Source: Planctomycetota bacterium (GTDB lineage Bacteria; Planctomycetota; PLA2; JAEUHO01). Taken from it: a stretch of DNA of 64,000 nucleotides. Every line of letters starts with the position of its first letter. Within the stretch, counting starts at the first letter, position 1. The translations under genes were made by a program, and so were the position numbers. Below, in pieces: positions 1-64,000 of the stretch. Under the pieces are notes generated by a model that ran no database searches, was not told where the DNA came from, and saw only the letters and a program-made list of their open reading frames with translations. The DNA is taken from NCBI GenBank assembly GCA_965222115.1, contig CBDCTJ010000001.1, forward strand, positions 448,001 through 512,000. Reading direction: 5' to 3'.

Positions 1-270
1 CCCGGCGAAGCTGCGTTTCTGATTCGCGCGGAGAGCGCTGCTGGCGACGACAACGCCGCGGCCATTCGCATGCCGCTCAAGATCAACATTCCCGCGGGCT
101 ACGGCGAACGACAAGTCGCGTTGCAACTCAAGGTGGCCAAAATCCCCGTTCACCAAGGTGGTTGGTTTGTACTCGGCTTTCATTGGCAGGGTGAGCCACT
201 GGCCTGGAATCGATTTGCGGTGGGGCAACTCGCGCCATCACCTGAGTCGGGCGACAAAGAGGCGAAGTAG
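1..270 (+). CDS. Hypothetical protein, 3' part (open from window edge)
   Basis: Frame 1 is open from base 1 to TAG at 268-270; beta-rich-looking sequence. Confidence 0.6.
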   Translation, partial: PGEAAFLIRAESAAGDDNAAAIRMPLKINIPAGYGERQVALQLKVAKIPVHQGGWFVLGFHWQGEPLAWNRFAVGQLAPSPESGDKEAK

Positions 271-404
271 CCAGCGCGGCTCACGGTTAACTCGAACATC
301 AATTCGTCCATTCAAGAACATGAACATATAGCTAACATTTACTTGGCCCCCGATGTGCGTAGAGGATGGTGGTCCCTTCCGGGGGCGCCCTTTTGGAGAC
401 TCGG

Positions 405-2360
405 ATGTCCTATTCCCGTCGCGCATCTATTGCAGTAGTTGCCGTTTGTTCATTGCTCGCTTGGTCCTCATCGTCGCCCGCTATGGCCAAGAGTTCAAAG
501 CGCCGTTCCCGCAAGGCAGCGAAGAAGGTGGAGGACGCCCTCAAGCAGGTGCGTCGCTCCCGTTCTAGGTCTGCGCGATCGCCACAACGTGTGAATATTC
601 CGCGAGTTAGGAACAATCGCCCCGAGCCTCGCGTGCGTCGATCCGCGCCGTCCGTTACTCGTCCCATTTCTCAACCACGCGTGAATCGACCGGTCCGGCA
701 GCGCCCCGCCTTACGCACAATTCCCAACGCGCTGGACCGCATCCGGCATGGTCGCACGTCGCCCACTCGCCGCGCGGCACCGGGACGCACCACGATTCTG
801 CCGCCTGCCCGCACGCGGATTCCCTCCCCCACGCGTGTCCATTCTAGGACAGGTCGTTCATCTCTAGGAGACACCCGCCGTCGCGCCGTTATCCCGTCCA
901 ATGTGCGTCGTGCCCTTGCACCCTCGGCGGGCCGAGTTGCTCGTCGTGTCAATCAGCCGGCACCCGCTCAGCCGACAGCCATTGTGCGCCGCAGCAGCTC
1001 ACCCGGGCGTCGCGTCGTTCGCGCTCGCGGCACCGGTAGCCGTGTCGTGGGTCGCAGTTCAGCAAACATTCACGTGGGCCTCGGCGCCCATGCGCCGCGT
1101 AGCACCGGGTACTTCGGCGCACGCCGCGTAATCCGCTCCGGCGGTTCACGCGCCATCGGTCGTCGCGTCATTCATTCAAGCACCCATGGTGCTCGACGCA
1201 TTCGTCGTCGCGGCCGTGTCTATTCCTTCGGCCATGGCCGACGCCACCGTCATCGCAATCACAGCGGTTTCTACTTCAGTATTGGCGCCGTGTTGAATCC
1301 GTTTGGTTACTACCGCGTACCGTCGAGCTTTGGATTCACAACGGCCTATACCAACTACGGCGGTGCCTATGCGCCGGTGCCCATGTTTGGTTACGGCGTG
1401 CAGTACTACCCAGAAGAGGTGTTTGCAGGCGCCCCAGTGCCCGGATACATCGGAACCTACGATCCCTACGGGCCGGCCATACCGTACAGCGGTGAAATGC
1501 CAATCGGTCCCGAGCCGTACGTTGAGTATGGCGACCCGGAATATGGCGACCCGTTGCAGGACGGCAGTACCGTTCCGCCCTATGTGGATTACGGTCCGCG
1601 TAACGCTCCAAACAACGCTCCAGGTAGTGCTCCATCGGTGCCGGACTCGCATGCGTTCCCAGCACCCGACACGACAATACCAAATACGCAAACGCCAAAC
1701 ACCTACGTGCCGCAAGCACCGCTGCATCCCACACCGGAATACGGCGACGAAACGCCAACGGATAGCAACGCATGGCCTGCACCCGACACCGCTCCCGAGA
1801 GTTCAGCACAGCAGCCCGTTGCTCCAGAAGCAAACGAGCAGGCTGGCAATGAACAAGCTGGCGCGCCTCACCCCGACTTCAAGCGCGGTGTGGAAGCGTG
1901 GCAGGCTCGCGACTATGCCCGTGCCCGCGATCACTTCAGTCGCGTAACGGGTTCGGAACCGGGCAATGGTGAAGCGTGGTTGGCATTAATGCACACCTAC
2001 TTCGCCGAAGGTCAGTTCGGTAGTGCCGCAGCGTGCCTACGCCAGGCGGCTGCGCTCGACGCCTTCCCTCGCGGCTATCGCTTTGATGCGGCTCGCCTGT
2101 ATGAGAGCCCTGAGGCGTTCGCCAAACTGCGCGAAGACCTCCACAATCACGTCGCCAAGGACCGGGCCGATATCGATGCTCGCCTACTGAAGAGCTACTT
2201 CCATGTGGCGCTTGGCGAGTCCACGAAAGCTCGCAAGGGCATTGCCAAGATTCAAGCCACGCACCCCGAAGACAAGGCCGCACGCGCGCTTCAAACGGCG
2301 TTGCTACCGGCCCCGCCGCCGCCCGCCTTAGATGAGGGTGCGCCCTCGCAGGGCAAGTAA
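405..2360 (+). CDS. Secreted protein with Arg/Pro-rich low-complexity N-half and C-terminal TPR domain
   Basis: GGAGA RBS before ATG 405; signal peptide (SIAVVAVCSLLAWSSSSPAMA); TPR-like helices (FKRGVEAWQARDYARARDHF, EAWLALMHTYFAEGQFGSA). Confidence 0.75.
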   Translation: MSYSRRASIAVVAVCSLLAWSSSSPAMAKSSKRRSRKAAKKVEDALKQVRRSRSRSARSPQRVNIPRVRNNRPEPRVRRSAPSVTRPISQPRVNRPVRQRPALRTIPNALDRIRHGRTSPTRRAAPGRTTILPPARTRIPSPTRVHSRTGRSSLGDTRRRAVIPSNVRRALAPSAGRVARRVNQPAPAQPTAIVRRSSSPGRRVVRARGTGSRVVGRSSANIHVGLGAHAPRSTGYFGARRVIRSGGSRAIGRRVIHSSTHGARRIRRRGRVYSFGHGRRHRHRNHSGFYFSIGAVLNPFGYYRVPSSFGFTTAYTNYGGAYAPVPMFGYGVQYYPEEVFAGAPVPGYIGTYDPYGPAIPYSGEMPIGPEPYVEYGDPEYGDPLQDGSTVPPYVDYGPRNAPNNAPGSAPSVPDSHAFPAPDTTIPNTQTPNTYVPQAPLHPTPEYGDETPTDSNAWPAPDTAPESSAQQPVAPEANEQAGNEQAGAPHPDFKRGVEAWQARDYARARDHFSRVTGSEPGNGEAWLALMHTYFAEGQFGSAAACLRQAAALDAFPRGYRFDAARLYESPEAFAKLREDLHNHVAKDRADIDARLLKSYFHVALGESTKARKGIAKIQATHPEDKAARALQTALLPAPPPPALDEGAPSQGK

Positions 2361-2520
2361 GCGGTCGATTACGCCAGCGGAATCGCCACGAACCGTGCAA
2401 ACTCGCGGTGATGTCGAGTAGGGTGGCCGTTCGCGCGTGATGTCTCGGGACGTCGCGCGCGCTATTCGAAGGAGCCTGCACGTCGATGATTTGGCGTGCC
2501 GGGCCAGAGAGGATGTCTCG

Positions 2521-3006
2521 ATGAAGAACCGTTCCTTTGCACCCCTTGTGTGCATGTTGGGTGTCGCTGCCCTACTCGCTGCGTTTGCCGTGACGGGCAC
2601 CATGAAACCCGCCATGGGTGAAGGCGACGCCCCCGCCGTCAAGCCCGTTGCCTCCATCAAGTCCATCATGCACGCCAACAATGCCTACGAAGAAGAGGGC
2701 ACCGACAGCCTCTTCAAGATGGTGGACGCGTTTGTTGCGAGCAAGCCCGGCAAGGATCAAAAGAACGCCTGGACGCTTGCCCGTCACCGCGCATTGATGA
2801 TCGCCGAAGGGGGCAATCTCTTGTTGGCGCAAACGCCCATCCGCGGCGAAGCCAAATCGTGGAAAGAACACTCGGCTGCATTTCGCGATGAAGCCAAGAA
2901 GCTTTCCAAGGCGATTGCGATGCGCAACGTGGATAAGGCGGCCGCCGCCATTGCAACCGTCAAGAAGCGCTGCACAGCGTGTCACGACGCGCACCGTCCC
3001 CAGTAA
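2521..3006 (+). CDS. Periplasmic class II cytochrome c (c'/c556-like)
   Basis: Signal peptide, helical body, single C-terminal CTACH heme motif; AGAGGA upstream of ATG 2521. Confidence 0.8.
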   Translation: MKNRSFAPLVCMLGVAALLAAFAVTGTMKPAMGEGDAPAVKPVASIKSIMHANNAYEEEGTDSLFKMVDAFVASKPGKDQKNAWTLARHRALMIAEGGNLLLAQTPIRGEAKSWKEHSAAFRDEAKKLSKAIAMRNVDKAAAAIATVKKRCTACHDAHRPQ

Positions 3007-3063
3007 AGCAGTAAACGAACGAAACGCCACAAAACCATCTCGTTCTCATCGGACGAGTCACAC

Positions 3064-4377
3064 CTACTTTGCTGCGCGCGCTTCGAGCCAGGCTCGGAGC
3101 GCGCGTATTTCGTTGGCGTCCCCCACCAAGGGCGGCATGGTCGACCAAATGGTGGGCACGCCCGGTTTCTGTTTCGCAAGCGAATCGACGAAGATGCCAA
3201 TGCGATTCGCGTTCCATCCGTCTAGCAACCCACGCAACCCTCGGTAGCCGTCTCGTGTGTGGCATACGGCACATTGATGGCGGTACATCGCTTCACCCAC
3301 CGCGAATCGATCACCCGTTTCCAACACGGGCGCATCCACGGTGTGACTGAGGAAGCCGTCGCGGCGAAAACGCTCAATGTCATCCACATAGATCCCATTG
3401 GCGTACACCACGTCTCGTATCACAAACGGTTTGCGTAGCATCTCGCGAATCGCCTCGGCACTGCCAAAGCCCACAAAGCCCAGTACAACCAACACCACCG
3501 CACACCCTCGCGGCAAGCGTGTTGGCCGTCGAAGCGCTAGCACGATACCGGCAAACAACATGATCAACAGGGCGCTGCCCCCCAACCACCACAACGTACG
3601 CAGCCAAGGCACGCCCCCTTTGGTGCCGGCCATCGACCGAGAAAGCACGTCGCGCGCGCCCGCAGGCAGTGCTGCATGCGTAAACAACAGGCCCACGAGC
3701 GATACAATCAACCCCACGGCGATCCACCGGCCCGATCGTGACCACAGCAGTGTTCGATCGTCATCGTCGGATACGGCTCTAGCCGTCACAAGTGCAAAGC
3801 AGCCGGCGACAAACGTGCACGCGCCCAACCGCATGATCGTGGTCGGAACGTACGTGGGGTTGAACAATCCATCCCACACGCTCTTGGTGTCCACCCATCG
3901 TCCAGGCGACAGCATGAACGACAGAATGCCATTGATAATGAGCAACGTCACGATGCTGGCGCCGGCGTACAACCATCCCACACGCATATGATCACGCGGA
4001 GTCAATCGATCCCACGTCTTGTAATACACAATGGCGGTGGCCAACTCGATGAGGAAGAAGCACCACTCGGCTGCCCAAGCCCACACAAAGACTCGAATCA
4101 GCTCAAAGATGCCGTCGGGCGAAGCGAGCCCCACGACGAACCAAATCGCCACACCCGAGAGCGCGCCGAAAACGAGGGTAAGCAGAACAAAGAAACGCGC
4201 GTGACGTCGTGCATGGTCAAGAATGCCGGGACGGTTCAACCTGTGGCCGAGGCGCTCGGTGGTTACGAGATACAACCCACCCCCCACGGCGAAGTGCGCC
4301 ACGAACACGTGGGTGATCGCAATGATGGCGATAAGTCCCGGAACACCGAACCCCTCCGCGGTAAAGCGCGGAAACAT
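3064..4377 (-). CDS. Cytochrome bd oxidase subunit I (CydA)-like membrane protein fused to a C-terminal cytochrome c
   Basis: THVFVAHFAVGGG, GALSGVAIW, WAAEWCFFLIE, EAIREMLRKPFVI motifs; CAVCH with distal MPP; ATG 4377 overlaps the upstream TGA. Confidence 0.8.
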   Translation of the reverse strand: MFPRFTAEGFGVPGLIAIIAITHVFVAHFAVGGGLYLVTTERLGHRLNRPGILDHARRHARFFVLLTLVFGALSGVAIWFVVGLASPDGIFELIRVFVWAWAAEWCFFLIELATAIVYYKTWDRLTPRDHMRVGWLYAGASIVTLLIINGILSFMLSPGRWVDTKSVWDGLFNPTYVPTTIMRLGACTFVAGCFALVTARAVSDDDDRTLLWSRSGRWIAVGLIVSLVGLLFTHAALPAGARDVLSRSMAGTKGGVPWLRTLWWLGGSALLIMLFAGIVLALRRPTRLPRGCAVVLVVLGFVGFGSAEAIREMLRKPFVIRDVVYANGIYVDDIERFRRDGFLSHTVDAPVLETGDRFAVGEAMYRHQCAVCHTRDGYRGLRGLLDGWNANRIGIFVDSLAKQKPGVPTIWSTMPPLVGDANEIRALRAWLEARAAK

Positions 4378-5423
4378 CAAGACACCTCGCGTTTTGCGTG
4401 GGCGCGTCGCCACATCGAAGCGAGCCAAAGCAACGCGAAAGTCGCAACCAAGAAGCAGGCGAGAAAGAACAACAGGGCACCGTCGTGCGGGCCGGTAGCA
4501 CTCGACGACACGCCCTGCGTCTGCAACTGGAGGTCGCGTGTACGAAATCGAAGGTGTGTCCCTGCGGCAATGGCGAGAAACGCAGTGAGGGCAGTGAGCC
4601 ACGCCAACGATCGACGCCAGTGCCTCACCGCAAGCCATCCCAGCATGGGTACCGCAAGGGCTAGGCCGGCGGACACGTAGAGCATCGGGCCGGCACTTGC
4701 AAAGTCGCCTTCACGCGAGATGCGCTTTCCAATGCCCAGCAGTCCCGTCACGACTGTCAACACCGCAAGTGTTACGAGACCAAACTGTGCCATGGCGTGG
4801 TCTGCACGCTTCGATCGTATGCTCCCAGAAACTCCAACAACAATGAACCACACGGAACCAAACGCGATCGCTCCGACGATCTCGTGCGCCCAACGCAGAG
4901 GGGCTCCGGTTCGCGAAAGCGCCAAGATCCACCCCGGACGATGGCCCTCAGCGGTGATTGTGGCAATGACATCCGGGCGTTCGGAAAGCGTGACATTGGC
5001 CGCCAGAACAAATGAAAACAGCAGCAGTCCGCATAGAGGAATCGCACGCAGTACGGGCCCGGGTGTCTTTCCGCCATGAACGACGCCCTCGCAGGCGTAG
5101 GCCGCGTAGTAGCCAATCATTAACGCAAATACGGCCAGCAACCACGGCCAACCTGCCAGAACACTCGAAGCGTAAAACCGCTCGCCATGCATCAGTTGCA
5201 AGAAGAGCAGCGGCGCCACGCCGAGCGTGATGGTGAACGACATGGCCACGGGCAAGGACGTCGCACTCCTCGACAACATTGCGTCTGCGAATCGACCACG
5301 CGCCATGGCCAATGCAAAGGCCAGCGCGACCATGACATTCATGGCCGCCGTGTGCAGCGTGAACGTAACCGCGTGAAGGACCTCCACGATCCAAAGCGGC
5401 GCAGGAATGGGCGACATGGCCAT
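4377..5423 (-). CDS. Polytopic membrane protein, probable second (CydA'-like) subunit
   Basis: About 9 hydrophobic segments; TFTLH..MN and ITLGVAPLLFLQ motifs; translationally coupled (TGATG) to the CydA-like gene. Confidence 0.65.
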   Translation of the reverse strand: MAMSPIPAPLWIVEVLHAVTFTLHTAAMNVMVALAFALAMARGRFADAMLSRSATSLPVAMSFTITLGVAPLLFLQLMHGERFYASSVLAGWPWLLAVFALMIGYYAAYACEGVVHGGKTPGPVLRAIPLCGLLLFSFVLAANVTLSERPDVIATITAEGHRPGWILALSRTGAPLRWAHEIVGAIAFGSVWFIVVGVSGSIRSKRADHAMAQFGLVTLAVLTVVTGLLGIGKRISREGDFASAGPMLYVSAGLALAVPMLGWLAVRHWRRSLAWLTALTAFLAIAAGTHLRFRTRDLQLQTQGVSSSATGPHDGALLFFLACFLVATFALLWLASMWRRAHAKREVS

Positions 5424-5663
5424 GAACAGCTCTCTCTGCGTGCTCTCTCTGCATGGATCGAACTCGAATCGTGGCAACGTGTCATGAGCAACGACATCGT
5501 GCGACGTTTTAATCGAGACTCACGCGCCACCGCATCCAGTGACGAGCAAAAAACAGACGGAGACGGCCCACCATTGACGCACAATCGAAAGGAATCACAC
5601 GGGCACCGTCGCGCATTCGCGGTGTTCGTGCATCGTGCGCAGCATCGATCGGAAGGAAGCTAC

Positions 5664-6497
5664 GTGGTCCGTCGAAATTCCAGATCCCGCAAACGTCGCC
5701 GACGCCAGCACGCACAGAACACACCCGAGGACCCGTCCAATCAAAGACAGCAGAAACACCCGACGCAGCCCTCGACGACGATGCAGGACGCGGATGCAGC
5801 GAAGCAGAACGCATCCGGAGTTAGCAACACGCGCGTGCGTATTCGCCCCTGGCGCGAGCAGATGCAAGGCGCGCTCGATGCGTTGCGTGCCTGGGCACGG
5901 GTGAACTACAGTGAACCGGTGGACACGTTCGTGGCGTCACGCTTTGGTACGCCGCCCAACGCGGACCATCCGCATGACATTGATCGCGCAATAGATGATT
6001 TTCTGTGTTCCCTCGGTTCCGCCGGACACGAACGGGCGAGCATCGCCAAGGCCTTCGCAAACAAGGCAGAGGACCTCGAAGACACCGATCGCACGCAAGT
6101 GGCGCGCTGGGATCGTGAACGCCGGCGCGGCGTGTTCCTTATCCAACGCGCAACGCGTGACACACTCGACGTGTGGGATCCTCTTGAAGGAGCGCCCCTG
6201 TCGCTTCATTTGCTCGAACGCATTGGGCAAGCACGGGCGAGAGACCTCGCCCGAGGAACCGTTGCCGTGGCCACCTATATGCCATGGGTCGCACGACTCG
6301 TTGCCACAGATCGCGTCGAGTTCTTCGATGCGTCCGAAGCGCTTCCGTTGTTTCGACGTCAAGTCGAAGAGGAAGGCGCGCTTTGGCATGAACTGCCTGC
6401 AGTTGTACCGATGCGCGCCCAGAAGACATTGGCGAAGAAGGTGCGTAGCTCGAAAGCAAGTGCATCGCCGGGTCGCAGCAAACGCAAGCGCTCGTGA
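5664..6497 (+). CDS. Hypothetical protein
   Basis: Long ORF with globular central part; GTG 5664 follows AGGAAG; start uncertain. Confidence 0.55.
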   Translation: MVRRNSRSRKRRRRQHAQNTPEDPSNQRQQKHPTQPSTTMQDADAAKQNASGVSNTRVRIRPWREQMQGALDALRAWARVNYSEPVDTFVASRFGTPPNADHPHDIDRAIDDFLCSLGSAGHERASIAKAFANKAEDLEDTDRTQVARWDRERRRGVFLIQRATRDTLDVWDPLEGAPLSLHLLERIGQARARDLARGTVAVATYMPWVARLVATDRVEFFDASEALPLFRRQVEEEGALWHELPAVVPMRAQKTLAKKVRSSKASASPGRSKRKRS

Positions 6498-6548
6498 CGA
6501 ACTAAGGACGGCTCGCGCGATTCAGAACGATTCGCACGATTCTAGCGT

Positions 6549-6830
6549 CTACGGCATACGAAAGGCACCGTGCCCATCACTTGCGGGTGCGGAAGGACGC
6601 TTGCCGTCGGCATTGTCGCCATAGACAGGACGTCCCGCAGCACTCGCCTCGTCTGAGTCACTTGTGCTCTTTGATGGCGCGATGGAATCGACCGCTCCAC
6701 CGACCGTGTCCGTGAGGCTATTCCATCCCGAAGTCACCGTGTCGCCGACGTCCGAAAACGTTGAACAACCCAGCGCAAAGCTCATCGCACATACGATGAC
6801 GACCAACCCAAGAACTCGACTGCCGCGCAT
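6549..6830 (-). CDS. Small lipoprotein
   Basis: AGGAGG RBS; hydrophobic signal ending in lipobox ALGC. Confidence 0.7.
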   Translation of the reverse strand: MRGSRVLGLVVIVCAMSFALGCSTFSDVGDTVTSGWNSLTDTVGGAVDSIAPSKSTSDSDEASAAGRPVYGDNADGKRPSAPASDGHGAFRMP

Positions 6831-7016
6831 GGCGCCTCCTACCTACTACCCGTGTGACGCCTAAGGATACGAGATGATGCGGTCGTTGATCGCAAATGGC
6901 GGGCACAAAGATCGTCCGGGCCGTCACAACCAAACGGTCCCTTCAATTGCAAACGGCCAATGTCCTCGATGGGACACTGGCCGCACGCGGGCTCGTCGTC
7001 AGGAACGACGGAACTA

Positions 7017-7808
7017 CTAGGACGCCTTCTTCTTGACCTTCTTGGGCGTGAGCTTCCAGAGTTCGGACTGCTTCTTACGAATATCGGCAAGTTGCTTGCG
7101 AATCTCGGCTTGCTGCTTCTTCACCTTCGCCATCTTCTTGTCGTTGTCCTTCATGCGACCAACTTTACCGTTGATCACCTTCTCGGCATTGGCGAGCTGA
7201 TCTTGTTCGGTGAGAAGATTGAGGTGCTTCTTGACGACCTTGTCGAGCTTCTCTTTGAAGACCTTACTAGCCACCTTGCCCATGGCCTTGTAGAGCTTGC
7301 TGGTCTTGAGACGACCCTTTTCGAGCACGGAAATCTTTACGTTGACAGGGTCAATCAACAAGATGCGCGGTACGGCCTTGCCGTTGCCCTTGAGAATTGG
7401 GTCGGCGGCCACGGCATCGGGATGCATCTTTATGCGGCGGAAGGCCTTCATGCCAAGGGCGACCCTCTCGTCCTTGAAGACAACGCCTTCAAGCTTCTCA
7501 ACGCCATCACAGGACGCCGCGTCATCGCAGACGTAGACGATGATGGGACGATCGCTCCAACGAAGCGGTGACTGACTTGCAGCTTGCTTGGCTTCGGCCG
7601 ACTCGGCGGAATCGCCGGTGGTGATGCTCTCTTTCTTGGCAGCTACGGCCTCGGCCGACTCCCACTTAATCTCTAGCGCCGCCAGACTGGCGGACGAACG
7701 ACCATTGCATCAGCCCGCTTCAGCGGCGGGGCTTAGGAATGCTGGCACACAGAGTGCGGCAAGCATCGCGAACGCTGTAAGCGTGCGGGCGCTACGAAGG
7801 TGCGTCAT
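7017..7808 (-). CDS. Predicted secreted selenoprotein, thioredoxin-like fold plus basic coiled coil (paralog 1; 263 aa, Sec at codon 33)
   Basis: GGAGA RBS; MTHLRSARTLTAFAMLAALCVPAFLSPAAEAG-TGA(7710-7712)-CNGRSS... in frame with the 7017-7451 ORF; RPIIVYVCDDAASC and VPRILL motifs; SECIS-like hairpin. Confidence 0.8.
7679..7693 (-). promoter_or_regulatory. Candidate bacterial SECIS hairpin (paralog 1)
   Basis: CCGCC-AGUCU-GGCGG at +17 to +31 after the UGA; loop resembles the E. coli fdhF SECIS loop. Confidence 0.65.
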
Positions 7809-7893
7809 GTCGGTTTCTCCATTACATCAATCCGCCCGTCGCAAGCGCGTCCCCGGACGGATCGCGGGATGCTTGCGCCTAGCAGGGTTTACG

Positions 7894-7932
7894 AAAAAGC
7901 GCGGGCGCTCGTCCTGAGACGAACGCCCGCGC
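7894..7932 (-). terminator. Rho-independent terminator after paralog 2
   Basis: GCGCGGGCG/CGCCCGCGC stem with inner stem, followed by T5 on the minus strand. Confidence 0.7.
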
Positions 7933-7940
7933 GTGAGGAT

Positions 7941-8744
7941 TTAGGACTTCTTGGATGCTCTCGGTGTGAGCTTCCAGAGTGCAGACTCCATTTCGCGGAG
8001 TTTCTTCTGCTCGCCTTCCAAGACCTCAAGCTTCTTCTTGAGCTTCTTGGCGGACGATGAATCGGAATCCTTCGCCGCGGTCAGACGCTGGCGCGCCTGC
8101 TGAACACGGGGATGAATCTTGTCGTATTCGCTGAGAAGCTTGACGTGCTTCTTCACTACGCCATCGAGCGACTCCTTGTAGAAAGGCTTCGAAATCTTTT
8201 TCATGGCGTTGTAGATGGGGCGGATATCTACGCGCTTGCTTTCAAGCACGACGACCTTATCTCGGGCCAAGTCCATAATGATCAAGCGAGGATCTGCCTT
8301 GCCGTGACCCTTGAGTAGGGATTCATCTGCGGCATCTTCGGGAGACATACGAACCATACGGAAGGCCTTGGACGCCAAGGCGACCTTCTTGTCCTTCCAC
8401 ACTTTTTCTTCGAGGCGCTCAGCCACTTCGCAGGTGCCGAGTTCGTCACATACCAGCACCATCAAGGGGCGCGAACGAAGTTCTTCGAGCTTGGCGTCGG
8501 CAAGCTTCTTAGCCGCCTCTGCAGACTCGTTATCGACACCTGTAACTTCACCCGTCTCGGGCATGAGTCGCTCAACGCGATCCCACTTGACTTGCATAGC
8601 CCGTTGGGCATCGGGTGAAGGAGCTGAACTACCACGCGACCGACCGCCGCCACCACCACCGGGGCATCAGCCAGCTTCGGCGGCGGGACTCCACATAAAC
8701 AAGGAAAGCGATAGGGCGAGGCCCGCAGTAATCAGCTTCTTCAT
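7941..8744 (-). CDS. Predicted secreted selenoprotein, thioredoxin-like fold (paralog 2; 267 aa, Sec at codon 26)
   Basis: GAGGAG RBS; MKKLITAGLALSLSLFMWSPAAEAG-TGA(8667-8669)-CPGGGGGGRS... in frame with the 7941-8597 ORF; RPLMVLVCDELGTC and DPRLII motifs. Confidence 0.8.
8636..8650 (-). promoter_or_regulatory. Candidate bacterial SECIS hairpin (paralog 2)
   Basis: GCGGC-GGUCG-GUCGC at +17 to +31 after the UGA, same register as paralog 1. Confidence 0.6.
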
Positions 8745-8786
8745 TCGGACGAACTCCTCTTGTGAAAAATGAGCGGAACCTCTAGG

Positions 8787-8820
8787 ACATGGGACGAGCC
8801 GATGCGTGTGTAGGTTTCCC
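8787..8820 (-). promoter_or_regulatory. ECF sigma-type promoter motif GGGAAACC-N16-CGTCCCATGT upstream of paralog 2
   Basis: Same two boxes and spacing recur at 51731-51764; GAAAC/CGTC match generic ECF -35/-10 elements. Confidence 0.6.
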
Positions 8821-9128
8821 ACGAATCTCCCGATCGGCAGATTCTGCTGGACGCACGCACCTCTTCGTTCAGCCGCCAAAAAGCTAAACGTCGAGTAAGG
8901 CCTGATTCCATCGCAGATTCTACACGTTCGTGCCCCGAATTCGCGTGATCGCAAGCCGTCTACCGGGCTCAAGGTCCCCGTTTCTCGGCCTTTCCGGGCT
9001 AATGAGCGGTCAGGGGCGTGAATTTTCGAGTATTTGGTCCCCATTTTCGGGGACCTATAGCGACTCGGACCTGTCAGTACGTCAAAAGTGCGAAGGACTC
9101 GACAGGAACAATAAGAAGGGCCTACGTC

Positions 9129-12100
9129 TTGAAACATACAAACAAACTCGTAACATACCGAGCAACGGCGGTGACAACGATCTGTGTCCTGGCACTGTCA
9201 ATCGCATCGCTCGCGCCAACGACGCAGTCCCATGCAGAAGAACATGCCGAAACGCTTCTGCTTCAACAGCCTGCGATGAACAAGACGCATGTCGTATTTG
9301 TCTATGCGCGAAACCTATGGATCGTTCCACGTGCCGGTGGAACGGCGCGCGCGCTAACCTCGCATGTGGGAACCGAAACACGCCCCCGCATTTCCCCGGA
9401 CGGCTCCACGCTTGCCTTTAGTGCCGAATACGGTGGCAACTATGACGTCTACACGATGCCGATAACCGGCGGTACGCCCACGCGCCACACGTGGCATCCC
9501 GGCATGGACCTTGTGGAGGGCTGGCATCCGAACGGAAAGCAGGTCCTCTTTACAAGCCGACGCAGAAGCGGTACGCCGGTGTCGAAGGCGTATCTGACCG
9601 TAGAAGCCGCCGGCAAGGCTGCAACGCAACGATTCGTAGAACCGCTGCCCTTACCACGTGTTGGCCGCGCAGCATTCGACACCACCGGAAAGCGCATTGC
9701 CTATGCACCAATTCGAGACGCGTTTCGCACGTGGAAGCGCTATCGCGGCGGGCAAACGTCGCCCATGTGGATCTACGACACGGAGACGCATGAGGTGGAG
9801 GTCGTGCCCCACGAAAACGCAAGTGACACCATGCCATGTTGGATTGGCGATGAGCTCTACTTTGCGTCTGATCGCGCTGACCAGATGAACGCATACCGCT
9901 ACAACGCAGAGGCAAAGTCGGTGGAGGCGCTTACTGAGTTTACGCGTGACGGATTCGGCGTTCGCACCATGACCGCAGGACCCGATGGACTTGTCTTTAC
10001 CCGGGGCGGTGCAATCCACATCCTCGACCCGAAAACCAAAGCGGTCACACGACTTCGCATTCATGTGCCCACCGACGGGCTCGCGCGGCTCCCACGCTGG
10101 GAAAAGGCGAGTAAATCGATTCACAATGGAGACGTGTCTCCCAACGGCAAACGGGCTGTACTTGAGGTGCGCGGTGAAATTGTAACCGTGCCTCGCGAAC
10201 ACGGGGGACCCCGCTACTTAAGTCGAAGCGAAGGCGCCAACGACCGATTCCCCACGTGGAGTCCCGACGGAAAACGGATTGCGTGGTTCTCCGATCGAAG
10301 CGGCGAGTATCAATTGCTGGTTCGCGATCGACTCGGAGAGAAGCCCCCCAAGGCCTATGCCATCAACGACACCGCGGGCTACTACGCAGATCCGCAATGG
10401 AGTCCGGACGGCAAGCACATTGCGTTTTCCGATAAGTCCAACCGCGTCTTGGCTTTGAAACTTGCGGATGGCTCACTCAAGACCATTTCGCATAGTCAGG
10501 GCTCGCTTGGGTATTGGCGTCCGTATGCGACGTGGTCACCCGATAGCAAGTGGCTTGCGGTAGAAGAGAAGAATCCCACCACAGCCTACGGTGGCATCAA
10601 ACTCTATGAGCTTGCCACCGGTGATTCAAAAACGATCACAGATGCATTCGGCGATTCGCACTCGCCAGCATTCACCCGCGACGGCAAACACCTTTACTTC
10701 TGCTCAAGTGCACAAACGGGCCCGAATCAATTCGGACTCGACATGAGCGCACACCGCATGAAGTACGCCAAGAGCAATATGTATCTGGTCGTACTCAAAA
10801 AGGACGGCAAGAACCCCTTAGCACCGAAGATCGACGAAGGCATTGACAAGGACGATAAGAAAGGAAAGAAAAAGAAGAAAGCAAAAGACGAAGAGAAGCA
10901 AGACGGTGAAGGAGAACAAGACGCCGCCGATAAGGAAGACAAAGAAGAGAAGAAGGAAAAGCGCGACGACGAAGAGAAAGAGGACACGTCAGACGCTTCC
11001 AAGAAAAAGAAGGAAGACAAGCCGTCGGTGGATCTGGAGGGAATCGAAGATCGAATCTTGGCTGTACCGGGTTCAAGGGGGAACTACTTCGGACTTGGCG
11101 CTACCAAATCAAAGATGCTTTACTTGGAATGGGGCGAGGGTCGCAAGCGAAGTCTCCGCGCCTACGACCCCAAGACCAAGAAGCACAAAAATCTCGTATC
11201 CGGCTGCACGCGGTACGCCATCAGTAAGAAGGGCACGACCGTGCTCTTCAAGAAGGGTGATGCATGGTCCTTGATGGACGAGAACGGCAAGTCCGAAAAG
11301 AAGCTACCCACGTCAAGCGTTTCCGTCCGCGTGGACCCGGCCAAGGAGTGGCGCCAAATCCTTCGCGAAGTCTGGCGCATTCAGCGCGACTTCTTCTATG
11401 ACCCCAATCTGCACCATGTGAATTGGGATGCCATGTGGGAGCGCTGGAGTGCGTTCTTGCCCTACGTACAGCATCGCGAAGATCTCAATGTGATCCTGCA
11501 GGAGATGATGGGCGAACTGTGTTGTGGCCACGAATACGTGGGCGGTGGCGAGATGGATGAAGCCGAAGAAGGACCGCCCGTGGGTCTCCTTGGCGCCGAC
11601 ATCGTTCGTGCTGACGACGCATACGTCATCAAGAAGATCTACCGCGGCCAAAACTGGAATCCAGGGCTGCGATCACCGCTCACTGAACCGGGCATTGATG
11701 TGCGCGTTGGAGACATCGTGCGCTCCGTCAACGGCCGACTCGCATCCGACAGCGTAAACATCTACGCGCTCATGGAAGGCACCGCCGGTGTGCCCACGCG
11801 CATCACGTTTTCACGTCCCGACAGTACAGAAAAGGAGCGGACGTTTACGATTGTTCCCATCGCAAGCGAAAACCGCTTGCGTCGCCGCGCGTGGGTGGAA
11901 GCCAACCGCAAACGCGTAGACAAACTCTCCGGCGGTCGGCTCGCCTACATTTACATGCCCGATACGGGCCGTCGTGGACTCGCGGCTTTTGATCGTGATT
12001 ACTACAGCCAACTCGACAAGGAAGGCGTGGTCATCGACGAACGCTTCAATGGCGGCGGCAAGATTGCGGACTACGTCGTCAATGTCCTCGCGCGTAAGGT

Positions 12101-12536
12101 GCTCTGCTACTGGATGAATCGCGAAGGGTGGGTTGGACGCACGCCGTTCGGCACCATCGAAGGCCCCAAGGTAATGATCATCAACGATCGCGCCGGATCG
12201 GGCGGCGACGCCATGCCGTGGTTGTTCCGCAAACAGGGCGTTGGCAAGCTAGTAGGCACGCGCACGTGGGGCGGCCTTGTGGGCATATCCGGCTATCCTG
12301 ATCTCATGGATGGCGGATTCGTAACTGCCGCGAGCTTTGGCATTATGGACACCGACGGCAAGTGGATTATAGAGAACGAAGGCGTCACACCTGACGTCGA
12401 GGTTCAGCAGTGGCCGCGCGACGTCATCAAGGGAGGCGATCCGCAATTGGAGAAGGCGGTGAAACTAGCGCTCGAAGCACTAGAAAAATCGCCACGGCGC
12501 AAGCCCCCTGTGTATGTCAAGCCCGCGGCGCGATAA
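9129..12536 (+). CDS. Tricorn-like protease (S41 family; propeller repeats, PDZ, catalytic domain)
   Basis: Signal peptide; repeated P.WSPDGK units; DERFNGGG, AGSGGDAMPWLF (catalytic Ser), GTRTWGG, ENEGVTPD, DPQLEKAV; start approximate. Confidence 0.92.
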   Translation: MKHTNKLVTYRATAVTTICVLALSIASLAPTTQSHAEEHAETLLLQQPAMNKTHVVFVYARNLWIVPRAGGTARALTSHVGTETRPRISPDGSTLAFSAEYGGNYDVYTMPITGGTPTRHTWHPGMDLVEGWHPNGKQVLFTSRRRSGTPVSKAYLTVEAAGKAATQRFVEPLPLPRVGRAAFDTTGKRIAYAPIRDAFRTWKRYRGGQTSPMWIYDTETHEVEVVPHENASDTMPCWIGDELYFASDRADQMNAYRYNAEAKSVEALTEFTRDGFGVRTMTAGPDGLVFTRGGAIHILDPKTKAVTRLRIHVPTDGLARLPRWEKASKSIHNGDVSPNGKRAVLEVRGEIVTVPREHGGPRYLSRSEGANDRFPTWSPDGKRIAWFSDRSGEYQLLVRDRLGEKPPKAYAINDTAGYYADPQWSPDGKHIAFSDKSNRVLALKLADGSLKTISHSQGSLGYWRPYATWSPDSKWLAVEEKNPTTAYGGIKLYELATGDSKTITDAFGDSHSPAFTRDGKHLYFCSSAQTGPNQFGLDMSAHRMKYAKSNMYLVVLKKDGKNPLAPKIDEGIDKDDKKGKKKKKAKDEEKQDGEGEQDAADKEDKEEKKEKRDDEEKEDTSDASKKKKEDKPSVDLEGIEDRILAVPGSRGNYFGLGATKSKMLYLEWGEGRKRSLRAYDPKTKKHKNLVSGCTRYAISKKGTTVLFKKGDAWSLMDENGKSEKKLPTSSVSVRVDPAKEWRQILREVWRIQRDFFYDPNLHHVNWDAMWERWSAFLPYVQHREDLNVILQEMMGELCCGHEYVGGGEMDEAEEGPPVGLLGADIVRADDAYVIKKIYRGQNWNPGLRSPLTEPGIDVRVGDIVRSVNGRLASDSVNIYALMEGTAGVPTRITFSRPDSTEKERTFTIVPIASENRLRRRAWVEANRKRVDKLSGGRLAYIYMPDTGRRGLAAFDRDYYSQLDKEGVVIDERFNGGGKIADYVVNVLARKVLCYWMNREGWVGRTPFGTIEGPKVMIINDRAGSGGDAMPWLFRKQGVGKLVGTRTWGGLVGISGYPDLMDGGFVTAASFGIMDTDGKWIIENEGVTPDVEVQQWPRDVIKGGDPQLEKAVKLALEALEKSPRRKPPVYVKPAAR

Positions 12537-12585
12537 ACGACGATCTTCGCGACCGCGCTCGTTGCAACGCGCGGTCGATGCGAGG

Positions 12586-14136
12586 ATGCGACACGCGTCG
12601 AGTGCAACAGGTGCATCGTCGCATGCTCACGGCTTGGTTATGCCGTTGCTGGTATTGGTGGCGGCACTCGTCGGTGCGTGGTTCATCATTGGCGGCGCAA
12701 AGAAACGTCGAACGCAGGCGAACAACGCTCACGCCAGCGCCAGCACGCGCGATGCCAGGCACGCGTCGAGCCCTCGGAGTTCTGAACGTGCCCTTGCGGG
12801 CGTCGTGGTGGACGAAACGGGACAACCGATTGAAGGCGCGCTCGCGTTCTTGATCCCAAAGGGATACACGGGCACCTCGCGTGGCAAAGCGCCCCATGTG
12901 CATAGCAACGCACAGGGGCAATGGCGCTTTCGTGCGCGAGAGGTAAACAATCTTATCGTTGGATTCTTGCGATCCGGACATGTCAATACGTACATTCCCG
13001 CGAGCGAAATCGCGGTGAGTGGTAAGGAACGCATCACGCTTCCCACGTGTCCCGCATTGGCGGTCCGATTGGTGGATGACCGCGGCCGACCGATTGCAAA
13101 CTGTGCGGTTGGCGTCGCGCCGTCACCGCCCATCGACATCTATGACTTGCCGGGCCCCGAAGGACGACGTGGGGAACGCTGGCTCACCACCGACGAGCGC
13201 GGTTGGGCGTCTTGCTTTGTGGGTTCCAAGGGACCCGTCACGCTGTCACCCGTTCTTGAGCAGCATGTATTACCGTGGTCGCGCGTGTGGTTGGCGTCAC
13301 CGCACCGTGAATTCACATTGCACACGTTGCCATCGTGTCGCGTCGCCGTAACGGTCACCCCCACCTCAGGCATGGCCATGCCACAGGCCGGCACACTTCG
13401 TTGGCGCCTTGCGGGCAAACGCGACGATTGGCGTATAGCCTCGGCCATTCGCACCGCCAATCGATTCGAATTTCCTGCAATACCCAAGCAAGCCATCGAT
13501 GCCTCGCTTCATTTGGACGGCGCGCGCGCTGTTGATTTGCCACGCCTCGAACTGACCGACGCAGGCGACGTCCACGAAATCGCTGCGTCTCTACTTCCGA
13601 TGCAAGCACCGGGCACGCTTCATCTCGAAACTGTGGGAGGGCGAGGCGCACTCGCGTATCCGCGCGTCTACGTTCGCCGTGCAACGGATGATGGGGCGTG
13701 GATCATTCTTGACGACGTAGACCATGAGAAAGACGAACGAACGCTGACGATCTCGCTACAGCCCGACACCTATCGCATTCTAGTAATTGAGGGTACCTCC
13801 TCAAAAGGGCCCGCACGCGTTGGCATGGCGGCCGAAGTTGCCATCGAATCAGGCAAAGCGACCAAGCAACAGCTTCCCGTTGCCCCCGGCACAGTTCACA
13901 CCCTCGACGTCTCGGCGTTCACGCCGGGTCATGTCAAGTCGGTCGACATTCACATCGACGGTATGGGTCCGGTTCCACTCTATGGTCGCTACAAGCAACA
14001 TCGCCGCCGATTTGGCGAAGACCTCTTGGCGTGGGTCAATAGCCGTCACGCGGCGGGCATCATGCTGGGGCCCTACCCGGGCGGCAAAGCGCGGGTGCGC
14101 TTTCGACGCTTCAAGGAACCCCCGAAACGCAAGTAA
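12586..14136 (+). CDS. Membrane-anchored carboxypeptidase-regulatory-like domain protein
   Basis: N-terminal TM; LAGVVVDETGQPIEGA and VRLVDDRGRPIAN motifs; start may be 12640. Confidence 0.7.
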   Translation: MRHASSATGASSHAHGLVMPLLVLVAALVGAWFIIGGAKKRRTQANNAHASASTRDARHASSPRSSERALAGVVVDETGQPIEGALAFLIPKGYTGTSRGKAPHVHSNAQGQWRFRAREVNNLIVGFLRSGHVNTYIPASEIAVSGKERITLPTCPALAVRLVDDRGRPIANCAVGVAPSPPIDIYDLPGPEGRRGERWLTTDERGWASCFVGSKGPVTLSPVLEQHVLPWSRVWLASPHREFTLHTLPSCRVAVTVTPTSGMAMPQAGTLRWRLAGKRDDWRIASAIRTANRFEFPAIPKQAIDASLHLDGARAVDLPRLELTDAGDVHEIAASLLPMQAPGTLHLETVGGRGALAYPRVYVRRATDDGAWIILDDVDHEKDERTLTISLQPDTYRILVIEGTSSKGPARVGMAAEVAIESGKATKQQLPVAPGTVHTLDVSAFTPGHVKSVDIHIDGMGPVPLYGRYKQHRRRFGEDLLAWVNSRHAAGIMLGPYPGGKARVRFRRFKEPPKRK

Positions 14137-15024
14137 CTATCCGCCTTTATCCAAACCCTTTAAGTAGCGCTCGACGGTTTGTAAGACGCTCTTGCCCCAC
14201 GACGTCTCGTTGTCGGCAAACTCATCGCGCAGTCGCGTGAACTCGGCGCGGGCGTAGTCTTTGTCGCCTTCTTGCTGCGTGAAATAGGCATCCCAAATGC
14301 GGCTCCATGTGCGCGTGGCACCGTTGACTTCGTTCATCTGCGCAACTTCGCGCATCATGTCGCGCCCCACGGTCTTATCGCCGCGATAGTAATTGGCCCA
14401 TGCACGTTGAAATCGTGCGTGGCCATAGCCCGCTGTTCCTTCACCGTGACGTTCTTCCAACGCGATAAACGTCTTCTCTTCTTGATCGTGATCACCGAGT
14501 TCGCGGTACGTATAGCCCAAGTACTCCATCACTTTGGTACGATTCTCGTCGCTGAGTGCCGTTGCGTCATCACGAGAGAGCAATTCCTTGAACATACGAA
14601 GCGCCTTGTCGTGTTCCTTGGCGTGGCGCATCTTGTAAGCCTGCGTCAAGAGCTTGTCGGTGGCCACGGTACTCAGGTCGGGCCCCTCCACCGCACGCTC
14701 CAGTCGTTTCACCGTTTCTCGAAGCGACTTGTTTTCCTCCAACACCGCGGCAACCTGTGACGCCAGTTCGTCCATCGACGCTGCGGTCTCCATGGGCTGT
14801 TCATCTCGCGAAGAACGCGCATCGGAATGGCCATGTAGCGTGGGTTCTTCGGAATCGTTGTCGTCGGTGCCGCTCAGTGGTTCGTTTACATGACTCGCAT
14901 CGTTTTCGCGCACAGTACTCGTTGCATCGCCAACGATGGTCGACGGCTCCGCACGCATCAAGAGCACGACGCCCGCCGACACCGCCGCAGATACCAACGC
15001 TGAAAGAAGGATGGTCTTGTTCAT
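14137..15024 (-). CDS. Membrane-anchored coiled-coil/TPR protein
   Basis: GGAGG RBS; N-terminal hydrophobic anchor, coiled coil, TPR-like repeats (YLGYTYRELGDHDQE). Confidence 0.75.
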   Translation of the reverse strand: MNKTILLSALVSAAVSAGVVLLMRAEPSTIVGDATSTVRENDASHVNEPLSGTDDNDSEEPTLHGHSDARSSRDEQPMETAASMDELASQVAAVLEENKSLRETVKRLERAVEGPDLSTVATDKLLTQAYKMRHAKEHDKALRMFKELLSRDDATALSDENRTKVMEYLGYTYRELGDHDQEEKTFIALEERHGEGTAGYGHARFQRAWANYYRGDKTVGRDMMREVAQMNEVNGATRTWSRIWDAYFTQQEGDKDYARAEFTRLRDEFADNETSWGKSVLQTVERYLKGLDKGG

Positions 15025-15145
15025 GGTGTCCTCCGGTGCTTACCTTTGATTCTAACGCGAAGAAGCGGGTAGAGTCGGGCGACGCAAGCGTGAAGAGGCT
15101 GGGCCAAAGTGACCCCGGGTCGTGAACTACACGCGCGCGAGATGT

Positions 15146-17941
15146 CTACCCACCGCAACTGGCGCCGCAACTCGCTTCGTCGTCCGGCAACTTACGAACG
15201 TCCTCGCCCTTAAGTCGCGCTCGCTCTACTTGCAACTCGGAGAGCTTCTTTGCCAACTCGATGCGCTCTGACTGATTCTTCGCATTGGATAACGCGCTGT
15301 AGATCTCCTTGAGCTTCGCATCGATCTCTTGGATTCGCGTTGTGTCTGCTTCAGAAAACGGCGCCATACGAACCTCGGCGCTGCCCTGGCCACCCCGCGC
15401 ATCGATGCTGAGTCCTCGCATACCCTTATGCGTTGCCGATATCGAGAGTTCGATATCTGGGATGCCAACGAACGTGGCCGTGCCCTCATGACTTACGACT
15501 TGTGTGCTCTCGATATGCCATGAGTCTTCGCTCGCTCGAGGGTCCTTGGCGCCGAGCGTCACTTTGGCGCCAGAAATGGGTTCGCCATGCTCGCCTACAA
15601 CGCGAACGCGAAGCTCGTGTGCGTCTCGAAGCTGGAGGTTGAGCTGTGGTCGGGTCGAGCTCTTTTCGATCTGGTCGTCATCGTCCTCCAACTCGAGCGA
15701 CGCGCGGCTCACGGCGAATCCGGCGAGGCTCACCGTTGCGGTTAGTTTGCCCGTGGGCACGTTGTGCACCACGGCTGTACCGTCGGCGCGCGAAACGATC
15801 TCGGCGAAGTGGCCGTCGCCAAAGTAAGAAAACGCATCCCATTGAACTTCGTCATCAGCGACTACGTTCACTTTGATGGTTGCACCACTCGCGGCCTCTC
15901 CATCCGGCGTCTTCACAGAAATGACAACTTGGTGCCCACGACTCATCACCAAGTCTGGTGTCCGGACACCGGCGCCTTGTTTCAATGCGAAGAGTTCGGT
16001 CTTGGCATCTACGAATCCCTGGCAGCGCGCAATCACGCGTACGTTCGCCCCGGCGGCGCCCGCCTCCAACAAGTAGTCTCCGTGACTGTTGGTGATGCTT
16101 GTGGACGTCCCCATTAACATACTGACGTAACCGTACGTACTGTCCGAGGACGAAACGCGCACTTGAACGCCGCGCAGGGGCTTGCCTTCAGGTCCAACGA
16201 CGCGCCCTCGAATAACCGAGGCCGGCAATAAAACGATGTCACTCTCAATATCCTCATGTGAGTCTTGCCCACCGATTGGGGCCCCAAACGTGCTTGCCTT
16301 AGGATCCGCGACGAAGCCAGGAGCCGATGCCAAGATTCCGATGACGGGCGGACTCAAGCCCTTGAAGACATACGCTCCTTGCGCATTGCTAGTCACAGTC
16401 GAAGCGCCCATTCGGCTCATAACAACGACCTTTGCGCCCGCGATGGGGTTTCCATCTGCATCCGATACGCACCCCGACACAGAAATGCCTCTACGAACGA
16501 AAAACTCGAGCGTTGTCTCTGGGCGCTTGAACGTGACGTCCTTGGGACCCGAAAGCATCGTGTACTTCTTTGCCCCATCAATCTGTACCAGCGCGGGGTT
16601 CATCGCGGGGGAAAACGTAGCGCGCCCATAGTCGGGGTGGCTCACAAGCAACATGTTTAGCGTACCCGGTCTAGATACGTACTGAGCTTCACCTTGCGCA
16701 TCCGTAACAACATTGCCAAAGGCATAGTCGCCACGACCCATGCCATTCCCCTCGGCACTCACAACGGAAACGAAAGCGTTCGAAATCGGGTCTTTGGAGT
16801 GTGCATCAAGAATTCGCAGCGTGACGCGCACGCCACCCTTTAGTACGAACTCCCGCGACGCCTTCCAGGTCTTCGCCTCAAAGAACGTTGTCGGATACTC
16901 GGGCGACTTGGCAATCAATACGAGATCATCTGCGGCAGGCGGCGATTCGATGACAAACGACCCGTCCGAGCGAGTATCGGCAAAGCGACGCCCGGAATAG
17001 ATCGACACTGGGTTATTGCTGTCGAAACACGCAACACGCCCGCGTGAAATTCCACGACCCTCTCCGTCTACAAGCCGACCACGAAGGGCCTTCTGCGTCG
17101 CCAATTGAATACGTACCCTGCCTCCAGCAGCGCCATGAGATGTGAGTACAACGTCTTTGCTACTGAGCCGATAGCCAGCGCGACGCGTAACCAACGTATA
17201 CGGTCCCGGGCTTAGCCCCTCGATTCGAAATCGTCCTTTCGCATCGGTCGTGGCCTGCTTGAGCGCAACGGAATCTTTGTCCAGATTTCGAATGAGATCT
17301 GTCATCTGAAGCGCCAGAGCAACCATCGAGCCCTTGCCTCGACGTACGTCAATGGTGGCGTGCTCGATTGGCTCACCCGCGCCGTCCACAACGACGCCCT
17401 CAAGCACGCCCTTTTCACCGAGCCAAAGCGTTCCAACATCGGTATGGCCATTGGCCTCGACCGATACACCGGGCGCCTGTGCATCGAGCCCTTCGGTTGA
17501 CGCCACCGTGAGTAGGTAGTTCTTGCCTGAAGGCACGTCGGCGAACGAGAACGTGCCATCCTTCGAACTCACTGTCGATTGCTCGACTGTCTCATTGCCG
17601 TAGCCAGTGCCTCGAAGACTCACCGCCGCTCTCGCCACGCCGTCAGATGTTCCGAACCGCATCAAACGCCCCGTCACAGTTCCCTTCCCAACTCGATCTT
17701 CACGCGCGAGCCCAAACAACACGGGCCCACTACTCGTGGCGTCGTCAACAGCAGCGTCGCGTTCATCCGACTCTTCATCACTAAGCGCTTCGTTGTCTCC
17801 AGTCTCCTCCGATGCACTCCCCCACCAACCCATTTCCCGCGGGATGTCCGTGATCCATAGCAGTCCACCGATGGCAAAAACCGCTAGCAGAATCCAAAGT
17901 ACCTTGTGCACAACGCGCCTCCCGTTCAATCCGTCCAGCAT
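15146..17941 (-). CDS. Large multi-domain carboxypeptidase-regulatory-like surface protein (copy A)
   Basis: N-terminal TM; repeated G.VVD..G.PI.GA units; ends SCGASCGG; paralog of 19305-22076. Confidence 0.8.
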   Translation of the reverse strand: MLDGLNGRRVVHKVLWILLAVFAIGGLLWITDIPREMGWWGSASEETGDNEALSDEESDERDAAVDDATSSGPVLFGLAREDRVGKGTVTGRLMRFGTSDGVARAAVSLRGTGYGNETVEQSTVSSKDGTFSFADVPSGKNYLLTVASTEGLDAQAPGVSVEANGHTDVGTLWLGEKGVLEGVVVDGAGEPIEHATIDVRRGKGSMVALALQMTDLIRNLDKDSVALKQATTDAKGRFRIEGLSPGPYTLVTRRAGYRLSSKDVVLTSHGAAGGRVRIQLATQKALRGRLVDGEGRGISRGRVACFDSNNPVSIYSGRRFADTRSDGSFVIESPPAADDLVLIAKSPEYPTTFFEAKTWKASREFVLKGGVRVTLRILDAHSKDPISNAFVSVVSAEGNGMGRGDYAFGNVVTDAQGEAQYVSRPGTLNMLLVSHPDYGRATFSPAMNPALVQIDGAKKYTMLSGPKDVTFKRPETTLEFFVRRGISVSGCVSDADGNPIAGAKVVVMSRMGASTVTSNAQGAYVFKGLSPPVIGILASAPGFVADPKASTFGAPIGGQDSHEDIESDIVLLPASVIRGRVVGPEGKPLRGVQVRVSSSDSTYGYVSMLMGTSTSITNSHGDYLLEAGAAGANVRVIARCQGFVDAKTELFALKQGAGVRTPDLVMSRGHQVVISVKTPDGEAASGATIKVNVVADDEVQWDAFSYFGDGHFAEIVSRADGTAVVHNVPTGKLTATVSLAGFAVSRASLELEDDDDQIEKSSTRPQLNLQLRDAHELRVRVVGEHGEPISGAKVTLGAKDPRASEDSWHIESTQVVSHEGTATFVGIPDIELSISATHKGMRGLSIDARGGQGSAEVRMAPFSEADTTRIQEIDAKLKEIYSALSNAKNQSERIELAKKLSELQVERARLKGEDVRKLPDDEASCGASCGG
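17608..17749. repeat. Near-identical direct repeat, copy 1 (copy 2 at 21743-21884)
   Basis: 142 bp with 3 mismatches by manual alignment, offset 4135 bp. Confidence 0.85.
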
Positions 17942-18057
17942 AGACTCGATTCAGCGCATGGCTCTTGGATAGACATCTGACAACGCGTAAGGGTGTCGCT
18001 CTACTCTTCCTCACAACCGAACGCGGGTATCCTTGCAGGTAGAGGAGGACGCCGTTC

Positions 18058-19284
18058 ATGTTCGATCGTTTTACTGACAGGGCGCGCAGAGCGATGGGGG
18101 AGAGTCGGCGCGCTGCCCAACAGCTAGAGAACGACCACATAGGCACGGAGCACCTGTTATTGGGCGTGATCGAGGTATCGAATGGCGTTGCGGCTGCAGT
18201 ATTCAAGAATTTGAAAGTAGATACGGCAAAACTAAAGGAACGCGCCATCGCACTTGCCCCGGAGCCCAACGCAGAGATCGGCTTCGAGGGTCAACTCCCT
18301 TTCACGCCACGTGCCAAGAATGCACTCAACTACGCGTTGCATGAGGCCGTTGAATTGGGCCACACCTACCTTGGTACCGCACACTTGGTATTGGGACTCC
18401 TTCGCGAGAGCAAGGGCGCCGCGTATCAAGCGCTTTCCGAAACTGGAATCCACGTCGATCGTGCACGCCAGGAAGTACGTCAACTCCTAAGCTCGGAGGC
18501 GTCGATCGGGGTAGATGAAACTGCCCCGCATGCAGATGGCGACACGCAAGAGGCCCATGAGTCTCGATCCCATCACCATGAACTGCAACAGATTTTGCGA
18601 CAAGAACGAAGACTCACGGATTCGTTTGGTGATGGATTTCCGAAGGTGATTGCAGAGGCCCGAAAGGCCGCCCGGCGATTTCGACACGAGTATCTGTGCA
18701 CCGAGCATTTGCTACTGGGAATCGCAAAGTGCAAAAGTGCGGTTGGCCGTGACATTCTCAAGCATTGCGGAATCGCGGCGCGGGACGTATCGAAGCATCT
18801 GCGGCACATCGAGCTTCAACCGCCGGACAAACTCGGGATCGACGAGATCGAGTTTAGCGCAGACGACCCCATCGGCTATACCGTCCGCGCAGCAAACGCG
18901 TGCCGGTTCGCGCATGAAGAAGCCGAGAATTGGAGTCTTGCTGACCCGAGCACAGCACATCTCTTGTTGGGCCTCATCATCGATAGGCGATCCAGCGCCG
19001 CGAAGGCCTTGAATGACTTGGGCATGCCCGTAGGTGACATTCGAAGGGAGATTGCTGCCACGCTGTATGGTCATTCCACACCTAGCGCCGACGAAACAAG
19101 TGCCACAGATAGCAAGGAAAAGCTAAAAGCCATGGAAGACCGACTTGCGAGCATGCTTGGCGCACTTGAAGTGCGCATCCTCACGCTCGAAGACCAACTT
19201 CGCTCGCACGGCAAGGAAATTGCGGATCTTCGGAAGCAACTGCGCAAACACGACGAAGATAATGCGCCGACAACTGACGAATGA
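18058..19284 (+). CDS. Protein with two Clp N-terminal (repeat) domains and a coiled coil, no AAA+ module
   Basis: MFDRFTDRARRA, IGTEHLLLG, LPFTPRAK, LGTAHLVLG, LCTEHLLLG, STAHLLLG; no Walker A; GGAGG RBS. Confidence 0.85.
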   Translation: MFDRFTDRARRAMGESRRAAQQLENDHIGTEHLLLGVIEVSNGVAAAVFKNLKVDTAKLKERAIALAPEPNAEIGFEGQLPFTPRAKNALNYALHEAVELGHTYLGTAHLVLGLLRESKGAAYQALSETGIHVDRARQEVRQLLSSEASIGVDETAPHADGDTQEAHESRSHHHELQQILRQERRLTDSFGDGFPKVIAEARKAARRFRHEYLCTEHLLLGIAKCKSAVGRDILKHCGIAARDVSKHLRHIELQPPDKLGIDEIEFSADDPIGYTVRAANACRFAHEEAENWSLADPSTAHLLLGLIIDRRSSAAKALNDLGMPVGDIRREIAATLYGHSTPSADETSATDSKEKLKAMEDRLASMLGALEVRILTLEDQLRSHGKEIADLRKQLRKHDEDNAPTTDE

Positions 19285-19304
19285 ACGGCACGTGACGCGA
19301 GTCG

Positions 19305-22076
19305 CTAACCGCCGCAGCTCGATTCCACTTCGTCAGAAAAATCGTGCCTCGGCACGCCCTCGAGTCGCGCTCTCTCGTCTTTCAATTCCACCATCCGCGT
19401 TGATAGTTTGCTTCGTTCTTCATTGGCCATTGCGCTGCCGTACGCTTCTTTGATCGTCTTGAGCTCGGCATCGATCGCCTTGATTCGGGCGGCGTCGATT
19501 GGAGATATGCGCGTCAATCGAATTTCAGCGCTTCCCTGACTGCCATGGGCGCGCATCTCTGCGGGTCGCATTCCCTCTCGCTCAGCCCAGACACCGATTG
19601 CAACCTGCGCGGTGTCAGCAAACGTTGCATTGCCTCCCTTGTCTGTGATCGCGCTACGTGACGAATACCGTCCCAGGATGACCAAATCGTCAGCAATTTC
19701 GTGGATGGATACACTTGCCCCCTTGACGGGATCTCCTTGTTCATCGAGCACGCGAACGCAAAACTCGCGGACTTCACGTAACTTGAGTTTGAGCCGTTGT
19801 TGCGTCGTACTCGCCGAGTCTTCGGCCGAGCCTTCTTCTAGTTTGAGCGATGCGCGACCTGACGCAAATCCCGGTAGACTGGCTATTGCCGTGATCGTAC
19901 CTGCGGGCAAGTTGCTTACTACCGCGGTTCCATCACCTCCCGAGAGTCGATCGGCAGTGGTTTCGCTGTACCCTGAGATGTGATCCCATCCCACGTCGTC
20001 CTCAGCGCTGACGTCAACTTCAATCGCCGCGCCCCTCGCGGGTTCACCGGAAGGTGTCTCGACATAGAGAGTGATTTCCCGGCCCCGACGCATCGCCAAC
20101 GTGGGTGCCTTCACGTCGGCACCCGGTGTCATCTTAAACGTCTCGGTTCGCGCATCTAAGAATCCTTGGCAGCGAGCAATCACGTGCCCCTCCATCCCCT
20201 CGGCGCCGCCCTCAATCGTGTAGTCGCCCTGGCTATTCGTAATGCTTGACGGGCCGCCGGTAAGCACATCCACATAGATGGACATATCAAACGACAGGTT
20301 CATACGCACGTGAACGCCGCCAAGTGGCTTGCCACCGGGTCCCACGACCCGACCCTGTATGACTGCTGACGGAACCAACACGATATCGTACTCGCTGCTT
20401 TCGGAACCGATTGGCTCGCCAGTGCCGGATCGCCGCGGAGCCTTGAAGCTCGAAACATAGCCAGGCGCCGAGGCCGTGAGCATTGCGCCAGACGGATTCA
20501 GTCCCTTCAATTCGTACTCGCCACGCTCATTACTCAATGCACTCGATATGCGTTGCCACATATCACCAAACGCAGCGACCTTTGCGCCAGCAAGAGGATT
20601 GCCGTCGGGATCTACGACTCGACCTGATAGCGCGATACCGGGACGAACATGAAACTCAAGCGTCGTTTCCGGCCCCTTAAGGGTCATGTCTTTGGGACCT
20701 GTGAACATCGCGTTGCCAGCTTCCGCGACTTGGCTCACGTTCTTGGAGAACTGGCCACGTCCGTAATGAGGGTGACTCACAAAGAGCATGCCCAGCTCAC
20801 CTGGCTCGGCCAAGAACTCGGCTTCGCCTCGCGCGTCGGTGATGGCACTACCAATGACCACATTCCCCTCCTTCGTGCCCGCGCTGCTACCGCACATGGC
20901 GGAAAGCACGGCGCCTTGCACCGGTACCCCGGTGTCCCATTCCAACAGACGCAACGTCACGCGCACGCCCCCTTCGAGTACAAACTCACGAGTCCCCTCC
21001 CACGTATCGACACCAAGGAGAGCCGTAGGGCGTCCGGGAGCGGTAGCAATGAGGCTCAGGTTCTCCGCAGCGGGCGGCGACTCGATAACGAACGTTCCAT
21101 CGTTTTTCGTATGCGCGAAGCGACGACCGAAAAATAGCGAATGCATGTTCTTGCTCTCGAAGCACGCCACACGACCCCATGCAATACCGCGCCCCATCTC
21201 GTCCACAAGACGACCACGCAGGGGCACTTGCGCAGTCAGTCTAACGTGAACAGTTCCCCCGGCGGCGCCACCGGACATGAGTACGATGTCTTTGAAGTGA
21301 ATTCGATAGCCTTCGCAGCGCGTTTGCAAAATCAATGGACCCGGATTGAGTCCTTCAACGCGGAAACGGCCCATGCGATCTGTGATTGTATGTTTCAGTG
21401 CGACTGTGTCCCTGTCCAATGTGGAAACCAACTCGGACATCTGTGACGACATGGCAAGAACCGAACGGCCGCCTCGAAGCACTTCAACAGTCGCGCCCTC
21501 AATCGGGCGGTCAGCTCCATCTACGACGACGCCCTCTAGTATGCCCTTCTTACCAAGCCAGAGCGTTCCAACTTCAGTCGTCTGGTTTGCTTCTACCGAA
21601 ACACCGGACGCTTGTGCGTCTAATCCTTCGGTAGACGCCACACTGAGTAGGTAATTCTCGCCTGCGGGTACGTTAGAGAACAAGAACGTGCCATCCTTCA
21701 AACTCATCGTCGATTGTTCGACAGCCTCTTTGCCATAGCCCATGCCTCGAAGACTCACCGCCGCTCTCGCCACGCCGTCAGATGTTCCGAAACGCATCAG
21801 ACGCCCCGTCACAGTTCCCTTCCCAACTCGTTCTTCACGCGCGAGCCCAAACAACACGGGCCCACTACTCGTGGCGTCGTCAACCGCGCCATCACTGACG
21901 CGGGACTTTTCATGAAGAAGCGCGTCATTCTCTTGCCCGTTCTCGGACGAGCTTCCCCACCATCCCATCTGTCGGGGAATTTCAGTCAGCGATAGCAACG
22001 CGACAATGGCTAGAACCGCGAGTAGAACCCAAAGCAACCTGTGCACGACGCGCCTCCCGTTCAACCGGCACAGCAT
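19305..22076 (-). CDS. Large multi-domain carboxypeptidase-regulatory-like surface protein (copy B)
   Basis: Collinear paralog of 15146-17941; ends ESSCGG. Confidence 0.8.
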   Translation of the reverse strand: MLCRLNGRRVVHRLLWVLLAVLAIVALLSLTEIPRQMGWWGSSSENGQENDALLHEKSRVSDGAVDDATSSGPVLFGLAREERVGKGTVTGRLMRFGTSDGVARAAVSLRGMGYGKEAVEQSTMSLKDGTFLFSNVPAGENYLLSVASTEGLDAQASGVSVEANQTTEVGTLWLGKKGILEGVVVDGADRPIEGATVEVLRGGRSVLAMSSQMSELVSTLDRDTVALKHTITDRMGRFRVEGLNPGPLILQTRCEGYRIHFKDIVLMSGGAAGGTVHVRLTAQVPLRGRLVDEMGRGIAWGRVACFESKNMHSLFFGRRFAHTKNDGTFVIESPPAAENLSLIATAPGRPTALLGVDTWEGTREFVLEGGVRVTLRLLEWDTGVPVQGAVLSAMCGSSAGTKEGNVVIGSAITDARGEAEFLAEPGELGMLFVSHPHYGRGQFSKNVSQVAEAGNAMFTGPKDMTLKGPETTLEFHVRPGIALSGRVVDPDGNPLAGAKVAAFGDMWQRISSALSNERGEYELKGLNPSGAMLTASAPGYVSSFKAPRRSGTGEPIGSESSEYDIVLVPSAVIQGRVVGPGGKPLGGVHVRMNLSFDMSIYVDVLTGGPSSITNSQGDYTIEGGAEGMEGHVIARCQGFLDARTETFKMTPGADVKAPTLAMRRGREITLYVETPSGEPARGAAIEVDVSAEDDVGWDHISGYSETTADRLSGGDGTAVVSNLPAGTITAIASLPGFASGRASLKLEEGSAEDSASTTQQRLKLKLREVREFCVRVLDEQGDPVKGASVSIHEIADDLVILGRYSSRSAITDKGGNATFADTAQVAIGVWAEREGMRPAEMRAHGSQGSAEIRLTRISPIDAARIKAIDAELKTIKEAYGSAMANEERSKLSTRMVELKDERARLEGVPRHDFSDEVESSCGG
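21743..21884. repeat. Near-identical direct repeat, copy 2
   Basis: Matches 17608-17749. Confidence 0.85.
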
Positions 22077-22200
22077 AGACTTATCTCAGAGCGTTTGCTC
22101 GGGGAACGCCAACCCTTCGTGCGTGGGCGCAATAATCAAGCCATCAGACGCATCCCCCAACGAGTACGGGTACGCTCGCCGCAGAAAGGACCTACCGATC

Positions 22201-22662
22201 ATGTTCGACAGCTTCACAGACAGGGCGCGCAAGACGATGGGCGAAGGCAGACTCGCCGCACTGAAGATGGGTCACGACTTCATTGACACCGAGCACATAC
22301 TGCTGGGCCTCCTCGCAACGGAGGGATGCGTCGGTATCGCCATGCTGGAGACACTGAGAGTAGACACATCGAAATTGGAAGAACGCGTGAAAGCGCTCGT
22401 CTCGCCGACTGGCGCATGTCCTGATTCCAGGTCACAACTTCCGTTCGTTTCGGACGCAAAGAGCGCGCTTGAGTATGCACTCCAGGAAGCGTCCGGCATG
22501 GGGCACAACTACATTGGAACGGAACATCTCTTGCTTGGCATGCTACGAGCAGAGGATGGAATCGCCTACAAGGCGCTGAACGCCATGGGAATCAATGCAA
22601 CCGATGTGCGAACGGAAGTGATTGAGCTTGTGGGCTTTGGGCCGGACACAGACTCGGACTGA
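22201..22662 (+). CDS. Stand-alone Clp N-terminal domain protein (153 aa)
   Basis: MFDSFTDRARK, IDTEHILLG, GHNYIGTEHLLLG; stop directly after the domain. Confidence 0.85.
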   Translation: MFDSFTDRARKTMGEGRLAALKMGHDFIDTEHILLGLLATEGCVGIAMLETLRVDTSKLEERVKALVSPTGACPDSRSQLPFVSDAKSALEYALQEASGMGHNYIGTEHLLLGMLRAEDGIAYKALNAMGINATDVRTEVIELVGFGPDTDSD

Positions 22663-22770
22663 CAAAGCAGCGTGCGAGTACCGTGGGTGACGAGCATTAT
22701 TGGAGTATGCGCACGCAAGAAGGCGAGGCGTGCCATTGCGGTCATCAGGGGCATCTGTGGGGGCGGGGGT

Positions 22771-22803
22771 GACCAGGTGGCACGCTCTGAGGGTGGCAGA
22801 TCA
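22771..22803. mobile_element. Solo terminal inverted repeat of the IS3-family element
   Basis: 30/33 identical to the IS end at 31251-31283; no transposase attached. Confidence 0.8.
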
Positions 22804-22960
22804 CTGGAAATAGGGGTTGATATTGGCCTTTCCTGATCGTCGCCGAGAGGCGGCAGAAAGGGAGACGATGTCAACGCTAAAAAAAGCCCGGTCGCGAGGC
22901 ATCGGAACGTGGGCGCAAGGGCGAGTCAATTGGAGCGGATTCGGGGCGAATCACCGAGAG

Positions 22961-24370
22961 CTAGTCGTCCGTAACTATCAGCGGCATAGTGCCAGCCTTG
23001 GAGCCCGGATTGCTGAGTCGCAAACTCACCGTGCCACCCAACGAATTCGGGTCTGCAAACGGACCGAAATCAATGGTTACTTCTGAATCGGATATCCAAG
23101 TCAAGGTTCCGGTCGGCAAGGTGTCCGTGCCGCGTACAAGCTGAAACGAAATCGCAGGTGTAAAGTGCTTTCCCTTGATCGTCACGATCGTGTTGGTTGT
23201 ATTGCTAACGTGCCTCGGCGTATAGCTCTCGATTGTGGGACTCGGTGAGGGTGAAACGACGTAGTTCATTCCGACTTCTGTAGGTGAGACAATCAGGCCA
23301 ATTTGCTCACCCGCAACCAAGGAACGAGAAAGTGCAATGCTCTGCATTCGACTCGTAATTTGGGACGAAGCCAACTGCTCTCCGATCACAAGATTCGGTG
23401 AACTCCCCGTAACGACGCTAACAGTAGCCGTGGTGCCAATGGCTTGATCGACGATCACCGCATTGGAGCCCCCATACACGCTCTTCTCTTCAAGATAGGG
23501 CACCGGCGTTCCAGCCCAGTTCCCCTTCGTTTCAAACACACCATCTCCATCCACGTCGAAGAAAGCTGAGTGCCCTTCGATCTGTCGTGAGTCTGGACCG
23601 TACACTCCGCTGCTTGCGGACCTCATTGCCAGAATTCCAGCTTGAGACGAGTCGCGAAGAAAGTGAATACCAACTATCGAAATCTCACCCGTAACCAGAT
23701 CACCACAGAAGTCGGGATACGAGATTGCTGGCGATGTGGCGAGTGTATCGGGTACGCCATCTGAGTCACTGTCGTCAACTCGCAAGACCTCAAAGTTGTG
23801 AACGTCAGATACGTACAAACGACCCAAATCGACGTCAAACGTCACGCCCATGTAACGAGTATTCGATTGAGTGCTGACGATTGTTTGAACGGTACTTGGA
23901 TCAAAATCCTCGCCATTTAGATTGCCCCAGACGCAAACCACCTTGCTCTCATTGGACACTGAATTCCAAGCGGAAATGAATGTCACGACGCCGCTGTGTA
24001 CAGTCGGGTTTGGCCCAGCGCCCAAGGACGACAAATATGCCGCGGTTACGACGAACGGAGATACGTCTAGCGTTCGGACCTCGCCCGTGCGGCCCCTCCA
24101 AGTCAAGCTCGAATTGTCTCCCCCGGTCGTATACCTAAAGCTAGCATCACCGTACAAATCCGAGCACGGAGTTGTGTCCAACCATAGAGCGTTATTCGCC
24201 GTATCAAGAAATTGACCATGAGGATCTGTTTCAGATTGATACTTGTTCCAGTAGCTAACTGCGGTGGCCTCAGACGTATCTGGGCTCGATTTAACAATGG
24301 AGTCTGAAACCCCGCATGCAAGCTGACACACAGCCGCGACGATCACTACTGCCGTTACTAAGTGCTTCAT
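22961..24370 (-). CDS. Lipoprotein with DxDxDG motifs and C-terminal IPT/TIG-like domain
   Basis: Lipobox QLAC; DSDSDGVPD and DVDGDG; PTIESYTP...VTIKGKHF. Confidence 0.7.
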   Translation of the reverse strand: MKHLVTAVVIVAAVCQLACGVSDSIVKSSPDTSEATAVSYWNKYQSETDPHGQFLDTANNALWLDTTPCSDLYGDASFRYTTGGDNSSLTWRGRTGEVRTLDVSPFVVTAAYLSSLGAGPNPTVHSGVVTFISAWNSVSNESKVVCVWGNLNGEDFDPSTVQTIVSTQSNTRYMGVTFDVDLGRLYVSDVHNFEVLRVDDSDSDGVPDTLATSPAISYPDFCGDLVTGEISIVGIHFLRDSSQAGILAMRSASSGVYGPDSRQIEGHSAFFDVDGDGVFETKGNWAGTPVPYLEEKSVYGGSNAVIVDQAIGTTATVSVVTGSSPNLVIGEQLASSQITSRMQSIALSRSLVAGEQIGLIVSPTEVGMNYVVSPSPSPTIESYTPRHVSNTTNTIVTIKGKHFTPAISFQLVRGTDTLPTGTLTWISDSEVTIDFGPFADPNSLGGTVSLRLSNPGSKAGTMPLIVTDD

Positions 24371-24419
24371 TGTGAAAGCTCTCCAATCCTTTTACTGGAA
24401 TCCGATACTAGGCCCCGAT

Positions 24420-25415
24420 CTAGTAGACTGGGCCGTGCGGGATGATGAACTGCAGATAGTCGTGAATAATCTGACACTTTGGATCCTTAGACGCTTGTAT
24501 GTCGCTAATATTCTTGCCAATTGTTGTCTGGAGCCATGCGTCCAGCCCTTGCCGGTCAGCAGTAGTTATGGCGTTAACATACCCAGAAGGAGTCCCACCG
24601 GAACCACCGAAAACCTTGTCGTAGCAAGTAAGGAACTGATTCTTTAGATCGACGGCTGTAATATAATACCAACCAATGTTCTCGAATACTGGGAACGGAT
24701 CACCTCCTTCTGATTCCACGTATTCTGCCTGCCTCTCGAATGCCTCTTGCTCAAGCGGTAAGCGGTCTATGAATGTGCATTGCGCTGCCATTCTCAAGGC
24801 ACACTTCGCCAGGGCGCAAGCCTCCCATGTGTCCCAGCTTTGTCCGTCCGTTGGCCTTGTCGCCGGTGGGGTTGTATTCTGGGATGGGGCAAGCGTGATA
24901 AGACCGGCTCGATCTTGATCTTCGTGAACTTTTTCATGGACTAGCGTCGACTTGAGTTTCCTCACTATTTCATCTTTTTGCATGCCCGTGATCGGTACGC
25001 CGCCAGGAGCAGTACAAGGGAAGCACTTAGGAGAAATCGCCAGACTCTTCGTGGATGGATCGTATGCCCCTCGTGCTCTCGAAGGGCGATAGCGATCGGT
25101 CATTATGCAGATCTGTGCCTGGCTTGCGCTTGGCGCAGCCAGCAGCTTGCATATCCATTTCTTGACATCCAATGGGAGGCAGTTCTTGAAATTCGTCGAA
25201 TTCAAGAATGTGCTTATGCAGTTGGCTTGAGCCTGGGACACTCCGCTACCAGCAGCACCAACATTCACTAGGCCACCACCAGAATTAGAGCCCCCTGCAT
25301 ACGATGCTCTCAACCCAATCGACGCAAAGAACAACAACAAAGTCGCCTGAGTACAAGTTCGAATCACGATCCTGCAACGACCCACTTTCGAACCGTCGTT
25401 CGCGTTCCTATACAT
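24420..25415 (-). CDS. Secreted Cys-rich putative zinc metallopeptidase
   Basis: Signal-like N-terminus; TLVHEKVH motif plus downstream EQEAF; about 11 Cys in the mature part. Confidence 0.6.
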   Translation of the reverse strand: MYRNANDGSKVGRCRIVIRTCTQATLLLFFASIGLRASYAGGSNSGGGLVNVGAAGSGVSQAQANCISTFLNSTNFKNCLPLDVKKWICKLLAAPSASQAQICIMTDRYRPSRARGAYDPSTKSLAISPKCFPCTAPGGVPITGMQKDEIVRKLKSTLVHEKVHEDQDRAGLITLAPSQNTTPPATRPTDGQSWDTWEACALAKCALRMAAQCTFIDRLPLEQEAFERQAEYVESEGGDPFPVFENIGWYYITAVDLKNQFLTCYDKVFGGSGGTPSGYVNAITTADRQGLDAWLQTTIGKNISDIQASKDPKCQIIHDYLQFIIPHGPVY

Positions 25416-25900
25416 GAAAATCTCCCAAGGTCACTTGAAGGTACGATGCTCTTGCACGCATCTAAGTCAGGTTCTCGCTTAGCGAAAAGGCGATTCTACG
25501 TCCCCAAATCCAACCCTCTTGCCCGGCATTTGCATCCTGTGATGTCTTCGCGAGTCGACGAATAGCTTGTGTCATGATCTATCCCCGAATATTGGCTGCC
25601 AGTGGCCAATGCCGACTTTCATCAACTCAACCACTTGCTCACTAAGCTAACGCTGCACATGGATTCGTCAACTTAGACACAAGAGGCCAGATATCTCGGC
25701 TGTCAACGCACTCATGCGTAACGGAAGAATCACGCTTGGTCTCAAAGATGAAGCGCATGGCATGCAATGAGACAGTTCTTCAAGCACGCCAATTCGACTC
25801 TTTGATCACCTCGCGTTCCAAATCTACTGCCTCATTGACAGCAAAGCGCACATTAGAGTAAGACCTAGTTGCGTCACAGGACCGGAGCGAAGGGATTCTC

Positions 25901-26260
25901 ATGGCAGCACTCCTCTCAGAAAATATGTTCGGCCACTGGGCGCATCTTGTCGATGGACTCAAGATCAAGCCAAGCTCGCTATACAACAAGGTTGCTTCAC
26001 AAGTAGCAGACCGCGGTCTTCCCAAGGCCAAGCTTCGCTCACTTTCCCTCAAGATCGGCGGCGCGTTCTCAGGCAAACGCGAGTACCTACAGATCAAACG
26101 GGGAGAACATGTGTTCCTGCTTTGTGCCGCGCCCTTTGGCGAAGGCTTCTTTGTGTCCTGGCGCCACTTCAGCACTATTGGTGTCTGGCGTGCTTTCTTT
26201 TCACAGATACCCATCGTAGGGAGATTGCTCTTTCGAACTTTTACGCCCTTTAGAGGCTGA
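25901..26260 (+). CDS. Hypothetical protein, possibly C-terminally truncated
   Basis: Protein-like motifs GGAFSGKREYL and CAAPFGEGFFVSW; ends abruptly in TGATGA. Confidence 0.55.
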   Translation: MAALLSENMFGHWAHLVDGLKIKPSSLYNKVASQVADRGLPKAKLRSLSLKIGGAFSGKREYLQIKRGEHVFLLCAAPFGEGFFVSWRHFSTIGVWRAFFSQIPIVGRLLFRTFTPFRG

Positions 26261-26342
26261 TGAACCTCCAACGACTAACCAATTTGGACGCATGCTTAGC
26301 GCATGACCGAACGATGCGTGCGAGTCCAAATTGCTTCGCCCA

Positions 26343-26813
26343 TCAGTGCAACCGACTCGGCTCGATGGATTCGCCCGACGCGTCGCGCATAAGATTCTTG
26401 AGTTCGGGGACCTGCTTGGCGCCCACGCGAATGGTGCCTGTGATGGTGGCGCCCTTTTCAATTTTGATTGAGGGCGCGCGCAAGTCGCCATTGATTTTGG
26501 CGGTCTTTGAAACGTAGATCGAAACCATGGCCAACGCATCGCCCTGCAAGAACCCGTCGATGCGAATGCTCTCGGCGCGCAAAGAGGCGTAGACGAGGCC
26601 CTTCTTGCGAATGTGCATATCGTTGGCGATGTAATACTTGCGAACCGCCACGTACTCTTTGATGACGGCGGCTTCGGTAATCACGCGCTTGTGGCACGAC
26701 GTGCAGCTGACAGATTTCGCCCCTGCTGCAATGAGCAGCGGCTCATCGCAGTTGGTGCAGAGAATCCGGCGCTGTTGCCCCTTGGAGGGTCGCCCTTTTT
26801 TGGGCATCGCCAC
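26343..26813 (-). CDS. Bactofilin with N-terminal zinc ribbon
   Basis: CTNC...CTSC, then beta-helix repeats (IRIDGFLQGD, KINGDLRAPSIKIEKGATITG). Confidence 0.8.
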   Translation of the reverse strand: MAMPKKGRPSKGQQRRILCTNCDEPLLIAAGAKSVSCTSCHKRVITEAAVIKEYVAVRKYYIANDMHIRKKGLVYASLRAESIRIDGFLQGDALAMVSIYVSKTAKINGDLRAPSIKIEKGATITGTIRVGAKQVPELKNLMRDASGESIEPSRLH

Positions 26814-26974
26814 AACCTCGCTAGGCGTTCACGACTGCATGGTGTTTATGCAACGCGAGCGCACCGCAAAAGTAACGCGATCGCCGCACCACGCAGACAC
26901 GGCGATCGCTTGGAACTCCCGTTCCCAAATCACGATAGAAGCGTTCAAGAAACGAGTGTGTGCAAATACGAGGG

Positions 26975-27385
26975 CTACTTTCGACCCGAAGCCGCAGCCT
27001 GCACTTGCTTCATGGGCGAAGCGGTTGAGGACCCAGCCTTGCCGGCACCCGGGCCCACCTCACAGCGTCCCACGAAGGTCGCGCCTTCTTGAACCTGCAT
27101 GGTCTTGGCCTTGAGATCGCCCATGAGCTTGCCGCTCGAGTTGAGCTGCACGCGCTCACTGGCCACCACGTTGCCGCTGATGACCCCGTCGAGCTCAATG
27201 CTGCCCGCACGAACTTCGGCTTTCACCTTGCCCTTGCGACTGACATACACGGTGCCGGCCGACTGAATGCCGCCTTCAAACGTGCCGTCGATCTGCACGC
27301 TCCCCTGGAACGTAAGTTCACCCTTAAACACGGCGTCGGAACCGATCACCGTGGGCGTGTCCGTTGTCTTCTTGGCGTCCGCCAC
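26975..27385 (-). CDS. Bactofilin (polymer-forming cytoskeletal protein, CcmA family)
   Basis: AGGAGG RBS with GTG; TVIGSDAVFKGELTFQGSVQIDG...VQEGATFVGRC. Confidence 0.9.
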   Translation of the reverse strand: MADAKKTTDTPTVIGSDAVFKGELTFQGSVQIDGTFEGGIQSAGTVYVSRKGKVKAEVRAGSIELDGVISGNVVASERVQLNSSGKLMGDLKAKTMQVQEGATFVGRCEVGPGAGKAGSSTASPMKQVQAAASGRK

Positions 27386-27696
27386 GATGGCTTCCTCCTT
27401 CTTGCAGGACTTCCGATGATGAACAAACGTCATCCAGAAAGCGCGCTGCGATGTTTGCCATGACTGAAGCACCACTACGAGTGCTTTCGTGCGGCGGAAC
27501 ATAACAACCCCCACCCCCGCTCTCGCGGACCCGACGCCGACCCTCCGAGGGCGCAAGAGTTACGCCTCCGCAGCCCCATGTGTCGCTCACAAGCCCCCTA
27601 CACCTGACGTCGTTCACCCGCAAAAGGACATGATTTTTGCCCGCCAGCCATACCCCACACACGTTTCTAGCTTCTACATCTACCGAGGAGCCTCCC

Positions 27697-28473
27697 GTGT
27701 CGCCCAAACTACCCGCCATTGCCATGCACTTACGGTCCCTGCCCATTGCAGTCGCCACAGTCGCACTCTTTCTTTGCGCCACGTCAACATTCGCAAACGA
27801 GAAGCCAAACGTCACGCCCCCAGCAAGCGCCGAGAACACGGATCAGATCGTGAAAGCCATACCGGGGCTTCACAAGGGCTCGCTCATCGACATCGCCAAG
27901 CACATGCACACCATGGAATACCGCAATGCACACGGTCGCGTGTTTGTCGCCTGGTACAACCCGTTCTCCGGTCGCGCCGCCTGTTTCGTGCATGCGTATC
28001 GCTACAACACCGCAAAGAAGCAGTGGACGCGCTACCTCACCAAGCTCGTGGAAGGCGCCATTTCATTATCCGTTGAAACCGCCCACGACCGTGTGCGCGT
28101 ACGCAACCACAAAGGGGACATCGTCTACGAACAACGCTCCCACCACAGCGAATCCGAAGTCGCCGACGCCATCCGCGCCGGAAAACTCGGCCCCGCCCTC
28201 GCCAAGGCCGCTCGTGAATCTGGGACTGTCCACGTCGCCGAACTCGAACTCCCCGACATTCCCTGCCGCGTCTTCCACGCCACGATGGGCACCACCGGCG
28301 CCACGATTCTCGACGATCGCGGGAAGCTCAAAGAGCTCTGTACAGCGACGAATGGCGGGCTTGCCGAGGCGTTCGCGATGTCGCAGAAGAATAGTCGCGA
28401 ATTGGTGACGTATCGTTACAAGGTGAATGCGAAGGAGAGTAAGGCGGGGGAGTATGTGTTGAGTGAGGAATAG
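27697..28473 (+). CDS. Secreted hypothetical protein
   Basis: GAGGAG RBS; signal peptide ending TSTFA; coding-like codon bias. Confidence 0.65.
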   Translation: MSPKLPAIAMHLRSLPIAVATVALFLCATSTFANEKPNVTPPASAENTDQIVKAIPGLHKGSLIDIAKHMHTMEYRNAHGRVFVAWYNPFSGRAACFVHAYRYNTAKKQWTRYLTKLVEGAISLSVETAHDRVRVRNHKGDIVYEQRSHHSESEVADAIRAGKLGPALAKAARESGTVHVAELELPDIPCRVFHATMGTTGATILDDRGKLKELCTATNGGLAEAFAMSQKNSRELVTYRYKVNAKESKAGEYVLSEE

Positions 28474-28731
28474 CACAAGCCTCGCCGCGAAATGGGCAAG
28501 TATTACGCGCCCTTCTCCGATCGTTCTACGGGCACGGGCGGTAGCTTGGTGTCGCGCAGTTTGGCAGGGTTCTCGTCGGGATCCGGGCCGCCACCCGAGA
28601 CTTGCCTGGACACTCTCTCCTTGAGCGCCCCATTTCATGCGTACCTGCCTGGAATTCTCTAGCGCCCCCCCAGTTTCGACATGACTCAGCGCACCTAAAT
28701 AGGAACCGTTGTGGTTTCCGGGAGCTTTGCC

Positions 28732-29217
28732 ATGAAGAAGACCTTCATCATCGTGATCTTTCTTGCGCGGGCAGTTGCAACGGGCTTTGCCTTCGAGCGA
28801 GACGTTGTTCGCCAACTGCTTTCCAACGATCCTCAAGAGTCGAGCAGCAGGCATAGGAATTACAGAAGTCCGATAGTTCCCAGGCGCACGCCGGTTCGCG
28901 CGTCGTCTCGCACGCTCACGCCATCTTCGAACTTGCCTGCGCCAAAGGTGAGATCATTGCAAGTGTTCAAGCCTGCCCCGTCGTCCTCACTACGACCACC
29001 GCTACGAAGTTATGGAAATCCACCGGGCGTCTCGCCTTCACCGATTGTCCGGAAGCCACTAGTAGTGCAGGGCGCGCTTCCCTCGCGTAGATTTGGTCCC
29101 GAGCCTCAAGTTTCGTTCGGGGCTTGCGCACCGACACTCGTGCGTCGCCCGGCTCCGATAATGCCTTGCGTTCGTGTCAGACCGCGTCGAATCCATTGTG
29201 GCGCCGCATCAAGATAG
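28732..29217 (+). CDS. Possible secreted Pro/Arg-rich hypothetical protein
   Basis: GGAG RBS plus MKKTFIIVIFLA; remainder is low complexity. Confidence 0.3.
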   Translation: MKKTFIIVIFLARAVATGFAFERDVVRQLLSNDPQESSSRHRNYRSPIVPRRTPVRASSRTLTPSSNLPAPKVRSLQVFKPAPSSSLRPPLRSYGNPPGVSPSPIVRKPLVVQGALPSRRFGPEPQVSFGACAPTLVRRPAPIMPCVRVRPRRIHCGAASR

Positions 29218-29340
29218 CGTAAGTCGATCAGTATTCTTGCGTACCAGTGCAGGCGAAGGCGCTTGAGCATGCGGTGCCGTCACCTCATTTCCCGCATGGG
29301 CCTGCTAGACTCCCGACGAACATCGAAAAGGAGCCGCACG

Positions 29341-30056
29341 GTGGCCCGGTACTTAATCGCGATTGATGCAACTTCGGGAGGCGCGTATCGGGAGCTTCCC
29401 AAGGCGCACCATGATTTCAACACCATTGTCAATCGGCTTACGAGCGATGCGGACGGTGAGGCGATGTATGCTCGCGCCCTCGAGAATGAGATCAAAGAAG
29501 TTCTTCATGAGAACGGAGATCCAGACGATGCGCCTCATGCGCTCACCAAAGCAATTCGCACGTGGAAGGGGCCTGCCGGCGTGCAACTGTCTAGCAAAGA
29601 CACTGTATGTCTCTTCTTTGAAGGACATGGAGTCATCGCGGGCAATCGCGACGTCTACCTAGTGCTGCCACGGTCGGTGAAGACACGCGGAAATTTGGAT
29701 ACGCATACGGCCCTTAGGACGCGCGAGCTACTGACGTCGATATTCGAGGGCGAGCACTGTCCCGGGGAGATCTTGATGATCCTGCAGTGCTGCAGCGCGG
29801 GGAGCGCCGCGAAGCAGGTCATTGAAGGAATCTTCGCGGATGGGTTTGTAGATGCTCTGCCGCTGCGACGAGTTGACGTGATCGCTGCAACGATGGAATC
29901 GGTTGGCAAAGCCGAGCATCATGCCGGAACGTTCGGAGAACACTTCACCGCAGCGCTTGACGATTCCTCCCTTGCCACCGCAGATACTGAGTTCATCTCG
30001 CCTGCCGAGCTTTGCGGTCGTATGGAGCAACTTGGTGCGAAGGGATGTACGCCGTC
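29341..30056 (+). pseudogene. Caspase/metacaspase-like (clan CD, C14) domain gene truncated by the IS
   Basis: AGGAG RBS with GTG; LFFEGHG and ILQCCSAG dyad motifs; frame runs into the IS end at 30057. Confidence 0.65.
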
Positions 30057-30090
30057 TGACCTGCCCCCGAAGAGTGTGCCACTTGGTAAC

Positions 30091-30924
30091 TCACGAATTT
30101 GAGGGTATGAGAGCCCCCGGAAAGGTCCAGGCTCGTGGCGCAGGCGGCTTGCCACCTAGCGAACTATGCGGACGGAAGTGATTGTACTCCAAGCGCCAGT
30201 TCTCAATCAAGACCTGGGCCTCGGTAAGCGTGTAATAGATCTCGCCGTTGAGATGCTCATCACGAAGTCTCCCATTGAATGACTCGTTGTAGCCGTTCTC
30301 CCAAGGACTACCCGGCTCGATGAATAACGTGGTCGCGCCTACGGCGCTGATCCACTTGCGTACCGCCTTGGCTGTAAATTCGCTTCCATTATCGGAGCGA
30401 ATGAAGCCTGGCACACCACGCTCCGTCATCAAGTCGGCAAGGCATTCCAGCACATCACTCGAACAAAGCCGCCTGGCGACACGAATCGCTAAGCACTCCC
30501 GTGTGTATTCATCGACTACCGTCAGCATGCGAATCGCACGGCCATCATGAGTTCGATCCATCACGAAATCGTAGCTCCAGACGTGGTTTCGACGCTTCGG
30601 ACGAAGTCGGATACACGAACCGTCTCCGAGCCACAGCCGCCCTCGCTTTCTTTGCTTCTGAGGCACTTTGAGGCCCTCCTGGCGCCAGATTCGCTCCACT
30701 CGTTTGTGATTGACCTTCCAGCCTTCGCGGCAAAGCAACTCGGTGATTCGCCGATAGCCATAGCGACCGAACTGAATCGCTAGCTCGATGATTCTCGCTC
30801 GAAGCCTCTTTTGATATGCCGAGTCCTTCGGTGGATTCTGCTGCGTCGATCTCGCCTGCCCAAGCACCTTGCAGGCTCGACGCTCTGAAACCCCCAACGT
30901 CTTCTGGATCTGTTTCACAGCCAT
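30091..30924 (-). CDS. IS3 transposase OrfB (rve/DDE), probably joined to OrfA by -1 frameshift
   Basis: WSYDF, VDEYTRECL, RSDNGSEF, PWENGYNESFNGRLRDE; G-GGA-AAC slippery heptamer at the end of orfA. Confidence 0.93.
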   Translation of the reverse strand: MAVKQIQKTLGVSERRACKVLGQARSTQQNPPKDSAYQKRLRARIIELAIQFGRYGYRRITELLCREGWKVNHKRVERIWRQEGLKVPQKQRKRGRLWLGDGSCIRLRPKRRNHVWSYDFVMDRTHDGRAIRMLTVVDEYTRECLAIRVARRLCSSDVLECLADLMTERGVPGFIRSDNGSEFTAKAVRKWISAVGATTLFIEPGSPWENGYNESFNGRLRDEHLNGEIYYTLTEAQVLIENWRLEYNHFRPHSSLGGKPPAPRAWTFPGALIPSNS

Positions 30925-30941
30925 TCGTCGACGATGAGGGC

Positions 30942-31220
30942 TTAGAAGTTTCCCCGTGCGGCTTCCTTCAAAATCGCGTTGTCTAGGTGGGATTCGGCCA
31001 GCAAGCGCTTGAGACGAGCGTTCTCGCGCTCCATCTCCTTCAGACGCTTGGCTTGATCCACCCGAAGGCCACCGTATTCCTTACGCCACCGGTAGTACGT
31101 GTTGGGTGTCACGCCCAGCTGCTTGCAGATCAACCCTACTTTCGTGCCTTTGGCCAGCTCGATCTCTGCCTGCCTCAGCATCCCAATGATCTGTTCCGTC
31201 GAGTACCGCTTCCTTGCCAT
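30942..31220 (-). CDS. IS3 transposase OrfA (HTH)
   Basis: MARKRYSTEQII...TYYRWRKEYGG...RLKEMERENARLK. Confidence 0.93.
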   Translation of the reverse strand: MARKRYSTEQIIGMLRQAEIELAKGTKVGLICKQLGVTPNTYYRWRKEYGGLRVDQAKRLKEMERENARLKRLLAESHLDNAILKEAARGNF

Positions 31221-31283
31221 CTGCTAACTCCTGATCGAAAAAGTGTATCCGACCAAGTGGCACGCTCTGAGGGGGGCAGGTCA

Positions 31284-31571
31284 GGACTGATGCTGATATT
31301 CATGTGCCACACGCGCATCCACGCTGTGTTGACGCTTATTAGCCTCGCGGCATCTATGGGATTCGTAGCCTTCCAACTCACATCCGATTCTGCTACACCT
31401 TGCGGTTGCCTCGGCGCTCTCTCACGAGATGCATCGAATGGCCCTCGCTTGGTCGTTGCGAGTTCGCTGATGCTGCTGTCCCTCGCAAGTAGACATGGTT
31501 GCGCCACCTACGCGGACAAGCACCAACACGCCGCTGTTTCCAAGCTAGAGCAAATCGTGGAAGGTAAGTGA
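31284..31571 (+). pseudogene. 3' fragment of a MauE/DoxX-like membrane protein
   Basis: Hydrophobic helices flanking PCGCLG; 5' end lost at the IS boundary. Confidence 0.55.
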
Positions 31572-31578
31572 CTCTAGT

Positions 31579-33285
31579 ATGCGTAAACGCCTGCACCTTG
31601 TATTCGTTCTGCTTGTAGCTACACTTGGGCTGCTTGCCCTCATGTGGCCTTCTTCCGGCAGATCGTTACCGGCGCCTCATGGTCGCTCAAGTGGTGTGCA
31701 GCCACGAACTCATCCCGAGTTGCTGGGCTATCCGACTCAGGTCGTTGCGAGCAAGGACGCGGATCTATCGGCGGTCGAAGACGCAACCAAACGCAAGGCG
31801 TCCACGTCGAGCGCAGAGAGTCTCAAGGCTGAGATCACTGTAATAGATGAAGCGTCGGGATTGCCCGTGGATGGAGCACGTGTCTTTCTCGCCCCTCATG
31901 CCTCCAGTCACTCGGTAACTGACATTGAGGGCATCGCGTCCATTGAGGTTGCTAGTAGTGGTCAGGCGCTGGGTGTTGTTGCCATAGGCTACTTGCCGGC
32001 GAAGAGCGAACTTGGCGCTGGTGAACAGCAACTCACTGTCCGTTTGAAGCGCGGTGAACAAGTATCTGGAATCGTCATTGACGACTTAGGAGAGCCAATC
32101 GAGGGAGTGCGAATTTGGTGCAGCCAAAGTCATCACACAGCCACATGGCCGCATCCTACGACGTATTTCGCGACGGACGTGAATGGAGGAATTGGCATCA
32201 GCCGATCCAACGGAGAGTTCACGGTTGACGGTCTAGCTGCCGACTACGATTATGAGATCGCGTGGTCGAAGCACATGTGGACACGTTCCATGAGGCGCCC
32301 CTATCCCGTAAGAGCGGGTGACGGGACGAGGGTTGTACTCAAGATGCGACCGATTGCGCGCGTGCTGTTTAATTTCGTCGACCGCCAAGACGGCCACGTA
32401 GTGACGACGCAATCTATCGAAACAACATGTGGGCCGGGCATCGGTGTAGGCGGATGGCCGGTTCCTTATGAACACAGCGAACCCCCACTTAACCTCATGG
32501 GCGAGGCAAGGGCGGCTGAACATTTCTATGTCAGAGATGGCACCAGTGACATTGATGACAACATGCAGGGCACGGTAACCGTCTTGGTAAAGGCCCTGGG
32601 CTACAGGGAGCGCAAGAAGAACGTAACGTTTAAGTTGGGCCAACGCCAGACGATTCGGATTCCGCTTGACAGAAAGTCGAATGTGGAACTTGGAAACGTA
32701 GCGTTCACAGTAACCCTTGGGAACCGACCGTATACAGGAAGATTGTCTACGTACTTCAGGGGCGCCTCAGGTTCAACCTCGTCAAGCTTCATGTTTCGAG
32801 AAGGAAAGCAGATCAACAAAGTTCGCATTCCATCGGGTCGATATGAGGTCTCAGTCAAGCCCGTCGGGCTGATCGGCGCCAGCTTGGAGCGCGAAGACGT
32901 CGGGGTCATCGACATCCAGACTGGCATGACCACGAATCAGTCGCTGAATATTCCATGCTGTTCAGCCACGCTTGATGTCCGAGACCGGGATGGCAAGCGA
33001 GTCTTGGGCTATGACGTTGGCGTTGCGATCAATGGTCGCGCAAAGGGGGGTGGCGAGATGTGGGATTTTCGCGCCCGAGCCTCTTCGGTCCCGGGGCTCA
33101 TTCGCAATGGACTCCCTGTACTGTACTTCCCAATGACGGGTGACGTTGTGCTTAGTGTCAACAAGTTCGGCGTGGGCAGTCACCTGGGCACGATTGCTCA
33201 CGATTCAAACACAATGCATGGAAACATGAAGGTGTTTCTAAACCAACCCGCCCGCGATACCCGACGTGCTGCGCGGCAGGAATAG
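31579..33285 (+). CDS. Membrane-anchored carboxypeptidase-regulatory-like domain protein
   Basis: N-terminal TM; VIDEASGLPVDGARV and VSGIVIDDLGEPIEGVRI. Confidence 0.75.
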   Translation: MRKRLHLVFVLLVATLGLLALMWPSSGRSLPAPHGRSSGVQPRTHPELLGYPTQVVASKDADLSAVEDATKRKASTSSAESLKAEITVIDEASGLPVDGARVFLAPHASSHSVTDIEGIASIEVASSGQALGVVAIGYLPAKSELGAGEQQLTVRLKRGEQVSGIVIDDLGEPIEGVRIWCSQSHHTATWPHPTTYFATDVNGGIGISRSNGEFTVDGLAADYDYEIAWSKHMWTRSMRRPYPVRAGDGTRVVLKMRPIARVLFNFVDRQDGHVVTTQSIETTCGPGIGVGGWPVPYEHSEPPLNLMGEARAAEHFYVRDGTSDIDDNMQGTVTVLVKALGYRERKKNVTFKLGQRQTIRIPLDRKSNVELGNVAFTVTLGNRPYTGRLSTYFRGASGSTSSSFMFREGKQINKVRIPSGRYEVSVKPVGLIGASLEREDVGVIDIQTGMTTNQSLNIPCCSATLDVRDRDGKRVLGYDVGVAINGRAKGGGEMWDFRARASSVPGLIRNGLPVLYFPMTGDVVLSVNKFGVGSHLGTIAHDSNTMHGNMKVFLNQPARDTRRAARQE

Positions 33286-33640
33286 CCCCCTATCTCGCCC
33301 GTCGTCAGACGGAATCTCGTTGAGTGCCACACCGCGCTCGATGGAGACTCGTGCAGCAAGAGTGCTCGCCTCACTTCGCCTGAATCACTCATGATGCGCC
33401 CCGTCCACACCAGGCGAAGAATCAGACAGGATAGTGCCTATGCACTCAGGAGAATCGAGCGGCGGGCGGGCGAATTCGCATCCAGACTGAGTGGTATCTA
33501 AAGCTCGGATTTTGACATGCGGCGAAGGACCACTATCGACCGGAGATCGGCAAGATGATTGCGGAGAAGCTACATTTACCGCCTACCTCGGGTGATTGGG
33601 GGACGAAACGACGCACATAAAGCAACCGATAGTCGCACGT

Positions 33641-33750
33641 CCCCGCCGCCCATACAGGGCGGGGCTTGAGATGGGTACGCAAACCCAGGGTTCCGCGCCG
33701 CTTCGCTCGCGCTACACCCTGGGCTACCATCCGTGGCCCCTGCGGGGCCG
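33641..33750. repeat. REP-like palindromic element
   Basis: Three hairpins: CGCCC..GGGCG, CCCAGGGT...ACCCTGGG, GGCCCC..GGGGCC. Confidence 0.55.
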
Positions 33751-34121
33751 TTGACATCGTTTTGGAGCGCGACCGGCGAAGACATGGACTCTCATTGTGA
33801 GTTCCTTTTGCAAGATCCGTCACGAGTCGATCGAATTGAAACACGTCTTGCGGATCCACACGTTTCGTACTCCGTCGCATACGCCTCTCTCATCGCCCCG
33901 CAACCAAAACCATCCGAGCCAAACGAACGCGTTCACCCGTCGGTTGCGCTTGGTGCCCCTGGTGTCCTTGGTGAGAGCCCTCTTCTTCCAAGACGCGTTC
34001 CGCAACTAGCGTTTCAACACCTCGCCAACAGCCCCCCACCCCCGCATGCGCCCTCTGCGCCCCCGCGTCCTCCGCGGCTCTGCGTGAGGTCAAACGCGCA
34101 CAATCACGACCACCCCCGGTA

Positions 34122-35951
34122 TCAACCATCAAAAAGTGTGGATTTTGCCCTGACACCGTATGGCGCTTGATTCCGTTCACCGGTTTGAACCCGCCAAAGC
34201 GCTTCATAGAGACCGCCCATCGCAATTAGCTCTTCGTGCGTGCCGGTTTCTTTGAGCCTGCCGCGGTCGAGAACGTAGATGCGGTCGGCGTTGCGGACGG
34301 TGCTCAAGCGATGGGCGATGACGATGGTGGTGCGACCAACAGCGACGCGGTCAAGCGAACGTTGAATGGCGGCTTCGGTTTCGTTGTCTACCGATGAGGT
34401 AGCTTCGTCGAGGATCAAAATGGGCGGGTCTTTGAGAATAGCGCGTGCAATCGAAAGGCGCTGGCGTTGGCCGCCCGAGAGCTTCTGTCCGCGCTCGCCC
34501 ACAATCGTGTCGAAGCCTTGCGGAAGTTCGTTGATGAATGCGGTGGATTCGGAGAGGTCGGCCGCGCGTTTGAGTTCCTCTTCGGAGGCGTCGAGGCGAC
34601 CGTAGGCGATGTTCTCGCGAACGGTGCCATGGAAGAGAAACACGTCTTGACTCACAAGGCCCATGGCTGCGCGCAAATCGCTCTTGCGCAGCGTACGCAC
34701 ATCGATTCCGTCAAGCGTTACGCGGCCCGACGTCGGGTCATAGAAACGGAGCAGAAGTTTGACGAGCGTCGTTTTGCCCGAGCCGGTGGGCCCAACCACC
34801 GCGATGGTTGCGCCCGCGGGCATGTCCATCGTCAGATCGCTAAGAATCGATTGTCCTTCGTTATAGCGAAACGTGACGTCGTCGAGTCGTAGCGCGCCAT
34901 CAACGTCTGCCTTGTTCATTTCGGACTTGCCGGGTTCGACCGTGGTCCTGCGATCCAACAAGTCGAGTACGCGCTCCGTGGACGCCATCGATCGTTGATA
35001 GAGATCAAACGTCTCACCCAAACGGGTCATGGGCCAAAGAAGCCGCTGCGTCAAGAACGCCAAGGTGCTAAACGTGGCGAGCTCCATGTGGCCGTGGATC
35101 GCCTGCCATCCGCCGTAAATCAATGTGGCGCCGAAACCCACGAGAATCGCCATACGAATCAACGGCGTAAACGCGCTACTCAAGCGAATCGCGCGGCGAT
35201 TGACTTCACGATATTGATTGCTAGCGGCGCGCAGGCGTTCCAACTCGTGGGGCTCGCGCGCAAAGGCCTTGATTGTGGCAACGCCTCCCAAGTTGTTGGC
35301 CAGCAGTGAGTTCACGGCCCCCACTTCTTCGCGCACATTCGCGTAGTGCGGCGCGATCTTCTTCTGAAACCAGAGGCTTCCCCATAGCACGAACGGAATC
35401 GGCAACATGGCCAACCACGCCACGCCGGGCGCCATGATGAAGAACACTGCCGTGATCACGGTCGTCGCTGTTGCCAACTGAATGAGCTCGTTGGCGCCCA
35501 CGTCGAGAAAGCGCTCCAGTTGATTGACGTCGTCGTTGAGGATCGACATCAGTGTTCCCGTGCTCTCGTCCTCAAAGAACGCCATGTCGAGATGCTGTAC
35601 ATTCTCGTAGGCGTCGATGCGTAACTCGTGCTGTACCGTTTGCGCGAGATTGCGCCAGAGCACCTTGCTCCAGTACTCAAAGAGCGACTCAAGAATCCAG
35701 GTAACGGCTGTTAGTGCGGCCAATACAAGAAACAGTCCCGTGGGCGACGTCAGGCCCAAGAAACTCAGTACACTGTCTTCGCGCCGGACCACAACGTCGA
35801 TCGCAACGCCAATCAGAAACGGCGGCGCGAGATCAAAGATCTTATTGAGAACCGAACAGAGCGTGGCCAGACGGATGGTCTTGCGATGCGAGTCGGCATA
35901 ACGCGCCAGTCGAATCAGCGGCGCGGACGATGCTCCGCTGTCTTGCGACAT
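34122..35951 (-). CDS. ABC exporter, fused permease/ATPase (MsbA/ATM1-like)
   Basis: TM domain; GPTGSGKTT, LSGGQRQR, ILDEATS, IAHRLST. Confidence 0.92.
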   Translation of the reverse strand: MSQDSGASSAPLIRLARYADSHRKTIRLATLCSVLNKIFDLAPPFLIGVAIDVVVRREDSVLSFLGLTSPTGLFLVLAALTAVTWILESLFEYWSKVLWRNLAQTVQHELRIDAYENVQHLDMAFFEDESTGTLMSILNDDVNQLERFLDVGANELIQLATATTVITAVFFIMAPGVAWLAMLPIPFVLWGSLWFQKKIAPHYANVREEVGAVNSLLANNLGGVATIKAFAREPHELERLRAASNQYREVNRRAIRLSSAFTPLIRMAILVGFGATLIYGGWQAIHGHMELATFSTLAFLTQRLLWPMTRLGETFDLYQRSMASTERVLDLLDRRTTVEPGKSEMNKADVDGALRLDDVTFRYNEGQSILSDLTMDMPAGATIAVVGPTGSGKTTLVKLLLRFYDPTSGRVTLDGIDVRTLRKSDLRAAMGLVSQDVFLFHGTVRENIAYGRLDASEEELKRAADLSESTAFINELPQGFDTIVGERGQKLSGGQRQRLSIARAILKDPPILILDEATSSVDNETEAAIQRSLDRVAVGRTTIVIAHRLSTVRNADRIYVLDRGRLKETGTHEELIAMGGLYEALWRVQTGERNQAPYGVRAKSTLFDG

Positions 35952-35953
35952 GC

Positions 35954-36310
35954 TCACTCGCCTTTTACGAACCACGCACGCTGAATGCGACCGTCCAAGA
36001 CTTCGTAGGTTGCTACGGCGTGAACCACTTTGCCCGCCTCCATGCCGGTCACGCGCTCCTCGTCGATGGCGATGGGGCCGCAGATCACGCGCGACGTGAG
36101 CTCCACATGCAGATTGGGACACTGTTCAAACAGCCGACCGTAGGCTTCCCGCAAGGCATCGATGCCATCAACAAACACTTCGCCGGTGCGCAATCGAATC
36201 AACTTGACGTCGTCGGCGTAACACGCCGCAAAGTCGTTGATGTCGCCGCGGTTGTAGGCGTCGAGTTGTTTGGCGGCCAGACGCCGGGCTTCGCTTTCGG
36301 TGGCTTTCAC
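35954..36310 (-). CDS. NTF2/SnoaL-like protein
   Basis: QLDAYNRGDINDFAACYADDV...IDEERV...YEVLDGRIQRAWF. Confidence 0.85.
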   Translation of the reverse strand: MKATESEARRLAAKQLDAYNRGDINDFAACYADDVKLIRLRTGEVFVDGIDALREAYGRLFEQCPNLHVELTSRVICGPIAIDEERVTGMEAGKVVHAVATYEVLDGRIQRAWFVKGE

Positions 36311-37251
36311 GACGCCTCTCCCGCGCCCGCAACGAGCTCGTCCCGAAACATACGTCCGGCGGGACTCACCAACTCTTCGGCGCGGGTCACAACATAGAAT
36401 GGACGCGCAATTTGTATGTCATCCACGTCGATGATGGCGAAGACACCGTGCTGCACGTCCTCACGCACCGACAAATGCGAGACCCACGAGAGGCCGAGTC
36501 CCGCACGAACCGCCGCTTTGGCAGCTTCTGTGCTACCTACGGTGCAAGATACGCGGCGCGGGAACGGCTGGGCCTTCACGTTGACGGCACCCAAGACAGC
36601 GGCTCGCGTTCCCGATCCACTTTCGCGCATGATGATCGGAAATCGCGAGACGTCGTTCAGCGATACCGACCCACAGCCGGCGAGAGCGTGATTGGCGGGT
36701 GCGATGAGGACCACCCGATCGCCGGCGATCTTGGTATGGGGAAGTCCTGCGTCCGCATCGTCCGATCCGACAACGCCTATGTCCACGGCGCCCGCGGACA
36801 CTGCCGATCGAATCGAATCGCTGTCACCGGTTTCCACATGCAAACCAACCTCAGGATGCCGCTCGTGAAAGTCGGCAAGGTGAAGTGGCAGGAGATAGAT
36901 TGCCGGGATCGACGAGGCTCCCACCGTCAAACGCCCCGTTAGCAGCCCGTTCAGTTGTGCCACGGCCATACGCGCGTTCTGTTCCGCGCGCAGCACGTCG
37001 CGCGCGTGTTGAATCAATACGTCGCCGGCCGCGGTCACGCGCACACCCGTTCGGTCTCGATCCACAAGGCGACTACCGAGTCGGCGCTCGAGATCGGCCA
37101 TGTGGCCACTGACGGTGGATTGGCTGAGGCCGAGGTGGCGCGCGGCACGGGTAAAGGAGCCCTGCTCCACGAGCGCGACAAAAACTTCGAGTTGGCGCAT
37201 CGACAATGGGTCGTCGCCCTGCGGCATCAGTCGGGGATCGTCGGCGTGCAT
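36307..37251 (-). CDS. LysR-family regulator, CysL/selenium-metabolism-associated type
   Basis: HTH QLEVF...SFTRAA...SQSTVS; GASSIPAIYLLP, GDS, MRESGSGTR, GSTEAAKAAV; start 37251 or 37200. Confidence 0.88.
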   Translation of the reverse strand: MHADDPRLMPQGDDPLSMRQLEVFVALVEQGSFTRAARHLGLSQSTVSGHMADLERRLGSRLVDRDRTGVRVTAAGDVLIQHARDVLRAEQNARMAVAQLNGLLTGRLTVGASSIPAIYLLPLHLADFHERHPEVGLHVETGDSDSIRSAVSAGAVDIGVVGSDDADAGLPHTKIAGDRVVLIAPANHALAGCGSVSLNDVSRFPIIMRESGSGTRAAVLGAVNVKAQPFPRRVSCTVGSTEAAKAAVRAGLGLSWVSHLSVREDVQHGVFAIIDVDDIQIARPFYVVTRAEELVSPAGRMFRDELVAGAGEAS

Positions 37252-37353
37252 CGTTGCTCTCTCGAAAGGGAAGGGGTGGCGCACCAGGAAACCCGACGGG
37301 CGTGCAACACATTGCGCATCTGGTGCGTCTGAGCTATACATCTCGCGGGCTAG

Positions 37354-37380
37354 CCGATGACAAGTATCGGCAAAACCGAT
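37354..37380. promoter_or_regulatory. Candidate LysR operator
   Basis: ATCGG-N5-CCGAT (T-N11-A) at 37366-37380, overlapping CCGAT-N7-ATCGG, between the divergent LysR and ABC genes. Confidence 0.6.
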
Positions 37381-37410
37381 AAAAAGTCAACCCAGCTTTG
37401 AGGATTCTCG

Positions 37411-38343
37411 ATGCGACAGACCCCCATTCGTTCCCGGTTTACCGGCCTTGCACTCCTGGCTGCCATATTCGTCTTCGCTGCGGGTTGCGGCAACGACAAA
37501 GGCGATCAGGGGGACAACGCGAAGAACAAGGGCGACGCGCCCGTATTCAAATTCAGCGCCATTCCATCCGAGAAGGACGCCACCGGCTACAAGGCCAAGT
37601 TCAAGGTTGTGGCCGACTACCTCACCAAAACGTTGGGCGTGCCCTTTGAGTATCACCACGCAACCACCTATAGCGCATCCGTCCGCGCCTTCGAACAGGG
37701 CGAAATTTTGCTCGCGTGGTTTGGCGGTCTTACAGGCGTGCAGGCGCGCCACCGCGTGCCGGGAGCGCGCGCAATCGCGCAGGGTGTTGAGGACCCCAAC
37801 TACTTTTCCTATTTCATTGCTAACAAGAGCACAGGCCTTGAGCCCACGGATACGTTTCCCGAGGGTATGAAGGGCATGTCGTTCACCTTCGGTGACCAAA
37901 ACTCAACGTCAGGGCGCTTGATGCCCGAGTACTTCATTCGCAAGTTCACCGGCGGAGCACCGAAGGACTACTTCAAGACAATCGCGTTTAGTGGCGGACA
38001 CAACACAACCGCCACGCAAGTCGCGAGCGGTCAAGTCCAGTGCGGCGCAATGAGCTACAAAACGTATGACAAGATGGTCAAGGCGGGTGAGATTGACCCC
38101 GATGTGTGCCGCTTGATCTGGAAGACCCCTCCCTACGCCGACTACAACTTCACGGCACACCCCAAGATCGACGAAATCTACGGGGCTGGCTTTACCGAGC
38201 GCCTCCAGAAAGCACTTCTGGACATGAAGGGCGACGATTTGCTTGAAAAGCCCTTCGGCCGCAGTGGCATGATCAAGGCAAAGAACTCCGACTTTAAGGC
38301 CATTGTGGATCAAGCAAAGGCGCTGAAGTTCCTCGGGGACTAG
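37411..38343 (+). CDS. PhnD-like ABC substrate-binding lipoprotein, putative selenate-binding subfamily
   Basis: Lipobox AAGC; FSAIP, WFGGLTGVQAR, AIAQG, STSGRLMPEYF, FSGGH, TPPYADY resemble the TIGR04553 family as recalled (not searched). Confidence 0.78.
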   Translation: MRQTPIRSRFTGLALLAAIFVFAAGCGNDKGDQGDNAKNKGDAPVFKFSAIPSEKDATGYKAKFKVVADYLTKTLGVPFEYHHATTYSASVRAFEQGEILLAWFGGLTGVQARHRVPGARAIAQGVEDPNYFSYFIANKSTGLEPTDTFPEGMKGMSFTFGDQNSTSGRLMPEYFIRKFTGGAPKDYFKTIAFSGGHNTTATQVASGQVQCGAMSYKTYDKMVKAGEIDPDVCRLIWKTPPYADYNFTAHPKIDEIYGAGFTERLQKALLDMKGDDLLEKPFGRSGMIKAKNSDFKAIVDQAKALKFLGD

Positions 38344-38367
38344 CCTCTCGGGAGACCACGAAAAGCT

Positions 38368-39177
38368 GTGAGGGACTTCCTCAATCTTGACCAAGTGGAA
38401 GTCGCCTTTCCCGGCGACATTGCGCTTCAAGGCATCGATCTGAATGTGGGCGCCTCGGAGCAGGTCGCGGTGGTGGGTGCCAGCGGTGCGGGCAAGAGCA
38501 CGCTGCTTAGCTTGATTCACGGCACGGTGCGCCCCACGGCAGGACACATCACCGTGTTCGGCAAGGACCTCCATTCGTTGTCCGGGCGCGAGTTGCGTGC
38601 ACTGCGAGCGACCCTTGGATTCGTTCATCAAGGGCTGCACCTGATTCCGAATCTACGCGTGATTCAAAACGTATTGATTGGGCGCATCGGGCGCATGTCA
38701 ACGTTGAGTGCGCTGCGGTCCTTTGTTTGGCCGCACAAACGCGATGTGCATCGAGCGCACGAGATCCTTGAGCGCGTGGGAATCGCAGAAAAACTCTACG
38801 AGCGCACCGATCGCCTGTCGGGTGGGCAGCGGCAGCGTGTCGCGATTGCGCGCGCATTGTTTCAACAACCCAAGGCATTGATCGCCGACGAACCCGTATC
38901 AAGTGTGGATCCCGCGCGCGCGCGCGACACCGTGTCGTTGCTTACGACGCTTGCGAGAGAGGAGGGCATTCCACTCATTGTGAGCCTTCACAACCAAGCG
39001 TTGGCCAAGGCCTTCTTTCCACGCCTTGTCGGTCTGAAAGACGGTCGCGTCATGTTCGACCGATCCACCGATACAGTATCCGACGACGATTTTCAAACGC
39101 TCTACGCGATGGCAACCGAGAACGATGCTGTTGACGCGCATGGCAGAGAAACCAAGTACTCGGATCGCGTGACGTAA
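38368..39177 (+). CDS. PhnC-like ABC ATP-binding protein
   Basis: GASGAGKST, LSGGQRQRVAIARA, ADEPVSSVDP, VSLH. Confidence 0.9.
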   Translation: MRDFLNLDQVEVAFPGDIALQGIDLNVGASEQVAVVGASGAGKSTLLSLIHGTVRPTAGHITVFGKDLHSLSGRELRALRATLGFVHQGLHLIPNLRVIQNVLIGRIGRMSTLSALRSFVWPHKRDVHRAHEILERVGIAEKLYERTDRLSGGQRQRVAIARALFQQPKALIADEPVSSVDPARARDTVSLLTTLAREEGIPLIVSLHNQALAKAFFPRLVGLKDGRVMFDRSTDTVSDDDFQTLYAMATENDAVDAHGRETKYSDRVT

Positions 39178-40064
39178 TGCAGGCATCGTCGCTGCCCCTC
39201 CCACGCAGGCCGCTTCCGATTTCTGCGCGCGGATTGGTGCTCGTGGGGCTCTTGCTAGCCGCTGTGTGGAGTTGGTGGACGCTTGGATTGAGCCCCAGCG
39301 ACTTCGTACCTCATGATGGTGGGCTGGAGATCACCAAGCGCTTCTTTGCGAGCGCCGTGTCGCCGGCCACAACGCACGAAGGTGTTGAGGTGATCGGACG
39401 ACCGGGCATCTTCGTAGAAGCGCTTGAGGCCATTGGCAAAACGATCCTCATCGCGGCTGCAGCGATGAGCATCGCAATACCGATGGGACTGTTATTTGGG
39501 TTGGCCGCGACCTCGGCATGGGTCAGTCCGACCGGTGTACGCCGCACGGGCCCGCTTGCCACCGTGATGCGCGCTTTGTTGCGTGTGATTTGGGCCGCCG
39601 CACGAGTTTGGATCGCATGCGTTCGCTCGATTCACGAGCTGTTCTGGGCCTTTCTCTTTATGGCCACCATCGGTCTCTCGGAGACGGCCGCCGTGCTGGC
39701 TCTTGCAATTCCTTACTCGGGCGTGCTCGGCAAAATCTACGCGGAAATGGTGGACGAAGCGCCCCGTGATGCAGCGGGGGCGCTCCGCGCTGCAGGCGCC
39801 AGTCATGTACAGACGTTCCTGTTCGGTCTCTTGCCGCAAGCACTGCCCGATATGATTGCCTATTCTGTGTATCGATTTGAGTGTGCGATCCGCTCTTCGG
39901 CCGTGCTGGGCTTCTTTGGTGTGGCCACGATTGGCTACTACATCCATCAGTCGTTTCAGAGCGGCTTCTATCGTGAGGTGTGGACCTATCTCTATCTCTT
40001 GATTGTGGTCATCGTGCTCTTTGATGCGTGGAGCGGCGCGGTGCGGAGGCGATTGACCTCATGA
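39177..40064 (+). CDS. PhnE-like ABC permease 1
   Basis: RSIHELFWA, GVLGKIYAE, YRFECAIRSSAVLG. Confidence 0.88.
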   Translation: MQASSLPLPRRPLPISARGLVLVGLLLAAVWSWWTLGLSPSDFVPHDGGLEITKRFFASAVSPATTHEGVEVIGRPGIFVEALEAIGKTILIAAAAMSIAIPMGLLFGLAATSAWVSPTGVRRTGPLATVMRALLRVIWAAARVWIACVRSIHELFWAFLFMATIGLSETAAVLALAIPYSGVLGKIYAEMVDEAPRDAAGALRAAGASHVQTFLFGLLPQALPDMIAYSVYRFECAIRSSAVLGFFGVATIGYYIHQSFQSGFYREVWTYLYLLIVVIVLFDAWSGAVRRRLTS

Positions 40065-40984
40065 CACGCTCCACCACGGAACTCGCGACCAACGAACACG
40101 CGATTGCAGAGCTGCGACGAACGCGACCCACATCGCGCCTTCTACGATGGAGTGTTGTAGGTATTGCGCTCCTCATGGTCGGTTCGTGGATTCCACTCGA
40201 CGTCTCGCTAGACGACCTATTTAGTGAACGACGTCAACAAGCCATTGCGCGCTTCTTTGAAGACATTCGGCCCGCGCCACTACGCGACACATCGTGGGAC
40301 TTCGGCGTGGCAAGCACGTGGTTTCATACCTGCATGAATGAGGGCGGTGGCTGGAAGGCCGCGGAAACCACGCTCGCCGTTTCCATATTGGCCATCGTGC
40401 TTGCCGCATTGATCGGTGCGTTGCTCGCGCTACCCGCCGCGCGCAATGTGATGGCCAAGCGACCCTTCGCAGCGGGCGGCACGGTCGGGATTACGTCGCC
40501 CATCGTCGCCTGCACGCGCTTCGTGTTGGTGTTGTTGCGTTGTTTACCCGAGTACCTGCTGGCGTTTTTGTTTATCGGCATGTTCGGTCTTTCGGCCGTG
40601 CCGGCGGTGCTCGCGCTCGCCATTCACAATGCGGGCATTTTGGGACGACTCAACGCTGAAGTCATCGAGAACCTGCCGTCGGCACCGCTGCGCTCGTTGC
40701 GCGCGGCAGGCGGTACACGTCGCGCCATCGCGGTTTCCGCCATCTATCCCCTGTCGTTGCCACGTGGCCTGCTCTACTTCTTTTACCGCTGGGAGACGTG
40801 CATTCGCGAATCGACCGTGCTCGGACTCCTCAGCATCGCCACCCTCGGCGCGTTGGTGGCCGACGCCGAGGCACGCATGCGCTTTGACCGTATGTTTCTA
40901 TTCGTAATGGTCGGTGCGGTGATGGTCGTCGTGGTGGACTTGCTATCTGCCGTTGTTCGTGCGTGGGTGCGGCAAGCACGCTGA
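40061..40984 (+). CDS. PhnE-like ABC permease 2
   Basis: RCLPEYLLAF, HNAGILGRL, YRWETCIRESTVLG; ATGA overlap with the previous gene. Confidence 0.88.
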   Translation: MTRSTTELATNEHAIAELRRTRPTSRLLRWSVVGIALLMVGSWIPLDVSLDDLFSERRQQAIARFFEDIRPAPLRDTSWDFGVASTWFHTCMNEGGGWKAAETTLAVSILAIVLAALIGALLALPAARNVMAKRPFAAGGTVGITSPIVACTRFVLVLLRCLPEYLLAFLFIGMFGLSAVPAVLALAIHNAGILGRLNAEVIENLPSAPLRSLRAAGGTRRAIAVSAIYPLSLPRGLLYFFYRWETCIRESTVLGLLSIATLGALVADAEARMRFDRMFLFVMVGAVMVVVVDLLSAVVRAWVRQAR

Positions 40985-41092
40985 ATCGCCTTGACCCTCG
41001 CGAACGCGTGGCCGACATTCTCGCTCGCCGCGTAGCTTGTGTACTAAGCCATGTCGGTAGCGCGGGTGACGCTCTCGGCCCGGAGGTTGACC

Positions 41093-42064
41093 ATGACGAC
41101 GCACGCAACGTCTCAATCCACTGCCGCGCTCACGCGTGGCGACGTGGCCGCGGTCTATCGCATGCCCCTGTTGGAACTCGTGGCACGCGCGAGCGATGTG
41201 CACCGTCAACACTTTGATCCCAAGGATCTGCAGTGTTCGGCGCTGTTGAGCATCAAAACGGGCGCTTGTCCGGAAGACTGCGCGTATTGCCCACAGTCTG
41301 CTCATCACGGGACCGAACTCGAGCGCGAATCACTCTTGAGCGTGGACCAAGTTCGCGAAGCCGCCACGCGGGCCAAGAAAGCCGGCGCCGATCGATTTTG
41401 CATGGGCGCGGCGTGGCGCGATGTGCGCGATGGCGAGCCCTTCGAACGTGTGCTCGACATGGTGCGTGAGGTAAAGGGGCTCGGGCTCGAAACGTGTGCC
41501 ACGCTCGGCATGGTCACGCCCGAACAAGCTTCGCGACTGCGCGACGCGGGCCTGGATTACTACAATCACAACCTCGACACATCGCGCGAATACTACGACA
41601 ACATTATCTCCACGCGCACCTACGACGAACGGCTCGACACGCTGTCGGCGGTTCGCGACGCCGGCATGTCGGTTTGTTGCGGTGGCATCGTTGGACTCGG
41701 TGAGAGCGAAGACGATCGCATTGGATTGTTGCACGAACTCGCACGCCAGACGCCGCCTCCTGAAAGCGTACCCATCAATGCGCTGGTTGCGGTCAAGGGC
41801 ACGCCGCTCGAAAATCAACCGCCCATCGCGTGGGACGTTTTGGTTCGCACAGTCGCCGCGGCGCGCGTGCTCATGCCCACATCGATGGTGCGACTGAGTG
41901 CCGGTCGCATGAGTCTCACAGAGGAAGCGCAAGCACTGTGTTTTCTTGCCGGCGCCAACTCGATCTTCCTTGGTGATCAGCTACTGACCACGCCCAATCC
42001 CAAGCCCGACGCCGACCATGCGCTGCGCGAGAAACTCGGACTCGTCGCACGCGGCACGAAGTAA
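41093..42064 (+). CDS. bioB: Biotin synthase
   Basis: [46 protein letters not shown]; GGAGG RBS. Confidence 0.97.
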
Positions 42065-42072
42065 CGCAATTT

Positions 42073-43926
42073 ATGACGCCCGACGATGCCTTATTCGCCG
42101 ATGCGCTGCATCAATGGGAAGCCTCGGGGCTCCGGCGCACGCTGGCCGAGATTGAAGGCGAAGACTTTTGCAGCAACGACTACTTGGGATTGGCGCACAA
42201 CCCCCACCTCGCGGAAGCCGCCATTCAGACCATTCGCGATTGGGGTACGGGCAGTCGCGCGGCGCGCTTGTTGGGTGGACAGCTTCCATTGCACCACGCG
42301 CTGGAAGCTGAGGCGGCCGCGTGGATGGGTGTCGACGCCGCGTTGTTGTTTCCAAGCGGATGGCAAGCCAACACCGGGTTGTTGTCGGCTTTGCCGGGAC
42401 CCAACGACGTCGTCCTAAGTGATCGCAACAATCACGCCTCGCTCATTGATGGCATGCGTTTGTCGCCTGCCGCGGTACGCATCTTTGCACACAACGATCC
42501 TACATCGCTGGAGCGCCAACTTGGCGACTTGAGTGGCTATGACCGTCGCTGGATCGTGGTGGAGTCTGTCTATTCCATGGACGGCTCATTTGCGCCGCTC
42601 GACGCTTACGCAGCACTCGCCAAAAAACATGATGCGTGGCTAATCGTGGACGAAGCACATGCGGCGGGTCTCTATGGCGACAAGGGACAAGGTCGTACTT
42701 CGTCCATGGACGACACGTCGCGCGTCGTTGCGCGCGTAATCACGGGCGGCAAAGCACTTGGCGTTGCGGGCGCATTGGTGGGTGGCTCACGTTCCCTGAT
42801 CGACTTGTTGATTCAACGCGCACGTTCGTTCGTGTTCACCACCGCCCCGATGCCCGCCATGGTTGGTGCGCTCCACGCATCGATTCGCGTAGTAACCGGT
42901 GCACATGAAGCCCGCGCGCACGTTCATCGCGCTGCGAGACGACTTCGAAGTGCATTGCCCGCGTCGTGGCTGGCAGCCGGCGAGAGTCCGATTGTTTTTC
43001 TCAGGTTGGGCGACCCGGAAACTGCGGTTGCGGCCGCAGCAAAGTTGCAAGACGACGGATTCTATGTGCGCGCCGTTCGCCCCCCCACCGTACGTCGCGG
43101 TGGTAGTGGACTTCGAATCGTGTGTCACGCCGATCACGACGATGAGACGATCGATCAACTCGCCTCGACCATTCGCCGCACGCTCGCCGGTCAAGACACC
43201 GCAACACCTAAGTTAGAGGCAGAGGTCGGCGCCAAGCGCCCGTCCATGATCGTTGTCGCGGGAACCGATACAGACGTCGGAAAGTCGGTCGTGAGCGCCG
43301 CGGCCATGTGCGCGTTGAAAAACGCACAACAACCTGCGATGTACTGGAAGGCGATCCAAACTGGAACGGCGTCGGACACGCAAGTCGTGACTGGACTTGC
43401 GCAGCTTGAAGCTCATCAATGGGCTAAACCCGCGCGCGAATTCGCCTTGCCTGCGTCGATGGATCAGGCAGCAAATGCTGAAGGTGCATTTGTCGGCGTT
43501 GCCGACCTCATGGACGCAAGTCGTCGAGTCAAATCCGAAGCACCCGCGGACGCAGTCATCGTTATCGAAACCGCTGGTGGCGTGCTGGTACCATTAAACG
43601 ATCACGAAGATCAGGGACAGTTTATTGATGAGTTGCGCGCACCGGTCGTGCTTGTCGCGCGAAGCGGACTCGGCACGCTCAACCACACGTTGCTCACCGT
43701 CGAGGCCCTGCGGAGACGCGGTGTACGTTTGGCGGCGCTGATACTTGTGGGTCCTAAGCACGAAGCCAATGTGCGCTCGCTCAGGCCACGTTTGGGCCCC
43801 ATTCCTCTGCTGTCGATGCCCCGCTTTGATCCCTTGACTCACGAATCCCTGAGCGCCTGGTGCCGGGACGCCTGTTTTCACGACATACTGATGCGTGCGC
43901 TAGGGCGACGCGAGGAACGCATGTGA
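42073..43926 (+). CDS. bioF-bioD: 8-amino-7-oxononanoate synthase / dethiobiotin synthetase fusion
   Basis: DFCSNDYLGL, NHASLIDG, ESVYSMDG, VDEAH, TGGKALG; then GTDTDVGKS, ETAGG, GLGTLNHTLL in one frame. Confidence 0.92.
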   Translation: MTPDDALFADALHQWEASGLRRTLAEIEGEDFCSNDYLGLAHNPHLAEAAIQTIRDWGTGSRAARLLGGQLPLHHALEAEAAAWMGVDAALLFPSGWQANTGLLSALPGPNDVVLSDRNNHASLIDGMRLSPAAVRIFAHNDPTSLERQLGDLSGYDRRWIVVESVYSMDGSFAPLDAYAALAKKHDAWLIVDEAHAAGLYGDKGQGRTSSMDDTSRVVARVITGGKALGVAGALVGGSRSLIDLLIQRARSFVFTTAPMPAMVGALHASIRVVTGAHEARAHVHRAARRLRSALPASWLAAGESPIVFLRLGDPETAVAAAAKLQDDGFYVRAVRPPTVRRGGSGLRIVCHADHDDETIDQLASTIRRTLAGQDTATPKLEAEVGAKRPSMIVVAGTDTDVGKSVVSAAAMCALKNAQQPAMYWKAIQTGTASDTQVVTGLAQLEAHQWAKPAREFALPASMDQAANAEGAFVGVADLMDASRRVKSEAPADAVIVIETAGGVLVPLNDHEDQGQFIDELRAPVVLVARSGLGTLNHTLLTVEALRRRGVRLAALILVGPKHEANVRSLRPRLGPIPLLSMPRFDPLTHESLSAWCRDACFHDILMRALGRREERM

Positions 43927-45191
43927 ACACCGATCCATCGTGGATGGGCATGGACGCGGCACACTGCTGGCATCCGTATACCCAACACGGCGTGGATCCC
44001 ACACCGCTCCCGGTCGTCGCCGCCAAAGAATCATGGCTCGAACTTGCCGACGGCACGCGCATGATCGATGCCATCTCGTCGTGGTGGTGTTGTCTACACG
44101 GACACGGACATCCCGTGTTGATTGAAGCACTTCGCAAGCAAGCCGAGACACTCGACCATGTTCTCTACGCAGGTTGTGCTCACGAGCCCGCTTCACGGCT
44201 CGCGCTTGAGCTTGTGAAGCGCGCGCCGCCCGGTCTCTCACGGGTGTTCTATAGCGACAACGGCAGTACGTCCGTAGAGGTGGCGCTGAAGGCTGCCTAC
44301 GCGACCGCGGTGCGCAACGGCGAAACCGATCGAACGACCTTTGTCGCACTACAGGGCGGATACCACGGCGACACCGTCGGTGCGATGTCGGTGGGCGATC
44401 CGGATCCCTTCTTCGCCAACTTCAAGGGCATGCTCTTTTCCGTTGTGCGCACGTCAACCGACCCCGACATGTTGACGGCCATCGTTGACGGTCTTGGAAA
44501 CAAGGTGGCGGGCATCATCGTGGAACCCGTCGTGCAGGGGGCGAATGGCATGACGGTCGTGCCCGACGAATTTTTGCAGACGGCACGTGCGCTGTGCGAT
44601 CGCAATGGCGCCCTGCTTATTGCCGACGAGGTGTTTACTGGCTTTGGCCGCACAGGGACCTTCTTCGCGTGTGAGCGCGCAGGCGTCAGTCCGGATGCGC
44701 TTTGCCTTTCCAAGGCGCTCACCAATGGCATGCTTCCGCTCGCCGCGACGCTCTTCCGCGAAACTACCTATCAGTCCTTTGTGAGTAGTGATCGCGAACA
44801 GATGTTTTTTCACGGCCACACGTTTACGGCCAACCCATTGGCGTGTGCCGTTGCGCTTGCTTCGCTTTCGCTCTTCGAAGAAAACGACACGTTGAAGCGT
44901 CTTGGCGCCATCGGAAGTCGTCTCGCTAAGCTCCTGGCTCCCTATCGCGACGACCCGCGCTTCGCGTTTCGACACATAGGCAACATCGTGGCCATTGAAA
45001 TTGTCGCCGAAGATGAAGGCTATCTCTCGGCCGTCGGTGAAACACTTCGCAGCGCATGCCGTGAACGTTCGAAGGACGTTCTGCTGCGTCCCATGGGAAA
45101 TGTGCTGTACGCCGTCCCCCCTGCGTCCACCACCACAGGCGAATGCGATCTGATTGCGGAGCGCATGACTGATGTGCTCTATTCCGTTTAG
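43923..45191 (+). CDS. bioA: Adenosylmethionine-8-amino-7-oxononanoate aminotransferase
   Basis: WHPYTQH, DAISSWW, DNGSTSVEVALK, YHGDT, ADEVFTGFGRTG, LSKALT, HGHTFTANP. Confidence 0.96.
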   Translation: MNTDPSWMGMDAAHCWHPYTQHGVDPTPLPVVAAKESWLELADGTRMIDAISSWWCCLHGHGHPVLIEALRKQAETLDHVLYAGCAHEPASRLALELVKRAPPGLSRVFYSDNGSTSVEVALKAAYATAVRNGETDRTTFVALQGGYHGDTVGAMSVGDPDPFFANFKGMLFSVVRTSTDPDMLTAIVDGLGNKVAGIIVEPVVQGANGMTVVPDEFLQTARALCDRNGALLIADEVFTGFGRTGTFFACERAGVSPDALCLSKALTNGMLPLAATLFRETTYQSFVSSDREQMFFHGHTFTANPLACAVALASLSLFEENDTLKRLGAIGSRLAKLLAPYRDDPRFAFRHIGNIVAIEIVAEDEGYLSAVGETLRSACRERSKDVLLRPMGNVLYAVPPASTTTGECDLIAERMTDVLYSV

Positions 45192-45273
45192 TGGGAATCC
45201 TAACGTCGGTACTGGTCTCGTCGTACTCGACTATGGCCAGGAGGCGTGCCAACGCGTTCGCGCAACCGCCGCG

Positions 45274-46188
45274 CTACTCAGGAACGACCAAATCCAATTC
45301 TTTGACTTCGCCGACTCCCACCACGACGCCTTCGGCGACCACGACGCCATTTTCGGCATCGGGAAGTCGCACCCAGAAATCGTAAGTGCCCGGTTCAAGC
45401 GCGACGGCGTAGGCGCCCTTGGCCGGCTCGCCTTCTTCCGTGGGCTCGCCGACACTAATCGTCGCGATGATTGGCTCAACCGACTCCTCGTCGCCGGCGT
45501 CGCGGACAGCCACTTCGGCGCCTTCGATGCCCAGCGCGCCGCTGTCCATGACAATGCCCATGACCAATGACGTCTCGGCCAAATTGATCGCACGAATCAC
45601 CGGACGAAAGATGACGCCGCCTTCGCCTGCCTTAAGCTCATTGCACGTGGGCTCACCACCGAGGCCCGTCGTATGAAAACTCTTGGTCAAGTCAACGTCG
45701 AGCAACAGTTCACTTGTTTGACCCGACGCCACAAGTAGCGGTGGGTCAATCTTGACTTTGATGCCACTACTCTGCCCGCTCGGCACCTTGAATGGCTGCG
45801 CCGGTGACCCATCGTCAAACTCAAGTTCGGCGCCATCAATCACAAGACGAACTTCGTCGTAGGCGCCTGTCGGCACTTCGATTGCTCCGAGTTGATCCGA
45901 CAAGCCGGCACGCAACTTCAACAGATCAATGCGCGTGGGCTCGTCCCCGTCCATGAGCGATAGCTCGGTCCAGCCACCTTCTTCCCCACCGCGAATATTG
46001 ACGCCCACCAAATCCACCCATGCGGCCGACACACAACCTTCGGTTGCCGGAAACGGTGCATCGGTGATGGAGAGCACCATAGTTCCGGTATCGTGACCAC
46101 CACCCCCGCTGCCACACGCGACGACGCCAAGCGAAAGTAGGCCGGCAAGCGCTAGGGCGCAAAAACGGATGGGAACTGATCGAAACAT
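45274..46188 (-). CDS. DUF4382-like lipoprotein
   Basis: Lipobox VVAC; LSITDAP, IDLLKL, KVPSGQSSGIK, LLDVDLTKS, FRPVIR. Confidence 0.8.
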   Translation of the reverse strand: MFRSVPIRFCALALAGLLSLGVVACGSGGGGHDTGTMVLSITDAPFPATEGCVSAAWVDLVGVNIRGGEEGGWTELSLMDGDEPTRIDLLKLRAGLSDQLGAIEVPTGAYDEVRLVIDGAELEFDDGSPAQPFKVPSGQSSGIKVKIDPPLLVASGQTSELLLDVDLTKSFHTTGLGGEPTCNELKAGEGGVIFRPVIRAINLAETSLVMGIVMDSGALGIEGAEVAVRDAGDEESVEPIIATISVGEPTEEGEPAKGAYAVALEPGTYDFWVRLPDAENGVVVAEGVVVGVGEVKELDLVVPE

Positions 46189-46411
46189 GAGTGCACTCCT
46201 GAAATGGGACCACCTACACAATTATCGCCTCCTCGACAGTACGATCGAGCATCTGAAGCGAAATAATGCTGATTCGGGTAGGCGTGCAGGGCGTCCTCCC
46301 AGAGAATCTTGGATGACGACTCGACTCAGTCTCAAACGCGATCTGGGGACCCGAGCCGATGTATCAGCCCTTTCCCGTGCCCGTATCCTTGGCTTTGGAG
46401 CATTTGCGTTG

Positions 46412-49381
46412 ATGAGAATCCACCTCGTCGTCCTCGTTGTAGTAGCGGCTTCCGTTCTGTTGTCGGCGCGCAGGCACGCCCAAGCGGAGCAGTACGAATC
46501 GGGATTACCCCCCGCCGGATGCTGGACCATGGAGGGTGGATCACCGGCGCGCTCGGGCGCGTCGCGCCTTCCGGGCATTCGCGATGGCGTGCTCGAGGCA
46601 TGGTCTCAAACCATCGGTGAGGACGGAGCGTCCATCGACGAAGAACCGCGAGTCTGGGACTACCGAATCTATGTGAGTGTCCGTAGCCCGAAGCACATGT
46701 CGTTGCACGTATTGGGGCTGAGCAACGGAAAACCACTGGCCGACCCGGTTACCGTCGAATCCAACCTCAAACTCGAACCCTCCGTATGGAATGACATCGT
46801 ACTGATTCGCACGGGGAGCCGATCGCTTGGTGCGTTTCGCCTCGCGGAGGGAACACTTGAAGAAATTTGGTCCGTAGAAACGGACGGCGATGTGTTTTCG
46901 CCAATGCTCATTGACGGCGACGTGTTTGCCTTGGTGGGCACCGACATCGTTTGCTGGTCGGTGAGAGACGAAAAGCAACCGCGTTGGCGCGCAAAGGGCG
47001 ACTACCGAGGTCCCTTGGCGTGTAGAGGGTACACGGTGTTGGCAAAGGTCATTGATGACCAGGGAAATCTCTACGCCGTACCACTGTATCGAGATCATCC
47101 TCTTGAGCGCAAACGTCTATTCCTTCGAACACTTTCATCGGCGGACAGGGGCCAACTCGGCAACATGGGCACCTTGGCCATTCACGACAAGCAGGTATTC
47201 GCTCACTTCCCGGTTCCCTTTCGATCCAAAGAGGACAATTCGGCACGCCACGTCATGTGGCTACGCCGTCTAGACGAATTTGGGGAACTTCAGAAGCTTG
47301 GGTGGATCGATCACATGAAGTTGCCCGTAGAAGTCGGAACGTCTTGGATCACGAGAGATCGAGACAAGCGCAATCGAGTTCAACTCATATTTTGTGAACT
47401 CGCCGAAGGCAAGACGGATGTCTACACCTCGTTCTCACTTTCTCAGGGAAAATACCACCGCAGTTACGCCACGACCCCGCGCCCATGTACCGCGGTAGAA
47501 GGCTGCGTATATTCCGGCGAGCGCGCGTTTGACCCAGTGACGCACAAGATCCTCTGGAACACGGGGAAAGACGCGCGCTTTCGTCTCGTCCCGGGACACA
47601 ACACGCTGCTTTCAGTACGCGGCCTACGACAACTTGTAGCGCTGCGATCCAAAGGCACGGCAGGCGCGCCGCTGTTTGTGGGGCCATCTAGCGTCATTGG
47701 CACCAAAGACGCCACCGAACCGGTTCGAACCCGCGGTATCGTCTACTTTGATGACGACTCGTGGCACGAGGGCGACTACGAGATTTCGCTCAATGGCGCA
47801 ACGCTCACAACCGTCACAGAGAGAAAGAAGCGCGAGAAGCGAAAACCGTTTGACGTGGGTCGTGTGCTATTTGCGTTGGACGAAAATCACGCGCTTGTGT
47901 ATGTGGCCTCGCCCATGGAGATCGAGCGACTGCTGGGGCGCTATCACTTCTATCGTCACCAAAAGGCCTACGTGAAGTTTGCGCGTGACGCGTTCCGCAC
48001 GGGTGACCCCAAGCTCATGGGCAAGTTCCTACGCGGTGCCGAGAACCGAGGCGCGACGAGGAAGGAACTCAAGTTCCCGTACAAGCAGCAACAGGCCTTG
48101 ATCAAGCGTCCCCGCAAGATCTCTGCCAAGAAAGTCAAAGCGTTGAACGACGCCGAGGCCGCGCTTCGCAAACAGGACGCCGCGATCACAGACGCTGCGA
48201 TGGTGAGCACGATCGACGATCCGCGATGGCCCATCCGGAAGATGTATTTGCGACGTCTACTGAAGCGTGACAAACCGCCCGCCAAGGCAGTTGCCATGGT
48301 TCGCGAACGCGTTCCTGCGTTCCTCATGCCCAAGGGCGAGTTCAACGCGCTTGAATGGCTCGATTTGGTCGACCAGTTTCAGCACACCACGATTCAACAG
48401 CTCAAGCCGCCCGAGGGTGAGTCGAGCGACCTTACACGCGTGGAACGAGAGTTTGGCTCGGCCCGACTGACGTGGCGCAAGGATCTCGTGGCCTTGGAGG
48501 CCAACCAGTTGCTCATTATGTCGCCCTTGGCAAAACCGGAACGCATTGCGGGCTGTCTTTCATTGGGCACGCTGGTTTGCGATGCCCTGGAACAAGTTTT
48601 TGAAAGCGGCAAAGCCGTCCGCACCGACCCATGGCCGCTCATGTTGCGCCTCTATGAGAACAAAGACGAATACATGCACGCTTGGCTTCAACCCAACACG
48701 CCAAGTTCCTACAAGAAGCGCATGGAGGATTCGGCCGGACACTTCGATCCCAGCGCGGGTATCTCTCGAATCTACTTTCCTCCCGATCGACGCGGATGGG
48801 CGAGCGTCATGGACACCTACGCCCACGAGCTAACTCATCACTGGATCGCTGAACGTTGCCCGCTGTTTCGCGACCAAGATCGAGGGCGAGTATCGGGGGG
48901 CGCCGGATATTGGATCGTTGAGGGCATCGCGGAGTTCATTGAGAGCTTTCGTTGGGATCTGGAAAACAGATCGTGGGACCCCCGCAATCCCTATTCGTTC
49001 CCGCTGGATATCGTCGGCAGCATTGACCCGGAGCATTTGTACAACTGGGACACGTTCTTCGCGATCAGCTCCACGTCGTTTTGGAAACTCGACTCGGAGA
49101 AGACTCGCTGCCACGTGCCCATGCGCTGGCGCATGGGACGCGAGTATCCGTTGGACGACACGCTCTTGTTCTACTGCCAAGCCGGCGCCACCTGTCACTA
49201 CCTCTACCAGGCCTCACCCGAACTGCGCACCGCCATGCTCAACTACGTTCGGGATCACTACACCGGAAAGCACAAACCAGGAAAGCACGACATTGAGCGC
49301 GTGTTCGGCATGTCCGCCGCCGAGCTTGGAAAACGTGTCGTGGACTACGCGCGAAGCGCCCTCAAGCCCGGCGCGAAGTAG
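46412..49381 (+). CDS. Secreted protein with PQQ-like beta-propeller and C-terminal zinc-peptidase-like domain
   Basis: Signal peptide; WTMEGGSPARSG and W-repeat propeller; AHELTHHW...WIVEGIAEF. Confidence 0.7.
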   Translation: MRIHLVVLVVVAASVLLSARRHAQAEQYESGLPPAGCWTMEGGSPARSGASRLPGIRDGVLEAWSQTIGEDGASIDEEPRVWDYRIYVSVRSPKHMSLHVLGLSNGKPLADPVTVESNLKLEPSVWNDIVLIRTGSRSLGAFRLAEGTLEEIWSVETDGDVFSPMLIDGDVFALVGTDIVCWSVRDEKQPRWRAKGDYRGPLACRGYTVLAKVIDDQGNLYAVPLYRDHPLERKRLFLRTLSSADRGQLGNMGTLAIHDKQVFAHFPVPFRSKEDNSARHVMWLRRLDEFGELQKLGWIDHMKLPVEVGTSWITRDRDKRNRVQLIFCELAEGKTDVYTSFSLSQGKYHRSYATTPRPCTAVEGCVYSGERAFDPVTHKILWNTGKDARFRLVPGHNTLLSVRGLRQLVALRSKGTAGAPLFVGPSSVIGTKDATEPVRTRGIVYFDDDSWHEGDYEISLNGATLTTVTERKKREKRKPFDVGRVLFALDENHALVYVASPMEIERLLGRYHFYRHQKAYVKFARDAFRTGDPKLMGKFLRGAENRGATRKELKFPYKQQQALIKRPRKISAKKVKALNDAEAALRKQDAAITDAAMVSTIDDPRWPIRKMYLRRLLKRDKPPAKAVAMVRERVPAFLMPKGEFNALEWLDLVDQFQHTTIQQLKPPEGESSDLTRVEREFGSARLTWRKDLVALEANQLLIMSPLAKPERIAGCLSLGTLVCDALEQVFESGKAVRTDPWPLMLRLYENKDEYMHAWLQPNTPSSYKKRMEDSAGHFDPSAGISRIYFPPDRRGWASVMDTYAHELTHHWIAERCPLFRDQDRGRVSGGAGYWIVEGIAEFIESFRWDLENRSWDPRNPYSFPLDIVGSIDPEHLYNWDTFFAISSTSFWKLDSEKTRCHVPMRWRMGREYPLDDTLLFYCQAGATCHYLYQASPELRTAMLNYVRDHYTGKHKPGKHDIERVFGMSAAELGKRVVDYARSALKPGAK

Positions 49382-49486
49382 TCGAGACGCCTCAATGCGC
49401 CGCCATCGCGGCCAAATCCGCCGCCTGCGAGAACTCAACGCGATCGATTACGTTTGATAGACTACAGCTTGTTGCGAGGAGACCCC

Positions 49487-50245
49487 ATGTGCTGCTTTAG
49501 TCGTCCCGTACTGTCCGTAAATAGCACCAAGATCTTTGCGAGGGCGCTGGCCAAAGGCCGCCAGCTCTTGGCCTACTCCATGCATCTTCACGCCAAGGAA
49601 GCCGTGGCGATGATTCTGCCATTGCCGGTGCCGCCGAAGTCAAAGGGCGACGCCGTGCGGTTTATCAACTTGGAGAAGTACGCCGGCTTTTTCGATGATT
49701 TGGCCAAGGGGTTTCCCGTGCCCAAATCCGATGGCTGGGGCCCGGCGGAGGGCAAGTCCAAGGGTCGTCGCCGCGAACTCAAAGTTGTGGACGTCGGGAG
49801 CTTTGAAGCCAGTTTCGTTCCCTCGGTGAAAGACTTCGATCGACTCGACGAACGTTTTCGTTTGCCGACCGATGTATGGAAGGGGCTGCCGCTCTATCGC
49901 GACTACGGCTTTGCGGTCTTCAAGCTAAAACCCGGCAAGAAGAAGATTCACCCCATGGCGTTTGATTTCCCTAACCGCACGCCGGGCAAGCTCTTCTTCC
50001 CCACGGTCCACATTCATGACGGCAAAGTCCACGAGCGGGCGCGCTTCGATCACGGGCTCTACTGTCAGCAAAATGCCAACGGCACGCTCGATCTGCTCAA
50101 CTGGCAAGAGACCCCCGATGTCGCACAGACGTTTATGGCTATGAAGAAGACCGAGGGACTCATCGCGCCCAAAGAACACGTCTACCGAAAAATCATGCGC
50201 GGCAAGCTCAAGAATCAGGACACAGTCGTAGAACTTCGGCGCTGA
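49487..50245 (+). CDS. Conserved hypothetical protein (DUF2330-like)
   Basis: GAGGAG RBS; MCCFS, AMILPLPV, VGSFEASFVP, HPMAF, LFFPTVHIHDG. Confidence 0.7.
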   Translation: MCCFSRPVLSVNSTKIFARALAKGRQLLAYSMHLHAKEAVAMILPLPVPPKSKGDAVRFINLEKYAGFFDDLAKGFPVPKSDGWGPAEGKSKGRRRELKVVDVGSFEASFVPSVKDFDRLDERFRLPTDVWKGLPLYRDYGFAVFKLKPGKKKIHPMAFDFPNRTPGKLFFPTVHIHDGKVHERARFDHGLYCQQNANGTLDLLNWQETPDVAQTFMAMKKTEGLIAPKEHVYRKIMRGKLKNQDTVVELRR

Positions 50246-50321
50246 CGCCAATCCGAAAATTTCGTACGATGCGCGCCGCGCTCGATCTTCGCTCGTGAGG
50301 ATCGGGCCGGGGAGTTTCATC

Positions 50322-51572
50322 GTGCGTATCGCTGCAACTGTTCTCATCCTCGCATCGACGTGTATCTATCCCAGGACCTCATCGGCCAAAGAGTCGGCGG
50401 GCGATCTGATCCAGAAGGCTAATGCGCACATGGAGGCGGGCGAACTTGACGTTGCCTCAACAACACTCGGCAAAGCGGCTGCCTTGGCTCAAAAGAAGAA
50501 GGATTTGGAGTCCGAGGTCGAGGCGGCAGAGGCGTTTGAGAAATTGCTCCGCAAGCCACGCAGAGACGCGTTCCTCGGTACGGGGATCGACAAATCGAAC
50601 AGTTCGTCATCCGATGCGCACGCAAAGTCAAACTACTCATCTCTTCTACTCAAATTCATGAAAGAGCTCGATCCCAAGCGACTGGGTGCAATCTCATCGG
50701 CCCACACATTGGCGCGTGCGATTCTTGAGCAAGCCTCGGAGACGGGCGACAACACCGGGGTCACCGAAGCTGCGCCTGTACTTCAAAGGCACCTGACAAA
50801 CAAGCACGCTGGCAAGATGGGCGAAGCGATGGCGTTCTATGGACGCGGTATGATGGCACGGACGCAAAAGGACCACGCGGCATCTCATCTCGCGCTGCGC
50901 AGAGCGCTCGACCTGGCCGTAGAATCAGGCTGGACGAGATTATCGATATTGATCGGCACGGAGGCGGCGGCGGCGGCAATCGCCTCCGGTGACAGTGAGT
51001 CTGCAAAGAAGGCCCTTGCAGACGTTGTTCCGGTCATGAAGAATCAGCACTACCAACTAACGGTGTATTGGAAGCGTGTCATCAAGCATCGTCTTCGTGG
51101 CGTTTCCGATGACGTGATGGCACCTGCGAACGCGTTCTTTGACACAGACAAGCGAAAAGGAAGCATGGTCGGCGCCCAAGGAGGCAAAGGTGGCCGCGGC
51201 GGTGCTGGTGGTGGCGCAGATTCCAGAAGCGAATTCGGCAAGGCCTACAAAAGACTAAAAAAGAAGAAGCCATTTGTCTCCGTGACACGCACGAAAGATG
51301 GCATGAGGCTTTCCGAACACTTCGGACCCAAGCGCACTCACGAACAACCATTCAACTACATGATGAAACACTGGCACGAAGATGGTGTCGCGGTTTCGTT
51401 CTTTCACCAGTTCGTATGCCTTCGCATGATCGACATGACCGGACGCCGCGGCGGACCCGGGGGAAGCAATGAAGCGTCCCACGCGTGGGCGTTCTACCCG
51501 CTGGCAATAGGCGAGACCTGGGGTGTCATGAAAGACGGCACGATCACCATCAGATCCAAGAAGCGCAGATAG
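50322..51572 (+). CDS. Secreted helical-repeat hypothetical protein
   Basis: Signal peptide; TPR-like helices; Gly-rich linker. Confidence 0.65.
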   Translation: MRIAATVLILASTCIYPRTSSAKESAGDLIQKANAHMEAGELDVASTTLGKAAALAQKKKDLESEVEAAEAFEKLLRKPRRDAFLGTGIDKSNSSSSDAHAKSNYSSLLLKFMKELDPKRLGAISSAHTLARAILEQASETGDNTGVTEAAPVLQRHLTNKHAGKMGEAMAFYGRGMMARTQKDHAASHLALRRALDLAVESGWTRLSILIGTEAAAAAIASGDSESAKKALADVVPVMKNQHYQLTVYWKRVIKHRLRGVSDDVMAPANAFFDTDKRKGSMVGAQGGKGGRGGAGGGADSRSEFGKAYKRLKKKKPFVSVTRTKDGMRLSEHFGPKRTHEQPFNYMMKHWHEDGVAVSFFHQFVCLRMIDMTGRRGGPGGSNEASHAWAFYPLAIGETWGVMKDGTITIRSKKRR

Positions 51573-51730
51573 CGCAAGACAACCCAGTTGCCACCTGTGC
51601 GGGACGTTAGTCATTGGGCCCAGTGGCCTCCGGGACAGGCTGAACCACGCCTCCGTTCGGCCAATTGTCGTGACAAGCCCTAAAAATTGGGGTCTCGGGA
51701 CCCTCGGCCCAGAAGAATTGGCGAATTCTA

Positions 51731-51764
51731 GGGAAACCCACAGTCGGTAGGGAGCGTCCCATGT
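51731..51764 (+). promoter_or_regulatory. ECF sigma-type promoter motif upstream of paralog 3
   Basis: GGGAAACC-N16-CGTCCCATGT; boxes and spacing identical to 8787-8820. Confidence 0.6.
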
Positions 51765-51988
51765 ATGGGTCGGAAGGGCCTCCCGCTGGTGGCGGGATCG
51801 GCCTGACCTATACTCTTTGCTGGACCGCTAGGTCTGAGGGTTCGCATCGTCGCGCTGCCTCAGCCTGGGAGTTCAGCACGGAATTCTGCTTTCGGCTCGG
51901 CGAAACACACTGGCGAAGGCGCCAGAAGTACACTCGCCGCGATGCCCTGAAAATCAGTTTACGAGTTCGAATCGTCATGGAGTTACGA

Positions 51989-52747
51989 ATGCGCAAGACG
52001 CTCAGCCTTGGCTTGGCAGCGGTACTCGCCCTGCCCGCCCTCATGTTTGCCTTCGGCCCCACTGCAAATGCAGGCGGTGGCTGCTGAGGCTTCTCCCCCG
52101 CCGCCAACGCCGTGTTGCGTTGCAAGTGGAAGAACGCCGAGAAAGTGGCCCCCGATACCGACGTTAGCACCGGCGACACCGCCGAAGAGGCCGAAGCGAA
52201 GGCCGAGAAGAAGATGGCGCCCAAGCCCATCATGGTCTACGTCACAGACGGCGCAGACAACGCTGAGCACACCAAGATCGAGAAGGTCGTTCTCATGAAC
52301 GAAGAGATCTCGATTCTCATGAATAACTTTGACTGCCTAAAGGTCAGCCCCGAAGTGGCTAAGGACGACCCGCTCTTGAAAGAGCACGGTAAGGCCTGCC
52401 CTCGCTTCATTATCTTCAACCGCGACTACAGCAAGCCCAAGGTCTTCGAAGGCAAGTCCATGAAGACCAAGAAGGTCTTGACCGCGCTCAAGAAGGCTGC
52501 CAAGCACGCCTACAAGACCCCCATCGACAAGTACGTCAAAGAGATCCGCAAGCTCGTCAACGAGTACAACAAGATCAATGGCGCGATGAAGGTCATTGAA
52601 GGCAAGCGGAGCCGCGGCGACCTCAGCAAGAAGGACAAGAAGAAGCTTGCCGAGCTTGAGCAGGCTCAGAAAGACGCTGAAGCCAAGGAAAAGAAATTCC
52701 TCACCTATGAGCTTCGCGTGAAGGAGAAGGCCAAAGCCGAAGGCTAA
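51989..52747 (+). CDS. Predicted secreted selenoprotein, thioredoxin-like fold (paralog 3; 252 aa, Sec at codon 33)
   Basis: GGAG RBS; MRKTLSLGLAAVLALPALMFAFGPTANAGGGC-TGA(52085-52087)-GFSP... in frame with the 52112-52747 ORF; KPIMVYVTD and DPLLKEHGKACPRFII align with paralogs 1 and 2. Confidence 0.8.
52105..52122 (+). promoter_or_regulatory. Candidate bacterial SECIS hairpin (paralog 3)
   Basis: CAACGC-CGUGUU-GCGUUG at +18 to +35 after the UGA, with G at loop position 2. Confidence 0.5.
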
Positions 52748-52782
52748 ACGCCAACCACCTTCTAGCTACGCAACCAATCTAG

Positions 52783-52815
52783 ACGCGGCGAGCCTTCGGG
52801 CTCGCCGCGTTTTTT
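52783..52815 (+). terminator. Rho-independent terminator
   Basis: 12-bp stem ACGCGGCGAGCC/GGCTCGCCGCGT, TTCG loop, T-tract. Confidence 0.9.
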
Positions 52816-52950
52816 CGTGATCAAGAAGTGCGTTTACAAGCCTTCCAAGGGAAGCCCCGCAAACACCCTCCTAAGTGGAGAAGAGTCTTTGTAGGTGTGG
52901 GAGCCAGTGAGAGACTCGAGATGAGCCGTTGCATACGAGACACGAAATCC

Positions 52951-54297
52951 TCAACGCAGCGATTGCAATGCGTCTTCCCAAGCGACGGGATCTTCGCCAA
53001 TGCCGTTAAGGCGCGTCTGGGTCTGGAGCGCTTTGGCAAGCGTTGATCGAAGCCGCGACCCGGACTTAGAACGCTTCAAGGCTCGAAGTAGACCTGACAC
53101 ACTTCCGGCCACAACATACGCTTCAAAGTACGCCGCAATGGCCAACTCGTTGCCATTCGCATCTTCAAGAAGCTTGATGAATTGAGGTCCCGCATCCCAT
53201 TGGTGATCAGAGAGTGCCGCTACGGCCGCTGTGGACACGTGGGGACTCGAATCGGCAACCAACGTCAGCAACCGCTGTCGCCCGGGCTTGTCCTGCACTG
53301 GGGCGATGACGCCAATCGCGGCCACCCGCACACGTACCGGAGCCTTGCCATCAAAGGCTACGCTCGCTGCATGGGCAACGCCTTCGGGGCGCGAGCGCAA
53401 TGCCCAGAGCGCAGCACGGCGCACGTTACGCTCGGGATGGGTAACGTTTACCGGTTCACCGCTCAACAGTTCAAGCAACGCGGCGCTTGCGCTATCCCCC
53501 AAGAACTCATAAGCGCGAGTTACAATCGACGCACGCTCGAGTCCCGTGATTTGAGGTGAAGCTTCACCACGGATGGCTGCCAACACACGCGCCTTTCGCT
53601 CCTCCGCTCGCGTCGACTTCGGCATCCATCGCTTTCGCAAGGGAGTCTTGAATACGGATTTGGCAGCAAGCTTGGCGTCCACCGCCTCCCGCGACACGAC
53701 TTGAATCGCGCCGTCTGCGACTCGAACAACGGTGAGGGGTTGCGCGTGCCCATTCGAAACAACAACGAGTAGACCTGCTTTGACCTCGATGCGCCTGACT
53801 TGCCACGGCGTGGTGTACCCGACGGGCATGACGGCAGGCCGTGGAGGTTGCGGCAACACAATCGACACTTGCGGCCCATCTACGGGAACCCAATTGAGAA
53901 GCGTAACTAACTCGCCGCGCGGATAGCCCGGCGGGCCATAGTCCTGGGTAATCGCGGCAAAGCCCGAACCGTCTGACGCCGGAAGAAAGTCAATCGGATA
54001 CCCTCCGATACGCGCGCGTGCCACCACACGATCCCCGCGACGAATCGGGTTTATTCCTGGCACACCATGTCTACCCTGCCCAACATCTCGGAGTACCGAC
54101 AACGCCTTTGAATCTCGCGCACACGCCACCAATGCACACCGATCACTTAGTGCCTCTACGGTTACGTACCACCGCCCGGTTGCATCCACGCGTCGCTTAG
54201 CGCCTGGAAAAGCGGGGGTCGCGTTGGATAACGGCGCCAACCCGACCGCAAGGAGCAACAAGGCAAGGACCCGGAGTACGAAGGCCATAACCTTCAT
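52951..54297 (-). CDS. Secreted protein with C-terminal HEAT-like repeats
   Basis: Signal peptide; NVRRAALWAL, VRVAAIG, HVSTAAVAAL. Confidence 0.65.
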   Translation of the reverse strand: MKVMAFVLRVLALLLLAVGLAPLSNATPAFPGAKRRVDATGRWYVTVEALSDRCALVACARDSKALSVLRDVGQGRHGVPGINPIRRGDRVVARARIGGYPIDFLPASDGSGFAAITQDYGPPGYPRGELVTLLNWVPVDGPQVSIVLPQPPRPAVMPVGYTTPWQVRRIEVKAGLLVVVSNGHAQPLTVVRVADGAIQVVSREAVDAKLAAKSVFKTPLRKRWMPKSTRAEERKARVLAAIRGEASPQITGLERASIVTRAYEFLGDSASAALLELLSGEPVNVTHPERNVRRAALWALRSRPEGVAHAASVAFDGKAPVRVRVAAIGVIAPVQDKPGRQRLLTLVADSSPHVSTAAVAALSDHQWDAGPQFIKLLEDANGNELAIAAYFEAYVVAGSVSGLLRALKRSKSGSRLRSTLAKALQTQTRLNGIGEDPVAWEDALQSLR

Positions 54298-54425
54298 TGG
54301 ACTCGTCGCGTATCATGGCGTCGTCATACTGACTACGTGTCGATACGTGTTTCGCCTATCTGTACTGCTACACAATCGTCAGGGCAAAGTTGCCAGCCTC
54401 ATGGACTCGACCCTACCCAATTGGG

Positions 54426-54752
54426 TCACGGATCAATGGGATTCAGCACGTCACAAAGACTGCCATCGCCCTGTCGTGTAATATGTCCTATCAGATTACG
54501 ATCGATACCCGCGTATCGGATGCAATCAACTTCTTGATCTCTTAGCGTCGCGAGCATTTGTACAAGATCTTGAGGCGACTCGGGTTGCCTCGAGACAAAG
54601 CAGTGCTTGTCTCTATCGTACGCGAACATGCTTGGTGCGGTCACCATGGGCACGTCGCAACATATACAGCAGCCATACTCGACATAGAAGTCGCCCTTAG
54701 CGTTGCTTGGGTGCCGTTTACGTTGACCTTGGGAAGGCGTCTTGCCGCTCAT
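54426..54752 (-). CDS. Ferredoxin-like protein
   Basis: GDFYVEYGCCICCDVP...AP..F...CFVSRQP...DCIRY. Confidence 0.7.
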   Translation of the reverse strand: MSGKTPSQGQRKRHPSNAKGDFYVEYGCCICCDVPMVTAPSMFAYDRDKHCFVSRQPESPQDLVQMLATLRDQEVDCIRYAGIDRNLIGHITRQGDGSLCDVLNPIDP

Positions 54753-54914
54753 GATTTCATCTTAGTCTCATGGGCGCGGATGACATAAACCTTGGCATTC
54801 GAAGGGGATAGTTCCTGGTAACGCTCCGCGACCTTGCGAATGTTCGATCAGGTTGTCAATCGGAGCAAACTGCACGTAACGTCGAGTCGCGTGGCTCAGG
54901 GATCATCAAGACTC

Positions 54915-56726
54915 TCACTTGCTTGGAGCAGGAAATCGAATCTCCGCATCGTTCTCGCCGTTGACGACCACGACATCGTCCAGAGCGTCAGTCCATGGTT
55001 TCTTGCCATCGGGTGACCACTGAAAGCGGTAGGTGCCGGGCACGATAGGTGCGATGACGGGTGGCCAACGCTGAGGTGTCACTTGCTGAGACGCATGGCC
55101 CTTCCCCTTTCCCATGAAATAGCGCAGATACCCTTGAGGGCGCAACACATTACCCACTGAGACTCGAGCATGAAGAGAGGCTGCCTCTATGCGAATCGTG
55201 TGATCACTACCACCCACGACGACGTCTAAATCGCGGCCATTTATATTGTTCATGTGCCAGTGCTTCAGGATCATCGTTGTTCCGACGGGTTGTGGCACCC
55301 AGGCCGTCCATTCTCCGGTTTCCGGGTCAGCGGAAACGGCTGCAACGACGTATTCGGGTTGACGCTTCGTTCGCACCGTCAAGATTCGAACCATAGGAAT
55401 AAGGAGACCCGAGCCAACGAGCCGGCCGCCGAGCGAATTGAGTCGCTTCACACGAATGTCGCCGAGATCCGAGCTCTCATCGACATCAACGGTGGCGACT
55501 TGAATCTCCTTTTGGTGGATGAGCTCGCTGCCAACGTAGACCTCATATCTACCTTCGGGGAGACGCGCACGAAACCGCCCCTCGGTGTCGGTATTCAATC
55601 TCTTATCGAAGTGCTTACCGCGAAACCGAAACTGCGAAGTACGTATGGGCTCGCGACCGTTTGCGAGCATGCGGCCGCGACACGTCTTGGCGGCACGCAA
55701 TCCAATGACCCAGTCACTTTCGCTTGGTTCCAGCCGATTCCACGATCCAGAATGAGTATGGCGTAGAAAGGAGTCGCCCGACACATGGAGCGACGCTCGT
55801 TCATTGGAGCCTGGTGGTACCCAAACGGGTACGCCATCGCCATCTATCGTGGCCTGCGTGCGAATGTGTATGGCACCCACCCTCAGGGTAAGCGTGCCGA
55901 TTTCGCCGCCAAGGTCACTTCCCTCGGAAGACTCAAGATAGACACCGACCTCTCGCCAAGGTCCAACGAGTTGGATCGTTGCTCGGACGTGCGCACCGAC
56001 TTTGGGATGAATCGACGCCGCCCCTCTATAACTACCGTCTATAGACACGAACTCCACCAAGTGCGGCTCGGGTGACACAAGCCAAGACACCTCACCCGGA
56101 ACGTCTATCGTTTGCGGGCTCGATACAGGCCTTGCAAACCTCTTCAGCACCACGTTACCACGCTGAACTTCGACGCCTTGGGGACGGACGATACGCACCG
56201 TTATTCGGGGAGCTGCAAATCCAACGATTTCAACAGGGCCCTTCACCTCGCCAACACGCGCCTGGATCCATGTTGGCTTGGATACCAGCGTTTCGGATCT
56301 CCAACGCAACACGAATTGAACGTCACCCTCTCGCTCCATTTGAGCTCTGATTCGGAACGTTCCTTCCTGGGGCCCCCAAATCACATCGGCGACGCCGAGG
56401 AGCTTCCCGGCGACGGTTGTGGTGAGTCTTCCACCGCCCGACCCCTTGCCGTACACGTCAATCACCCGACCAAAGATTACAATCTCATTTGGCTTCGCAC
56501 GCAGCGACTCCCAGTCGAACACCTTCTTGGCGCGGTCGATCTCATTATTCGAATGAAGACCTGGACGCGCGCTTCGCAAGGGTGCGTTGACACCCTCAAC
56601 CTGCTCGGTCGTCTCCCTAGAAACGACGGCACCATCTCTACCGATGCCGTCGTGAGCATCCGACAGAAGTAAGTAGAGCGTCACGCTCAGCGCGAGCACT
56701 GCCAAGACGAGCGCAATCCGATTCAC
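54915..56726 (-). CDS. Membrane-anchored carboxypeptidase-regulatory-like domain protein
   Basis: GGAGG RBS with GTG; TM anchor; IFGRVIDVYG and TDTEGRFRARLPEGRYEV. Confidence 0.65.
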   Translation of the reverse strand: MNRIALVLAVLALSVTLYLLLSDAHDGIGRDGAVVSRETTEQVEGVNAPLRSARPGLHSNNEIDRAKKVFDWESLRAKPNEIVIFGRVIDVYGKGSGGGRLTTTVAGKLLGVADVIWGPQEGTFRIRAQMEREGDVQFVLRWRSETLVSKPTWIQARVGEVKGPVEIVGFAAPRITVRIVRPQGVEVQRGNVVLKRFARPVSSPQTIDVPGEVSWLVSPEPHLVEFVSIDGSYRGAASIHPKVGAHVRATIQLVGPWREVGVYLESSEGSDLGGEIGTLTLRVGAIHIRTQATIDGDGVPVWVPPGSNERASLHVSGDSFLRHTHSGSWNRLEPSESDWVIGLRAAKTCRGRMLANGREPIRTSQFRFRGKHFDKRLNTDTEGRFRARLPEGRYEVYVGSELIHQKEIQVATVDVDESSDLGDIRVKRLNSLGGRLVGSGLLIPMVRILTVRTKRQPEYVVAAVSADPETGEWTAWVPQPVGTTMILKHWHMNNINGRDLDVVVGGSDHTIRIEAASLHARVSVGNVLRPQGYLRYFMGKGKGHASQQVTPQRWPPVIAPIVPGTYRFQWSPDGKKPWTDALDDVVVVNGENDAEIRFPAPSK

Positions 56727-56785
56727 TCGGGGACCTCCCGTCATTTGACGCCGTAGCGCGGTTGATTGCGCGTTATCCTGTGATC

Positions 56786-58186
56786 GTGAGAATACTCGTC
56801 GCCGCCCTATCGTCGTTGTTTCTGATGACTGCGCCAAGTGCGTACGCAAAGCGCGCCAAGCAAAAGACGCGCGCAACGCCGATCGCCATTAAGAGGGGCC
56901 TACCAAAGTCGACGGGCGTCGGTCAACTTGCAATCGCAACGAACCTTCCCACGGGCGACAAGCGCTGGAAGGCGGTGAAGCGATATGCCAAGTCTCGCAA
57001 GGCGGCTACCCTACGATTTAGGGAGCTTGACGTAACGTCCATTCGGCGTTCGCTCGCCAAGATTGGGCCTGAGTTTGTTGCGTTCGCTGTCGCACCAGAA
57101 ACGCTCGACGTGAACTTTCACTACAGCGTGCTGGAGCTGTGTCGCGACCTCGACGACGATCCCATGCCCGACTTTCACTTTGGCTATCTCGTCACGCAAG
57201 ACGCGTCCGATATGGAGGCGTGGCTAGCGCGCATAGAAGCTCGCCACCAGGCACCGCTTGATACGCCGAAAGCAAAGGTAGTGGCGCTACGCGGAAACGG
57301 GAGTCAACTGCGCAGCCTCGACATGTTGCTTCACTTTGGGCACGGTATGCCAACTCGCGTGCAGGGCGGGATGACAGGCGAGCAGGTCGGCGCGCTCAAG
57401 CTCGAACGCGCGCCGGTAGTTTGGTCAGGCGCGTGTTTCAACGCCGTCGTCTCCCGCAGCTTTCACAAGAGCGCATTCCATATGGTGTGGTCTCCGCCCG
57501 TATCAGTCGATCCAAAGAAGTGCATGGCGACGAATTGGATCCACGCGGGCGCCTTGGGATTCTTGGCGGCCTTGGAAGGCGATCGTGGCGAGATGGCTTC
57601 GGTGGAGTGGGAATACTTGCGTCGGGAGGCATGCTCGCTCGGCGAAGCGATAGGCCACCAGTATCGTCTTGCTACGACAAGCTTCTATGCCGACTTTACT
57701 AGGTTTCCCCGCCACGTGAACCGACACAAGAAGCGCATGAGTTTTTACGATGTCATGCTTCGCGGCGCGGTTTCACGCGTATTGTTCGGCGACCCGTCGC
57801 TGAAACCCATCACGTCGCCTCTGGACAAGCCCACCCAAACCGTTTCGCTTGAACAAGACACAAGTGCATCGACGTCCAGATCGACGATCAAGATCCGCGT
57901 CGATCGCAGAGCGCAGTCCGCCCATCAAAACTACTTGCCAAAGTCTGGCAAGGGCGTATTCGACGCCCGCATCACCGCGCGGGTTGCTCTGCCCGAGGAC
58001 TGGTCAAAGCCGCTTCCCGTCGATGCTGCGGTCACACTCGTTACGAATGGCAAGTCTGTTGAGATCACCCGCCATCAAATCCGACACGAAGTTTGGGGCG
58101 GCCGTCGATTCGTCAACCTTCAGATTGAATCTCCTCCTGGCTCGGTCAAGAAGGGCTCGGTGGCAACGTTTGTGTTCGAGGACTGA
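56786..58186 (+). CDS. Secreted clan CD cysteine peptidase-like protein (C25/gingipain-like)
   Basis: Signal peptide ending SAYA; HFGHG, VWSGACFN, LFGDPSL. Confidence 0.6.
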   Translation: MRILVAALSSLFLMTAPSAYAKRAKQKTRATPIAIKRGLPKSTGVGQLAIATNLPTGDKRWKAVKRYAKSRKAATLRFRELDVTSIRRSLAKIGPEFVAFAVAPETLDVNFHYSVLELCRDLDDDPMPDFHFGYLVTQDASDMEAWLARIEARHQAPLDTPKAKVVALRGNGSQLRSLDMLLHFGHGMPTRVQGGMTGEQVGALKLERAPVVWSGACFNAVVSRSFHKSAFHMVWSPPVSVDPKKCMATNWIHAGALGFLAALEGDRGEMASVEWEYLRREACSLGEAIGHQYRLATTSFYADFTRFPRHVNRHKKRMSFYDVMLRGAVSRVLFGDPSLKPITSPLDKPTQTVSLEQDTSASTSRSTIKIRVDRRAQSAHQNYLPKSGKGVFDARITARVALPEDWSKPLPVDAAVTLVTNGKSVEITRHQIRHEVWGGRRFVNLQIESPPGSVKKGSVATFVFED

Positions 58187-58277
58187 AAGTGAGATTTCGC
58201 AGCAAAGAAAAACCCTCGACACCATCAAGCAAAGTGAATCGACTCAGTAGGCTTCGACAACGCAAGTTCTTGACACA

Positions 58278-60434
58278 GTGAAAGACTCCATCCGACGAAC
58301 GACCCTGCTATTTGCGATTCTGATTGCGGCAGCCGTAGCCGTATTCATTCTGCTACCTAACGACCAAGTAGACGATTCGACGAGCGGAGGCGTAGAACAT
58401 GCGGGCAACGTCGATACTTCATTGACCGAGGTGTCGCTACGAGGCACATCGAACGCCAAGCCACCACAATCACCATCAAGCGTCGAGTCGGACGGCGATG
58501 CCGCTAGATCGCTCGTACGATCACCGTGGACTTTGGAAATTACGGTCTTAGACCAGCACAATATACCAGTTACCAACAGGGTCGTGCCGCTGCAACTGCT
58601 TAGGGACGGTCAATCGCTGCACGGGTGGACAGCTACGACAGACGATGAAGGTGTGGCACGCTTTCCGAACGTAAATGCTATCGCTCATGCCGACGTGAAC
58701 ATGTACGGTTTTCGCCTTGTCGTTAGAATTCCCAGCACGTTGCCGGGAACCTTCGAACGCGACATTGGAGACGTTCGGTTGCTCCAACGTGAGTTTCAGG
58801 AAATGGCGCTCGTTCGATCGCTGAGACAGGTGACGGTTCGAAGGACTGTCCACGCAAGTGGTGATCGACAACGCTCACTCAAGGTCACAACACTCGAAGG
58901 CGTCGCACTGCCTGGCATCTACATTTCAGCCTTTCCGACTAAGCTGGACGTCATACATGTCCGAGACTTCGCTCGAACTGACAAACATGGGCGTGTGACG
59001 TATTCCATTCCCGATGATTGGCGCGGCACGGCACGATTGCTCATGGGCGGAGCGTTCAAATTCGAACAACGCGTAACGTTGAGCCGCGCAAATCAAGGCG
59101 CAATTTCGCTTGCGCCATCGATTAGCGGTCGGATTATTGATCGCGATGGTTATGGCGTAGCGGGAACTCGGTTGCGAATTCGACTCGCCAACGACCCCCT
59201 TGATTTCCGCAACACAATCAGCTTTTTTCCAGATTCTCTTGGAGGCACCGAGTTCTTTTGGCCTCTTTTCCTAGGCTCGGCTCCGCGTCCACTGGCGATC
59301 GCCTTGGAGGAGCGTTCCATTTATGCAGTATCAGACGATAACGGTTCCTTTGCATTCGCAGGACTAATGAAAGATGAACGTTACGAGATTCATGTGCTCG
59401 AGCCCGGGGGTGTGAATCGTCTAGCATCGGACGCTGTTCACGCGGGCGATACTCTAGGAATTTCTACAAATACCTCAAGAGTCACGGTGCGTATGTTCAA
59501 TCAGGAGACGGGCGAGGCGACGCGTGCGCCATGCTATGCAACACGCGTGTGGCGTGCGCCCACCCAAAAGATTGATCTTCGAGGGGTCGGCCGATCTGTC
59601 TGCCTCTCAACGGAACAGCGAGCGTGCGAAGCGACACTCCCAGTTGGAAGCATGTGGTTGATCGGCGCAAGCGTAAGAGGTTACAAACCAACGAGAATAC
59701 TGTTCACCGTGCCCGACGAAGAACGCGTGCGAGTAGACTTCGCGCTTACGCCTCGCGAGAAAGTGGCCCCTCTACGCGTTTACTGCCGCACGACAGATGG
59801 CGTAGCCATATCCAATCTGCCCTTAATGGTGACTCAACCGAACCGCGTCCCAGTCACATTTGACATCACGTGGGACGGCAACGTAGCACTCGTTCACTTT
59901 CTGGATCCGGAGGAAGCGCAATTTCGACTCGACATGAATCGACTTGAAGCGTGCACGGGCCGATTGCATAGATTCCTCATGCGCCCCTCTTGGCCCAGAT
60001 CATCGAAGGACGAGATCGCCAAGGGCGGCGTTCATCTAGATCTCGACATCGGCGGACGCGTGGAATGCCGAATCAAGTTTACGAACCTCACGTGGAATGT
60101 GGCAGATGCCCGTGTGCATATCAAGCAGCGCCCTGTTGACGAGGCCACCGGCAGTGCTACTGACCGCGCCTCAATTGATTCGTTTAGGCACGTGATTCCA
60201 CTCCAGATGATCCGACGAAATGCTCCGCAAGACACAAGCCATATTGAGTACGCCTTCGAGTCGAATGTGTTGGTTCCGGGCGTGTACGACTTAGAGATCC
60301 GGAATCTGCACGAAGATGCGGAGGGTCGTGAGACCACAGCGCCGCCCTCTCTGCATCCGAAGACGACCATCGAAGTCGTCAAAGGAAAGACCACGCCTGT
60401 CCACATGTCGATCGTGTTGCCCGAGCAACGGTAG
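58278..60434 (+). CDS. Membrane-anchored carboxypeptidase-regulatory-like protein (tandem copy 1)
   Basis: TM anchor; ISGRIIDRDGYGVAG; collinear with the next gene. Confidence 0.75.
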   Translation: MKDSIRRTTLLFAILIAAAVAVFILLPNDQVDDSTSGGVEHAGNVDTSLTEVSLRGTSNAKPPQSPSSVESDGDAARSLVRSPWTLEITVLDQHNIPVTNRVVPLQLLRDGQSLHGWTATTDDEGVARFPNVNAIAHADVNMYGFRLVVRIPSTLPGTFERDIGDVRLLQREFQEMALVRSLRQVTVRRTVHASGDRQRSLKVTTLEGVALPGIYISAFPTKLDVIHVRDFARTDKHGRVTYSIPDDWRGTARLLMGGAFKFEQRVTLSRANQGAISLAPSISGRIIDRDGYGVAGTRLRIRLANDPLDFRNTISFFPDSLGGTEFFWPLFLGSAPRPLAIALEERSIYAVSDDNGSFAFAGLMKDERYEIHVLEPGGVNRLASDAVHAGDTLGISTNTSRVTVRMFNQETGEATRAPCYATRVWRAPTQKIDLRGVGRSVCLSTEQRACEATLPVGSMWLIGASVRGYKPTRILFTVPDEERVRVDFALTPREKVAPLRVYCRTTDGVAISNLPLMVTQPNRVPVTFDITWDGNVALVHFLDPEEAQFRLDMNRLEACTGRLHRFLMRPSWPRSSKDEIAKGGVHLDLDIGGRVECRIKFTNLTWNVADARVHIKQRPVDEATGSATDRASIDSFRHVIPLQMIRRNAPQDTSHIEYAFESNVLVPGVYDLEIRNLHEDAEGRETTAPPSLHPKTTIEVVKGKTTPVHMSIVLPEQR

Positions 60435-60526
60435 ACGTGCTGCTATCGGCACACCTAAACTACGCGGTGAGCATTTGCGTCTCCATCGACACGCTTGAGA
60501 CAATCGCAAGTTAGAATTCCGCTTCA

Positions 60527-62701
60527 ATGTCGAACTCAGGTCTACAAAGAACTCTGCTGGCCGGCGTGCTGGTATCAGCGGCAATCGCGGCGTACTTCTT
60601 GCTGTCAGATTTGCATGGTAACGAAGCCACGAGCAACTGCGCGCAGCCATCAGCGGCGGACGATTCGCAGGAGCGCTTTGCCTCGCTTCGAGGAACGCCC
60701 AACACGAAGAAGATCACGAATCCAACAAACGCTGAATCGAGCAGTGAACCTGACAAAGCCATTGCATGGCCGCCGTGGAAGCTCGAACTCCTTGTATGGC
60801 ACTCGCAGAGAGCACCGCACGTGGATACCGAGATCACCCTGCGGTTGCGAAAGGAAAAGCAGACTATTCAAGAGTGGAATGCTCGAACGGATGACCAGGG
60901 AATTGCTCGATTCAAGAATATTGACATCGGCAAGTATGTGGAAACTGGAGGACTCGGCTACGAATTCGTAGCGACGCTGCCAGGCACACTACCGAGTCAA
61001 TACGATCGGAAACTTTGGAATGTACCTGGACTCCGTGCACTGCTCCGCGACTTGGCCTACGCGAATCCCGAGTCGACGATCACCCTTCGAGAAAACGTCG
61101 CGACCTTCGGGCATGCACAGAGGTCTGTTCGAATCACTACGTCGCAGGGCGTTCCGCTTTCAGGCGTTTGTCTCAGCGCGTTTCAACCGGAACTTGACTA
61201 TCGAATGGGCCTCTCGCCGCCCAAAACAGATCCGAGCGGACGAGCACACTTCCGCGTACCAGACGATTGGAAAGGCGAACTTCGACTACTTATGGCGGAT
61301 TCGTTTGACTTGAACAAGCGGATGAATATTGCCCGTGTAGGCGAGCAAGCTATTGCGCTCAGCCCCTCACTTGTAGGACGAGTCGTCGATAGCCAAGGAC
61401 AAGGCGTTTCAGGCGTGCCAGTAGATATCAGACTCGTGAGCGCGCCAAATTATCCAAGTGACACGATCGCCTGGCCCAAAGTGCCGATGACGATTGACGG
61501 CGTCGATGTTTTCGCGGCCGAGAGCACTATTGAGCTCGTCAGATCATTTCATCCAGATCTGGTTCGATGGAGTGTGCGCACGATTCGCGCCATCTCAAAC
61601 GACGATGGCGAGATTGCATTTGTTGGGCTTAAGCCAAACGAACCGTATGAAGTCTTCGTGATCGAACCTGGAGGCGCGAATCGTCAGGTATCAAAATCCA
61701 TTCGAGCCGGAGAGTCCCTTCGTATTGAAGTGAACCGTTCCGATGTGACATGGAGGTTGATCGATGCAGTCACAGGTGCCGCCGTCCATTCTTCGTGTTG
61801 GGTGCAGCGGGTGTGGCGCGCGCCCGATCCGTTGCTACGGATTCGTGACGACGCGTCCGACATCGCCCGAATTGAAATGAATATGGGGCCCTATGAGGTC
61901 AAGCTCCCTATGGGCAGCGTGTGGGTCGTTCGCGCGCGCGCGAAGGGCTACTTGCCGAAGGATGTCCTGTTCACTGTGCCCGACAAGGTGCAGGCGACGG
62001 CTGCAATCGCGCTCACACCGCGCAATAAGACGAAGCCTGTGTGCGTTCGGTGCCAAACCGCCGATGGCGAAACGCTGCGAGACTTACCACTCACGGTCAC
62101 GCAAGAGGGTCGCGGACCCCAAGTGTTTGATATCCAATGGCATGGCGATGTTGCGCACGTTCAGTACCTTGAAGCCGAGGAAGCGCAATTCAGGGCAAAT
62201 CTAGGGAAGTATGAGCAGAGCGAAGCGGAACCGTACCGATACCTATTGCCGCCCAAGTGGCCAGTAACCTCAAAGGATGTCATTGCCAAAGGGCAGGTCG
62301 ATCTAAAGTTTCAAGTGGGCGGCCGAGCGATCATGCGCCTCAAGATTGCGGGAACAACGGAGGATGCACCGGACGCCAGCATTCACATCACACCGCAGCC
62401 ATCCACCGAGACGCACGCTGACGCGACGAGTTCGCTCACGCACACAGCAGCCGAACGCTCGATTCCTCTCGCCAGGCTCTATCAGATCTCAAAACAAGGT
62501 AGCGGCCCAGCCGAATACGCATTTGAGACGCCTCCGCTCGCGCCCGGTACCTACGACGTAACATTTCGGTACCCCGAGAGGAACGCCGCTGTCATAACTT
62601 CCAAGAGGCCCGTGCCCCTGTCGGAGCACACGACCGTCGAAATCGTCAAAGGGAAAGACACGCCGGTCCTCATGTCGATCACGTTACCCGAGCATCGGTA
62701 A
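60527..62701 (+). CDS. Membrane-anchored carboxypeptidase-regulatory-like protein (tandem copy 2)
   Basis: LVGRVVDSQGQGVSG; C-terminus TTVEIVKGKDTPVLMSITLPEHR versus TTIEVVKGKTTPVHMSIVLPEQR in copy 1. Confidence 0.75.
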   Translation: MSNSGLQRTLLAGVLVSAAIAAYFLLSDLHGNEATSNCAQPSAADDSQERFASLRGTPNTKKITNPTNAESSSEPDKAIAWPPWKLELLVWHSQRAPHVDTEITLRLRKEKQTIQEWNARTDDQGIARFKNIDIGKYVETGGLGYEFVATLPGTLPSQYDRKLWNVPGLRALLRDLAYANPESTITLRENVATFGHAQRSVRITTSQGVPLSGVCLSAFQPELDYRMGLSPPKTDPSGRAHFRVPDDWKGELRLLMADSFDLNKRMNIARVGEQAIALSPSLVGRVVDSQGQGVSGVPVDIRLVSAPNYPSDTIAWPKVPMTIDGVDVFAAESTIELVRSFHPDLVRWSVRTIRAISNDDGEIAFVGLKPNEPYEVFVIEPGGANRQVSKSIRAGESLRIEVNRSDVTWRLIDAVTGAAVHSSCWVQRVWRAPDPLLRIRDDASDIARIEMNMGPYEVKLPMGSVWVVRARAKGYLPKDVLFTVPDKVQATAAIALTPRNKTKPVCVRCQTADGETLRDLPLTVTQEGRGPQVFDIQWHGDVAHVQYLEAEEAQFRANLGKYEQSEAEPYRYLLPPKWPVTSKDVIAKGQVDLKFQVGGRAIMRLKIAGTTEDAPDASIHITPQPSTETHADATSSLTHTAAERSIPLARLYQISKQGSGPAEYAFETPPLAPGTYDVTFRYPERNAAVITSKRPVPLSEHTTVEIVKGKDTPVLMSITLPEHR

Positions 62702-62762
62702 ACGCGCTGCGACTGCACCATTCGTAGTCATGGGCTCAGCCATTGACGTACGGTGATGGTGC

Positions 62763-64000
62763 ATGTCGCTCCACGAGTTCATTGCCATCGCGACGTTGGT
62801 CGTTGCCGTCGTCCTGTTTATTTCCGAGGCCATTCCGCTTGCGCTGACGGCGCTCTTCATTCCAGTGGTGCTGGCTGTCACGGGCACACTGGAGAGTCCC
62901 GATCAAGCGCTGGCGGGATTTGGCAATCCGGCTGTTATTGCCTTAGCCGCGATCTTTGTGATGGGTGCAGGTCTCAAGGAGAGCGGCGTGGCCACGTTGA
63001 TGGCGCGCGGACTTGAGCATGTGGGCGGACGCAGCGAAGCGCGTCTCGTGATTGCCATCATGGTGTCGGTCGCCGTACTGTCGGCGCTCATGTCCAACGC
63101 GGCAACGGTCGCGGTCTTCTTGCCTGCGGTGGCCGCGTTGGCGCGCCGGGCCGATGTGCCCACGTCGCGTCTCATGATGCCACTCTCGTTTGCGGCCATC
63201 GTGGGCGGCATTCTCACGATCATCGGCACGACCCCAAACATCATTCTCGCCGAGGACATGCGCAGTCGTTCCGGAACGGCATTGGATGCGATGGTCTTTC
63301 TAAAGGTTGGCGCTCCGGTGGTGGCGGCGTCCATCGCCTACATGGTGCTTGTGGGTCGCAAGCTTCTGCCTGCCGTTTCGAGTGCGGAACGCTTGGGAGG
63401 TGTGTCGCTACCGGGAGACGTGGCCAACGCCTACGGCATCGCGGAGAACCTCTATCGCATGCGCGTCAGTGAACGCTCACCTTTGGTGGGTCAAAAACTG
63501 AAGGACGCAAACATGGGCGGTGTCTGGGATTTGAAACTTGTGTTGGTTTCCCGCGCCAAGGGATCGCGACGACGACCGATTCATCCACATCCGGACCTCG
63601 TGTTTCAAGCGGGGGACGAACTCTACGTCGAAGGCGAAACGAGGAGTGCGTGGCGACTTTCAGAAGACATGAAGGTGCAGTTCGGCATGACCGACGCGTC
63701 GGCCGTCGCTCAACTTTTTGAACAGGGCATCCTCTTGGCCGAAGCGGCGATTCCGCCACGTTCAGAAGTCATTGGCAAGACCCTTCGAGATCTTGAGTTT
63801 CGCAAAGTGTTCGACCTCTCGGCGCTGGCCATTTTGCGACGCGACAAGGTGATCTCATCTGACCTCGCCGACATTCCGCTTGAACTCGGTGACGGTTTCC
63901 TCGTATCGGGAAGCGCAGCCAAAGTACGCGCGCTTGCGAGAGATCACCGTTTCATCGTGCTCACGCAAGACACATCCGGCGAAGATGTCTCCCGTGCACC
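62763..64000 (+). CDS. SLC13/CitMHS-type anion permease with TrkA-C domains (runs off the window)
   Basis: Missing from the ORF track because no stop lies in the window; MSLHEFIAIATLVVAVVLF, GFGNPAVI, SALMSNAATV, LMMPLSF, GGILTIIGTTPNII. Confidence 0.85.
   Translation, partial: MSLHEFIAIATLVVAVVLFISEAIPLALTALFIPVVLAVTGTLESPDQALAGFGNPAVIALAAIFVMGAGLKESGVATLMARGLEHVGGRSEARLVIAIMVSVAVLSALMSNAATVAVFLPAVAALARRADVPTSRLMMPLSFAAIVGGILTIIGTTPNIILAEDMRSRSGTALDAMVFLKVGAPVVAASIAYMVLVGRKLLPAVSSAERLGGVSLPGDVANAYGIAENLYRMRVSERSPLVGQKLKDANMGGVWDLKLVLVSRAKGSRRRPIHPHPDLVFQAGDELYVEGETRSAWRLSEDMKVQFGMTDASAVAQLFEQGILLAEAAIPPRSEVIGKTLRDLEFRKVFDLSALAILRRDKVISSDLADIPLELGDGFLVSGSAAKVRALARDHRFIVLTQDTSGEDVSRA

Follow-up and report, generated by a model that had tools for sequence, protein, structure and literature searches.

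Three paralogous genes in the window (i.e., the whole 64-kb stretch of DNA analyzed here) carry an in-frame UGA codon followed by a hairpin. These hairpins are quite probably bacterial SECIS elements of an exported selenoprotein family, in which SelB would bind the RNA, selenocysteine (Sec) would be inserted at the UGA, and the product would leave the cytoplasm. The SECIS of paralog 1 is well supported, and those of paralogs 2 and 3 are plausible. An exported selenoprotein family with this thioredoxin (Trx) fold is apparently new, while the RNA element itself appears to follow the known rules for bacterial SECIS elements.

In-frame UGA codons and hairpins in three paralogs

The genes and their elements are listed below, with positions marked "+" counted from the UGA.

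7017..7808, minus strand: paralog 1 (short form), 263 aa with the UGA read as Sec; signal peptide, Gly-Sec-Cys, helix, thioredoxin-fold domain, and C-terminal coiled coil
7716..7808, minus strand: predicted signal peptide of paralog 1, ending in Ala-Glu-Ala, with cleavage expected from this pattern
7710..7712, minus strand: in-frame UGA of paralog 1, putative Sec33, with a Cys codon next
7679..7693, minus strand: SECIS hairpin of paralog 1, +17 to +31 after the UGA
7894..7932, minus strand: intrinsic-terminator-like hairpin between paralogs 2 and 1, 15 pairs plus a T run, a match to the consensus only
7941..8744, minus strand: paralog 2 (long form), 267 aa with the UGA as Sec; architecture as in paralog 1
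8667..8669, minus strand: in-frame UGA of paralog 2, putative Sec26, with a Cys codon next
8646..8660, minus strand: poly-Gly insertion of five codons in paralog 2, which moves the ancestral sequence behind it by 15 nt
8636..8650, minus strand: candidate SECIS hairpin of paralog 2, +17 to +31, weak and without homology to the paralog 1 hairpin
51989..52747, plus strand: paralog 3, 252 aa; signal peptide, then Gly-Gly-Gly-Cys-Sec
52085..52087, plus strand: in-frame UGA of paralog 3, putative Sec33, with a Cys codon preceding
52105..52122, plus strand: candidate SECIS of paralog 3, 6-bp stem (+18 to +23 with +30 to +35) and loop CGUGUU at +24

In paralogs 1 and 2, the UGA lies in frame between a signal-peptide-like leader ending in Ala-Glu-Ala-Gly and the Cys codon. 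A GGAG stands 8 nt upstream of the paralog 1 ATG, and the signal peptide of this protein has a basic start and a hydrophobic core (KD10 of 2.62). Paralog 3 (34% identical) has the pair in the reverse order, i.e., Cys-Sec instead of Sec-Cys.

The paralog 1 stem joins CCGCC (+17 to +21) and GGCGG (+27 to +31) around the loop AGUCU, which starts at +22, and the paralog 2 stem joins GCGGC and GUCGC, with one G-U pair, around the loop GGUCG, also at +22. The first-pass annotation had described two 5-bp stems with 5-nt loops and GUC at +23 to +25, and both are present in the sequence exactly as claimed. Among the 1944 TGA triplets of the 64-kb window, a 5-bp stem at this exact register is possible for 18, and the stem together with G23-U24 for 3, two of which are paralogs 1 and 2, a rarity that is post hoc in that the pattern was defined from these same two genes. 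According to the bSECIS model (PMC13188914, Fig. 2A), the element lies in the coding region just 3' of the UGA at a spacing of 16-37 nt, with a stem of 4-16 bp, a loop of 3-9 nt following the pattern N1-G-(G/U)-N-N2 (i.e., one of the first two loop positions holds a G, in most cases within G(G/U)), and a minimum free energy, or MFE, of -7.5 or lower. The loop, stem, and spacing of paralogs 1-3 all fall within this description, and the proposal of SECIS-like elements behind a conserved in-frame UGA is upheld.

Given that an 11-nt spacer has been reported for E. coli fdhF (PMC8659212), folding was also performed with +1 to +11 masked, a choice adopted after the unmasked folds looked weak. The paralog 1 hairpin is the favored fold, with an MFE ≤ -7.5 kcal/mol as in the bSECIS model. 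Its pairing probability (p) is 0.97-1.0 in three of five folding windows and 0.21 in the other two, which span 60 nt and exclude upstream sequence, and with masking it becomes the minimum-energy fold (p 0.99). The fold of +1 to +60, which had been suggested as a check, lacks the paralog 2 hairpin. Compared with shuffled sequences, paralog 1 has z values of -1.88 (masked) and -0.96 (+1 to +60), and only 0.3-1.5% of its synonymous variants fold equally well. The paralog 3 hairpin, whose sequence is unrelated to those of paralogs 1 and 2, forms with p 0.99, has z values of -2.47 (+1 to +60) and -1.05 (masked), and likewise has an MFE ≤ -7.5 kcal/mol.

Conservation of the UGA and constraint on the RNA

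A profile search retrieved 382 family representatives (50% clustering) at E ≤ 0.001, the distant ones being without Cys or not checked for the UGA. At the DNA level, GTDB genomes were scanned with patterns of the paralog-1-like subfamily only, as three other alignments were too diverse for the scan. This yielded 91 candidates and, from these, 16 loci, all titled Planctomycetota metagenome-assembled genomes (MAGs), so the genes compared here are related and the sample is biased toward that subfamily. Orthologs of paralogs 2 and 3 did not turn up in the 16 loci. The window and the 16 loci hold 23 family genes, of which one (L017) is cut at its 5' end and was left out. In all 22 genes with a readable N-terminus (3 from the window and 19 from the Planctomycetota MAGs), the UGA is in frame, the frame is open on both sides of it, and TAG or TAA never takes its place. 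Its context is Gly-UGA-Cys in 21 genes and Cys-UGA in 1. A clear signal peptide was found in 19 of the 22; the others are L013_2272 (which has Ns there), L014_11073 (which looks broken), and L015 (no ATG in range).

Homologs with Cys at this site also exist. In P0034 (31% identity), a Cys aligns on the UGA, and P0026, P0034, P0064, P0072, P0083, and others are full-length Cys homologs with a signal peptide; more distant homologs have a signal peptide and no Cys. A UGA conserved across homologs and aligned with the Cys of a Cys homolog is one computational criterion for a selenoprotein, and finding both here marks the family, as judged from sequence, as putative selenoproteins.

In databases, many members of the family start downstream of this site. 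Among the best 150 of the 382 representatives, 43 begin with M/L/V followed by A/R, 4-6 residues before the conserved Trp, and the same start is seen in 27 of the 82 matches of a second search, none of which (0/82) contains U. The NCBI entries P0174 and P0189, both hypothetical proteins, start inside the hairpin as well. These gene calls would suit a scheme in which the UGA is a real stop that ends a leader peptide, the Trx-like protein restarts at the conserved NTG at +25, and the hairpin hides that start. We regard this scheme as very improbable, since the presumed start codon is CTG, a poor start, in 6 of 12 short forms, the stop is never TAG or TAA in 22 genes, the Cys homologs run continuously through the site, and a signal peptide severed from its cargo makes little sense. 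Nor does the overlapping AUG open a conserved ORF in the -1 frame, a candidate that was rejected when its length proved to vary from 4 to 233 codons.

The other possibility for the codon is that it is read as Cys or Trp by a route independent of Sec (a suppressor tRNA or reassignment), with the hairpin stimulating read-through. Consistent with this, Cys works at the site in homologs, and no selA, selB, selD, fdhF, or tRNA-Sec was found in the 64-kb window or in the ~226 kb of the 16 loci, where tblastn with E. coli SelA, SelB, SelD, and FdhF gave no match and ARAGORN detected no tRNA. In those same sequences, however, TGA, TAG, and TAA all end long frames, TGA being the commonest or nearly the commonest end in the loci, and, of 13 family genes followed to their end, 3 terminate in TGA; genome-wide reassignment of UGA was therefore rejected, TGA being an ordinary stop in the window and the loci. 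In addition, the constraint described below falls on the loop G-U that SelB reportedly reads (PMC8659212), and some Planctomycetes, of lineages other than this one, are reported to possess the Sec machinery (PMC4807772). Decoding without Sec thus strikes us as very unlikely.

In paralog 1 and its orthologs, the RNA is clearly constrained beyond the protein that it encodes: the orthologs keep the loop codons and the pairing and show a few compensatory changes. The conserved core of the short-form hairpin is GCC-A-GUY-U-GGC at +19 to +29. The codon at +19 is GCC and the Ser codon at +22 is AGT in all 12 short forms (12/12 each), compared with AGT frequencies of 3% among 213 Ser codons in gene bodies and 13.6% in the long frames of the window. 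The Leu codon at +25 is TTG in six genes, CTG in six, and CTC in none, and the Ala codon after it is GCG or GCC; at 8 other invariant Leu columns, by comparison, CTC is used in 6-11 of the 12 short forms. Along the tree, +25, the free position of the loop, has been substituted four or more times, whereas +24 and +27 never have.

With respect to pairing, 85.6% of the 104 stem cells in 13 aligned genes hold a pair, versus 77.0% after shuffling (reached by 0 of 500 shuffles), and partners slid out of register pair in only 30-49% of cells; these statistics come from 12-13 genes that are mutually related. Eleven cells have changed on both sides (e.g., G17-C31 in L002 and G18-C30 in L011). Compensatory events are nonetheless scarce, +17/+31 and +18/+30 having 1-2 each; 38 of 500 shuffles attain the observed number of pairs with double changes, and the RNAalifold covariation term is only -0.05. 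Two genes are exceptions: L013_2272 is without a 4-bp stem, and L005_7481 breaks the +18/+30 pair.

The first-pass annotation had held that RNA, not protein, is under selection here. Selection at the RNA level is supported among the paralog 1 orthologs, but the exclusion of the protein goes too far, as Arg-Ser is mostly kept in the Cys homologs too. Ser-Leu-Ala is mostly not kept there (as read by eye), in keeping with a role of its codons in the RNA, and these three are the only codons that look RNA-driven.

Long forms and probable turnover of the SECIS

The matching stems of paralogs 1 and 2 had been interpreted as covariation, with C-G pairs in one replaced by other pairs in the other. Both protein and DNA alignments show that the columns compared are not homologous: owing to the five-codon (15-nt) Gly insertion in paralog 2, the Gly-Arg-Ser codons of paralog 1 (+7 to +15) align with +22 to +30 of paralog 2. 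The insertion also accounts for the difference between the encoded peptides, and it supplies the 5' arm of the paralog 2 hairpin. A view in which the two hairpins are homologous, differ through compensatory changes, and provide a SECIS consensus with a single register for the whole lineage would explain the identical register, the GUC at +23 to +25 in both, and the finding that only 3 of 1944 window TGA triplets fit. The 15-nt offset in both alignments argues against it, as do the loop starts of the family, which spread from +19 to +28, and paralog 3, whose hairpin differs. A covariance model of the paralog 1 type built from 13 short forms (R1) also failed to match paralog 2 or 3 at E ≤ 5. What R1 did match was its training set, L006, and displaced homologous hairpins in the long forms; five more weak UGA-like matches were inspected, and none lay in a convincing gene. 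A scan of the window and 16 loci for further genes with a UGA plus Cys revealed nothing convincing outside the family. On the alignments, homology of the two hairpins is largely refuted, and we consider the combined view highly doubtful; a single SECIS consensus for the lineage is likewise unsupported.

Long forms, defined by an insertion of two or more codons, number eight including paralog 2. In the seven others, the old hairpin has been displaced downstream, with its Ser codon still AGT in three and relaxed to AGC in four. All eight possess either a G-loop hairpin starting at +19 to +28 or the shifted original. More specifically, the loops are GGUC in L005_8485 and L013_3269, AGGUA in L010, UGGAA in L012, and AGAGY in L009_10995 and L014_11073, and L006 uses the shifted original hairpin. 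With +1 to +11 masked, a hairpin of at least 4 bp with G(G/U) in the first two loop positions and p ≥ 0.5 was detected in 19 of the 22 genes, against a background of 212 of the 1944 window TGA triplets for this strict rule. Allowing any G in the first two loop positions, the number rises to 21 of 22, a loose rule for which there is no background. The detector is rough and misses the true E. coli fdhF hairpin owing to its bulge. The tree, which is weakly supported (4 of 19 branches starred), requires five or more switches between short and long forms.

These data can be accommodated if, in paralog 2, the Gly-rich insertion pushed the old hairpin sequence away from the UGA, and a different hairpin, made of the insertion and the old Gly-Arg-Ser codons, came to lie at a working distance. 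The identical register of paralogs 1 and 2 is then most likely convergence on a functional distance and not compensatory evolution. The pattern agrees with the general model of bacterial SECIS elements, combined with local turnover, and not with one lineage consensus.

Is the paralog 2 hairpin itself functional? The selenoprotein family and the paralog 1 SECIS could be real and the paralog 2 hairpin a chance product of its G-rich Gly run, which is possible but, in our judgment, the weaker case; the same tentative standing applies to its corollary, that paralog 2 is recoded via another structure, or poorly, or is decaying. Consistent with chance, the hairpin pairs with p 0.25-0.47 in short windows and 0-0.01 in longer ones, is absent from the +1 to +60 fold, contains a G-U pair, and is no stabler than shuffled sequences (z of +0.30 masked and +1.02 for +1 to +60). 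In addition, 31.5% (unmasked) or 10% (masked) of synonymous variants equal it, R1 misses it, and paralog 2 sits on a long tree branch. On the other hand, once +1 to +11 are masked, the hairpin is the minimum-energy fold (p 0.90, -8.1), L005_8485, L013_3269, and E. coli fdhF share its GGUC loop, and the gene is intact, with an 83%-identical relative also predicted to start past this point. Since its pattern fits the family, we favor, with some reserve, the reading of the paralog 2 hairpin as a functional candidate SECIS.

Relation to known selenoproteins and proposed function

The short-form loop, A-G-U-N-U, fits the bSECIS model, from which nothing essential differs: A-GUY-U at +22 to +26 is a family-specific instance of it, and the long forms use other sequences at +19 to +28. 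As in the SECIS of E. coli fdhF, an upper hairpin lies beyond an 11-nt spacer (PMC8659212). A GGUC-type loop is common to fdhF, paralog 2, L005_8485, and L013_3269, and paralog 1 has a G-U loop. The loop G-U of fdhF is at +20/+21, whereas that of the family is 3 nt further (+23/+24), and the family hairpins are without the bulged U of fdhF and without a conserved lower stem. The Rfam SECIS models gave 0 matches in the window and 16 loci, with none even at E ≤ 10 in 7500-8800; as a positive control, E. coli fdhF matched SECIS_2 (RF01988) with 87 bits.

At the protein level, none of the models in NCBIfam 20.0 and Pfam scored above the cut-off for any of the three paralogs (3/3); paralog 2 matches PF13899 (Thioredoxin_7) weakly, below the cut-off, and weak coiled-coil matches (E of 0.003-0.7) were disregarded. 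The structure model of paralog 1 (pLDDT 85.8, with the N-terminal arm below 50 at residues 24-33) contains a Trx fold followed by long helices, with DsbD-gamma (1vrs_D) as a match at Z 11.9 and an rmsd of 2.3 over 105 residues. The best structural matches (Z ~10.7-11.9) are redox-inactive or atypical Trx folds, namely DsbD-gamma, AGR2/AGR3/ERp19, and UAS domains, with 9-20% identity. Since many Trx folds are nearly tied, within 1-2 Z units of the top match, no function follows from the structural match. A canonical CxxC or UxxC is absent from the start of the active-site helix, and the putative Sec is ~60 residues upstream. Twelve of the 22 family genes encode a C-x5-C behind the first strand and 8 do not (the other 2 were read only in part), and a Pro-Arg motif is kept in 22 of 22.

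Known Trx-like selenoproteins (Trx UxxC, SaoT NF040730, Sec.1/Sec.2, Trx7/PDZ NF041199, and UGC-TlpA; PMC13188914) share the Trx fold and a Sec beside Cys. In the present family, however, the Sec would not occupy the CxxC site of the fold but form part of a vicinal pair that follows the signal peptide, at the N-terminus of the mature protein, and a C-terminal coiled coil is added; the NCBIfam models of those proteins gave no match at E ≤ 1 for the three window paralogs. The CU/UC selenoproteins SaoL, SaoC, HgcA, MbdU, and KCU-star (bioRxiv 2022.07.06.499078; PMC13188914) have in common with it the vicinal pair, truncated database entries, and Cys-Cys homologs. SaoC is exported, as the family is predicted to be, but its pair is C-terminal rather than N-terminal. 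The folds differ as well, no shared gene neighborhood was seen here, and, in contrast to the CU/UC selenoproteins, the family has both UC and CU orders among paralogs of one genome.

None of the 119 selenoprotein families tabulated in PMC13188914 fits by name or motif, the terms on which they were compared. No description of the family came up in searches of the literature, the families of Haft and Tolstoy 2025 being judged from the review table and the NCBIfam scan. Planctomycetes are not mentioned in the main text of BSepDB (PMC13326102) or deep-Sep (PMC12013277), nor Planctomycetota in the main text of the selenoproteome review (PMC13188914). Family genes form tandem pairs in L005, L009, L013, L014, and the window. 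Their neighbors vary among loci (among 24 selected proteins, tricorn protease in three loci, GNAT in three, and O-methyltransferase in two), and no conserved redox or selenium operon was seen.

In E. coli, SelB with Sec-tRNA binds the loop G of a hairpin just outside the ribosome during UGA decoding. By extension to this family, while the UGA occupies the ribosomal A site, ~11 bases after it would be shielded, the hairpin that follows would expose its G(G/U) loop, and SelB carrying Sec-tRNA would bind it, leading to Sec insertion. Export of the product would then be followed by cleavage behind Ala-x-Ala, so that its new N-terminus would carry Gly-Sec-Cys (in paralog 3, Cys-Sec) and the vicinal pair would sit on a flexible arm before a Trx fold without CxxC. 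Animal thioredoxin reductase has a vicinal Cys-Sec pair, and by analogy with it and with SaoL/SaoC, the pair here is most likely a redox centre outside the cytoplasm, served by the Trx domain. Soft-metal binding by the pair is the alternative.

Taken further, the family may represent widespread, unannotated exported selenoproteins of Planctomycetota, with Sec-Cys or Cys-Sec at the mature N-terminus of a CxxC-less Trx fold and a SECIS that has been repeatedly remade, a reading for which we see even chances. To the same even degree, tandem duplication and linker insertions may have led to independent remaking of the SECIS, always at +19 to +28. Annotation commonly places the start codon of family members within the SECIS, and both the signal peptide and Sec are thereby lost. 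If the selenoprotein reading is true, Planctomycetota would gain an exported selenoprotein whose N-terminal vicinal pair is unusual, and the tandem pairs of short and long forms would offer natural SECIS variants for the spacing and loop needs of a non-proteobacterial SelB. If the broader reading also holds, the family would be a natural experiment in which a bacterial SECIS is set by distance and a loop G, with its sequence otherwise free to turn over, and in which Sec can swap between two adjacent positions.

Start codons and codon use around the UGA

Gene callers pick as the start an NTG codon inside the candidate SECIS hairpin (+25..+27 after the UGA; 7685-7683 (-) in paralog 1, and likewise in homologues), and many database proteins therefore begin with MA, LA or VA just ahead of the conserved Trp. 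Predicted starts also fall downstream of the Cys-UGA point in P0011-P0015, the database proteins that are close homologues of the third paralog. Two features are relevant here:

7721-7719 and 8678-8676, (-): Glu codon three codons upstream of the UGA, the same codon being found in L002-L016 (loci from Planctomycetota MAGs)
51989-52747, (+): third paralog, with the order Cys-UGA, the reverse of the usual pair, and a hairpin that differs from those of the other paralogs

The Glu upstream of the UGA is encoded by GAA in 15 of the 16 genes that bear it, compared with 15 of 45 instances of Glu preceding Ala within family gene bodies. This GAA preference possibly reflects avoidance of a GAGG ribosome-binding site ahead of the out-of-frame AUG within UGA-UGC.

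Deviant family copies

Among the 22 family genes with a readable N-terminus, only L013_2272 lacks a 4-bp G-loop hairpin; in this short-form gene (L013 2272-2319), a G-A mismatch at +19/+29 breaks the stem and the AGUUU loop is retained. The long-form copy in L014 (about 11000-11500) has an in-frame stop 16 codons upstream of the UGA, its reading ends after 142 residues, and it is a pseudogene or an assembly error.

Genomic surroundings and the tandem arrangement

A Tricorn-type S41 protease gene is divergent from a family gene, adjoining or near it, at three loci:

window 9018-12536, (+): Tricorn-type S41 protease
L008 5266-8640: Tricorn-type S41 protease
L016 4409-7732: Tricorn-type S41 protease

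Other neighbors are a GNAT acetyltransferase (L003, L005, and L011) and an O-methyltransferase (L013 and L014).

Elsewhere in the window lies the following:

2437-5477: cytochrome c' gene, adjoining a cytochrome bd subunit I-like gene

The latter carries a c-type heme motif as a fusion, and the same interval encodes a second membrane protein. ORF translations revealed two tandem pairs of large repeat proteins with accompanying genes at 15146-22662, an apparent local duplication; we take the large proteins to be of the carboxypeptidase-regulatory-like repeat type and the accompanying genes to be Clp N-terminal domain-like. Translated ORFs at 30091-30924 (-) and 37411-45191 (+) presumably represent an IS3-type transposase ORF, a phosphonate-type ABC transporter, and a biotin synthesis cluster.

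The tandem paralogs themselves are separated by one further element:

7894-7932, (-): strong terminator-like hairpin between paralogs 2 and 1

Its presence suggests separate transcripts, or attenuation, for the two genes.
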